64,000 nt of DNA, taken from the NCBI GenBank assembly GCA_964016885.1, contig OZ024740.1, positions 11,966,001 to 12,030,000 on the forward strand, written 5' to 3'. Positions within the stretch are counted from its first letter, which is position 1, and every line of letters begins with the position of its first letter. The notes below the pieces were generated by a model. The model made no database searches, was not told where the DNA came from, and saw only the letters and a list, made by a program, of their open reading frames with translations. A program made the position numbers and the translations under genes. Shown here in pieces: positions 1 through 64,000 of this stretch. This DNA is from Eledone cirrhosa (Eukaryota).

Positions 1-2
1 GA

Positions 3-611
3 TGTGGAAAGGCCCACAAAGCGACAGACTGCCCCTTCAAAGAAGCCAAATGTCATTTTTGTGACAAAAAGGGACATTTGCAAGCGGTGTGTAGAAAGAA
101 ACAACATCAGCAACGTAATCATCGCTCACAGAATTACGTGAAAAGAATCACGAAAGCTGAGCTAGTCAAGGCGATCCTTGGTGAAGTTCCCCACGATACT
201 CATAGTTTGAATGTGCCAATAACAATCCAGAACAGACTTTTCACAATGGAATTGGACACGGCTACTACAGGCAATTTTGTTTCCTTGTCAGTTTGGAAAC
301 AATTAGGAAAACCGAAGCTGCAAGATGTCAAACATCGGTTTGAATCTGCCAGCAAGCACGACCTGCCCGTTCTGGGAACTTTCATGGCCCAAACCAACGA
401 CCGGTAAATGGAATTCAATACCCTACATCGTCACCAAGATCCCTGATCTTAATTTGCTGGGACAAAACGCTATCCAGACTCTGGGAATTTCCGTGGACAA
501 TGCTCTAGGATTGAAAAGCATAGACAGCCAGGCCAAGAGTGAGGGTGCAGAAGTGATGCATCCAAAGACCTCAAATGAGCCCTATATTTCCATCAACGAG
601 ATTGTCACAAC
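3..611 (+). pseudogene. Gag C-terminal zinc knuckles plus aspartic protease, disrupted by two frameshifts (near 405 and near 590)
   Basis: Frame 3 reads CGKAHKATDCPFKEAKCHFCDKKGHLQAVC (tandem CCHC); protease motif MELDTATT (DTG-like); second protease motif NLLG lies in a different frame (ORF 325..681). Confidence 0.88.
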
Positions 612-3416
612 ATGTGTGATGAATTCCCAGATCTCTTCAAGCAAGAATTGGGATGTCTTAATGACTTCGAACTGGAAGTGAAGTTCAAGTCGGACGCGAC
701 ACCGGTCTTTCACAAGGCACGCCCGGTCCCGTTTGCTCTTCGTGATGACCTGGCCAAAGGTTATGAAGAAGGCATCGCCAAAGGAATCTGGAATCCAATA
801 CAGTTCAACGAATACGGAACACCAGTGGTACCGATTCGTAAAGCACATACTTCAGGCAACCTGAAGCCCAAACTACGGATTTGTGGTGACTACTCTGTGG
901 GAATTAATGACCAACTTGCAGATCATCGTCATCCAATGCCACTCCCAGAGGAACTGATGCAGAAGCTCGGAGGTGGATTCGGATACACAAAGATTGATCT
1001 TGCTGATGCCTATAATCAGATCAAGCTGGCTCCAGAAAGTCAACGCAGGCTTGCACTCAGCACTCACCGTGGGGTGCTCCTGCAGGAACGACTCCCTTTC
1101 GGAATCAAGTCAGCACCTGGTTACTTTCAGGAGATCATGGAAAACCTGACTCAAGATCTACCTGGTGTGGCCGTTTTCCAGGACGACATGCTCGTCAGTG
1201 GGAAAGATGCAAACGATCACCTGAACAACCTAAAGTGTCTGCTCACACGTCTGTGCGACAAAGGACTCAGATGTCGCCGTGACAAGTGCCAGTTTGCACT
1301 ACCCAGTGTGGAATACCTTGGACACACCTTGTCAGCTGAAGGGATCGCGAAGGGATCCAAGGTCGAAGCAGTTTTAAAGATGCCACCTCCAACGAACGTC
1401 TCAAGCTTGAAGTCTTTCCTGGGTTCAGTTCAGTTCTATGGAAAGTTTATCCCAAACCTGGCCAGCATGGCAGAGCCACTCTATTGCCTTACGAAAAAAA
1501 CGACTACTTGGAAGTGGGGAGATGAAGAACAGTCAGCTTTCAATCAGTTGAAAAATGTGCTTTCATCGGATCGAGTTCTGATACACTTCGATCCAAACAA
1601 AACTTTGGGACGGGCTTGCAACGCGTCAAACGTTGGTATTGGAGCAGTCCTGTTTTATCGCTATCCTGATGGAAGCGAGCGCCCAATATCCAATGTGTCC
1701 AAGACTCTTACTTCTGCACAGCGTAACTACGGCCAAATTCAAAAGGAAGCCCTGGCCATCATATTTGGCTTGCAGAAGTTCTATCAGTATCTGTACGGAC
1801 ATCAGTTTATACTCGTAACTGACCACAAGCCACTGACATCACTGTTCAGTCCGAGGATAGGGACGCCACTTCTCGCTGCTAACCGACTAGCACGGTGGGC
1901 CCTGTGGCTGAACGAGTTTGACTACACCATCGAATATCGGAAAACAGCGGATCATGGCAATGCAGATGCCCTCAGTCGCTTGCCATTTGGTAATGACATC
2001 GACTTTGACAGGAAGGAAAATGGTGAAGACATGGACATGATGTGCGCCATCAAAGCTCTCAGTCTTCAAATCCAACCTAGCGATTCTAACGTCCTCCGTC
2101 AAGAGTCAGGGAAAGATCCAGTGATATCTACAGTGATACGCTACGTCCGTGAAGGCTGGCCACCAAAGAATACTGAGATCAATGACGAAGTCAATAAGTT
2201 CCGGAAGTTATCGGATTCACTCAGTATCTGCCACGGATGCCTTATCCATGGATCGAGAGTTGTGATTCCACATAGCTTACAGCCAAAGATCCTCAATCTT
2301 CTGCATCTTGGACACTTTGGCATGGAGCGCATGAAACAATTGGCAAGAACTGCTGTTTATTGGCCTGGTATCGATGCTGCTATAGAGAAAACCAGTCGAC
2401 AATGTGATCTGTGTGGTGAACATCAAAACCAGCCATCCAAGTCTCCAATTCACCCATGGATGTTACCTGAAAAGCCGTGGAGCCGCTTCCACCTGGACCA
2501 CGCAATAAATTTCATGGGCAGTAATTGGTTGGTGATCACGGATGCTTATTCCAAGTATCCATGCATTCATCCTACGTCATCCACGTCCTCCAGAGCCACT
2601 TTAGATCTGCTTGAAGAAGACTTTGCGCACTTCGGATTTCCTCACACGCTAGTCACCGATAACGCACCGACTTTTATTTCTGAGGAGTTCCAGAGCTGGT
2701 GCAAAGAACGTGGGATCACGCACCTGACAGGGGCACCTTACTACCCAGCTACTAACGGAGCAGCGGAACGTTTGGTGCAGACCTTCAAACAAGCTCAGAG
2801 GAAGACTTCTCTTCCGCCGAAGCGAGCACTTCAAGAGTTCTTGATGCAGTACCGGAGAACACCAACATCCAGTGGATTCTCTCTGAGTGAACTTTTGAAT
2901 CACCGGCAGATACGGACAAGGATTGATTCTCTGCTGCCCTCGCCAGCACACATCGCTCAAGGCAAGCAGTCTAAAGAAGCATATAAGTCTCAGATGACTG
3001 CGGACTCGGCAGGTGTCGCTAAGGTTACCAGGCAGTACAAGGCTGGAGATCCTGTGTATGCACTGTACTACGGACCTCGCCGAGACAAAGATCCCCGATG
3101 GGTACCAGCAATCATTAAGAAGTCATTGGGTACTCGTTGCTTCAACGTTAAGGTCATACCTCATGGCCTGGTGTGGAGACGACACTGGGAACAGCTGCAA
3201 CCGCGGTACACTACTGAGGAAGACAATGAACCTGGTGATGCAGTAGACACCGTTTTTGAATTTGCAACAGATCACCCGATGGAGATCTCGGAAATCGTGC
3301 CACTAACTCCAAGACAGACCAGACCCAAGACCTTGTTGCCCGTTCCAGAGTATGGACCAGACAATCGAAGACGGTCCAAGAGAACTCGTAAACCCCCAGA
3401 GAGACTTTGCTGTTGA
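612..3416 (+). CDS. Pol polyprotein (RT-RNase H-integrase), 934-aa open segment; probably inactive copy
   Basis: RT motifs LRICGDY, KIDLADAY, LPFG, FQDD; RNase H region ACNAS (catalytic D apparently replaced by N), TDHKPL, NADALSR; integrase HHCC (HLGH...CDLC), D-D-E core (HLDHA, TDNA, AAER). Confidence 0.95.
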   Translation: MCDEFPDLFKQELGCLNDFELEVKFKSDATPVFHKARPVPFALRDDLAKGYEEGIAKGIWNPIQFNEYGTPVVPIRKAHTSGNLKPKLRICGDYSVGINDQLADHRHPMPLPEELMQKLGGGFGYTKIDLADAYNQIKLAPESQRRLALSTHRGVLLQERLPFGIKSAPGYFQEIMENLTQDLPGVAVFQDDMLVSGKDANDHLNNLKCLLTRLCDKGLRCRRDKCQFALPSVEYLGHTLSAEGIAKGSKVEAVLKMPPPTNVSSLKSFLGSVQFYGKFIPNLASMAEPLYCLTKKTTTWKWGDEEQSAFNQLKNVLSSDRVLIHFDPNKTLGRACNASNVGIGAVLFYRYPDGSERPISNVSKTLTSAQRNYGQIQKEALAIIFGLQKFYQYLYGHQFILVTDHKPLTSLFSPRIGTPLLAANRLARWALWLNEFDYTIEYRKTADHGNADALSRLPFGNDIDFDRKENGEDMDMMCAIKALSLQIQPSDSNVLRQESGKDPVISTVIRYVREGWPPKNTEINDEVNKFRKLSDSLSICHGCLIHGSRVVIPHSLQPKILNLLHLGHFGMERMKQLARTAVYWPGIDAAIEKTSRQCDLCGEHQNQPSKSPIHPWMLPEKPWSRFHLDHAINFMGSNWLVITDAYSKYPCIHPTSSTSSRATLDLLEEDFAHFGFPHTLVTDNAPTFISEEFQSWCKERGITHLTGAPYYPATNGAAERLVQTFKQAQRKTSLPPKRALQEFLMQYRRTPTSSGFSLSELLNHRQIRTRIDSLLPSPAHIAQGKQSKEAYKSQMTADSAGVAKVTRQYKAGDPVYALYYGPRRDKDPRWVPAIIKKSLGTRCFNVKVIPHGLVWRRHWEQLQPRYTTEEDNEPGDAVDTVFEFATDHPMEISEIVPLTPRQTRPKTLLPVPEYGPDNRRRSKRTRKPPERLCC

Positions 3417-3450
3417 TGCTTCTTTTGTCGCATCAATTTCGGTGGGGAGG

Positions 3451-3723
3451 TGTTGTATGGACTGGGAATCGAACTCACAACCTCATTGTTGTATGGACTG
3501 TTAAATTCGATTTGTTCAATTTACACGTGCTCACACATTGGCATATGAATCACGTGACCTGGGCAGTCAGTCAGCGTTGGTATTAAAAACTCGGTCACAG
3601 ACTACTTACTTACTTTATGTTATTCTGTTACTGCGAGGAGGGGCGTTTTGGTTGTTTCGCAAATTACACAAATTATTTGATATAACTCGTGTTTTCTCTG
3701 CGAGTACCGAGAGGAATACAACA
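3451..3723 (+). repeat. 3' long terminal repeat (273 bp)
   Basis: TG...CA ends with 8-bp terminal inverted repeat TGTTGTAT/ATACAACA; follows PPT; both ends are confirmed by the homologous copy at 57336-57544 (minus). Confidence 0.93.
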
Positions 3724-4093
3724 ATTTTGTTTAAGAACTCTTTAAAATGGATGGTTTTGTTTAAGAACTCTTTAAAATGGGTGGTTTTGTTTAAGAACTC
3801 TTTAAAATGGGTGGTTTTGTTTAAGAACTCTTTAAAATGGGTGGTTTTGTTTAAGAACTCTTTAAAATGGATGGTTTTGTTTAAGAACTCTTTAAAAAGG
3901 GTGGTTTTGTTTAAGAACTCTTTAAAATGGGTGGTTTTGTTTAAGAACTCTTTAAAATGGGTGGTTTTGTTTAAGAACTCTTTAAAATGGGTGGTTTTGT
4001 TTAAGAACTCTTTAAAATGGGTGGTTTTGTTTAAGAACTCTTTAAAATGGGTGGTTTTGTTTAAGAACTCTTTGAAATAGGTGATTTTGTTTC
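3724..4093. repeat. 30-bp minisatellite, about 12 copies
   Basis: Unit GTGGTTTTGTTTAAGAACTCTTTAAAATGG repeated nearly perfectly. Confidence 0.98.
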
Positions 4094-4124
4094 ATAAAAA
4101 CAGATCCGGTTTTGCTGGTATATT

Positions 4125-4265
4125 ATAATTATAATTTAGGCACAAGACCAGCAATTTGGTGGACGTGGGCATGGTTAAATTGATTATATCAACTCCAGTA
4201 GTTGACTGATAGATTATTTTACCAACCCGGAAGAATGAATGGCAAAGTTCACCTTGGCAGAATAT
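4125..4265 (-). mobile_element. Degraded tRNA-derived SINE (Nin/Deu-domain-like family), 3' part
   Basis: Reverse-complement similarity to the copy at 58178-58398 (ggcacaag.ccagcaattt ... aagaatgaatggcaaagt). Confidence 0.7.
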
Positions 4266-4911
4266 AGAGAACTAGGATACAAATAAATGTTTGTTGTTCT
4301 AATGGTTCTGCCAATCAACAACAATACAATACCATGAACAGATCAATATGTCTGTTACATTAAGATCCATATAGCATATACTAACATGGACAAAGATCAA
4401 TCAATTTGTTATATATTTTGAATACTAAATAAAGTTATAGACTTTATTTAGGATTCAAATAAAAATAAAATAATATAATATATTCTCTTTGATACCACGC
4501 TGCCTGAAACCTCCCCTTCGTTTGTGATACAAAACTATTTGTTATGAAATGTTTATTCTTATCTAAAAACTTTCAGTTATAATTTCATGTACGACCATTT
4601 GTTGTGTTGCAAACACTAATTTAATTGTGAGGAATTTTATTTTACTAAATCCTTAAAAATTCTAGATTATTTTCAAATTTATTTGAAAATCCTAGGCTGT
4701 ATATTTAAACAGAAATGGTTTGTGTTAGGAAAGGCATCCAGCTATAAAAATCTTGGCCAAATTTACAGTTCTGTCTGAGCAAAGTACGGCACAGCCAATC
4801 TGGCCGTTAAACGGTGGTGATGATTGTAATGAATGGGATATATAAGATGAATTATTTAATGAAACTAAGATATTCTTTATAGTGACCCACAATAATATAT
4901 AATGCACACAG

Positions 4912-6370
4912 AGATAGCCTACATCACACAGGGACCAATAGAAATAATATATAACATATTTGATATAGCCTACATCACATGGGTACCAATCATCATCATC
5001 ATCATTTTATGTCTGCTTTTCTCTGCTATATTAGAGATGACCTACATGACATAGGGACCAATAGAAATAATATATAACAAATTAGAGATGACCTACATTA
5101 CATAGGGACCAATAGAAATAATATATAACATATATTAGAGATGACCTACATTACATAGGGACCAATAGAAATAATATATAACATATATTAGAGATGACCT
5201 ACATTACATAGGGACCAATAGAAATAATATATAACATAAATTAGAGATGACCTACATGACATAGGGACCAATAGAAATAATATATAACATATATTAGAGA
5301 TGACCTACATTACATAGGGACCAATAGAAATAATATATAACATATATTAGAGATAGCCTACATGACATAGGGACCAATAGAAATAATATATAACATATAT
5401 TAGAGATGACCTACATGACATAGGGACCAATAGAAATAATATATAACAAATTAGAGATGACCTACATTACATAGGGACCAATAGAAATAATATATAACAT
5501 ATATTAGAGATGACCTACATGACATAGGGACCAATAGAAATAATATATAACAAATTAGAGATGACCTACATTACATAGGGACCAATAGAAATAATATATA
5601 ACATATATTAGAGATGACCTACATTACATAGGGACCAATAGAAATAATATATAACATATATTAGAGATGACCTACATAACATAGGGACCAATAGAAATAA
5701 TATATAACATATATTAGAGATAGCCTACATGACATAGGGACCAATAGAAATAATATATAACATATATTAGAGATAGCCTACATGACATAGGGACCAATAG
5801 AAATAATATATAACATATATTAGAGATGACCTACATTACATAGGGACCAATAGAAATAATATATAACATATATTAGAGATGACCTACATTACATAGGGAC
5901 CAATAGAAATAATATATAACATAAATTAGAGATGACCTACATTACATAGGGACCAATAGAAATAATATATAACATAAATTAGAGATGACCTACATGACAT
6001 AGGGACCAATAGAAATAATATATAACATAAATTAGAGATGACCTACATGACATAGGGACCAATAGAAATAATATATATATATATAAAACTGAGGATGTCT
6101 GTCTGTGTGTGTGTTCTTTGAATCCCTAAAACTCAAGAACCACCAAACCCACTGTTTTCAAACTTTACACATGTAATACTTATGTTTCAGGGAGTGTTCT
6201 GAGCAAAAGAAATTTCACATTTTCAATGCCCTAGGGAACACATTAGGCGATTTAGCGATCTCTCTCTATAATTCTTAGTCTTTCTCTTTTTCGATAGATA
6301 CATACATATAACGTTGCGCCCTTATAATACCTGTCTGTATGTCTGTCTGCATTACGTCACTTCCCTGAGG

Positions 6371-6405
<35 letters not shown>

Positions 6406-7326
6406 TGTGTGTGAGTTTGAATCCCTAAAACTCGAGAAGTACCCAACCGATATTTTTCAAACTTTACATGTGTATTACTTATGTTTCAGGGAGTGTTATG
6501 CACATAAAAAAATTCAACGTTTTCATCTCCTAGGGCCCACATTAGGTGAAAAACTGCGTTTTTTAAGCTTTTTAGGGGTCTTTTGAGGCGTTACGTCAGT
6601 TATAATTTCAAGGAAATCGGTCTATGTATTAGTCAGTCTCTTCTTCATACCGTGAGCAAAGAAAATCTAACTTTTTTATGGCCGAGGGCTCGCATTAGGT
6701 GAAAAACTTCATTTTTTCAGCTTTTTAGGGCTTTTTGGAGGCATTACGTCTAGCCGATTTTCCCGAAATTTCAAGGCATATTATGCACATAAAAAAAATT
6801 TATTTTCTTGATCCCCTAGAGCCCGCATTAGGTGAAAACCTGCATTTTTGCTGCTTCATCGAGGAAAATCTTAAAGATTATCCAGCCATCAGAGTATTCG
6901 GTTTATTTTCTTTACATAATGTCTAGGCATGCAGTTTTTCTACGATTAGGTCTGTTGGCGGCCTTCCAAAATACCTTATCCTATGCAACGCCGGGTACCA
7001 CTGCTAGTATAACATATATTAGAGATAGCCTACATTACATAGGGACCAATAGAAATAATATATAACAAATTAGAGATGACCTACATTACATAGGGACCAA
7101 TAGAAATAATATATAACAAATATTAGAGATGACCTACATTACATAGGGACCAATAGAAATAATATATAACAAATTAGAGATGACCTACATTACATAGGGA
7201 CCAATAGAAATAATATATAAATATTAGAGATGACCTACATTACATAGGGACCAATAGAAATAATATATAACATATATTAGAGATGACCTACATTACATAG
7301 GGACCAATAGAAATAATATATAACAA
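4912..7326. repeat. 50-52-bp minisatellite array, interrupted at ~4990-5027 and 6074-7007
   Basis: Unit ATATTAGAGATGACCTACATTACATAGGGACCAATAGAAATAATATATAACAT; about 22 copies left of the insertion and about 6 right of it. Confidence 0.97.
6074..7007 (+). mobile_element. Non-autonomous Helitron-like element
   Basis: Inserted between A and T of a minisatellite unit without TSD; 5' end TATATATATATAAAA; 3' end GCAACGCCGGGTACCACTGCTAG (degenerate hairpin plus CTAG); internal duplicated blocks near 6117-6245 and 6416-6546. Confidence 0.82.
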
Positions 7327-8116
7327 ACTAGTTTTAAAAGAGTAAAAATGAAAACATGACATTGTGCTTGAGTTTATTCATCTGTACATCTATGCACATG
7401 CATGTGTGTACATGTATACATGTATGTACATGTATACATGTGTGCATACATGCATGTATGTGCATGTAGGGTACCTTGTCTATTGTAGTGATTTAGTGTA
7501 CACTGAGTAATGTAGTGATATAGGGTAGACAATAAGTTTACAAACCACTGCTATGTTATAAGGCAAGTGTTTGAGAGTCTAACAATAGACATACAGGTCA
7601 GGGGTTTATAGAGGTGGGATACAGCTGAATCATCATTTTTACGTCCACTTTCCATGCTTGCATGGGTTGGACATATTGGTCGCGCTTTTCATAATTTTGG
7701 CTGGGTTTTACTGGCTGGATGCCCTTCCTTTCACCAACCACTTTACAGCGTGGACTGGGTGCATTTTTCATGCTACCAGCACTAGAGAGGTTGTCTTACC
7801 AAACTTAAGAATCCTCTCCACCCTGTATCAGTTTTCTATTTGGAGTGTCTACTCTCCTAGACGGGTTGCCTTCACTATCACTTATGGAGCCCACATCTGC
7901 CTCATGAAAACAAACATAATAGGAGGGTAGGGAGGAGAAGGTGATGCAGTACAATAATAGAACAAAGAAAGGGGATATTTTCTCTGATGATGGACTTATT
8001 GTTGCCCTGTCTGAAGCTGATGCTACAAATGAAAATATATCCTACTTTCCCTTAAATTTCAATTCTTTCTGTCTTAAATGGAAACTTTAACAATTATATA
8101 TATATATATATATATA

Positions 8117-9884
8117 CTAATCAGAGAGCGAATTGATCTAGATGAAATGAAGTTTGGGTTTGTGTCAGGTAAAAGTACCAGACGGTCTTTTCCTTGTACG
8201 ACAACTACAAGAGAAGTACCTAGCTAAAAGTAAACCCCTATACTTAGCTTTTGTAGACCTGGAAAAAGCCTTTGACAGAGTCCACCACTCCATTATCTGG
8301 TGGGCTCTTAGAAAACTAGGTGTAGATGAATGGCTTGTGAGAGCTATACAAGCCATGTATAATGAAACAGTCAGTAAGGTTAGAATAAACAATGAATATT
8401 GTGAAGAATTTAGTGTAAAAGTTGGTGTTCACCAAGGCTCTGTCCTTAGCCCCCTCCTATTTATTATTGCCCTTCAGGCTATAACAGAGGAGTTCAAGAC
8501 CGGCTGCCCATGGGAACTCCTATACGCAGATGATCTAAGGCTCATAGCTGAATCAATGGCTGAACTAGAAAAGAAATTCCAAACATGGAAGCATGGCCTA
8601 GAATCAAAAGGCCTTAAAGTTAACTTGTCTAAGACTAAAGTCCTAGTTTATAGGAAGGAAAATAAGGCACAGGTACCCTCAGGAAAATGGCCTTGCTCAG
8701 TGTTTAGGAAAGGAGTAGGCAGAAATTCAATTTTATGTCCCAAATGCAAAGTATGGGTACATAAAAGATGTAGTGGGATCACAGGTAAACTATCTAAGAA
8801 CGTAGACTTTATATGTGGCCGTTGCTCAGGTGCAACAGGTAGCAAGTGTCCACAGGATACTAGCCCCTTCTATTGCCCAGATGGTTCTATAGAAATAGTA
8901 AACACTTTCCATTACCTCAGTGACAAAATCAGCAGTGGTGGAGGGTGCTCTGAAAGTACAGTAGCCAGAGTCAGAACAGGATGGAAAAAGTTCAGAGAGC
9001 TTATACCGCTGTTGGCCACAAAAGGTTTCTCTCTAAAAATGAAAGGCAGATTGTATGATGCTTGTATACGAACAGCAATGCTACATGGCAGTGAGACATG
9101 GGCATTACGTGCAGAGGACTTGCGTAGACTGGAGAGGAACGAAGCATGCATGCTCCGTTGGATGTGTAATAGTAATATACGTGAACGGCAAAGCATAAAT
9201 GAACTAAGTGAGAAATTAGAAATAAGAGGGATCAGATGCTGTTTACTCGAGAGAAGACTACGTTGGTATGGTCACGTGATGCGCATGAAAGACGACAGCT
9301 GCATAAAAAAGTGCAGGGCGATCAAAATTGATGGTAGTTACGGAGTAAGTAGACCCAGAAAAACCTGGGACGATCTGATAAATTCCGACCTTACACACTT
9401 ACACCTCTCTAAGACAATGTCACTGGACCGAGATCTTTGGCGCTACGCAGTAATACAGAAGACCCGCCTTGCCTATGTACAAAGCGAAACCTAGTCAGTA
9501 GGCACCTCTTAACCAAATATACACCCCAATCCACTACCCCTATCCTATCTTCCCACTCCCACCAACACCAACCTCTCTCTATAAAGTTGGTACCACAACA
9601 TCCAGTCCAAATAAATGAGATCGAGGTTGTGTAGGTGTCACGACAAAAAAACACACAGTCCACGCTGTAATGTGGCCGTGTAGGTAACACGGTAAAAACC
9701 TCCCAGTCCACACTGTAAATGTGGTTGGTGTTAGGAAGGGCATCCAACCGTAGAAAACCTGCCAGATAGTCATATATGAGCGAGACATGGTCACCCGACC
9801 AACCTTGCCTCAAGCGGGACAACTCCCGTCTAACCCATGCTAGCGTGGAAAATAGACGTTAAACGAAGATGATGATGATCATGA
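8117..9884 (+). mobile_element. 5'-truncated RTE-clade LINE with 3' UTR and (GAT)n tail
   Basis: Starts inside RT (LIRERIDLDEMKFGF); ends TAACCCATGCTAGCGTGGAAAATAGACGTTAAACGAAGATGATGATGA; (TA)n on both flanks. Confidence 0.93.
8154..9494 (+). pseudogene. RTE reverse transcriptase C-terminal part with embedded PHD-like Cys/His finger
   Basis: FVDLEKAFD, GVHQGSVLSP, YADD, RRLRWYGHV, RPRKTW motifs; frameshift near 8170; no endonuclease domain (truncated). Confidence 0.92.
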
Positions 9885-9977
9885 TATATATATATATGTA
9901 TAGTTACTGTAGGTTCACCCGAGTGAGCACTGGATGTGTAGTTTCCAGTCTGTAAAGGTGTAGAACTAAGCAGAGTG

Positions 9978-10204
9978 TAATAATAATAATAAAAGGACGA
10001 TTTGTTATGTCTTCATTACGTTTATTGAGTAGTGACACGTATTTCGCTATTGATCAGCTCAAGGTTTGATCTGTATTGATCTAGCCCGACTGTGCTCGCC
10101 AGACCTCTGTTGTGGTAATGATTGCTGATCAATAGCGAAACAAGCATCACTACTCAAACGTAATGAAGCCATAACAATCCATCCTTTGATTATTATTATT
10201 ATTA
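9978..10204. mobile_element. Foldback/MITE-like element with ~80-bp imperfect inverted arms
   Basis: 9978-10058 is the imperfect reverse complement of 10124-10204; ends are (TAA)n/(TTA)n. Confidence 0.8.
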
Positions 10205-10302
10205 TACACACACACACACACTACACACACGTGCGGTTTTTTTTTCTCTTTTTTTTTCTGTTCCCTCCTCTTCTCAGTTTTTATCTTTTATTTCTAATTC
10301 TA

Positions 10303-10338
10303 TCTTCTGATGAAGGACTAGTGTTCGAAACGTTAAGA
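10303..10338 (+). ncRNA. Minimal hammerhead ribozyme-like motif (Penelope/retrozyme type)
   Basis: TCTT-CTGATGA-AGGAC TAGT GTTC-GAAAC-GTT-AAGA: conserved CUGAUGA and GAAA cores, stem II GGAC/GTTC, palindromic ACGT stem III, stem I TCTT/AAGA. Confidence 0.72.
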
Positions 10339-10426
10339 CCCTTTTCCTGTTATTTCAAGTGTTAAACTAATACATTTCTTCAATGTACTGTGTTTGCTTT
10401 GTTATTTCTGTTTACTTTTTACATAG

Positions 10427-10489
<63 letters not shown>

Positions 10490-10989
10490 TATGTATGTGT
10501 GTATATAGAGAGGCTGGAATACATCAGTGATATTGTAATATAATCTGGCCAACAGGAAGGAAGACAGATGGAGTTAAGAGTAAATAGCAATATATTTCTC
10601 CATCCTGCCAGATAAGTTTAAACAGAGAACAAAATATACAAAAATCATCTCCAGTCACCTTTTCTAATTAAACATAAGTTAATACAGATACAAGGAAGAG
10701 CTGATGCCATTGTATAGATGAATCCTTGGAGAGTTACACCTTCGTTTCATAATCTTCTACTACTACTACTACTGCTATTACATAATCTTACTTCTACTAC
10801 CACCACATGTCAGCAGCTCTTTCTTATTTCTCAAACTATTTCTTAGTCCTTCCTAATGAAATAAATTAAGTATCATCTTTCAACATGAAACTAAACTGTC
10901 ACCGGTTAACTGATGTTCTCTCTCATTCACTGCCTCCTCCGTCTCTTTCTCGCGCTTCCCATCTTTCACTTTTATATGCAAATGGGGGC

Positions 10990-11300
10990 CCATTGCGCTT
11001 GGCCACACAGCAGGCCCAGTGGACAGAATAGAGAGGGCGTTTCCCCGGAGGATGGTGAGGGAGATGCGTTGGAAGAGCCATTTCAGCTCGCAAGGCTCAC
11101 ACCTGCAGGTAACCAACTCCATGCCGATGGTGGTGAGTAAGGAGGTGGTCCTAGGGCCAAGGACACCAGAAGTCTCCACTGCTAAGGGTTCAACTGCAAA
11201 CCTGCCAGAGAGCAACCAATATTTGGAGAAGTTACCCTCCTCAGCCCAAAGTGCAGCAGAGCCTGGGTTAGTCACAGACTGCACCAGGTCAGTACTGGAT
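10990..11300 (-). pseudogene. C-terminal restriction-like endonuclease region of a CRE-type non-LTR retrotransposon
   Basis: SAALWAEEGNFSKY...FAVEPLAVETSGVLG...WLFQRISLTILRGNALSIL matches the CRE/RLE C-terminal signature (P.AVET.G, QR.S..I.RGNA). Confidence 0.85.
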
Positions 11301-13109
11301 TTGAATTAATTATTGAAGAAATTTACTAAGGTTATTAATGATTTCATTATTAAGATGGTATTTGAATCATAAGATAACAAAAGTAAAATTATGTTGGAAG
11401 ATTTTAATTTAAATGCATGCAAGCATGGACCCCTAACTCCTGAGTGAGTTATACGGGTGCTGTATTGACAGTATTTCTAGGGCAGTTTTAAACCTGGCAA
11501 ACTCATCTCTCCAGGTCTGAATACAGCAGATTTCTTCCCGAGAAGGCTAGAGAGTGAGAAAGAGATAGAGGAAGAACCAACCCCATTACTTGACTGGTTC
11601 TTTTTTATCAACCTGGAATGGATAAAAGGCAAAGTTGACCTTGGTTCGTTTAAATAGAAACCCTTTAAATTGGGTGGTTTTGTTTCATAGAACCAGCGGC
11701 AGTTTTAAGTTGGAATCAAAAGGGATATGAAAATATACAGGCATTATAACAAAGAATATGTGAAGGAAGACAGCCTAGTGGTGAAGTTGTTAGTCTCATT
11801 GTCACAAGGTTGTAGGTTCGATACTGAAAATGAGTGCCAGCAGCTGCTCGGATAAAACCTTGTGACAGACTGGCATTCTATTCCAAAGTAATGTATAACC
11901 ATGTAGAGACAAATGAGATGCAGAGTCGTTTTATACGACAGTTGCCCTAGATACAGTGGAATAGAACCCAGGATCACAGGTTTATGAAGCAAACATCTTA
12001 AACAACTGTCAATGATACCTCTAGCTATCTCTATATCAACATATTCTAAGGACCAACCATTAAATTGAAATAATTTTGAGCTACAACTTATTTTATAGCT
12101 AAGAAAACGATAGAGATTGAGACAAGTCAATGAGGGAATTTACATGAGGTCCTGCAACCTACTAGAAATAGCAGACAAACCTCTTCCAAATCACATTTTA
12201 CTGACTGAAATAAGGGAGGACACATTTAAGAATGTAGTCGATAATATACAAAAGACAGGAATGTCATGGCCTTTCATTATAGGGAGTAAGTTCAATCAAG
12301 ACTGTCTTAGATTTGAACAACAATACTAAGTGTATGTATGTGTGCATATATATATATGCATGTTAACATGTGCATTTCTGCATGTGTGTGGATGTGTGCC
12401 ATTCAGTATGAGTGTGCGTGATAATATTTTGGGAAATATCAAAATTCAGAAGCCATCCCATATAGTAACAGACAGCATCATCATCATCAACAGCACCACT
12501 ATATCCATTTCATGATAGTTGAACAGGACATCTCCAGTCAACCTGATCAGCTGCCAGATTCAATATCCCAGTTCTATAACAGATTGCCTCACGGGAACCC
12601 CATCACCATCAACATGCATCATGCATATGTTGTAGTCACCTCTCATTGTGCAGTCAGTCACATTTCACTGGGCACAAGTAATTTCTCTGACTCACTACAC
12701 AACCAGTGAACCGTAACAATTTTGATCCTCCCCTTCCAGTAGCTAACTGACCTTCTCCATCTTTTTTACTACCATGCAGCTTCACACTGAGGTAGACTAC
12801 ATAGCCGCTCCACCTGATAGAAATAGCAGCAAAATCTCTATTACATTACACTCTATTGTCTTAAAAAAGGAAGGCCACACTGAATAATGTAGTTCTAGAT
12901 ATACCACAAAAGATAGTCAGGATTAGAATGTCCTTTGATCGCAGACGTCTTAGATCAGAGGAAGGGGTTGAACAACAAAAATAGTTATGACGAAATGTGC
13001 ATCATAATTGGACCTCTGTCAGTTTCAACGATGAGTATTCCAGTTTAGTTAACAGATTGGTTTGTTCATTAAACTAACTAGCAGAAAAACCAGCCTTCAG
13101 GTGGCGTTT

Positions 13110-13708
13110 CTGCTAACATGTGTAGTGTGTATATTGATATTATAGGCAAGTATATATACATGTAGATATTATATATCTGCTAGTATGTGTAGTGTGTATA
13201 TTGATATTATAGGCAAGTATATATACATGTAGATATTATATATCTGCTAGTATGTGTAGTGTGTATATTGATATTATAGGCAAGTATATATACATGTAGA
13301 TATTATATATCTGCTAGTATGTGTAGTGTGTATATTGATATTATAGGCAAGTATATATACATGTAGATATTATATATCTGCTAGTATGTGTAGTGTGTAT
13401 ATTGATATTATAGGCAAGTATATATACATGTAGATATGATATATCTGCTAGTATGTGTAGTGTGTATATTGATATTATAGGCAAGTATATATACATGTAG
13501 ATATTATATATCTGCTAGTATGTGTAGTGTGTATATTGATATTATACACAAGTATATATACATGTAGATATTATATATCTGCTAGTATGTGTAGTGTGTA
13601 TATTGATATTATACACAAGTATATATACATGTAGATATGATATATCTGCTAGTATGTGTAGTGTGTATATTGATATTATACACAAGTATATATACATGTA
13701 GATATGAT
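13110..13708. repeat. 67-bp minisatellite, about 9 copies
   Basis: CTGCTAG recurs at 13177, 13244, ... (period 67). Confidence 0.96.
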
Positions 13709-14619
13709 ACAACAAATAACATCGTAATTGACAATATACACAGAAATTGAAGGAAGACTGTGTTACACTGTCTTATGTAATCAGTAACGTAATTCATGAT
13801 ACATTAAAAAAAGACGATATTATATATAAACTGCATTAGGATAAAATTAGTGACAAATATATGAATGTTTGTTTAAGCGATCGCTAACCGGAAGTGTTGA
13901 CATTTGAAAATTTTAAAGTGAATCTTAAAATAAGCAACAAAATTATTTATATTTAATCAAGAATAACAAAATTTAGTAGATACATTATGTTAATATTCAT
14001 TCATTATTTCTTCAAAATAATCCAACTTATTTTACAAACAGGATAAAAAATATATTCTGGACGCAGTCCCACACTCCTTACTTTATTATAGTTTAGATTT
14101 ATAGCTCAATATTTCACTGACCACTGTTTGGTCAAGTAGCTCAATATTCTGCTGACCAATGTACTTTTAACATAGTTACTAAGTCAAATCAGTTTGACAC
14201 AATGTGACATAGCTGCACCTATCAATTGCAGATAGAGTCCCTTTGACAAACTTCTAATCAGATTCTGTCTATTCCACTTTACACACAAGGCTTCGGTTGA
14301 CCTGAGGCTGCAGTACAAGGATAGGCTGAACAGTTCATAGGCCGACTCTGAAGGAGTGATGCTAGAGCTATGAAATCTTACATGTATTAATTTCAACTTA
14401 ATTTCAAATGCATTGTTTATTTCCAGGGACTATGTTGAAAAATAAACCTCATTTGGTCATTCCATGAGAATATCTTGGTCACACTATAAATTATTCAGCT
14501 GACCTTTGTAAGACACCGAAAATACCAGACAATGGAACAGAACCTGAAACTTTAAGAGTGTTAAACAATCTTCTTAACCATTTGGTCATACTGCTTACAA
14601 TTAGACCAATACAGCTTAG

Positions 14620-15638
14620 TGTTCAGGCAGCATGGCGTGGAAGGCGGCCAGCACGATGGCGACAGGAAAGTGAGTGGAGGTCAAAAGAGTCCACGGTGGA
14701 TCGACAGCGACATTTATGTGGCTCGCAGATCCGGAGGCCAAGCCTCAGGGAAACGCTGATGCGCAGGCTATCGTTATCATGCTGCATGCCAGTGGAGAAG
14801 GAGGGCAAGGCATGGAGCCAGGCACCACTGTGGGGTTTGGAGGTCGTGCGAAAACAGGCAAGGCGGTGCTGGGCAAGCTGGCGCGTGAGCCTGTATGAAG
14901 CCAGGCTGCACTGGATGGCATCCCAAGGGTTTGAGGAACTTGACGTCAGCAGGGGGAGAAGGAGGAGGGACATCTACTGGGCTAAGTCCCAACCGGTCCC
15001 ACGTCTCACAGGCAGCCTCACGTTCCCTGATCACAGAGGGTTCCATTATTTTGGAGAACCCTGCTGATGAGGACACAGCATGAGGTTACCGATGAAAGAA
15101 ACGCCGGCAAAGCCAGCGAGATCGGGGACCAGAGGTCAAAGCTGCCATACCTGACAGGTAAAGTGGCCTGTTGCCACCCAATGTCGTCAAACCTGACGTT
15201 GCATATCTCCTCAGCTGCCGCTCGGATACAAGTATCGAGGTGAGCGAGGAGAGATGCATGGCTGTAACACAGAGCTTCAGCATGGCAGTCCCTCAACAGG
15301 TTGAGAGCTGGGTGGTTGTCAATCAAGCCCAGTTGGTTCGTGAGGGTCTTGAGTTGCTGGAACCTGAACCTGATGGTGGAGTGGATGGCCGGCGGGTGGA
15401 TCGGTGACCTGAGGATGAGGACATCCTCTTTGGGGGTCACTTGTACCTGGTGGAGAATGGACCACACGTCTGGAACGGAGGCTGCAAAGCTGTCAGCATC
15501 GTGATTGACACTCACCACCTCCAACTTGGACAAGTTGACCTTGAGGCTGATTCCCGCCAGGGCTGGAACCACCGATTGTAGGTCATGGCAGATAGTCTCT
15601 ACAGGCCCACCCAACATAGCATCATCCAGGTATGTCAT
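14620..15638 (-). pseudogene. CRE-type non-LTR retrotransposon fragment (RT from YLDD to zinc knuckle), frameshifted
   Basis: YLDD...GG, LKVNLSK, WQQATLPVRYG, SGAWLHALP, ISVSLRLGL.ICEPHKCRC...HSLSC...RH across ORFs 15018..15638 and 14623..14973. Confidence 0.88.
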
Positions 15639-16771
15639 TCTAAGACAGGGTTTTTTGTTTTGTTTATTTAAATGGTAGAGTATAATTCAAGGAGGGTTTA
15701 GCTACTATTGCTCTCAGATTGAGGGATCATAGGTGCCTTCTTCATTAGTTAAGTCTCATACATTAAGAACTGGTTTTACTTTGTTGTTATAACAAAATAT
15801 GAAGGAGGTATTGTAAAGTAGTTGTGTCAACCATCTTGAGTAGCAACTAAATAGATACAGCAGAGAGAAATATTGAATGAAATACAATAACTCTTGTTAT
15901 AACCTTCAAGGTCACATTCATTAGTCTAATTAATTGATGTCAATCTAATTAGTATCATCTTTAGAGGGGGGGGGGACAAAACTGAAATCTTGAAATACGT
16001 GATTAGAAAACAAAAAAATATATATATGTTGGTATGGTTTCTACAGCTGGAAACCCTTCCAAACACTAGCCACCTTACAGGGTGAGCTTGGATGTGTTTT
16101 TCCTGTCACCAGCACTACCACATTACAGAGTGGACTGAGTGTATTTTATATGGTACCAACATTAACATTTTACCAGATGTACTAGGTACATGTTATTGTG
16201 ACACCAAAGTTATCACATGTTGGGTTGAAGATTTGTTTCATTTCTATTACTAAACTCTCCAGTTTGTCACCATGTTTACTTGAAAAAGGACCCAATAATC
16301 AGGGTGATTAAACCTGTTGTGGAACCTACATGACTAACCCCTGCTTTAACAAGGAAAATGGTTCTAAATCCCTTCTGTTGTAGTACCAGATAAATTAAGA
16401 GACAAGTTTTGGGGTTGATTTAATCAACTAACCCCTTCCTACAAACATGTGGCTGGGTGCCAATGCACAAAATTATCATCATTGGCAGCAGGAATGTATA
16501 GAACCTCCCCTTCCATTCTTATCTGTCATCAAATGTTTTTATCAATATGTCAGAATTTAAAGAATTTATAGAATTTCTCTCTTTTCCTTCGACTCATCTG
16601 ACCTACACTGAATTTTATCAAATACTCATTACATTCATTAGATATTTCTTTAAATATTTGTTCATTAAAGATTCTTATAGCTTCTAAGAAATTATAACAC
16701 TCACTGATTAAAACAATAATGGTAAAATAATTCTGTGTTTAAGAACCACATTATTTACAGGTATCAAATAT

Positions 16772-17062
16772 TACAGAGAGGACCAGATACCTCCCACAGG
16801 GGACCAGACACCTTCCACAGGGGATCAGGTACCTCCCACAGGGGATCGGACATTACACACAGGGGACCAGATACCTCCTATAGGGGATCAGACACTATAC
16901 ACAGGGGACCAGATACCTCCCACAGAGGATCAGATACCTACCACAGGGGACCAGACATTATACACAGGGGATCAAATATCTCCCACAGAGGACCAGATAC
17001 CTCCCACAGAGGATTAGACACCTCCCACAGAGGATCAGACACTATACACAGGGGATCAGATG
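16772..17062. repeat. Degenerate 21-bp minisatellite, about 14 copies
   Basis: Unit CACAGGGGA(C/T)CAGATACCTCC; produces the HRGPDTS peptide repeat in ORF 16735..17343. Confidence 0.9.
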
Positions 17063-17794
17063 CCCCTTCCCCACTGAATACCAAATACTACACACAGAAG
17101 ACCTGTCATTTCCCACTCAGTACCAAATTCTTCATAGAAGGGACTAGATACTCCCTGCCACTGAGTACCAGATACAACAGAGTGGAGCAGAGACTTTTCA
17201 CGGGATGCTGGATACTTCCGACAGGGACCAAATACCTCGCCCTCAGTACCAAATACTTCACACAGGAGACCAGATACTATACACAAGGACTTTACACATA
17301 TAGCACACACAAGACCATTACCAACAAGAGGCCACCATTATAAACAGAGTGCCATGGAATACATATCTATGATTAATATACATTTAGACTGATTGTGTAA
17401 ATAAGTATGTGGTTAAACTAGAGATCTTCTTCCCTCAGTCCCTGCAGAAAGAACCACAGTTTAACAGGATCTAGTTACACAGCAAATAGTTTTATTAGAT
17501 ATATACATGTTAGATTTATTAACATCCATGACTGTCTTAGTTGTGTAAGTTAAAAGACATCTCTCTAATCCATGTCAACATTGATTACATACACTTACAG
17601 GTGATAATTATATTATGACAGTTTTATTGTAGATGTTTACATCATTATTTACTGCTCTACTCAACGGTAGATAGTGATAGAAATATATAAACATGATATT
17701 TAGAGAAGTATTACATTATTAGTAACAACACTAGAAGACTGGCTGTTTCCTATTTTACATATTGAAATGATTCAAAAATAAAATGTAAAACAGA

Positions 17795-17917
17795 AACAAT
17801 AATGGTTTCTGTTTTAAACACAAAGTCAACAGTTCTAGGGGAGGGGAAAGTTAATTAAATTGACCCCAGTGTATTACTGGTGCTTTATTTTATCAACTCT
17901 GTAAGGATGAAAGGCAC
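17795..17917 (-). mobile_element. Nin/Deu-domain-like SINE, 3' part
   Basis: aataatggtttc...ttgaccccagtg...tttattttatcaac...aaggatgaaaggca; reverse complement of the 58280-58398 region. Confidence 0.8.
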
Positions 17918-18535
17918 ATTACAGTGTGGACTGGGTATTTTTTGTCATGTCACCGGCATGACCGCCTTACAGAGTGATCTGGGTGCTTTTGATAAAAATG
18001 ATGAGATTTTGAAAAATCAGTCCTCATCACCCTGATTGTATCCTGAGCTGATGTCGAAATAATTGTAATATGTCAAAGTTTGTACATATGCTGCAACACT
18101 CACTGACTCTTTAAAACACAAACTAAGGAATTTAGTAGTGTACAAACAAGAACTAAGTACGTTTCATCATTTTACCATCTATTTACATTTTAGTTTCCCA
18201 TTATTTACTTTCAGTGCCAATTCACCGAGAATTGGCAGTATCGGTAGAGGGTCGGACACCATGCTTTGCAGCATAGAGTTACGGTCCTTTACGGTCTGAG
18301 TTCAAATCCCGCTGAGGTTAATAATAATAATAATGAAAATATTGTGTACAGTGCTCAGGTGCACTACAACTCATCAAAAGTGTATGTATAGTACATAGGG
18401 TAATGTACAAATGTCAGAAAAATGAACAGTGCAGGAGTCATGATATACACATGTGTGCATGTGTATGGAAGGGGTACATCGGGTGTAGTTTTGGTGAATT
18501 TCGGGAAATATGAGGGTTTTAAAGGATGCAGTGTC

Positions 18536-21240
18536 TCAACAGCTAACAACTGACGCAGGCAGTTTGTTCCATGCTTCAGCAACTCTGAGCGTGAAAAAAT
18601 GTTTCCGAAAGTCATGGGAGCTGTGTTGTTTTCTGATTTTGTAGGCATGTCCACATGTGTTAGACACATGGAGATCAAAAAGGTGCTCCGGGTTGTTGTT
18701 GGCGAGATGGTTAATAACTTTGTGGGTGTTTACCAAGTCCATTGCCAAACATCGGAGCTTCAATGAATCCATGCACAGGGAAGCAAGGTGTTCAGAGTAT
18801 GGTAGGTGTCTGATTGGAGGATATGCGCTTGGTTTCACGTCTCTGAACAAGATAGGGGTTCCAGACTGATGTGAATTCCAAGTGTGGTCGTACCATAGCT
18901 GTATACAGCTTTAAATAGATGGCTGGAGAGCGGCTAACAAAGGTCTTGCTGAGTGATGCCAAGACACCCTCGGCCTTCTTGACAATCTTAGAGATGTGCT
19001 TTGTCCAACGCAAATCGCTGCTGACAGTAATGCCCAGGTCACGTTCACAAGAGGACTTCTTGATATCAGTGTTGTGGAGGGAGTGTGTGGACGCTGGGTT
19101 TTTCCTCCCAAAATGCATGATGGTACACTTGTCCACAGCCAGCTTCAGTTGCCAGTCTGTGATCCATTGCTGCATTGTGTGCAGGTCTGATTGTAGGAAA
19201 GAGTTGTAGATTTCAGGATCTGTCCTTTTGATTTCAAGGTACAGCTTGATGTCATCTGCATATTTTAGTACCGTGGCATTCTTTAAGTTGGCATCTATCT
19301 CATTAATATATGCCACAAACAAAAGGGGACCAAGAACAGATCCCTGTGGTACACCAGATGACATCTCATATGGTGAAGAATGCTGTTCTAGAACCGTGAC
19401 TACCTCTTTTCGGCTGAGAATGAAGGATTTCAACCAGTCGAAAAGATCATCCCTCACACCCATTGCAGAGAGTTTCGCCATAAGTCTTTTGTGTGGCACA
19501 GAATTAAAAGCCTTAGCGAAGTCAAGGTAAACAACATCCACCCATGAGCCGCTGTCAGTGATCCGGGTAATGTCTTCAAGGAACTCGATAAGCTGATCAC
19601 AGCAGCTGGAGTTAGGGATAAATCCAAATTGCGAGGGTCGGATGAGGCTGTGAAAGCTCCAGAAGTTCCAAAGTGCTTCTCTGACACACGATTCCATCAG
19701 TTTGGCAATACAGCTAGTAAGACAGACTGGACAATAGTTGACAGGTGACGTGCGGTCGCCCTTTTTGAAGAGGGGAATGACACTGGCAGTTTTCCACTGC
19801 TCCGGAGTAGCACCATTGTTGAGACAGTATTGAAAGAAGAAAGAAAGCTGGTGCAAAACCCTCCACGTTTGAGAAGCAGGTATGTAACACCATCAAGACC
19901 AGGGGAGGCATAGTTGCACTTATTCTTAAGGTGACGTCGCAACATTGCAGGTGTAAATTTCATAGTTGTTATGGAATTTGATGTTAGAGATGATGGAGAT
20001 GGTACATTCTGGTTTTCAACAGTAAAAATGCTTGCATAGCACTCAGCAATGAGTTCTGCGCATTCCTTGGGATCGTCAGTGATCTGGCTTGTGTGGGGAT
20101 TGCGAAGAGGACCAACTGGAGAGTGAGGTCTCTGCTTTGAATGTACATATTTCCAGAACACCTTACTGTCAGGATTGGTTGCTATGCACTGTTCAAATTC
20201 AAGCACTGCCTTTCTTGTCACTTGCTTGAGATGGTTGGAAGATTTATTCCGCTTCTTTCTGTTGGCATCTGATTTATGCAGTTTATATTCCTGTTCAGCA
20301 TTTCAACGTTCTTTCCTGGCAAGTCGGACCACTGAAGTTTCCCAAATTGCACTTTTGGGGTGTTTTTTTTTCTGCTTACGTGGCACTGATGCTGCACATG
20401 CTATCTATATTGAGTCCAGGATGCTCTGGAGTATAGTGTTCACATCTCCAGAGTTATAGAACTCATGCGAGTTTGGGCACTGTAGCTCAGTGCAGTACAA
20501 GTTCCAATCTGCTTTCTTCCAATCATAGCAAGCAGATTGGAGATGGTTCTGATTTTTGCTGCTGCTCGCAAGAGCCAGATTGATAATGATCATAGCATGA
20601 TCAGAGTCGCCTAGAGGTTCCTCAGTAGTACAACTGATAACCACTTCAGGAGTCGTGGTGAAGATCAGGTCCAAAGTGTTGTCACCTCTTGTTGGAGAGG
20701 TGACTACTTGTGACCAGTTTGAGTCCAGCACTAGCTCAAGGAAATCGTTTGCACTTTGTGGCCAACGAAAGGTTTCCCAATCAATCTCAGGATGATTGAA
20801 GTCACCTGCAATAAACACATAAGTGGCTGTTTTCCTGGCAGCAGCTCTGAGGATATCGCAAAGCTGTGTGTCCTGATGGTAGTTTGGGGGGCGATAAACA
20901 ACACCAAGCAGAAGTGTTGACATGGTCATACGTATGTCACAGAAAAAAACTTGTGATTCGTTCAAATCAATGCAAGGAATTACCGAAAAGTTTGAACGAA
21001 CGTAGACCATCACACCACCACCACAGCGATTAATGCGGAACAGGTTGTACCCAGTAATGCTGAAAACTCCATCACAGAGTAAGGGATGTGCCCAAGTTTC
21101 CGTGACTGAAGTTAGGGTCTATGCTTCTGACGTAGGAGTTAAACAGATGTATCTTGTTGCTTAAACTGCGAGCATTTAAGGACAACAATTTGTACCCTGC
21201 TTGCAGTTTATGATGGTGTGTAGAGGATAGCAGGTTGTTC
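18536..21240 (-). pseudogene. CR1 ORF2 (APE endonuclease plus reverse transcriptase), with several frameshifts/stops
   Basis: Split across ORFs 20405..21013, 19697..20221, 18792..19856 and 18536..18850; no ATG seen at its 5' end immediately after the ORF1 stop. Confidence 0.93.
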
Positions 21241-21244
21241 TGGT

Positions 21245-22441
21245 TTAGTTTTCCAGAGTTGTTGCAGTTTTTTCATTGCCAGTTATTGTGGGTAGAGCGC
21301 ACTCAGACCAGCTGGTATCTCTCTTCCACGTTTCACCAGCTTTAACAAACCTCCAGATCTGCCCATTATCACGCAGACTAAAACTTTCATATGCTGAGTT
21401 CCGATTCAAGGAAGCTGCAGCACGTAGCTTTAGACGTACATTAGGTGGTAGGCCTGGGCGTGTTCGGAAGGTAATCCGATTTTCACGCCCAGCTTTAACA
21501 GAGGCCAGATGATATGAAATTGCCTCAGCGAGGTCCGAAAAAGACAGCCTGATGAGTCTGGGTTTTGGACCAGGTCGACCAAGGCGGAGAGCACCCTTTG
21601 GGGTAACACAGCCTAGGTCTTTGGCTGAGCTGGCAGCAAATGCCTGAAGATCAGCCTTGCCCTCTGGTACCCCAATGGCAATTACTTCATGGGTAGCAAA
21701 TTCCGCAGTCTTCTCAGTGTGCCCAGATACGGCAAGAGGTACAGGGAGATTCTTTAGCAAGGCATTCCGATAAGACCCTTCATTGTGGGGTCCTACCCGA
21801 ATGCTTGCTTTTATTCCTGTTACTTCCCTTCTTAAAGCAGAAATCATTAGCTGCAATTCTGCAAAATCTGTGCTGGTCGGTTGTTGCTGTTGCTGCTGCT
21901 GTTGTTGCTGTTGCTGTTCCTCCACGTGAATGGTAGGGGAAGACACAGTCGTCGGTTGTTGGTGTCGAGATGTACTGGGAGCGGAAGACATGGGTTGCTG
22001 TTGTTTCTGATGTTCTTCCACAGGAATAGCAGCAGAAGCCAGTGTCATAGGTTTTTGCTGTTGTTCAATAACAATGGTAGAGGAAGATACAGTCATCGGT
22101 TTTTTTTTTTCAATAACATTGGTGGAGGCAGGCACACAGGCCAGGCACTGAAAGGACCAAGATTTTAGCTGGACCATCTCCCAGAGTCCATCCATCATAG
22201 CAATATGATGTCTCTTTTTGGGGCCTGGGATCCTCCGGAAGCCTGTGGCGCATTGAAGGCAGACAGAGATGCGACAGGTTCCACATTCGACCCACATTCG
22301 ATTACGGAACGAGTTTCCGGGTTCCGTACAGGTATGGCAGGTGTGATTTTCTGGGCAATGTTCTATTTTGGAACATCGACCAGTTTTGTTGCATACTTCA
22401 TCCATGGATATCACCCTGGCAATTTTGTTATTTCTGCCCAT
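21245..22441 (-). CDS. CR1 ORF1p (398 aa): PHD-like zinc finger, Q-rich linker, coiled coil, RRM-like region
   Basis: CHTC...WVECGTC...VCLQC...FQCLAC; poly-Q; VIAIGVPEG and LRLGRPGPKPRLIRLSF motifs typical of CR1/L2 ORF1. Confidence 0.88.
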   Translation of the reverse strand: MGRNNKIARVISMDEVCNKTGRCSKIEHCPENHTCHTCTEPGNSFRNRMWVECGTCRISVCLQCATGFRRIPGPKKRHHIAMMDGLWEMVQLKSWSFQCLACVPASTNVIEKKKPMTVSSSTIVIEQQQKPMTLASAAIPVEEHQKQQQPMSSAPSTSRHQQPTTVSSPTIHVEEQQQQQQQQQQQQPTSTDFAELQLMISALRREVTGIKASIRVGPHNEGSYRNALLKNLPVPLAVSGHTEKTAEFATHEVIAIGVPEGKADLQAFAASSAKDLGCVTPKGALRLGRPGPKPRLIRLSFSDLAEAISYHLASVKAGRENRITFRTRPGLPPNVRLKLRAAASLNRNSAYESFSLRDNGQIWRFVKAGETWKRDTSWSECALPTITGNEKTATTLEN

Positions 22442-23080
22442 CCGTAGAAAAACACAGAATGCAAAGAATATAGGTTTAGCACACTTGATTACAATAGAAA
22501 TAAAATGTTTGTATTTTGTTTTGTCTTTTTGTGTATTTTTGTTTCCGTTTTCCTAAATATTGTGTGTGTGTACAAAAGAATCTGTGCATGTAAACAAATA
22601 AATATGCTGCGTAAGTTAACAAGATAAATGTTTGTTTATGTTTTGTATTTCTGTTTCTGTTTTCCTATTATGTGTGTGTGTGTGTATACAAAAAGATCTG
22701 CACACGAATATATAATTATATATATATAATTAAAATGTATATGTATGTTAGAAGCGAAGTCAATGTTCAGGAAGATTTTACAAATGTACGTAAGATTGGC
22801 CGGTATAGTGTCTCACACGAAATAGTGTAGTTTCTTTTCACTTTGCTTTTCATCCTTACGGGGTCGATAAAATAAAGTACCAGTCACGCACTGGGGTCGA
22901 TTTAATCGACTTTCTCTTCCCCTAAAATTGCTGGCCTTGTGCCTATTATAAGAAACCATTATTTACTTTCAGTGTTGAAATATAGGACAACTGAAAGATT
23001 TACATTTATTCCTGAAGTTCTGTTATCAGAAATATTCATAGTAAAACTAATTCTAGATTTCAAGTTCTCCCATAGTTATA

Positions 23081-24379
23081 CGAGGGGGGGATCAAAAAGT
23101 TAGCGGAATTTTATCGATGCAAGAAAAAAAATCAGGTTAAAACAATATTAAACATGTCAGAACATTGTCACTGGGTGTTTACCTTGCTATTAGTCACTTG
23201 CAGTCAGTTATGCCCGGACTATTGTACAGTACTGACACTTTTTAAAAAACCTCTTTTTGGAACAATGGAAAATAGTTATTTTGAGATAAGATCGAATATC
23301 AAGTTTCTGGTGAAACTCAAATGGAAAGGGACACAAATTATGGAGGCTTTAGTTAAAGTTTACGGTACTACTGCTCCACAGAAAACTGCTATCTACAAGT
23401 GGATTCAGCGATTCAAACAAGGGAGAGACGACCATCGCAGTGGAAGACCAGGAACATCAAAAAATGACCAAAACGTTGAGGCTGCTCAGACTTTAATTGA
23501 AGAAAATCGAAGAATAACAGTTAATCAGTTAGCTAAGTCCCTAGACATTTCATATGGTTCGGCAAATTCAATTCTGCATGAAAATTTGGGACTAAGCAAG
23601 CTTTCAGCGCGATGGGTCCCAAAAGCGTTACGCCCTGATCAGCTGATTCTTCGAAGTGATCTTTGGCGATATTAAACAAAATTGAAGTTGATGAAGACCA
23701 TTTCCTGACCAGAATCATCACCGGAGATGAAACCTGGATCTATCAGTATGATCCTGAATCCAAACAGCAGTCAAAACAGTGGCTTCCACGTGGATCATCG
23801 GGGCCAATCAAGTTCAAATCTCAAAAGTCGGTTCAAAAAGTGATGGCCACCATTTTCTGGGATTCAGATGGGGTGATACTAATAGATTATCTTGAAGGTC
23901 AAAGAACTGTGACAGGAGCTTACTATGCAAATGTTTTAAGGAAGCTGAAAGAGGCATTAGCCAAGAAACGAAAAGGGAAACTTCATGGTGGGATCTTGTT
24001 TCACCATGACAATGCACCAGTGCATTCTGCGCGGGTTGCAAAAGAAGTTCTTCGAGAATTTCGATGGAGAGTGCTTCCTCACCCGCCTTATAGTCCAGAT
24101 TTAGCCCCATCAGACTTTTTCCTCTTTCCAAAACTCAAAGAAATACTAAAAGGAACCCATTTTAGTGGTGTTGAAGAAGCTAAAAACACTGCCAACACAT
24201 GGTTTCGAACAAGGCCTTCAACTTTCTTTAGAGACGGCTTACGAAGCTGGAAGCATCGCCTTGTGAAGTGTATTGACCTGGATGGCAACTATGTAGAAAA
24301 ATAAATTGAAAGTAAATCATATTTTTTGAAAAATAGATTATTTTCTGAAAAATTCCGCGAACTTTTTGATCCCCCCTCG
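23081..24379 (+). mobile_element. Tc1/mariner DNA transposon (DD34D mariner), 1299 bp with TIRs and TA target duplication
   Basis: TA|CGAGGGGGGGATCAAAAAGTTAGCGGAATTT ... AAATTCCGCGAACTTTTTGATCCCCCCTCG|TA. Confidence 0.97.
23265..24304 (+). pseudogene. Mariner transposase with one frameshift near 23665
   Basis: HTH region, RSGRP, WVPKAL, TGDETW, HDNA, YSPDLAPSD; 34 residues between second and third Asp (counted). Confidence 0.95.
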
Positions 24380-25629
24380 TATATCAATATAGGGAGGTTG
24401 ATTAAGATAACAGAGTTCACCTCTTACTCTAGCCTACTCTAATTCTCTTATTCACCCATCTGTTTGTCAGTACAGTATGATAGACACCACACTACACACT
24501 TTCAATATATGGCTGTTGCCATTCACACTTTATATGTCATTTGTCATCATCCCACTTCCACACTATCTCCTTAGCAGGACAGCAAACAAAAACATTGAGC
24601 TCATTATTATATGTAGATAAGTCTACAATAGATAAGTAATGACAACACTTGCTGTATTGGTTGAAAGAAAGCCAGTTGTGGAATTTGTGTTTTATAGTCA
24701 AACCAATAATGATGACTACCATCAAATTTTAGTACAAGGATGCATAAAAGAGAACTTCACAAAATAAACAGATTTGAAAAAGAAAGACATCCATAGAAAT
24801 TTGTTTTTATTTTGATATAAATAGTAACAATTATATTTCAATAATATATGTTTCATAAAGGATTATGTAAGAGGAATAATGAGAAGGAAGGGGGGAAAAT
24901 GTCCATTGTTTCCACTGTTGAAACTGTGGTGTCACAAATAACTATTATTGTTCTGGTTTATTTATTACAACTTAGTGCATATATAATGTGGAGGCATGTG
25001 GCTTAGTAGCTGTTGAATATACAATATGGTTGTGGATGTAATTGATCTGGACTGAAACTAAAGTTTTGTACTGTAGAACTGTGGACAATTTCAGGCAGGT
25101 AAGATGATTCACTTTCATGTCTGCCTAGAGAGTCATCAGGTGAGAGTTTATCACAGTACAAAATTCTCATCCTGGACATCAATCCATCTCAAACTCCCAG
25201 AGAATGGATTGTAAAGCAACATAAAATGAGGAGTTTTGCCCAAGGACACAATGTATTACCTAGTCTGGGGACCAAATCCATGACAATGTGGTTGTGAGCC
25301 CAACACCCTTGCCATTAGGCAGTGTGTCTTCTCTAATCTATTTGGGTGGTGGACACCACCACCTCAGACTTGGTCTCCTTTAGCAGAGTCCACTGTTGTA
25401 AGCATTGGGGGGAGTCAGGTGTCCAGTCTGAAGATAATCTCAATGTACTGCTTTCTCCTACACCTTCCCTTGTATGGTGCTACTGTACAGGTGAAGTGGC
25501 TTTCCAACAAAGACATACCTCCAGAAACAACTGGGATCTGTGGATATCAACAGAGGTTGGTTGCCTTATTACCAATTACTTAATCTCTCCAGTTTAACTA
25601 TTACTCCAGTATATATAGTGGCACTATCA

Positions 25630-25800
25630 GTTACGAGTGTTCTAATTGACACAATCGATGGAGCAGCCTGCTCGACAAAGCTGGCCCTTCGAATTACAGA
25701 TGCAACTCATTTTTGCCAGCTGAGTGGACTGGAACAATGTGAAATAAAGTGTCTTGCTCAAGGACACAACGCGCTACCAGGAATGGAACTCACGAACTTA
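25630..25800 (-). mobile_element. Second tRNA-derived SINE family (CORE-like CCTTGAGCAAG motif), fragment
   Basis: cagctgagtggactggaacaatgtgaaataaagtgtcttgctcaaggacacaac; similar copies near 25210-25330, 26930-27097, 59675-59752. Confidence 0.75.
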
Positions 25801-26584
25801 CGCAAAGTCACACACCACATCGTTATTGACTCCCAAATGAGATATATATGGAGGTAATTGTTAACAGCAACCCATAAACTGTACTTCTCCTTCACAAGTT
25901 GTCACGGCAATTCACTTCTCTTTTGACCAAACCATAAAAATTAATAAATAATCAGTTCTTATTTCGAGTTACTGCTCTCCTGCGTGGGTCAAAAGACCAT
26001 ATCTCACTCCTATATTCCATTTTGGGAATAATTTCTGCCCTTCTTGATGCCAACCCTTTTAGTCACACACACACAACTATCATGGTAAATGCATGTTGAA
26101 ATTACATTTGCTACCCAAGAAAACTGACATTAAATGATGCTGATAATGATGATGATCCAATCAGCCTAGAGGAAAAGAAAAAGTGTATGTTTGTATGTGC
26201 CTTAGTGTATATCTTCTGTATAGTAAGAATTAGCCCAAGATAATAGCCACAACATCAATAACCTACAATAGTTCACCATTGAACCAGTCTTTAAGGTCAT
26301 AATTTATGTCTAACATATTAACAAGTTAGACAATTGAAAAAATATACAAATCCATAACTTCAAACAAATCTTCAAGATCAAACAAATATATACACACACA
26401 AACACACATCCAACTATGCATGGGTCCCGATCTTATAATGGGGTCATAGGAGTGCCAACAGCATGCCTTAGGTATTTTTAACCTGGTGGAGTTCATCCTC
26501 TCCAAGTCTGAACACAAGATTTCTTCAAGAGAAAATGAGAGAAGAATTAATCCCAGTAATGGACCGCTACGCAATGAAATAGTA

Positions 26585-27097
26585 ACTGTTTCTACTTTTG
26601 GCACAAGGCCAGCAATTACCCTGTACATTACTGGTACTTTATTTTATCAACCCCGTAAGGATGAAAGGCAAAGTTAACCTCGGAAAATAATGAGAGGTAA
26701 GATGACCTCATTGGGATTTGAACTCAGCACGGAGAGTCAGAACAAATATTGCAATACATTTTAGCAGATACGACTGCCAACTAGCTGCCTATAACACACA
26801 CACACGTTTGCGGTTTTCCTCAAAGGCACAAGCCTGGGCAAGGTTGTTTGTAGAAGACCAGCAGTTGCCCATCGATACTGGTCTCCCCTCTCCATGCCAC
26901 CGATGTTGTCCAAGGGAAAGGCAATGATACAGCTTGGCACCAGTGACATCGCAACTTATTTCTACAGCTGAGTAAATTGGAGCAACATGAAATAATGTGT
27001 CTAGCTCAAGATCATAATGCATCACCCAGTCCAAGAATCAAAGTTACGGCTTCACGATTGCAAGCTCAACACGTGAACCACTAAGCCGTGCCTTCAC
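26585..27097 (-). mobile_element. Two adjacent SINEs (Nin-like ~26585-26790; CORE-like ~26800-27097)
   Basis: ggcacaaggccagcaatt...atcaaccccgtaaggatgaaaggcaaag...gggatttgaactcag, then ...cagctgagtaaattggagcaacatgaaat...aaccactaagccgtgccttc (reverse A box). Confidence 0.75.
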
Positions 27098-27380
27098 ACA
27101 TGTATGCAAGCACACACACACACAGCCTTAGGAAGGGCATCTATCCATAGAAACCAAGCCAAAAACAGTTCAGTATGAGCAAGACATAGCCATCTGATCA
27201 GACTTGTCTCCCACAACAGGACAACTTGTCTAACCCATGCTAGCATGGAAAAAAATGGATGTTAAATGATGATGATGATATATATATATGTATATTAATT
27301 CAAAATGTAAGATGTGAAAATAATCAATAAGAAATCAGTTTAAAATAAAATAAAAAAAATGGGCCAAATGCTAATAACAT

Positions 27381-27411
<31 letters not shown>

Positions 27412-27619
27412 GAGTGTGTGCATACATGTGTATATATATATATTTGCAAGCAAGGAAAAGCAGACATAAAATGATGATGATGATGATGTGTGTGTGTGAA
27501 AACTAAACAAGGAGAGGAAATGTGTTGAAGGTTTCAACTTATTTCTTGTTCATTCAATATCGATCTACACATGTAATATGGCAGTCTGAATATATCAGAT
27601 TTTCACTGCCTCTCTCACC

Positions 27620-27960
27620 ACACACACAACAATATATACACACATCTATGTACACACACACACATCTATATGTACACACACACACACATCAATATGTACA
27701 CACACACACACACACATCAATATGTACACACACACATCAATATGTACACACATATATATCGATACACACACACACATCCTATATACATACATAAGTATAG
27801 CCACACACACACATCCTATATACATACATACATAAGTATAGCCACACACACACATCCTATATACATACATACATATAGCCACACACACACATCCTATATA
27901 CATCCATATAGCCACACACGCATCTCTACACACACACATACATCTCTACATATATACAAT
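27620..27960. repeat. Compound (CA)/(TA) microsatellite-derived minisatellite
   Basis: Repeating cacacacatcaatatgta and atagccacacacacacatcctatatacatac blocks. Confidence 0.85.
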
Positions 27961-28457
27961 CATTGCTAGATATTAGGAATTTCTCCGATGTAGACTATAC
28001 AGCTAAAGTGACTAAATACTAAATACTAAATAGTATATAGTATATAGTAAAAAACTAAATAAGTCACTTGACTTGACGACATCGATGACCAATCATCTAT
28101 GGTAGCTATAGCAACAGCAGTCCACCAGTTTCATGCTAGACACACACACAAGTCTACACAATGGTTTCAAAGGCATTTAATAACTGAATCATCTGTTATA
28201 GCTACAGGTGTGTGTGTGTGCGTGTGCGTGCGTGCGCGCGCGCGCGTGCATACGCTTGTGTGTGTGTGCGTGTGTTTGTATATATGTGTGTGTGTGTATA
28301 TATATATACACACAAATATATACACACATCACACACATACAGACAGACATCACACACACGCATCAAAAGTAAACGGAAACAACAGAGCAAACACCACAAT
28401 ACAATGAAGAAATATATCAGTTTATAGTTAGTTCAATGATTGATATAGTGGAAAGAT

Positions 28458-28494
28458 TCTTTACATTTCAGACACTAGTCCTTCATCAGATGAT
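28458..28494 (-). ncRNA. Second, decayed hammerhead-like motif
   Basis: Reverse complement reads TCAT-CTGATGA-AGGAC TAGT GTCT-GAAAT-GTA-AAGA; downstream ~100 bp also matches 10340-10420. Confidence 0.6.
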
Positions 28495-28538
28495 AGAATA
28501 AGAAGTACAGTCACCTATTTTAAACAGTTTCTATTTAA

Positions 28539-31500
28539 TCCTTTAGTATTTACATTACTCTATATATACTATTATATTTTCGTAATAAAGGATTTACCTC
28601 ACAGAATTATCTCGTATAATATCGAATCTATCAGATTTTGATATTATATATTTTGAGAAAAGTGCTTTAACATTGGTATGAACAGCTGGTTACAGCCAGT
28701 TTGAACAGAAAGAAGTGAGAGAGTTCTGGCTGGATATGGCCAGTTTGAACAGAAACTACTGAGAGAATTGTGGCTGGATATGACCAGTTTGAACAGAAAC
28801 TACTGAGAGAATTCTGGCTGGATATGGCCAGTTTGAACAGAAAGAGGTGAGAGAATTCTAGCTGGATATGGCCAGTTTGAACAGAAAGAGCCGAGAGAAT
28901 TCTGGCTGGATATGGCCAGTTTGAACAGAAAGAGCTGAGAGAATTCTGGCTGGATGTGGCTGGTTTGAACAGAAAGAGGTGAGAGAATTCTGGCTGGATA
29001 TGGCTGGTTTGAACAGAAAGAAATGAGAGAATTCTGGCCAGATATGGTTGGTTTGAACAGAAAGAGCTGAGAGAATTCTGGCTGGATATGGCTGGTTTGA
29101 ACAGAAAGAGCTGAGAGAATTCTGGCTGGATGTGGCTGGTTTGAACAGAAAGAGGTGAGAGAATTCTGGCTGGATATGGCTGGTTTGAACAGAAAGAGGT
29201 GAGTGAAATCTGGCTGGATATGGCCAGTTTGAACAGAAAGAGGTGAGAGAATTCTGGCTGGATATGGCCAGTTTGAACAGAAAGAGGTGAGAGAATTCTG
29301 GCTGGATATGGCCAGTTTGAACAGAAAGAGCTGAGAGAATTCTGGCTGGATGTGGCTGGTTTGAACAGAAAGAGCTGAGAGAATTCTGGCTGGATGTGGC
29401 TGGTTTGAACAGAAAGAAATGAGAGAATTCTGGCTGGATATGGCCAGTTTGAACAGAAAGAGGTGAGAGAATTCTGGCTGGATATGGCCAGTTTGAACAG
29501 AAAGAGTTGAGTGAATTGTGGCTGGATATGGCCAGTTTGAACAGAGAGAGGTGAGAGAATTCTGGCTGGATATGGCCAGTTTGAACAGAAAGAGCTGAGA
29601 GAATTCTGGCTGGATATGGCCAGTTTGAACAGAAAGAGCTGAGAGAATTCTGGCTGGATGTGGCTGGTTTGAAAAGAAAGAAATGAGAGAATTCTGGCTG
29701 GATATGGCTGGTTGAAACAGAAAGAAATGAGAGAATTCTGGCCATATATGGCTGGTTTGTACAGAAAGAGATGAGTGAAGTCTGGCTGGATATGGCCAGT
29801 TTGAACAGAAAGAGGTGAGAGAATTCTGGCTGGATATGGCTGGTTTGAACAGAAAGAAATGAGAGAATTCTGGCTGGATATTGGCTGGTTTGAACAGAAA
29901 GAGGTGAGAGAATTCTGGCCAGATATGGCTGGTTTGAACAGAAAGAGGTGAGAGAATTCTGGCTGGATATTGGCTGGTTTGAACAGAAAGAGGTGAGAGA
30001 ATTCTGGCCAGATATGGCTGGTTTGAACAGAAAGAGGTGAGAGAATTCTGGCTGGATATGGCCAGTTTGAACAGAAAGAGGTGAGAGAATTCTGGCTGGA
30101 TATGGCTGGTTTGAACAGAAAGAGGTGAGAGAATTCTGGCTGGATATGGCTGGTTTGAACAGAAAGAGGTGAGAGAATTCTGGCTGGATATGGCTGGTTT
30201 GAACAGAAAGAAATGAGAGAATTCTGGCTGGATATGGCCAGTTTGAACAGAAAGAAGTGAGAGAATTCTGGCTGGATATGGCCAGTTTGAACAGAAAGAG
30301 GTGAGAGAATTCTGGCCAGATATGGCTGGTTTGAACAGAAAGAGGTGAGTGAAGTCTGGCTGGATATGGCCAGTTTGAACAGAAAGAGGTGAGAGAATTC
30401 TGGCTGGATATGGCTGGTTTGGAGAATTCTGGCTGGATATGGCTGGTTTGGGTAGAAAGAAATGAGAGAATTCTGGCCAGATATGGCTGGTTTGAACAGA
30501 AAGAGGTGAGTGAAGTCTGGCTGGATATGGCTGGTTTGGAGAATTCTGGCCAGATATGGCTGGTTTGAACAGAAAGAGGTGAGTGAAGTCTGGCTGGATA
30601 TGGCCAGTTTGAACAGAAAGAGGTGAGAGAATTCTGGCTGGATATGGCTGGTTTGGAGAATTCTGGCTGGATATGGCTGGTTTGGGTAGAAAGAAATGAG
30701 AGAATTCTGGCCAGATATGGCTGGTTTGAACAGAAAGAGGTGAGTGAAGTCTGGCTGGATATGGCCAGTTTGAACAGAAAGAGGTGAGAGAATTCTGGCT
30801 GGATATCGCTGGTTTGAACAGAAAGAAATGAGAGAATTCTGGCCAGATATGGCTGGTTTGAACAGAAAGAGGTGAGTGAAGTCTGGCTGGATATGGCCAG
30901 TTTGAACAGAAAGAGGTGAGAGAATTCTGGCTGGATATCGCTGGTTTGAACAGAAAGAAATGAGAGAATTCTGGCCAGATATGGCTGGTTTGAACAGAAA
31001 GAGGTGAGAGAATTCTGGCTCGATATGGCTGGTTTCAACAGAAAGAAATGAGAGAACTCTGGCCAGATATGGCTGGTTTGAACAGAAAGAGTTGAGAGAA
31101 TTCTGGCTGGATATGGCTGGTTTGAATAGAAAGAGGTGAGTGAAATCTGGCTGGATATGGCCAGCTTGAACAGAAAGAGCTGAGAGAATTCTGGCTCAAT
31201 ATGGCTAGTTTGAACAGAAAGAAATGAGAGAATTCTGGCTGGATATGGCCAGTTTGAACAGAAAGAAGTGAGAGAATTCTGGCTGGATATGGCTGGTTTC
31301 AACAGAAAGAAGTGAGAGAATTCTGGCTGGATATGGCTGGTTTGAACAGAAAGAGGTGAGAGAATTCTGGCCAGATATGGCTGGTTTGAACAGAAAAAGG
31401 TGAGAGAGTTCTGGCTGGATATGGCCAGTTTGAACAGAAAGAGGTAAGAGAATTCTGGCCAGATATGGCTGGTTTGAACAGAAAGAGGTAAGAGAATTCT

Positions 31501-34500
31501 GGCTGGATATGGCCAGTTTGAACAGAAAGAGGTGAGAGAATTCTGGCTGGATGTGGCTGGTTTGAACAGAAAGAGGTGAGAGAATTCTGGCCAGATATGG
31601 CTGGTTTGAACAGAAAGAGGTGAGATAATTCTGGCTGGATATGGCTGGTTTGAACAGGAAGAAATGAGAGAATTCTGGTCAGATATGGCTGGTTTGAACA
31701 GAAAGAGGTGAGTGAAATCTGGCTGGATGTGGCCAGTTTGAACAGAAAGAAGTGAGAGAATTCTGGCTGGATATGGCTGGTTTGAACAGAAAGAGCTGAG
31801 AGAATTCTGGCCAGATATGGCTGGTTTGAACAGAAAGAGGTGAGATAATTCTGGCTGGATATGGCCAGTGTGAACAGAAAGAGGTGAGAGAATTCTGGCT
31901 GGATATGGCTGGTTTGAACGGAAAGAGGTGAGAGAATTCTGGCTGGATCTGGCTGGTTTGAACAGAAAGAGCTGAGATAATTCTGGCTGGATATGGCTGG
32001 TTTGAACAGAAAGAAATGAGAGAATTCTGGCCAGATATGGTTGGTTTGAACAGAAAGAGCTGAGAGAATTCTGGCTGGATATGGCTGGTTTGAACAGAAA
32101 GAGCTGTGAGAATTCTGGCTGGATATGGCTGGTTTGAACAGAAAGAAATGAGAGAATTCTGGCCAGATATGGTTGGTTTGAACAGAAAGAGCTGAGAGAA
32201 TTCTGGCTGGATATGGCTGGTTTGAACAGAAAGAAATGAGAGAATTCTGGCCAGATTTGGCTGGTTTGTACAGAAAGAGGTGAATGAAATCTGGCTGGAT
32301 ATGGCCAGTTTGAACAGAAAGAGGTGAGAGAATTCTGGCCAGATATGGCTGGTTTGAACAGCAAGAGGTGAGATAATTCTGGCTGGATATGGCTAGTTTG
32401 AACAGAAAGAGGTGAGTGAATTCTGGCTGGATATGGCTGGTTTGAACAGAAAGAGCTGAGAGAATTCTGGCTGGATATGGCTGGTTTGAACAGAAAGAGG
32501 TGAGAGAATTCTGGCCAGATATGTCTGGTTTGAACAGAAAGAGCTGAGAGAATTCTGGCTGGATATGGCCAGTTTGAACAGAAAGAGGTGAGAGAATTCT
32601 GGCCAGATATGGCTGGTTTGAACAGAAAGAGGTGAGAGAATTCTGGCTGGATATGGCTGGTTTGAACAGAAAGAAATGAGAGAATTCTGGCTGGATATGG
32701 CTGGTTTGAACAGAAAGAGATGAGAGAATTCTGGCTGGATATGGCTGGTTTGAACAGAAAGAGGTGAGAGAATTCTGGCCAGATATGGCTGGTTGGAACA
32801 GAAAGAGGTGAGAGAATTCTGGATGGATATGGCTGGTTTGAACAGAAAGAGGTGAGAGAATTCTGTCTGGATATGGCCAGCTTGAACAAAAAGAGGTGAG
32901 AGAATTCTGGCTGGATATGGCCGGTTTGAACAGAAAGAGCTGAGAGAATTCTGGCCAGATATGGCTGGTTTGAACAGAAAGAGGTGAGATAATTCTGGCT
33001 GGATATGGCTGGTTTGAACAGAAAGAGGTGAGTGAATTCTGGCTGGATATGGCTGGTTTGAACAGAAAGGGGTGAATGAAATCTGGCTGGATATGGCCGG
33101 TTTGAACAGAAAGAGGTGAGAGAATTCTGGCCAGATATGGCTGGTTTGAACAGAAAGAGGTGAGAGAATTCTGGCTGGATATGGCTGGTTTGAACAGAAA
33201 GAGGTGAGAGAATTCTGGCTGGATATGGCTGGTTTGAACAGAAAGAGCTGAGAGAATTCTGGCCAGATATGGCTGGTTTGAACAGAAAGAGGTGAGATAA
33301 TTCTGGCTGGATATGGCTGGTTTGAACAGAAAGAGGTGAGATAATTCTGGCTGGATATGGCCAGTTTGAACAGAAAGAGGTGCGAGAATTCTGGCTGGAT
33401 ATGGCTGGTTTGAACAGAAAGAGGTGAGAGAATTCTGGCTGGATATGGCCAGTTTGAACAGAAAGAGGTGAGAGAATTCTGGCTGGATATGGCTGGTTTG
33501 AACAGAAAGAAATGAGAGAATTCTGGCCAGATATGGTTGGTTTGAACAGAAAGAGCTGAGAGAATTCTGGCTGGATATGGCTGGTTTAAACAGAAAGAGC
33601 TGAGAGAATTCTGGCTGGATATGGCTGGTTTGAACAGAAAGAAATGAGAGAATTCTGGCCAGATTTGGCTGGTTTGTACAGAAAGATGTGAATGAAATCT
33701 GGCTGGATATGGCCAGTTTGAACAGAAAGAGGTGAGAGAATTCTGGCTGGATATGGCTGTTTTGAACAGAAAGAGGTGAGAGAATTCTGGCCAGATATGG
33801 CTGGTTTGAACAGAAAGAGGTGAGAGAATTCTGGCTGGATATGGCCAGTTTGAACAGAAAGAGGTGAGAGAATTCTGGCCAGATATGGCTGGTTTGAACA
33901 GAAAGAGGTGAGAGAATTCTGGCTGGATATGGCCAGTTTGAACAGAGATAAGTGAGAGAATTCTGGCTGGATATGGCTGGTTTGAACAGAAAGAAATGAG
34001 ATAATTCTGGCTGGATATGGCCAGTTTGAACAGAAAGAGGCGAGAGAATTCTGGCTGGATATGGCTGGTTTGAATAGAAAGAGGTGAGTGAATTCTGGCT
34101 GGATATGGCCAGTTTGAACAGAAAGAGGTGAAAGAATTCTGGCCAGATATGGCTGGTTTGAACAGAAAGAGGTGAGATAATTCTGGCTGGATATGGCCAG
34201 TTTGAACAGAAAGAGGTGAGTGAATTCTGGCTGGATATGGCTGGTTTGAACAGAAAGAGGTAAGAGAATTCTGGCTGGATATGGCCAGTTTGAACAGAAA
34301 GAAGTGAGAGAATTCTGGCTGGCTATGGCTGGTTTGAACAGAAAGAAATGAGAGAATTCTGGCTGGATATTGGCTGGTTTGAACAGAAAGAGGTGAGAGA
34401 ATTCTGACTGGATATGGCTGGTTTGAACAGAAAGAAGTGAGAGAATTCTGGCTGGTTTGAAAAGAAAGAAGTGAGAGAATTCTGGCTGGTTTGAACGGAA

Positions 34501-37500
34501 AGAGGTGAGAGATTTCTGGCTGGATATGGCTGGTTTGAACAGAAAGAAATGAGGGAATTCTGGCCAGATATGGCTGGTTTGAACAGAAAGAGCTGAGAGA
34601 ATTCTGGCTGGATCTGGCTGGTTTGAACAGAAAGAGCTGAGAGAATTCTGGCTGGATATGGCTGGTTTGAACAGAAAGAAATGAGAGAATTCTGGCCAGA
34701 TTTGGCTGGTTTGTACAGAAAGATGTGAATGAAATCTGGCTGGATATGGCCAGTTTGAACAGAAAGAGGTGAGAGAATTCTGGCTGGATATAGCTGGTTT
34801 GAACAGAAAGAGGTGAGAGAATTCTGGCCAGATATGGCTGGTTTGAACAGAAAGAGGTGAGATAATTCTGGCTGGATATGCCCAGTTTGAACAGAAAGAG
34901 GTGAGAGAATTCTGGCCAGATATGGCTGGTTTGAACAGAAAGAGGTGAGAGAATTCTGGCTGGATATGGCCAGTCTGAACAGAGAGAAGTGAGAGAATTC
35001 TGGCTGGATATGGCTGGTTTGAACAGAAAGAGGTGAGATAATTCTGGCTGGATATGCCCAGTTTGAACAGAAAGAGGTGAGAGAATTCTGGCCAGATATG
35101 GCTGGTTTGAACAGAAAGAGGTGAGAGAATTCTGGCTGGATATGGCCAGTCTGAACAGAGAGAAGTGAGAGAATTCTGGCTGGATATGGCTGGTTTGAAC
35201 AGAAAGAAATGAGAGAATTCTGGCTGGATATGGCCAGTTTGAACAGAAAGAGGTGAGAGAATTCTGGCTGGATATGGCTGGTTTGAACAGAAAGAGGTGA
35301 GAGAATTCTGGCTGGATATGCCCAGTTTGAACAGAAAGAGGTGAGAGAATTCTGGCCAGATATGGCTGGTTTGAACAGAAAGAGGTGAGAGAATTCTGGC
35401 TGGATATGGCCAGTCTGAACAGAGAGAAGTGAGAGAATTCTGGCTGGATATGGCTGGTTTGAACAGAAAGAAATGAGAGAATTCTGGCTGGATATGGCCA
35501 GTTTGAACAGAAAGAGGCGAGAGAATTCTGGCTGGATATGGCTGGTTTGAACAGAAAGAGGTGAGAACATTCTGGCTGGATATGGTTGGTTTGAACAGAA
35601 AGAGCTGAGAGAATTCTGGCTGGATATGGCTGGTTTGAACAGAAAGAGCTGAGAGAATTCTGGCTGGATATGGCTGGTTTGAACAGAAAGAAATGAGAGA
35701 ATTCTGGCCAGATATGGTTGGTTTGAACAGAAAGAGCTGAGAGAATTCTGGCTGGATATGGCTGGTTTGAACAGAAAGAAATGAGAGAATTCTGGCCAGA
35801 TTTGGCTGGTTTGTACAGAAAGAGGTGAATGAAATCTGGCTGGATATGGCCAGTTTGAACAGAAAGAGGTGAGAGAATTCTGGCCAGATATGGCTGGTTT
35901 GAACAGAAAGAGGTGAGATAATTCTGGCTGGATATGGCCAGTTTGAACAGAAAGAGGTGAGTGAATTCTGGCTGGATATGGCTGGTTTGAACAGAAAGAG
36001 CTGAGAGAATTCTGGCTGGATATGGCTGGTTTGAACAGAAAGAGGTGAGAGAATTCTGGCCAGATATGTCTGGTTTGAACAGAAAGAGCTGAGAGAATTC
36101 TGGCTGGATATGGCCAGTTTGAACAGAAAGAGGTGAGAGAATTCTGGCCAGATATGGCTGGTTTGAACAGAAAGAGGTGAGAGAATTCTGGCTGGATATG
36201 GCTGGTTTGAACAGAAAGAAATGAGAGAATTCTGGCTGGATATGGCTGGTTTGAACAGAAAGAGATGAGAGAATTCTGGCTGGATATGGCTGGTTTGAAC
36301 AGAAAGAGGTGAGAGAATTCTGGCCAGATATGGCTGGTTGGAACAGAAAGAGGTGAGAGAATTCTGGATGGATATGGCTGGTTTGAACAGAAAGAGGTGA
36401 GAGAATTCTGGCCAGATATGGCTGGTTTGAACAGAAAGAGGTGAGAGAATTCTGGCTGGATATGGCCAGCTTGAACAAAAAGAGGTGAGAGAATTCTGGC
36501 TGGATATGGCCGGTTTGAACAGAAAGAGCTGAGAGAATTCTGGCCAGATATGGCTGGTTTGAACAGAAAGAGGTGAGATAATTCTGGCTGGATATGGCCA
36601 GTTTGAACAGAAAGAGGTGAGTGAATTCTGGCTGGATATGGCTAGTTTGAACAGAAAGAGCTGAGAGAATTCTGGCTGGATATGGCTGGTTTGAACAGAA
36701 AGAAATGAGAGGATTCTGGCCAGATATGGTTGGTTTGAACAGAAAGAGGTGAGAGAATTCTGGCTGGATATGGCTGGTTTGAACAGAAAGAAATGAGAGA
36801 ATTCGGGCCAGATTTGGCTGGTTTGTACAGAAAGGGGTGAATGAAATCTGGCTGGATATGGCCGGTTTGAACAGAAAGAGGTGAGAGAATTCTGGCCAGA
36901 TATGGCTGGTTTGAACAGAAAGAGGTGAGGTAATTCTGGCCAGATATGGCTGGTTTGAACAGAAAGAGGTGAGTGAAATCTGGCTGGATGTGGCCAGTTT
37001 GAACAGAAAGAGGTGAGAGAATTCTGGCTGGATATGGCTGGTTTGAACAGAAAGAGCTGAGAGAATTCTGGCCAGATATGGCTGGTTTGAACAGAAAGAG
37101 GTGAGATAATTCTGGCTGGATATGGCCAGTTTGAACAGAAAGAGGTGCGAGAATTCTGGCTGGATATGGCTGGTTTGAACAGAAAGAGGTGAGAGAATTC
37201 TGGCTGGATATGGCTGGTTTAAACAGAAAGAGGTGAGAGAATTCTGGCTGGATATGGCCAGTTTGAACAGAAAGAGGTGAGTGAATTCTGGCTGGATATG
37301 GCTGGTTTGAACAGAAAGAGCTGAGAGAATTCTGGCTGGATATGGCTGGTTTAAACAGAAAGAGCTGAGAGAATTCTGGCTGGATATGGCTGGTTTGAAC
37401 AGAAAGAAATGAGAGAATTCTGGCCAGATATGGTTGGTTTGAACAGAAAGAGCTGAGAGAATTCTGGCTGGATATGGCTGGTTTAAACAGAAAGAGCTGA

Positions 37501-40500
37501 GAGAATTCTGGCTGGATATGGCTGGTTTGAACAGAAAGAAATGAGAGAATTCTGGCCAGATTTGGCTGGTTTGTACAGAAAGATGTGAATGAAATCTGGC
37601 TGGATATGGCCAGTTTGAACAGAAAGAGGTGAGAGAATTCTGGCTGGATATGGCTGTTTTGAACAGAAAGAGGTGAGAGAATTCTGGCCAGATATGGCTG
37701 GTTTGAACAGAAAGAGGTGAGAGAATTCTGGCTGGATATGGCCAGTTTGAACAGAAAGAGGTGAGAGAATTCTGGCCAGATATGGCTGGTTTGAACAGAA
37801 AGAGGTGAGAGAATTCTGGCTGGATATGGCCAGTTTGAACAGAGATAAGTGAGAGAATTCTGGCTGGATATGGCTGGTTTGAACAGAAAGAAATGAGATA
37901 ATTCTGGCTGGATATGGCCAGTTTGAACAGAAAGAGGCGAGAGAATTCTGGCTGGATATGGCTGGGTTGAACAGAAAGAGGTGAGAAAATTCTGGCTGGA
38001 TATGGCTGGTTTGAACAGAAAGAGGTGAGAGAATTCTGGCCAGATATGGCTGGTTTGAACAGAAAGAGGTGAGAGAATTCTGGCTGGATATGGCCAGTTT
38101 GAACAGAAAGAGGTGAAAGAATTCTGGCCAGATATGGCTGGTTTGAACAGAAAGAGGTGAGATAATTCTGGCTGGATATGGCCAGTTTGAACAGAAAGAG
38201 GTGAGTGAATTCTGGCTGGATATGGCTGGTTTGAACAGAAAGAGGTAAGAGAATTCTGGCTGGATATGGCCAGTTTGAACAGAAAGAAGTGAGAGAATTC
38301 TGGCTGGCTATGGCTGGTTTGAACAGAAAGAAATGAGAGAATTCTGGCTGGATATTGGCTGGTTTGAACAGAAAGAGGTGAGAGAATTCTGACTGGATAT
38401 GGCTGGTTTGAACAGAAAGAAGTGAGAGAATTCTGGCTGGTTTGAAAAGAAAGAAGTGAGAGAATTCTGGCTGGTTTGAACGGAAAGAGGTGAGAGATTT
38501 CTGGCTGGATATGGCTGGTTTGAACAGAAAGAAATGAGGGAATTCTGGCCAGATATGGCTGGTTTGAACAGAAAGAGCTGAGAGAATTCTGGCTGGATCT
38601 GGCTGGTTTGAACAGAAAGAGCTGAGAGAATTCTGGCTGGATATGGCTGGTTTGAACAGAAAGAAATGAGAGAATTCTGGCCAGATTTGGCTGGTTTGTA
38701 CAGAAAGATGTGAATGAAATCTGGCTGGATATGGCCAGTTTGAACAGAAAGAGGTGAGAGAATTCTGGCTGGATATGGCTGGTTTGAACAGAAAGAGGTG
38801 AGAGAATTCTGGCCAGATATGGCTGGTTTGAACAGAAAGAGGTGAGAGAATTCTGGCTGGATATGCCCAGTTTGAACAGAAAGAGGTGAGAGAATTCTGG
38901 CCAGATATGGCTGGTTTGAACAGAAAGAGGTGAGAGAATTCTGGCTGGATATGGCCAGTCTGAACAGAGAGAAGTGAGAGAATTCTGGCTGGATATGGCT
39001 GGTTTGAACAGAAAGAAATGAGAGAATTCTGGCTGGATATGGCCAGTTTGAACAGAAAGAGGCGAGAGAATTCTGGCTGGATATGGCTGGTTTGAACAGA
39101 AAGAGGTGAGAAAATTCTGGCTGGATATGGCTGGTTTGAACAGAAAGAGGTGAGAGAATTCTGGCCAGATATGGCTGGTTTGAACAGAAAGAGGTGAGAG
39201 AATTCTGGCTGGATATGGCCAGTTTGAACAGAAAGAGGTGAGAGAATTCTGGACAGATATGGCTGGTTTGAACAGAAAGAGGTGAGATAATTCTGGCTGG
39301 ATATGGCCAGTTTGAACAGAAAGAAGTGAGTGAATTCTGGCTGGATATGGCTGGTTTGAACAGAAAGAGCTGAGAGAATTCTGGCTGGATATGGCTGGTT
39401 TGAACAGAAAGAAATGAGAGAATTCTGGCTGGATATGGCTGGTTTGAACAGAAAGAGGTAAGAGATTTCTGGCTGGATATGGCCAGTTTGAACAGAAAGA
39501 GGTGAGTGAATTCTGGCTGGATATGGCTGGTTTGAACAGAAAGAGGTGAGAGAATTCTGGCCAGATATGGCTGGTTTGAACAGAAAGAGGTGAGATAATT
39601 CTGGCTGGATATGGCTGGTTTGAACAGGAAGAAATGAGAGAATTCTGGTCAGATATGGCTGGTTTGAACAGAAAGAGGTGAGTGAAATCTGGCTGGATGT
39701 GGCCAGTTTGAACAGAAAGAAGTGAGAGAATTCTGGCTGGATATGGCTGGTTTGAACAGAAAGAGCTGAGAGAATTCTGGCCAGATATGGCTGGTTTGAA
39801 CAGAAAGAGGTGAGATAATTCTGGCTGGATATGGCCAGTGTGAACAGAAAGAGGTGAGAGAATTCTGGCTGGATATGGCTGGTTTGAACGGAAAGAGGTG
39901 AGAGAATTCTGGCTGGATCTGGCTGGTTTGAACAGAAAGAGCTGAGATAATTCTGGCTGGATATGGCCAGTTTGAACAGAAAGAGGTGAGTGAATTCTGG
40001 CTGGATATGGCTGGTTTAAACAGAAAGAGCTGAGAGAATTCTGGCTGGATATGGCTGGTTTGAACAGAAAGAAATGAGAGAATTCTGGCCAGATATGGTT
40101 GGTTTGAACAGAAAGAGCTGTGAGAATTCTGGCTGGATATGGCTGGTTTGAACAGAAAGAGCTGAGAGAATTCTGGCTGGATATGGCTGGTTTGAACAGA
40201 AAGAAATGAGAGAATTCTGGCCAGATATGGTTGGTTTGAACAGAAAGAGCTGAGAGAATTCTGGCTGGATATGGCTGGTTTGAACAGAAAGAAATGAGAG
40301 AATTCTGGCCAGATTTGGCTGGTTTGTACAGAAAGAGGTGAATGAAATCTGGCTGGATATGGCCAGTTTGAACAGAAAGAGGTGAGAGAATTCTGGCCAG
40401 ATATGGCTGGTTTGAACAGAAAGAGGTGAGATAATTCTGGCTGGATATGGCCAGTTTGAACAGAAAGAGGTGAGTGAATTCTGGCTGGATATGGCTGGTT

Positions 40501-43500
40501 TGAACAGAAAGAGCTGAGAGAATTCTGGCTGGATATGGCTGGTTTGAACAGAAAGAGGTGAGAGAATTCTGGCCAGATATGTCTGGTTTGAACAGAAAGA
40601 GCTGAGAGAATTCTGGCTGGATATGGCCAGTTTGAACAGAAAGAGGTGAGAGAATTCTGGCCAGATATGGCTGGTTTGAACAGAAAGAGGTGAGAGAATT
40701 CTGGCTGGATATGGCTGGTTTGAACAGAAAGAAATGAGAGAATTCTGGCTGGATATGGCTGGTTTGAACAGAAAGAGATGAGAGAATTCTGGCTGGATAT
40801 GGCTGGTTTGAACAGAAAGAGGTGAGAGAATTCTGGCCAGATATGGCTGGTTGGAACAGAAAGAGGTGAGAGAATTCTGGATGGATATGGCTGGTTTGAA
40901 CAGAAAGAGGTGAGAGAATTCTGGCCAGATATGGCTGGTTTGAACAGAAAGAGGTGAGAGAATTCTGGCTGGATATGGCCAGTTTGAACAAAAAGAGGTG
41001 AGAGAATTCTGGCTGGATATGGCCGGTTTGAACAGAAAGAGCTGAGAGAATTCTGGCCAGATATGGCTGGTTTGAACAGAAAGAGGTGAGATAATTCTGG
41101 CTGGATATGGCCAGTTTGAACAGAAAGAGGTGAGTGAATTCTGGCTGGATATGGCTGGTTTGAACAGAAAGAGCTGAGAGAATTCTGGCTGGATATGGCT
41201 GGTTTGAACAGAAAGAAATGAGAGGATTCTGGCCAGATATGGCTGGTTTGAACAGAAAGAAATGAGAGAATTCGGGCCAGATTTGGCTGGTTTGTACAGA
41301 AAGGTGTGAATGAAATCTGGCTGGATATGGCCGGTTTGAACAGAAAGAGGTGAGAGAATTCTGGCCAGATATGGCTGGTTTGAACAGAAAGAGGTGAGGT
41401 AATTCTGGCCAGATATGGCTGGTTTGAACAGAAAGAGGTGAGTGAAATCTGGCTGGATATGGCTGGTTTGAACAGAAAGAGCTGAGAGAATTCTGGCCAG
41501 ATATGGCTGGTTTGAACAGAAAGAGGTGAGATAATTCTGGCTGGATATGGCCAGTTTGAACAGAAAGAGGTGAGAGAATTCTGGCCAGATATGGCTGGTT
41601 TGAACAGAAAGAGGTGAGAGAATTCTGGCTGGATATGGCTGGTTTGAACAGAAAGAAATGAGAGAATTCTGGCTGGATATGGCTGGTTTGAACAGAAAGA
41701 GATGAGAGAATTCTGGCTGGATATGGCTGGTTTGAACAGAAAGAGGTGAGAGAATTCTGGCCAGATATGGCTGGTTGGAACAGAAAGAGGTGAGAGAATT
41801 CTGGATGGATATGGCTGGTTTGAACAGAAAGAGGTGAGAGAATTCTGTCTGGATATGGCCAGCTTGAACAAAAAGAGGTGAGAGAATTCTGGCTGGATAT
41901 GGCCGGTTTGAACAGAAAGAGCTGAGAGAATTCTGGCCAGATATGGCTGGTTTGAACAGAAAGAGGTGAGATAATTCTGGCTGGATATGGCTGGTTTGAA
42001 CAGAAAGAGGTGAGTGAATTCTGGCTGGATATGGCTGGTTTGAACAGAAAGGGGTGAATGAAATCTGGCTGGATATGGCCGGTTTGAACAGAAAGAGGTG
42101 AGAGAATTCTGGCCAGATATGGCTGGTTTGAACAGAAAGAGGTGTGAGAATTCTGGCTGGATATGGCCAGTTTGAACAGAGATAAGTGAGAGAATTCTGG
42201 CTGGATATGGCTGGTTTGAACAGAAAGAAATGAGATAATTCTGGCTGGATATGGCCAGTTTGAACAGAAAGAGGCGAGAGAATTCTGGCTGGATATGGCT
42301 GGGTTGAACAGAAAGAGGTGAGAAAATTCTGGCTGGATATGGCTGGTTTGAACAGAAAGAGGTGAGAGAATTCTGGCCAGATATGGCTGGTTTGAACAGA
42401 AAGAGGTGAGAGAATTCTGGCTGGATATGGCCAGTTTGAACAGAAAGAGGTGAAAGAATTCTGGCCAGATATGGCTGGTTTGAACAGAAAGAGGTGAGAT
42501 AATTCTGGCTGGATATGGCCAGTTTGAACAGAAAGAGGTGAGTGAATTCTGGCTGGATATGGCTGGTTTGAACAGAAAGAGGTAAGAGAATTCTGGCTGG
42601 ATATGGCCAGTTTGAACAGAAAGAAGTGAGAGAATTCTGGCTGGCTATGGCTGGTTTGAACAGAAAGAAATGAGAGAATTCTGGCTGGATATTGGCTGGT
42701 TTGAACAGAAAGAGGTGAGAGAATTCTGACTGGATATGGCTGGTTTGAACAGAAAGAGGTAAGAGAATTCTGGCTGGATACAGCCAGTTTGAACAGAAAG
42801 AAGTGAGAGAATTCTGGCTGGCTATGGCTGGTTTGAACAGAAAGAAATGAGAGAATTCTGGCTGGATATTGGCTGGTTTGAACAGAAAGAGGTGAGAGAA
42901 TTCTGACTGGATATGGCTGGTTTGAACAGAAAGAAGTGAGAGAATTCTGGCCAGATATGGCTGGTTTGAACAGAAAGAGGTGAGAGAATTCTGGCTGGAT
43001 ATGCCCAGTTTGAACAGAAAGAGGTGAGAGAATTCTGGCCAGATATGGCTGGTTTGAACAGAAAGAGGTGAGAGAATTCTGGCTGGATATGGCCAGTCTG
43101 AACAGAGAGAAGTGAGAGAATTCTGGCTGGATATGGCTGGTTTGAACAGAAAGAAATGAGAGAATTCTGGCTGGATATGGCCAGTTTGAACAGAAAGAGG
43201 CGAGAGAATTCTGGCTGGATATGGCTGGTTTGAACAGAAAGGGGTGAGAAAATTCTGGCTGGATATGGCTGGTTTGAACAGAAAGAGGTGAGAGAATTCT
43301 GGCCAGATATGGCTGGTTTGAACAGAAAGAGGTGAGAGAATTCTGGCTGGATATGGCCAGTTTGAACAGAAAGAGGTGAGAGAATTCTGGACAGATATGG
43401 CTGGTTTGAACAGAAAGAGGTGAGATAATTCTGGCTGGATATGGCCAGTTTGAACAGAAAGAAGTGAGTGAATTCTGGCTGGATATGGCTGGTTTGAACA

Positions 43501-46500
43501 GAAAGAGGTAAGAGAATTCTGGCTGGATATGGCCAGTTTGAACAGAAAGAGGTGAGATAATTCTGGCTGGATATGGCTGGTTTGAACAGAAAGAAATGAG
43601 AGAATTCTGGCTGGATATGGCTGGTTTGAACAGAAAGAGGTAAGAGATTTCTGGCTGGATATGGCCAGTTTGAACAGAAAGAGGTGAGTGAATTCTGGCT
43701 GGATATGGCAGGTTTGAACAGAAAGAGGTGAGAGAATTCTGGCTGGATATGGCTGGTTTGAACAGAAAGAAGTGAGAGAATTCTGGCTGGATATGGCTGG
43801 TTTGAACAGAAAGAGGTAAATGAATTCTGGCTGGATATGGCTGGTTTGAACAGAAAGAGGTGAGAGAATTGTGGCTGGATATGGCTGGTTTGAACAGAAA
43901 GAAATGAGAGAATTCTGGCTGGATATGGCCAGTTTGAACAGAAAGAGGTAAGAGAATTCTGGCTGGATATGGCTGGTTTGTACAGAAAGAGGTGAGAGAA
44001 TTCTGGCTGGATATGGCTGGTTTGAACAGAAAGAAATGAGAGAATTCTGGCCAGATATGGCTGGTTTGAACAGAAAGAGCTGAGAGAATTCTGGCTGGAT
44101 ATGGCTGGTTTGAACAGAAAGAGCTGAGAGAATTCTGGCTGGATATGGCTGGTTTGAACAGAAAGAAATGAGAGAATTCTGGCCAGATATGGTTGGTTTG
44201 AACAGAAAGAGCTGAGAGAATTCTGGCTGGATATGGCTGGTTTGAACAGAAAGAAATGAGAGAATTCTGGCCAGATTTGGCTGGTTTGTACAGAAAGAGG
44301 TGAATGAAATCTGGCTGGATATGGCCAGTTTGAACAGAAAGAGGTGAGAGAATTCTGGCCAGATATGGCTGGTTTGAACAGAAAGAGGTGAGATAATTCT
44401 GGCTGGATATGGCCAGTTTGAACAGAAAGAGGTGAGTGAATTCTGGCTGGATATGGCTGGTTTGAACAGAAAGAGCTGAGAGAATTCTGGCTGGATATGG
44501 CTGGTTTGAACAGAAAGAGGTGAGAGAATTCTGGCCAGATATGTCTGGTTTGAACAGAAAGAGCTGAGAGAATTCTGGCTGGATATGGCCAGTTTGAACA
44601 GAAAGAGGTGAGAGAATTCTGGCCAGATATGGCTGGTTTGAACAGAAAGAGGTGAGAGAATTCTGGCTGGATATGGCTGGTTTGAACAGAAAGAAATGAG
44701 AGAATTCTGGCTGGATATGGCTGGTTTGAACAGAAAGAGATGAGAGAATTCTGGCTGGATATGGCTGGTTTGAACAGAAAGAGGTGAGAGAATTCTGGCC
44801 AGATATGGCTGGTTGGAACAGAAAGAGGTGAGAGAATTCTGGATGGATATGGCTGGTTTGAACAGAAAGAGGTGAGAGAATTCTGGCCAGATATGGCTGG
44901 TTTGAACAGAAAGAGGTGAGAGAATTCTGGCTGGATATGCCCAGTTTGAACAGAAAGAGGTGAGAGAATTCTGGCCAGATATGGCTGGTTTGAACAGAAA
45001 GAGGTGAGGTAATTCTGGCCAGATATGGCTGGTTTGAACAGAAAGAGGTGAGTGAAATCTGGCTGGATATGGCTGGTTTGAACAGAAAGAAATGAGAGAA
45101 TTCTGGCTGGATATGGCTGGTTTGAACAGAAAGAAATGAGATAATTCTGGCTGGATATGGCCAGTTTGAACAGAAAGAGGCGAGAGAATTCTGGCTGGAT
45201 ATGGCTGGGTTGAACAGAAAGAGGTGAGAAAATTCTGGCCAGATATGGCTGGTTTGAACAGAAAGAGGTGAGGTAATTCTGGCCAGATATGGCTGGTTTG
45301 AACAGAAAGAGGTGAGTGAAATCTGGCTGGATATGGCTGGTTTGAACAGAAAGAAATGAGAGAATTCTGGCCAGATTTGGCTGGTTTGTACAGAAAGAAA
45401 TGAGAGAATTCTGGCCAGATATGGCTGGTTTGAACAGAAAGAAATGAGAGAATTCGGGCCAGATTTGGCTGGTTTAAACAGAAAGAGCTGAGAGAATTCT
45501 GGCTGGATATGGCTGGTTTGAACAGAAAGAAATGAGAGAATTCTGGCCAGATATGGTTGGTTTGAACAGAAAGAGCTGAGAGAATTCTGGCTGGATATGG
45601 CTGGTTTAAACAGAAAGAGCTGAGAGAATTCTGGCTGGATATGGCTGGTTTGAACAGAAAGAAATGAGAGAATTCTGGCCAGATTTGGCTGGTTTGTACA
45701 GAAAGATGTGAATGAAATCTGGCTGGATATGGCCAGTTTGAACAGAAAGAGGTGAGAGAATTCTGGCTGGATATGGCTGTTTTGAACAGAAAGAGGTGAG
45801 AGAATTCTGGCCAGATATGGCTGGTTTGAACAGAAAGAGGTGAGAGAATTCTGGCTGGATATGGCTGGTTTGAACAGAGATAAGTGAGAGAATTCTGGCT
45901 GGATATGGCTGGTTTGAACAGAAAGAAATGAGGTAATTCTGGCTGGATATGGCCAGTTTGAACAGAAAGAGGCGAGAGAATTCTGGCTGGATATGGCTGG
46001 GTTGAACAGAAAGAGGTGAGAGAATTCTGGCTGGATATGGCTGGTTTGAACAGAGATAAGTGAGAGAATTCTGGCCAGATATGGCTGGTTTGAACAGAAA
46101 GAGGTGAGATAATTCTGGCTGGATATGGCCAGTTTGAACAGAAAGAGGTGAGTGAATTCTGGCTGGATATGGCTGGTTTGAACAGAAAGAGGTAAGAGAA
46201 TTCTGGCTGGATATGGCCAGTTTGAACAGAAAGAAGTGAGAGAATTCTGGCTGGATATGGCCAGTTTGAACAGAAAGAGGTGAAAGAATTCTGGCCAGAT
46301 ATGGCTGGTTTGAACAGAAAGAGGTGAGATAATTCTGGCTGGATATGGCCAGTTTGAACAGAAAGAGGTGAGTGAATTCTGGCTGGATATGGCTGGTTTG
46401 AACAGAAAGAGGTAAGAGAATTCTGGCTGGATATGGCCAGTTTGAACAGAAAGAAGTGAGAGAATTCTGGCTGGATATGGCCAGTTTGAACAGAAAGAGG

Positions 46501-49500
46501 TGAAAGAATTCTGGCCAGATATGGCTGGTTTGAACAGAAAGAGGTGAGATAATTCTGACTGGATATGGCTGGTTTGAACAGAAAGAAGTGAGAGAATTCT
46601 GGCCAGATATGGCTGGTTTGAACAGAAAGAGGTGAGAGAATTCTGGCTGGATATGCCCAGTTTGAACAGAAAGAGGTGAGAGAATTCTGGCCAGATATGG
46701 CTGGTTTGAACAGAAAGAGGTGAGAGAATTCTGGCTGGATATGGCCAGTCTGAACAGAGAGAAGTGAGAGAATTCTGGCTGGATATGGCTGGTTTGAACA
46801 GAAAGAAATGAGAGAATTCTGGCTGGATATGGCCAGTTTGAACAGAAAGAGGCGAGAGAATTCTGGCTGGATATGGCTGGTTTGAACAGAAAGAGGTGAG
46901 AAAATTCTGGCTGGATATGGCTGGTTTGAACAGAAAGAGGTGAGAGAATTCTGGCCAGATATGGCTGGTTTGAACAGAAAGAGGTGAGAGAATTCTGGCT
47001 GGATATGGCCAGTTTGAACAGAAAGAGGTGAGAGAATTCTGGACAGATATGGCTGGTTTGAACAGAAAGAGGTGAGATAATTCTGGCTGGATATGGCCAG
47101 TTTGAACAGAAAGAAGTGAGTGAATTCTGGCTGGATATGGCTGGTTTGAACAGAAAGAGGTAAGAGAATTCTGGCTGGATATGGCCAGTTTGAACAGAAA
47201 GAGGTGACATAATTCTGGCTGGATATGGCTGGTTTGAACAGAAAGAAATGAGAGAATTCTGGCTGGATATGGCTGGTTTGAACAGAAAGAGGTAAGAGAT
47301 TTCTGGCTGGATATGGCCAGTTTGAACAGAAAGAGGTGAGTGAATTCTGGCTGGATATGGCAGGTTTGAACAGAAAGAGGTGAGAGAATTCTGGCTGGAT
47401 ATGGCTGGTTTGAACAGAAAGAAGTGAGAGAATTCTGGCTGGATATGGCTGGTTTGAACAGAAAGAGGTAAATGAATTCTGGCTGGATATGGCTGGTTTG
47501 AACAGAAAGAGGTGAGAGAATTGTGGCTGGATATGGCTGGTTTGAACAGAAAGAAATGAGAGAATTCTGGCTGGATATGGCCAGTTTGAACAGAAAGAGG
47601 TAAGAGAATTCTGGCTGGATATGGCTGGTTTGTACAGAAAGAGGTGAGAGAATTCTGGCTGGATATGGCTGGTTTGAACAGAAAGAAATGAGAGAATTCT
47701 GGCCAGATATGGCTGGTTTGAACAGAAAGAGCTGAGAGAATTCTGGCTGGATATGGCTGGTTTGAACAGAAAGAGCTGAGAGAATTCTGGCTGGATATGG
47801 CTGGTTTGAACAGAAAGAGCTGAGAGAATTCTGGCTGGATGTGGCTGGTTTGAACAGAAAGAGGTGAGAGAATTCTGGCTGGATATGGCTGGATACAGCC
47901 AGTTTGAACAGAAAGAGGTAAGAGAATTCTGGCCAGATATGGCTGGTTTGAACAGAAAGAGGTGAGATAATTCTGGCTGGATATGGCCAGTTTCAACAGA
48001 AAGAGGTGAGAGAATTCTGGCCAGATATGGCTGGTTTGAACAGAAAGAGGTGAGAGAATTCTGGCTGGATATGGCCAGTTTGAACAGAAAGAGGTGAGAG
48101 AATTCTGGCCAGATATGGCTGGTTTGAACAGAAAGAGGTGAGAGAATTCTGGCTGGATATGGCCAGTCTGAACAGAGAGAAGTGAGAGAATTCTGGCTGG
48201 ATATGGCTGGTTTGAACAGAAAGAAATGAGAGAATTCTGGCTGGATATGGCCAGTTTGAACAGAAAGAGGCGAGAGAATTCTGGCTGGATATGGCTGGTT
48301 TGAACAGAAAGAGGTGAGAAAATTCTGGCTGGATATGGCTGGTTTGAACAGAAAGAGGTGAGAGAATTCTGGCCAGATATGGCTGGTTTGAACAGAAAGA
48401 GGTGAGAGAATTCTGGACAGATATGGCTGGTTTGAACAGAAAGAGGTGAGATAATTCTGGCTGGATATGGCCAGTTTGAACAGAAAGAAGTGAGTGAATT
48501 CTGGCTGGATATGGCTGGTTTGAACAGAAAGAGGTAAGAGAATTCTGGCTGGATATGGCCAGTTTGAACAGAAAGAAGTGAGTGAATTCTGGCTGGATAT
48601 GGCTGGTTTGAACAGAAAGAGGTAAGAGAATTCTGGCTGGATATGGCCAGTTTGAACAGAAAGAGGTGAGATAATTCTGGCTGGATATGGCTGGTTTGAA
48701 CAGAAAGAAATGAGAGAATTCTGGCTGGATATGGCTGGTTTGAACAGAAAGAGGTAAGAGATTTCTGGCTGGATATGGCCAGTTTGAACAGAAAGAGGTG
48801 AGTGAATTCTGGCTGGATATGGCTGGTTTGAACAGAAAGAGGTGAGAGAATTCTGGCTGGATATGGTTGGTTTGAACAGAAAGAAGTGAGAGAATTCTGG
48901 CTGGATATGGCTGGTTTGAACAGAAAGAGGTAAATGAATTCTGGCTGGATATGGCTGGTTTGAACAGAAAGAGGTGAGAGAATTGTGGCTGGATATGGCT
49001 GGTTTGAACAGAAAGAAATGAGAGAATTCTGGCTGGATATGGCCAGTTTGAACAGAAAGAGGTAAGAGAATTCTGGCTGGATATGGCTGGTTTGTACAGA
49101 AAGAGGTGAGAGAATTCTGGCTGGATATGGCTGGTTTGAACAGAAAGAAATGAGAGAATTCTGGCCAGATATGGCTGGTTTGAACAGAAAGAGCTGAGAG
49201 AATTCTGGCTGGATATGGCTGGTTTGAACAGAAAGAGCTGAGAGAATTCTGGCTGGATATGGCTGGTTTGAACAGAAAGAGCTGAGAGAATTCTGGCTGG
49301 ATGTGGCTGGTTTGAACAGAAAGAGGTGAGAGAATTCTGGCTGGATATGGCTGGTTTGAACAGAAAGAAATGAGAGGATTCTGGCCAGATATGGCTGGTT
49401 TGAACAGAAAGAGGTGAGAGAATTCTGGCTGGATATGGCTGGTTTGAACAGAAAGAGGTGAGAGAATTCTGGCTGGATACAGCCAGTTTGAACAGAAAGA

Positions 49501-52500
49501 GGTAAGAGAATTCTGGCCAGATATGGCTGGTTTGAACAGAAAGAGGTGAGATAATTCTGGCTGGATATGGCCAGTTTCAACAGAAAGAGGTGAGTGAATT
49601 CTGGCTCGATATGGCTGGTTTGAACAGAAAGAGGTAAGAGAATTCTGGCTGGATATGGCTGGTTTGAACAGAAAGAGGTAAGAGAATTCTGGCTGGATAT
49701 GGCTGGTTTGTACAGAAAGAAATGAGAGAATTCTGGCTGGATATTGGCTGGTTTGAACAGAAAGAAATGAGAGAATTCTGGCTGGATATTGGCTGGTTTG
49801 AACAGAAAGAGGTGAGAGAATTCTGACTGGATATGGCTGGTTTGAACAGAAAGAGTTGAGAGAATTCTGCCTGTATATGGCTGGTCTGAACAGAAAGAGG
49901 TGAGAGATTTCTGGCTGGATATGGCTGGTTTGAACAGAAAGAAGTGAGAGAATTCTGGCTGGATATGGCTGGCTTGAACAGAAAGAGGTGAGAGATTTCT
50001 GGCTGGATATGGCTGGTGTAAACAGAAAGAGGTGAGAGATTTCTGGCTGGATATGGCTGGTTTGAACAGAAAGAAGTGAGCGAATTCTGGCTGGATATGG
50101 CTGGTTTGAACAGAAAGAGGTAAGAGAATTCTGGCTGGATATGGCTGGTTTGAACAGAAAGAGGTAAGAGAATTCTGGCTGGATATGGCTGGTTTGAACA
50201 GAAAGAGGTAAGAGAATTCTGGCTGGATATGGCTGGTTTGAACAGAAAGAGGTGAGAGAATTCTGGCTGGATATGGCTGGTTTGAACAGAAAGAAGTGAG
50301 AGAATTCTGGCTGGATATGGCTGGCTTGAACAGAAAGAGGTGAGAGAATTCTGGCTGGATATGGCTGGTTTGAACAGAAAGAGGTGAGAGAATTCTGGCT
50401 GGATATGGCTGGTTTGAACAGAAAGAGGTGAGAGATTTCTGGCTGGATATGGCTGGTTTGAACAGAAAGAAGTGAGCGAATTCTGGCTGGACATGGCTGG
50501 TTTGAACAGAAAGAGGTGAGAGAATTCTGGCCAGATATGGCTGGTTTGAACAGAAAGAGGTGAGAGAATTCTGGCTGGATATGGCCAGTTTGAACAGAAA
50601 GAGGTGAGAGAATTCTGGCCAGATATGGCTGGTTTGAACAGAAAGAGGTGAGATAATTCTGGCTGGATATGGCCAGTTTGAACAGAAAGAAGTGAGTGAA
50701 TTCTGGCTGGATATGGCTGGTTTAAACAGAAAGAGGTGAGAGAATTCTGGCTGGATATTGGCTGGTTTGAACAGAAAGAGGTGAGAGAATTCTGGCTGGA
50801 TATTGGCTGGTTTGAATAGAAAGAGGTAAGAGATTTCTGGCAGGATATGGCCAGTTTGAACAGAAAGAGGTGAGTGAATTCTGGCCAGATATGGCTGGTT
50901 TGAACAGAAAGAGGTAAGAGAATTCTGGCTGGATATGGCCAGTTTGAACAGAAAGAAGTGAGAGAATTCTGGCTGGATATGGCTGGTTTGAACAGAAAGA
51001 AATGAGAGAATTCTGGCTGGATATTGGCTGGTTTGAACAGAAAGAGGTGAGAGAATTCTGACTGGATATGGCTGGTTTGAACAGAAAGAGTTAAGAGATT
51101 TCTGGCTGGATATGGCCAGTTTGAACAGAAAGAGGTGAGTGAATTCTGGCTGGATATGGCTGGTTTGAACAGAAAGAGGTGAGAGAATTCTGGCTGGATA
51201 TGGCTGGTTTGAACAGAAAGAAGTGAGAGAATTCTGGCTGGATATGGCTGGTTTGAACAGAAAGAGGTGAGAGAATTCTGGCTGGATATGGCTGGCTTGA
51301 ACAGAAAGAGGTGAGAGAATTCTGGCTGGATATGGCTGGTTTGAACAGAAAGAGGTGAGAGAATTCTGGCTGGATATGGCTGGTTTGAACAGAAAGAGGT
51401 GAGAGATTTCTGGCTGGATATGGCTGGTTTGAACAGAAAGAAGTGAGCGAATTCTGGCTGGACATGGCTGGTTTGAACAGAAAGAGGTGAGAGAATTCTG
51501 GCCAGATATGGCTGGTTTGAACAGAAAGAGGTGAGAGAATTCTGGCTGGATATGGCCAGTTTGAACAGAAAGAGGTGAGAGAATTCTGGCCAGATATGGC
51601 TGGTTTGAACAGAAAGAGGTGAGATAATTCTGGCTGGATATGGCCAGTTTGAACAGAAAGAAGTGAGTGAATTCTGGCTGGATATGGCTGGTTTAAACAG
51701 AAAGAGGTGAGAGAATTCTGGCTGGATATTGGCTGGTTTGAACAGAAAGAGGTGAGAGAAATCTGGCTGGATATTGGCTGGTTTGAATAGAAAGAGGTAA
51801 GAGATTTCTGGCAGGATATGGCCAGTTTGAACAGAAAGAGGTGAGTGAATTCTGGCCAGATATGGCTGGTTTGAACAGAAAGAGGTAAGAGATTTCTGGC
51901 TGGATATGGCCAGTTTGAACAGAAAGAGGTGAGTGAATTCTGGCTGGATATGGCTGGTTTGAACAGAAAGAGGTGAGAGAATTCTGGCTGGATATGGCTG
52001 GTTTGAACAGAAAGAAGTGAGAGAATTCTGGCTGGATATGGCTGGTTTGAACAGAAAGAGGTGAGAGAATTCTGGCTGGATATGGCTGGTTTGAACAGAA
52101 AGAAGTGAGAGAATTCTGGCTGGATATGGCCGGTTTGAACAGAAAGAGGTAAGAGATTTCTGGCTGGATATGGCTGGTTTGAACAGAAAGAAGTGAGAGA
52201 ATTCTGGATGGATATGGCTGGTTTGAACAGAAAGAAATGAGAGAATTCTGGCTGGATATGGCTGGTTTGAACAGAAAGAGGTGAGAGAATTCTGGCTGGA
52301 TATGGCCAGTTTGAACAGAAAGAGGTGAGAGAATTCTGGCTGGATATGGCTGGTTTGAACAGAAACAGGTAAGAGAATTCTGGCTGGATATGGCCAGTTT
52401 GAACAGAAAGAGGTGAGAGAATTCTGGCTGGATATGGCTGGTTTGAACAGAAAGAGGTGAGAGAATTCTGGCTGGATATGGCTGGTTTGAACAGAAAGAG

Positions 52501-54041
52501 GTGAGAGAATTCTGGTTGGATATGGCCAGTTTGAACAGAAAGAGGTGAGTGAATTCTGGCTGGATATGGCTGGTTTGAACAGAAAGAGCTGAGAGAATTC
52601 TGGCTGGATATGGCCAGTTTGAACAGAAAGAGGTGAGAGAATTCTGGCTGGATATGGCTGGTTTGAACAGAAAGAGGTAAGAGAATTCTGGCTGGATATG
52701 GCCAGTTTGAACAGAAAGAGGTGAGAGAATTCTGGCTGGATATGGCTGGTTTGAACAGAAAGAAGTGAGAGAATTCTGGCTGGATATGGCTGGTTTGAAC
52801 AGAAAGAGGTGAGAGAATTCTGGCTGGATATGGCCGGTTTGAACAGAAAGAGGTAAGAGATTTCTGGCTGGATATGGCTGGTTTGAACAGAAAGAAGTGA
52901 GAGAATTCTGGCTGGATATGGCTGATTTGAACAGAAAGAAATGAGAGAATTCTGGCTGGATATGGCCAGTTTGAACAGAAAGAGGTGAGAGAATTCTGGC
53001 TGGATATGGCTGGTTTGAACAGAAAGAGGTGAGAGAATTCTGGCTGGATATGGCCAGTTTGAACAGAAAGAGGTGAGTGAATTCTGGCTGGATATGGCTG
53101 GGTTGAACAGAAAGAGGTAAATGAATTCTGGCTGGATATGGCTGGTTTGAACAGAAAGAGGTGAGAGAATTCTGGCTAGATATGGCCAGTTTGAACAGAA
53201 AGAGGTGAGTGAATTCTGGCTGGATATGGCTGGGTTGAACAGAAAGAGGTAAATGAATTCTGGCTGGATATGGCTGGTTTGAACAGAAAGAGGTGAGAGA
53301 ATTCTGGCTGGATATGGCTGGTTTGAACAGAAAGAAGTGAGAGAATTCTGGCTGGATATGGCTGGTTTGAACAGAAAGAAGTGAGAGAATTCTGGCTGGA
53401 TATGGCTGGTTTGAACAGAAAGAGGTAAGAGAATTCTGGCTGGATATGGCTGGTTTGAACAGAAAGAGGTAAGAGAATTCTGGCTGGATATGGCTGGTTT
53501 GAACAGAAAGAAGTGAGAGAATTCTGGCTGGATATGGCTGGTTTGAACAGAAAGAGGTAAGAGAATTCTGGCTGGATATGGCTGGTTTGAACAGAAAGAG
53601 GTAAGAGAATTCTGGCTGGATATGGCTGGTTTGAACAGAAAGAAGTGAGAGAATTCTGGCTGGATATGGCTGGTTTGAACAGAAAGAGGTGAGAGAATTC
53701 TGACTGGATATGGCTGGTTTGAACAGAAAGAGGTGAGAGAATTCTGGCTGGATATGGCTGGTTTGAACAGAAAGAGGTGAGAGAATTCTGGCTGGATATG
53801 GCTGGTTTAAACAGAAAGAGGTGAGAGATTTCTGACTGGATATGGCTGGTTTGAACAGAAAGAGGTGAGAGATTTCTGACTGGATATGGCTGGTTTGAAC
53901 AGAAAGAGGTGAGAGAATTCTGGCTAGATATGGCTGGTTTAAACAGAAAGAGGTGAGAGATTTCTGACTGGATATGGCTGGTTTGAACAGAAAGAGGTGA
54001 GAGAATTCTGGCTGGATATGGCTGGTTTAAATGCAAAAAGG
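28539..54041. mobile_element. Putative TTAA-flanked (piggyBac-like) MITE whose internal subrepeat has expanded into the satellite
   Basis: Left TTAA|TCCTTTAGTATTTA (28535-28552); right TAAATGCAAAAAGG|TTAA (54028-54045); TIRs match 10/14 plus TTAA on both sides; last satellite unit runs directly into the right TIR. Confidence 0.68.
28679..54030. repeat. 44-bp satellite array, ~25.3 kb, about 575 units
   Basis: Consensus GAACAGAAAGAGGTGAGAGAATTCTGGCTGGATATGGCTGGTTT (contains EcoRI site GAATTC); 3 units = 132 nt = the 44-aa period of the minus-strand ORFs. Confidence 0.99.
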
Positions 54042-54391
54042 TTAAATATCTTCCAACATAATTATATATAAGAATATTTTGGAATATTACAAAAACCATT
54101 TAAATAATTAAATAATAATTATATCTGTGTATCTGTTACCCATATGTATACAACCATAGCCATGTGTATCTGTGTCAACCCTATCCTTGTCATAATAAAT
54201 GATAGGAAGGGCATCCCTCTGTAAAACTTTCCTTCAAAACGTCCCATCCCAACCATACCAACTTGAAAATGCTGATATAAAAATCATGATTATAGTAAAT
54301 CTGTCCAAATGTATCATTAATTAATTGAAATACAGTATATGTCATTAGAAATTTGGTAATGAGATGGTTAATGAGTGTATCCATAGATTGT

Positions 54392-54455
54392 GAAGGCGCG
54401 TGGCTGAGTGGTTAGAGAATTGGATTTGCAATCGTGAAGTTGTGAGTTCAATTCA
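54392..54455 (+). mobile_element. tRNA-like SINE head (A and B boxes)
   Basis: GGCGCGTGGCTGAGTGGTTAGAG...GTGAGTTCAATTC; no complete cloverleaf. Confidence 0.7.
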
Positions 54456-56575
54456 CATTGCTCCTTCTGGATTTGTGACCAGTAGATAGTTTTAGCAACT
54501 GAAAAGACCAATGGAAACATTGTTTCCTCGGTCCAATTTGACGAGTTCCACTCCACTCGTTAAGCGAACGAGGTCTGGAATTTTGTCAATTGACTGTTAT
54601 TAATAGAGGCTCTGCTCAGTGTCTGAAAATGATGGACAACTTCACTGTTTGCACCACAGCAAGATAACTTTTGAACTACCATAGAATAAAATTCACAATC
54701 ATTTCACCACTAATGGGCCCCATTTATTTAACCTTTTCATTACCATATTTCTAATGGAAGAGTCTATAAATTTCAAGACCTTTTGAAAATACTCAAAAGT
54801 TCTTACATAAAGTTAAGATGGAAGCTTATTATATAAATAAAAGGGTTGGCCTCAGAAAGGGCATTTGGTTGTAAAACATCCCATCCAGCCCATGCTAGTA
54901 TGGAAAAGTGGACATAAAAACAATGATGATGATGATGTTAAACACTTTAAACAGCTTTGTATTGGGGTGGTTCAGACTGTTTGATATCAAAAGAGAAAAA
55001 TGAATTTCCCTAAAGATATCCCAGGTATTTTTATTGGTCTATCAACTAAACAAGTTGACAGATATCCAGTACTACCTTTGTCACCCTCTCTATCCCCACC
55101 TTATTGGTCCATGGACAACAGGTTGGCAACAACTGGTATACAGCAATGTCCCCCTACTCCCATATCATTGGTCCATGGACAACAGGGAACTGGTATACAG
55201 CAATGGACTGCTACAAAGCAAAAGGGTTTTTTTAATCACAGAGAATTTGGAGATAGAAAGAAATTCCATCATTTGGCATGTAACGCAGGGGAGCCATACC
55301 CTACATGCTGACCCAGTGCAGGTTGGTAGGTAGGGGATGGATGTGGTCTTGGTCTGGAACCACGATCCCAATCTTCTCAACATCGTTGAACATGCTTGGC
55401 ATAGCTTGATTTTTCCTCGGTCCTCACAGGCCCATCCATTTTTCCACACTTGCATGGGACGGTAACTTCATACCTGTTCATGGCCTCTCAACACCTGATG
55501 CTTGTTCTTTGGATAACTTTCTGAACTCAACTTCCAGAAACTGTCACAAGAGCCATCTCAGCTGAGTCATGGGTTTTTTTTGCTGGATGCCCTTCCTATC
55601 ACCAACCACATTACAGCATGGACCTGGTACATTTTATTAAGCCACCAACACTGGGGATGTCTGACAGGATTTAAGGACCCTCTCTACTCTGTATCAGATT
55701 ATATTCAGAGACACTGCTCTCCTGGACAGGTTGCCTTTGCTACAGCTTACAGAGTCCCTGTATCTCACCACCTGGAATGAAGTAAATAATTTATTGACCC
55801 TACCCCCTGCCCCCACACTCAGTAAACCAATGCTGTTATTGTTCACTAATGCCAGATATAAATAGCAAAGTAAAATGTATTGTATATACAAATATTATTA
55901 TGAACTGATCTATTTGAACTATTGAATTGATTGATTTGTCGATTCTCCCATTGACAGGCAAACCTGTATACTTAAGAGTTATTTTGCAGCCACAAGGCTT
56001 TTTGCTTCTATCCCATTGTATAACACCTTGAGCAAGTGTTATTTACTGTAGCTCCAGACTGACCAATGCCATGAGTGGATTTGATTGACAGAAACTGTAC
56101 AAATACTTTTATATATTTGTGTGTTTCCAGGTTTTTGCTTCATATTTGACACCATTAGCACAAGTGGTAACATTTGTTTATGTTCCACATAAACATAAGT
56201 CCAGTTCAACATGCAAAGGGTTGACATGAGGAAGGACATCCAACAGTAAAATACTAAAAAACTTTCATCCAACCCATGCTAGCATGGAACAACATGGTAA
56301 AATGATAATCATTATCATGAAAGTCCTCATCATGGTTGTGCGTCATATTCTGTAATCTAAGAATTTTGAACCAAAGCTCTTATTCTGACCAAGGGAGTAA
56401 ACTTCTCATTTTGTTCTCCATGTTTGGGATATCCTTGTGTTAGTTACTTGTGGTGCCTACTTTTTTTACTTAAACTAGAGTATATAGGGTTTAGTTGAAA
56501 ATTCCAAGAACATTACCAAATATAACTGACACATAAGAATGACTGGTGGATCACAAGTCTGAATAAATCAGTTGA

Positions 56576-56730
56576 TAATAATGGTTTCTGATTTAGGCAC
56601 AAGGCCAACAATTTGGGAGGAGGTGTAAGTCAATTAAATCCATCCCAGTACATTACTGGTACTTTATTTTATCGACCCCGTAAGGATGAAAAGCAAAGCT
56701 AACCAAGGCTGGATTTCAACTCAGAACGCA
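56576..56730 (-). mobile_element. Nin/Deu-domain-like SINE, 3' part
   Basis: aataatggtttctgatttaggcacaaggcc...tttatcgaccccgtaaggatgaaaagcaaag...atttcaactcagaac. Confidence 0.85.
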
Positions 56731-56929
56731 TGTTGTCTGACACTCTACTGCTAATATTAATAATAGTTATTCACCTCAGAAATTCAGACATTATCATTAT
56801 CAGCAACATTTAATATCTGCTTTCCCAGCTGGCAAGGATTGGACTACAGTGGACAGAGGCACCTATGAGGAATTAAACAGTATTTCTCAAATACCAAGTG
56901 AATGTGTTACCATTGCACTAATGAGTGAC

Positions 56930-57170
<241 letters not shown>

Positions 57171-57211
57171 CATTTTATTTTTCTATTATATGCTATACTT
57201 GCATAATCTCC

Positions 57212-57544
57212 TGTTGTATTCCATCTGTTCTCTAAACAACTTTATTAGCTCCGCTGTTTGTTGTTCCGCCATGTTTTTGTGATAAACAATTTCCTGGCAA
57301 TGTAGGTAAATCCTATCGGCGACGCCAATAAACTCTGTTGTATTCCTCTCGGTACTCGCAGAGAAAAGACGAGTTATGTCAAATAATGTGTAATTTGCGA
57401 AACGACCAAAACGCCCCTCCTCGCAGTAGAAGAATAACAAAGTGAAAATGGTGAAGACATGGACATGGTGTGCGCCATCAAAGCTCTCAGTCTTCAGTCC
57501 ATACAATAATGAGGTTGTGAGTTCGATTCCCAGTCCATACAACA
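57212..57544 (-). mobile_element. 333-bp internally deleted derivative of the Gypsy family at 1-3723 (rearranged 5' LTR, PBS, gag start, last 11 bp of LTR), CTCC target duplication
   Basis: LTR homology 57336-57544; PBS TGGCGTCGCCGATAGGATT (57309-57327); ATG GCG GAA CAA (MAEQQTAELIKLFREQME); terminus GGAATACAACA; CTCC at 57208-57211 and 57545-57548. Confidence 0.9.
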
Positions 57545-57851
57545 CTCCTGCTAACTAAAACTTTTGTGTTTGCTGAATTTATTGTGAAGGTGGATGGCTT
57601 AGTGGTAAGGGTGTTGAACTTGAGATCCTAATGCTATGGATTCAATTCCTGCTATGTAAAGAATTGAATGTGGACAAAAGAAAGTAGACAAAAGAAAACA
57701 TGAAAGAAATGCTGATTCAACAGAACCTTAAAAGAGATGACAAATAAATGTAACAAGTGATGAAACAGTACATATAAGCATGGAAAAGCAGATGTAAAAA
57801 TAAGAGAAAAACAATATTTATGGCATCACTTCTCTCCCCTACAAAGTGGGA

Positions 57852-57965
57852 AAGACAGCCAATAGCAAGCAAGCTTATATACAGCTACTCATAAAGACAG
57901 CCAATAGCAAGCAAGCTTATATACAGCTACTCATAAAGACAGCCAATAGCAAGCAAGCTTATATA
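57852..57965. repeat. 42-bp tandem repeat, about 2.7 copies
   Basis: AAGACAGCCAATAGCAAGCAAGCTTATATACAGCTACTCATA repeated. Confidence 0.92.
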
Positions 57966-58177
57966 GAGTTATTCCTCGACTTACAGCCATGTTCCAATCT
58001 ACCGGGTCATATGGATGTGAAGACCTCTTTATATAATCTGGGGAGAGTTAATACCTTATATGTAGTGACTGTGTAACTCATACAATCTTTCTTATGCAAT
58101 ATATTACATGCAAGTTACCATATTTTACTTTTATCTTTCTATAGCTTGCTTACTATTATTTCATATTATAACACAGA

Positions 58178-58398
58178 GGGTGGTGGATTGGCGGTATTGG
58201 TAAAGCATCAGACACCATGCTTTGCAGCATAGAGTTGTGGCCCTTTACGTTCTGAGTTCAAATGCCACCGAGGTTAGCTTTGCCTTTCATCCTTACAAGG
58301 GTTGATAAAATAAAGTACCAGTAATGCACTGAGGTCGATTTAATCAACTTTCAATTTCCCCAAATTGTTGGCCTTGTGCCTAAATCAGAAACCATATT
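58178..58398 (+). mobile_element. Intact-length tRNA-derived SINE with Nin/Deu-domain-like core
   Basis: A box TGGCGGTATTGG, B box GAGTTCAAATGC, core GCCTTTCATCCTT...GATAAAATAAAGTACCAG, tail GGCCTTGTGCCTAAATCAGAAACCAT. Confidence 0.85.
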
Positions 58399-59062
58399 AT
58401 AACACAAACCACACTAACTAGTATATGTTACAGATAGTATATTATAACATGAAGAGAGCCAGGCTGGGAATGTTTTAATGTCAAGATGAATATAAAATGA
58501 AACCATGATGATAGAAGGCCCTGGAAACAGCTTGTTCTAATTAGTTTAATGTATTTCTCATCATAAGCAATACAGAGGGAGTGGGTAAGAAGACATGGGG
58601 TTGTGTAACAGATGTCAGAAGAACATGTAAAAATATAAATGATTGTAAACTACATGTGTTCAGAAATTGCATAAGTTGTATCTCAGTGGATGCATCCGTG
58701 TGTGTGGCTGTGTATACAACATACACTAGATTATTAGATTATACAAGCCAATGATCATCTCTAAACAGTCACTTGACCTGCTAGAATTAACAGCAAAGTC
58801 TCCATCAGATAACTATTCCTAGAATACAATCATAGATGCTCACAGCTAGAATGCCTTTCGTTATAGCTAAGTGTCAACTATATGCTTCTCATAAAAAAGT
58901 CTCACATTCTACCGAGTGCACAGGAGAGGTTGTCATGTCTTTGACACTTGAGAGTCCTCCCAATATATAGTATAGTTGATTTACTGGCTCTCTCTCTCTC
59001 TCTCTCTGTGCTATACTTTTGTCTATATATGTATTAACTATCTATTTTTAATATTAACTTAT

Positions 59063-59375
59063 AAGTGAGACTAGCCAAGTTCATGGATGTTATCCAATGA
59101 CCCCGAGCAAGATGGTTGGATAACATCCATGAACTTGGCTGGCCTCACTTGGGGAAAGAATCACTAGACAGATTTTATGGGCAAAACCAAGTGGCAAGAG
59201 ACCCAGGCATAGACCCCAAGCAAGATGGTTGGATAACATCCATGAACTTGGCTAGTCTCACTTGGGATCCAGAAGAATCAGTTGGTGATGTTTGCTTCAG
59301 ACAGGACTTGCTGGGAGGAGTGTTTAAGAATTCTGACCCCACAATCCTCTCAGGAATAAGTGGGCAAAGAAGGGA
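59063..59375 (+). mobile_element. 3' fragment of an RTE-like LINE with 5' inversion/duplication
   Basis: Reads AKPSGKRPRHRPQARWLDNIHELG(*)SHLG, resembling RTE C-termini (R.RGRP..RW.D); 35-bp inverted copy at the 5' end. Confidence 0.6.
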
Positions 59376-60809
59376 CATTACTAGAGCAATGGTAAGACTA
59401 AAGTGGACAACACAGATAATATATATTAAACATGATATGTACTCATAAGTTACAACAGTAGATAAGTCACATCCCTTTAATCATCATCATCATCATCATA
59501 CGTCCGCTTTTCCCTGCTTGCAAGGGTGGGACGGGAACTGATTCTGGCTTAATTTCTACAGCTGATGCCCTTCCTAACACCAACCTCATTTACAGTGAGT
59601 GCTAGGTGTTTTTTTTTGCTGTGGCACCTCCACGACCACTTTGCAGTGGAATGATAGGGACCCCAGTCCCTATCATCTCATTTCTACAGCTGAGTAAACT
59701 GGAGCAATGTGAAATAAAGTGTCTTGCTCAAGGAAACAACACATCACCCGGTCTGAGAATTATTATAATACTTATAATAATTTTATTTCAAGCCCAGAAC
59801 AAGGTCCAATAGATGTCTTATGTGGCATTTCAAGTCTGACTTTTTCCTTTAATATAAAACTACCACTCATCCACAAATGTATATACACTATATATGCAAA
59901 CACACTTTACTTATATATATACACACACTATATATGCAAACACACTTTATTTATATATATATACACTATATATACAAACACACTTTACTTCAAAATATAC
60001 ACAATCGTGCAGTCATGTTAAACAATACACACCACACAGGCTGACAAATACGCATACATTACAGATGTTAAACGATGCTAAAGATACATAAACATTATAA
60101 ATGCATGTGTGAGTATGTGTATGTATATATGTATGAGTGTCACATATATATCAGTGTGTATGTGCAGAGTGCATGTGTATATACACATATGCATGTTTGT
60201 ATATGTGTATGTGGTTTTGTGTGTATATGTGGAGGGTGCATGTATATATACATATGCATGTGTGAGAATGCACGTATGTATGCATAATGCATAAATGGAT
60301 ATAAAAAAGAAAATATACAAAAAGGAATAGAATGAAAGTGAAAATAGAGGAGGGGGGTGAGAATGCTGATGGATTGTGTGGAATGGAAAGGAATAATAGA
60401 GGAGACGAGCATGGAAGAGAGAAAGAGACAGGAAATGTTCAAAATGTCTGCCTAAAATGCATTGAATGTATATTATATATGAGCGACATCAAAACGTGGG
60501 ATAGGAGGAAGACAGAGGACAGCAAGAATGGTACAGTGGTTAATATGGAGGGTGTGGGGGCATAGAGACGCAAGAGGGGAGGGCTGGAGTCTCAAGTGGC
60601 ATGTTTATGTGTGTATGAGGGCAAAGAATCGATCATCAGGTGCTTGTTAGTTAGCAAGACTGGCATTTTAATGATGTGAAACTATGCTGATGAAGGGGGG
60701 GGGGGGGGGGGGGTGAAGGAGAAAATTCTTTAGAACCACCGGCCACAGACAGACTAATAATTGTTTACAGAGGGTCTGCTAGACAGAGAGAGAAGATTTT
60801 TAGATGGTG

Positions 60810-60863
60810 TTGAGAGAGAAAGAGTGACAGGGGAGAGAGCAAGGCTATTTGTAAAGAGATTTA

Positions 60864-60905
<42 letters not shown>

Positions 60906-61091
60906 GAGAGGAGAGAGAAAGAGAGAGAGAAAGGCAGTTTATAGAAAGATTTAGATGATGAGAGATACAGAGAGACTGGGAAGAATTGTTTACAGATGGG
61001 ATGCTAGTGTCAGAGAGAGCAAGGCAGCTAGTAGAACAATTGAGATAGAGACAAGGAGCAACTGTTTACAGATGATGGACTGCTAGTGTTT

Positions 61092-61138
<47 letters not shown>

Positions 61139-61181
61139 AGAGAGAGAGAGAGAGGAGAGAGAGCAGAGAGAGAGAGAGAGA

Positions 61182-61226
<45 letters not shown>
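60810..61226. repeat. (GA)n microsatellite cluster, preceded by a poly-G run at ~60694-60713
   Basis: Directly visible. Confidence 0.95.
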
Positions 61227-61232
<6 letters not shown>

Positions 61233-62640
61233 AACAATTTAGTCATAATAAATGTCTTTTGAACGTGACTAAAGTTACTGGTGCATTATATAACAGTACT
61301 GTAGTAATTTCTATAGAGAAACATGTTTCCATCATTTACTATAAACAATGATTTTTTTCTGTTAAAGACAACACAAGCAATATCTACATATTCCAACGAA
61401 GTATATATGAGACTTAAACACTATAGTTGACTTTAACGACTGCTGGAGAGAAATGGAGATTAATTGATATTTATAGAAAGATTACGATAGGAGTGTATTC
61501 AAAGACCCAGTATTCGATAAAGTGACAGTGCTTATAAGAAATAATAACGATGATAATAATGTATGAATATCATCATCAGACAGGGTTTATCATTAAATAT
61601 TGATGACGTGATATTGCCGGTCACAGAAGAATATGTGACAACTATTTCTTCAACTCCCAGCTGGAATAAACCATCTCCCTTCACATAGACTTTGCAAAGA
61701 GAAGAAGCATGAATATCTTAACATCCCACAGTGTATGTATATAGTCTGGAATTTGCAGACGAAACGACAAGAGCTTTCACGTCCGGTTCCTAATATATAT
61801 ATATATTTAATACAATAACAGAGATAGTTTAAAGCTAAACTCTGACTGGTAACCATCTCACTCAACAAACATTAGGTTATATTAAAATATAAACCCAATT
61901 TAAGTGTTTGGGGTGCTAACAATATGTATAATGTGGCAAAATCAGTTGTATTATTTTATGAGATATAATTAAAGTTAAATATATATAAAATGGAATAGAA
62001 TGAAATGAATATATACACTCTCTTTAATATATATACAAGGGGCGGTTCCCCAGCAGCCGGGTTGGCTGGGAACAGGTAAAAGAGTATGTATGTGTGTATA
62101 TAATATATATAGATATATAAGCTTCAAGCACAGGCATCGCTTGATATGTGACATTTATTGCGATACATGGCTGGCCATAGGCAAGTTCTAGCAGGACTAA
62201 AAACCCGCGTCCGTGATGCTGAAGTATCAAGCCATCATATACATATAAATATATATATACACACGTCCAACCCATGCTATCATAGAAAAGGAGGTATATA
62301 AATGACGATGATGATATATATTCATACACACACAATATATATATATATATACACACACACACAGATACATAGACACACACTTGCAAAATAAAATGATTAG
62401 TAAGAGAGAGCTTGATAGGATTAGTGCAAATAATACATCGCAGATAACACAACCACCATACTACTACCCCAACCATTACTGTCTCGATGCCACTACAATG
62501 CAGTCAGGGTTGTTTTTTTTATTATTCTGCATCTGTTGCTAGCAACGATTGCAACCAGCAACTCTGCAAAATCTATCTGAGCTTACACACAGACACACAC
62601 CAAGACGCCATTTTTAATTCCATCATCACCATAGTCATCA

Positions 62641-63743
<1,103 letters not shown>

Positions 63744-64000
63744 CATGTAACAAATAAATGTTACGCGCTAGCAACAGACATTCCTTATGTGTGTGTGTGT
63801 ACCTTTATATCCGTGTGTGTGTATCTGTATGTGTGTGTATGTATGTAGAGACAATTATCATATAAGCCGTTAGTGATTTCGCTAATTAGATGAACTGTTA
63901 TGTTAGTCTCAGAAGAGGAGAATTAACAGCGTGTGCCATGTCCCACCTGACAGATGATGATGATGTATGTGGAATGGAAAACATTGTCACACGGGACAAG

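Follow-up and report, generated by a model that had tools for sequence, protein, structure and literature searches.

The window analysed here, 64,000 nucleotides of the Eledone cirrhosa genome (assembly GCA_964016885.1, contig OZ024740.1, positions 11,966,001 to 12,030,000 of the forward strand), contains at positions 57212-57544 a 333-bp sequence which looks like the long terminal repeat (LTR) of a Gypsy retrotransposon in which the promoter region has been exchanged for an inverted piece of pol. This raises the question of how so small a derivative could be built from its parent element, and whether it is able to move or to silence its relatives.

Based on self-BLAST of the window and alignment, the derivative consists of four segments of one Gypsy element type, one of them inverted, joined at three junctions. 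On the minus strand it reads LTR 1-50, 53 bp of antisense pol, LTR ~162-273, a spacer, the primer site, the leader with gag, and an LTR terminus. The features are as follows.

57212..57544, minus strand: whole 333-bp derivative, TGTTG...CAACA, single copy
57495..57544, minus strand: LTR positions 1-50, the U3 end, with an internal repeat of its first 14 bases
57444..57496, plus strand: 53-bp pol fragment from the RNase H-integrase linker, antisense to the element
57336..57443, minus strand: LTR positions ~162-273, predicted R-U5, starting at junction 2
57309..57327, minus strand: primer-binding site, 19 bases complementary to the 3' end of host tRNA-Ser
57219..57272, minus strand: gag start, first 17 codons, as far as junction 3 at the shared GGAA (57222-57219)
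57212..57218, minus strand: last 7 LTR bases (integrase attachment end), fused to gag
57208..57211, unstranded: target-site duplication, copy 1, CTCC (CTCCT if 57212 is counted)
57545..57549, unstranded: target-site duplication, copy 2, CTCC/CTCCT
1..3723, plus strand: 3' part of a 4,982-bp family copy (G000:C1:11964742-11969723) with reverse transcriptase (RT), RNase H, integrase, purine tract and 3' LTR (3451-3723)

Positions 57545-57495 of the window aligned with 3450-3500 (51 bp, 98%) and 57439-57336 with LTR positions 3618-3723 (93% identity), while 57444-57496 matched pol 2016-2068, which sits between the RNase H and integrase-zinc Pfam hits, over 53 bp with one mismatch (E 1e-18) in the orientation opposite to that of the LTR. 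LTR positions 51-161 (window 3501-3611, 111 bp) are absent, and both CACGTG boxes and TATTAAAA fall inside this stretch. A previous sequence-only reading had described an LTR that lacks about 110 bp with two CACGTG boxes, an inverted 53-bp pol insert with one mismatch, and a junction right after the second TGTATGGACTG repeat; the alignments agree in each respect, the last being junction 1. Beyond the two junctions then described, a third was found at 57219-57222, where the gag start is fused to an LTR-type terminus. The derivative has the LTR form GGAATACAACA at this junction, followed by host DNA; in other copies the corresponding gag sequence is GGAACAACA, or differs from it by one base.

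The derivative retains a perfect primer site, U5 and both LTR termini. A spacer of 8 bases (57328-57335) separates the primer site from the LTR, a spacing that is also a feature of the family, while this distance is usually about 2 bases. The second LTR comprises 11 bases only, so two terminal direct repeats are lacking, and gag passes straight into the LTR terminus with no 3' purine tract. The derivative is flanked by a duplication of CTCC (4 bp), which extends to CTCCT (5 bp) if a terminal A has been lost. No host gene was recognized nearby, as the 28 frames of at least 80 aa in 54100-64000 appeared by eye to be simple repeats or chance frames.

The parent family shows the pol order RT, RNase H and integrase (Pfam, window 579-3413) of Ty3/Gypsy elements, and its nearest atlas cluster is Gypsy-named and mostly molluscan among members with a record. 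Full copies are ~4.9 kb long, with two ~275-bp LTRs (TG...CA), a tRNA-Ser primer site and a 3' purine tract. The family may be Mag-like, to judge by its 5-bp duplication, two zinc knuckles and short LTR. The LTR-end motif has 204 exact genome matches and a motif within the insert has 102 (50 forward and 52 reverse), of which the 100 listed were mapped. An exact 5-bp duplication flanks 65 of the 79 two-LTR copies with both termini, 13 have none by exact match, one has a 3-bp match and none has a 4-bp match. The median LTR-LTR mismatch in two-LTR copies is 1.6%, and six true solo LTRs with duplications were identified (L078, L082, L083, L091, L092 and L093). The window's own copy serves here for comparison and is not necessarily the donor.

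Several additional observations concern the family and its surroundings. The window's Gypsy copy has the RT active-site motif FQDD, its frame is broken upstream of RT, and it lacks a flank duplication; it is adjoined by a 30-bp tandem repeat (3724-4092), followed by 53-bp and 67-bp arrays (4891-7331 and 13109-13709). A 25-kb satellite array occupies 28667-54099, and two more RT-bearing frames lie at 8151-9494 and 18792-19892. The family's gag holds a 22-24-base copy of the LTR end and primer site (~471-493 of the reference copy L040), with an extra such copy near reference 390 in 12 of 91 copies, and L130 and L164 carry a deletion from the real primer site to its gag copy. A tRNA-Ser-like tandem array with ~317-bp spacing is present at G000:C4:316.09-316.19 Mb; the tRNA-Ser motif has 200 genome matches, and all 100 matches listed fall within this array. 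In addition, four of the pol matches listed cluster within 1.7 Mb at C28:45.2-46.9 Mb, including the tandem or fragmented L173 and L174.

Copy number, authenticity and function

Each of the three junctions has a single match in the 3.0-Gb genome, compared with 102 matches for the pol motif, and junctions 1 and 3 remain single when two mismatches are allowed; one extra two-mismatch match, L192, proved unrelated on inspection. No further copy of the derivative was found by DNA search among the best 40 of 375 candidates scored. The mobile non-autonomous family that had been envisaged for this sequence is therefore not borne out, since each junction occurs once in the genome.

An assembly chimera of repeat copies has to be considered. 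No contig among those listed for four runs spans the three inner junctions, which would be expected of a chimera, but contigs drop rare variants and this does not amount to absence. In three runs of one sample, a contig carries the right flank joined to the LTR; the LTR part is 28 bases long, below the 31-base bridging threshold. Moreover, the derivative carries four substitutions common to only 0-1 of ~205 other LTRs, and the nearest of 205 LTRs differs from it by 4 substitutions and 2 indels (for 40 random LTRs, 0-5 substitutions to the nearest LTR, median 2); no subfamily with its LTR variants was found among the 205 LTRs. Such nearly private substitutions and so distant a nearest LTR indicate an older independent locus rather than a mosaic. 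Together with the biological microhomologies at its junctions and the flank duplication, these data make a chimera very improbable. Thus, the derivative is real, single-copy and structurally dead.

It had also been proposed that an antisense transcript of the derivative could feed silencing of the family. The retained primer site, U5 and termini, and the fact that a sense-strand transcript would carry 53 bases antisense to pol, would speak for mobility as a non-autonomous element, or for a role in supplying antisense small RNAs. Nevertheless, there is one copy, with neither a second LTR nor a 3' purine tract, its predicted promoter is deleted, the insert has no sense partner within the derivative, and ~100 other pol copies lie on both strands. 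The predicted fold is not significant (z -1.71, 5 of 100 shuffles as good) and contains no hairpin. Judged from its sequence, neither mobility nor silencing by the derivative is supported, and such a role is hardly credible. By the measure proposed in the sequence-only reading itself, the derivative reduces to a one-off rearrangement. As a dead one-off, the locus is of little consequence in itself; the timing of rearrangements in its family and one sibling copy, L088, are worth more.

Junction sequences and the origin of the derivative

The LTR breaks off with TGGACTG at junction 1, where the insert shares 2 bases with it; on the antisense strand of pol, the sequence immediately preceding the insert is TGGACTTG. 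The hexamer TGGACT occurs once on the antisense strand of L040 (4,888 bp), exactly at the junction-1 donor; it is present at 87 of 99 pol sites and absent from the window's own copy, so that it escaped the sequence-only reading. Since 59 of 99 pol sites in the fetched copies match the insert at 53/53 positions, the donor was not necessarily the window's copy, and the single mismatch of the insert reflects a variant in that full-length copy. None of the 11-mers of the insert occurs in 11.6 kb of flank. Only for synthesis of the sense strand is the homology at junction 1 located on the side made before the jump.

At junction 3, gag AGATGGAA meets LTR AGAGGAA with a crossover in GGAA, so that junctions 1 and 3 both show imperfect microhomology on the sense-strand side. 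An origin of junction 3 by primer slippage onto the primer-site copy in gag was set aside, as a copy is rightly placed in only 12 of 91 copies and is missing from 42 of the 43 copies with the same leader allele.

Junction 2 shows no clear homology. Its pol side (reference L040 position 3178) is inside AGGAAGGAAAA, an 11-base purine run that is one of the two longest of the element. Its LTR side lies 31 bases past the start of TATTAAAA in the window's LTR, at an initiator-like match to YYANWYY; as the spacing from the TATA-like element to the junction varies from 27 to 40 across LTRs, a transcription start at this base is a prediction, and TATTAAAA could instead be a poly(A) signal. Another copy, L110, resumes at the same LTR base after a deletion in its 5' LTR. 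A hairpin starting at junction 2 was also considered and rejected (segment z -0.1 to -1.0 in four natural copies).

The reading favoured here, with a probability of about 60%, is that three template jumps during reverse transcription produced the derivative, which was then probably integrated by the integrase of the element. Plus-strand synthesis starting from the 3' purine tract would have halted after 50 bases, and the end of this strand, TGGACTG, would have annealed to pol at its single matching site, the sense template being either RNA of the element or a plus-strand DNA fragment. Copying 53 bases backwards from this template would yield the antisense insert, until synthesis ran off the template's 5' end inside the central purine run. 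A homology-free jump onto minus-strand DNA near the predicted R start may have followed, after which R-U5, the primer site and the gag start would be copied, and a slip by AGA(T)GGAA homology would lead onto the LTR end. The resulting mini-cDNA might have been integrated directly, or might have been copied to both ends of a longer cDNA that was later reduced in the manner of a solo LTR.

Several features favour these template jumps. Both outer ends are LTR termini, with a duplication that fits the 5-bp rule if one A was lost; as in products of aberrant strand transfer, both attachment ends are kept and a target duplication is present, its terminal A being ambiguous. The match of TGGACT at the junction-1 donor is unique, and junction 2, with its lack of homology, would be consistent with synthesis running off the end of one template and resuming at an end of another. 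When the sense strand is followed, the homology at junction 3, like that at junction 1, falls on the side synthesized first, and copying of a sense template would yield an antisense insert. Against the template jumps stands the flank duplication, whose length is not unequivocally 5 bp.

Three mechanisms had been offered in the sequence-only reading, of which template switching is the best supported and microhomology-mediated repair is a live rival. Autointegration is unsupported because no junction links an LTR terminus to internal sequence: the inner junctions lie at LTR 50 and 162, away from the termini, and both termini join host flank. With regard to repair, a full-length copy may have inserted normally and later collapsed during break repair, in a single complex event or in two, either through template switching guided by microhomology or through end joining that took up a templated insert. 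The short imperfect homologies at junctions 1 and 3 are of the kind on which such repair draws, and yeast breaks are reported to gain local or distant templated insertions, including inverted ones (PMC11724301, in the part available). Furthermore, the derivative is comparatively old, and since it ranks with the more diverged copies there was time for repair after insertion; a 5-bp duplication minus one A fits any later history. Such repair has nevertheless to explain why the template was pol ~3 kb away and not the flank 50 bp away, an element-derived insert next to host DNA being a further point in favour of template jumps, and its last jump must land at most 11 bases from the element end. A later collapse is thus considered a real but minority possibility, on which the timing of rearrangements in the family also bears.

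Rearrangements in sibling copies

A total of 112 copies with internal sequence were mapped, after L097 was dropped as a duplicate fetch. The breakpoint map, which leaves out tandem-repeat expansions and insertions of other elements, holds 125 internal breakpoints in 51 copies, or 120 in 50 without L122, a duplicate of L121 (the two are one truncated copy, duplicated 2 Mb apart on C2). Inverted self-inserts between intact 5-bp duplications were found in four other copies, which also favours template jumps as the origin of the derivative. L086 has an 800-bp pol inversion with a break at reference 3170/3173, L089 has the purine tract and LTR start inverted within gag, and L148 has the primer site and U5 inverted within pol. 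The fourth, L088 (G000:C3:340957500-340967000), contains inverted pol arms at 3940-4243 and 4904-5207, each 304 bp and identical at 302 sites. It is young, with both LTRs intact and 1 LTR mismatch in 273, and its inverted piece repeats a deletion seen in no other fetched copy, so the template was the same molecule or lineage. In addition, L145 has a fold-back in its 3' LTR and L117 a 30-bp local inversion.

The timing of these changes was examined in 85 two-LTR copies. With LTR mismatch as a noisy clock and rearrangement classes assigned by hand, the 20 copies with small changes had a mean of 4.3 LTR mismatches and the 16 with large or inverted changes a mean of 5.1, against 6.9 expected if rearrangement were proportional to age (P 0.0004 and P 0.02, respectively); an age-independent model based on random draws fits the mismatch counts of the rearranged copies. 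Three inverted inserts differed from their own source at 4/100, 3/91 and 2/304 sites, a total of 9 compared with 7.2 expected if they are as old as the insertion and 3.6 if they arose uniformly later (P 0.012), a count that can be inflated by a different donor molecule; the L148 insert is matched less closely by its own LTR than by other copies. Some sibling deletions may come from a rearranged parent. All of these timing data come from siblings, as the derivative has no second LTR or pol of its own for dating. Taken together, the data support formation of the sibling rearrangements before integration.

This result argues against post-insertion repair, as family rearrangements are not enriched in older copies and the inverted inserts are insertion-aged, and it favours template jumps, because rearrangement frequency shows no rise with age, and the divergence between an inverted insert and its source is on a par with that between paired LTRs. 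The same age-independent timing, and the homology-free junction 2, would also fit a joining of unintegrated cDNA fragments (strong-stop DNA and a central plus-strand fragment) by host repair enzymes before or during integration. Repair proteins affect HIV proviral deletions (bioRxiv 2026.03.31.715508, as far as available), and for this reason microhomology does not identify the enzyme. However, the 6-base match used at junction 1 is unique, which is what extension of an annealed primer would predict, and the derivative has no fold-back filler bases like those in L088 and L089, which makes such joining improbable.

In one of 85 copies, L149, the primer site runs 35 bases into the T-arm of tRNA-Ser, which is an unambiguous error of reverse transcription fixed in the genome. 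One contig from another sample (L149:793-5702; run X4, depth 4.8) joins both flanks, which suggests that the L149 insertion is absent from at least one chromosome of that sample. No start site was detected on L149 in one small run with patchy cover.

With respect to the central purine run, three other copies break at reference 3170-3186, beside the exit at 3178 (permutation P 0.011). This cluster adjoins the point within the long purine run where template jumps would have left pol, and favours them to that extent. It is modest: 3 of 250 tiles contain as many as three copies, four are found in other sliding windows, and two of the three breaks at 3170-3186 are simply the ends of deletions; since other tiles and windows reach equal or higher counts, a central purine tract is a lead only.

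These findings suggest that most internal damage in family copies was already present at insertion and not acquired afterwards, which, if true, bears on the dating of LTR-element decay. The family survey also points to a possible central plus-strand start, and identifies in L088 one hairpin-bearing copy as a putative source of silencing RNA; with its predicted long hairpin RNA, L088 is a better silencing candidate than the derivative. A broader reading, considered unlikely, would be that the mini-cDNA was integrated directly, that its junctions are fossils of the RNA 5' end and of a central plus-strand start in the RNase H-integrase linker, and that strand-flipping errors routinely produce hairpin copies such as L088, which would act as the family's own Mu killer-like silencers from the time of insertion.

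Comparison with known systems

The derivative is a further case of an already known sort of defective LTR element. In a literature search mostly outside subscription journals, no account of a comparable product was found for any Gypsy family of animals. The closest parallels come from defective HIV-1 proviruses, for which the available part of PMC12657518 describes tRNA read-through as well as junctions located where R begins, close to the central purine tract and within the 5' LTR. The derivative resembles them in its large internal deletion and in LTR-region junctions at the predicted R 5' end and near a central purine run, and tRNA read-through is found here in the sibling L149. Damage confined to one LTR is a further likeness, and has been ascribed to reverse transcription (PMC9278108, available part). 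On the other hand, three jumps, one of them to the opposite strand, are packed here into 333 bp of a germline-inherited Gypsy copy, whereas the accessible text of PMC12657518 treats single deletions. Additional purine-rich plus-strand starts have been proposed for HIV (bioRxiv 2023.06.12.544617), and central purine tracts for Ty1 and EVADE (PMC7197481), according to the portions available. Retroviral 'deletion with insertion' mutants, in which a deleted stretch is likewise swapped for sequence from elsewhere in the element, have been attributed to template switching in what is available of PMC3187697.

Among small elements, TRIM and SMART retrotransposons share with the derivative a size of ~300 bp, TG...CA ends, a primer site and a target duplication, and FRetro129 (292 bp) indicates that elements so small are integrated; unlike the derivative, TRIMs occur in many copies and possess a purine tract and paired terminal repeats (PMC3281118, part available). 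A solo LTR is similar in being one LTR-sized piece between target duplications, but the derivative is missing 111 bp of the LTR and has in addition a primer site, antisense pol and the beginning of gag. The autointegration circles of Ty1 and Arabidopsis SISYPHUS also contain inversions and deletions of their own cDNA, with a link to the central purine tract flap in Ty1; as described in the accessible part of PMC7197481, circles join an LTR terminus to internal DNA, whereas here the termini join host DNA. Finally, Mu killer of maize is likewise a rearranged derivative with inverted element sequence, but it makes a long hairpin RNA (PMC1563492, in the part available), for which the insert of the derivative would have no sense partner. 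The sibling L088, with its Mu killer-like hairpin arms, resembles Mu killer far more closely than the derivative does.
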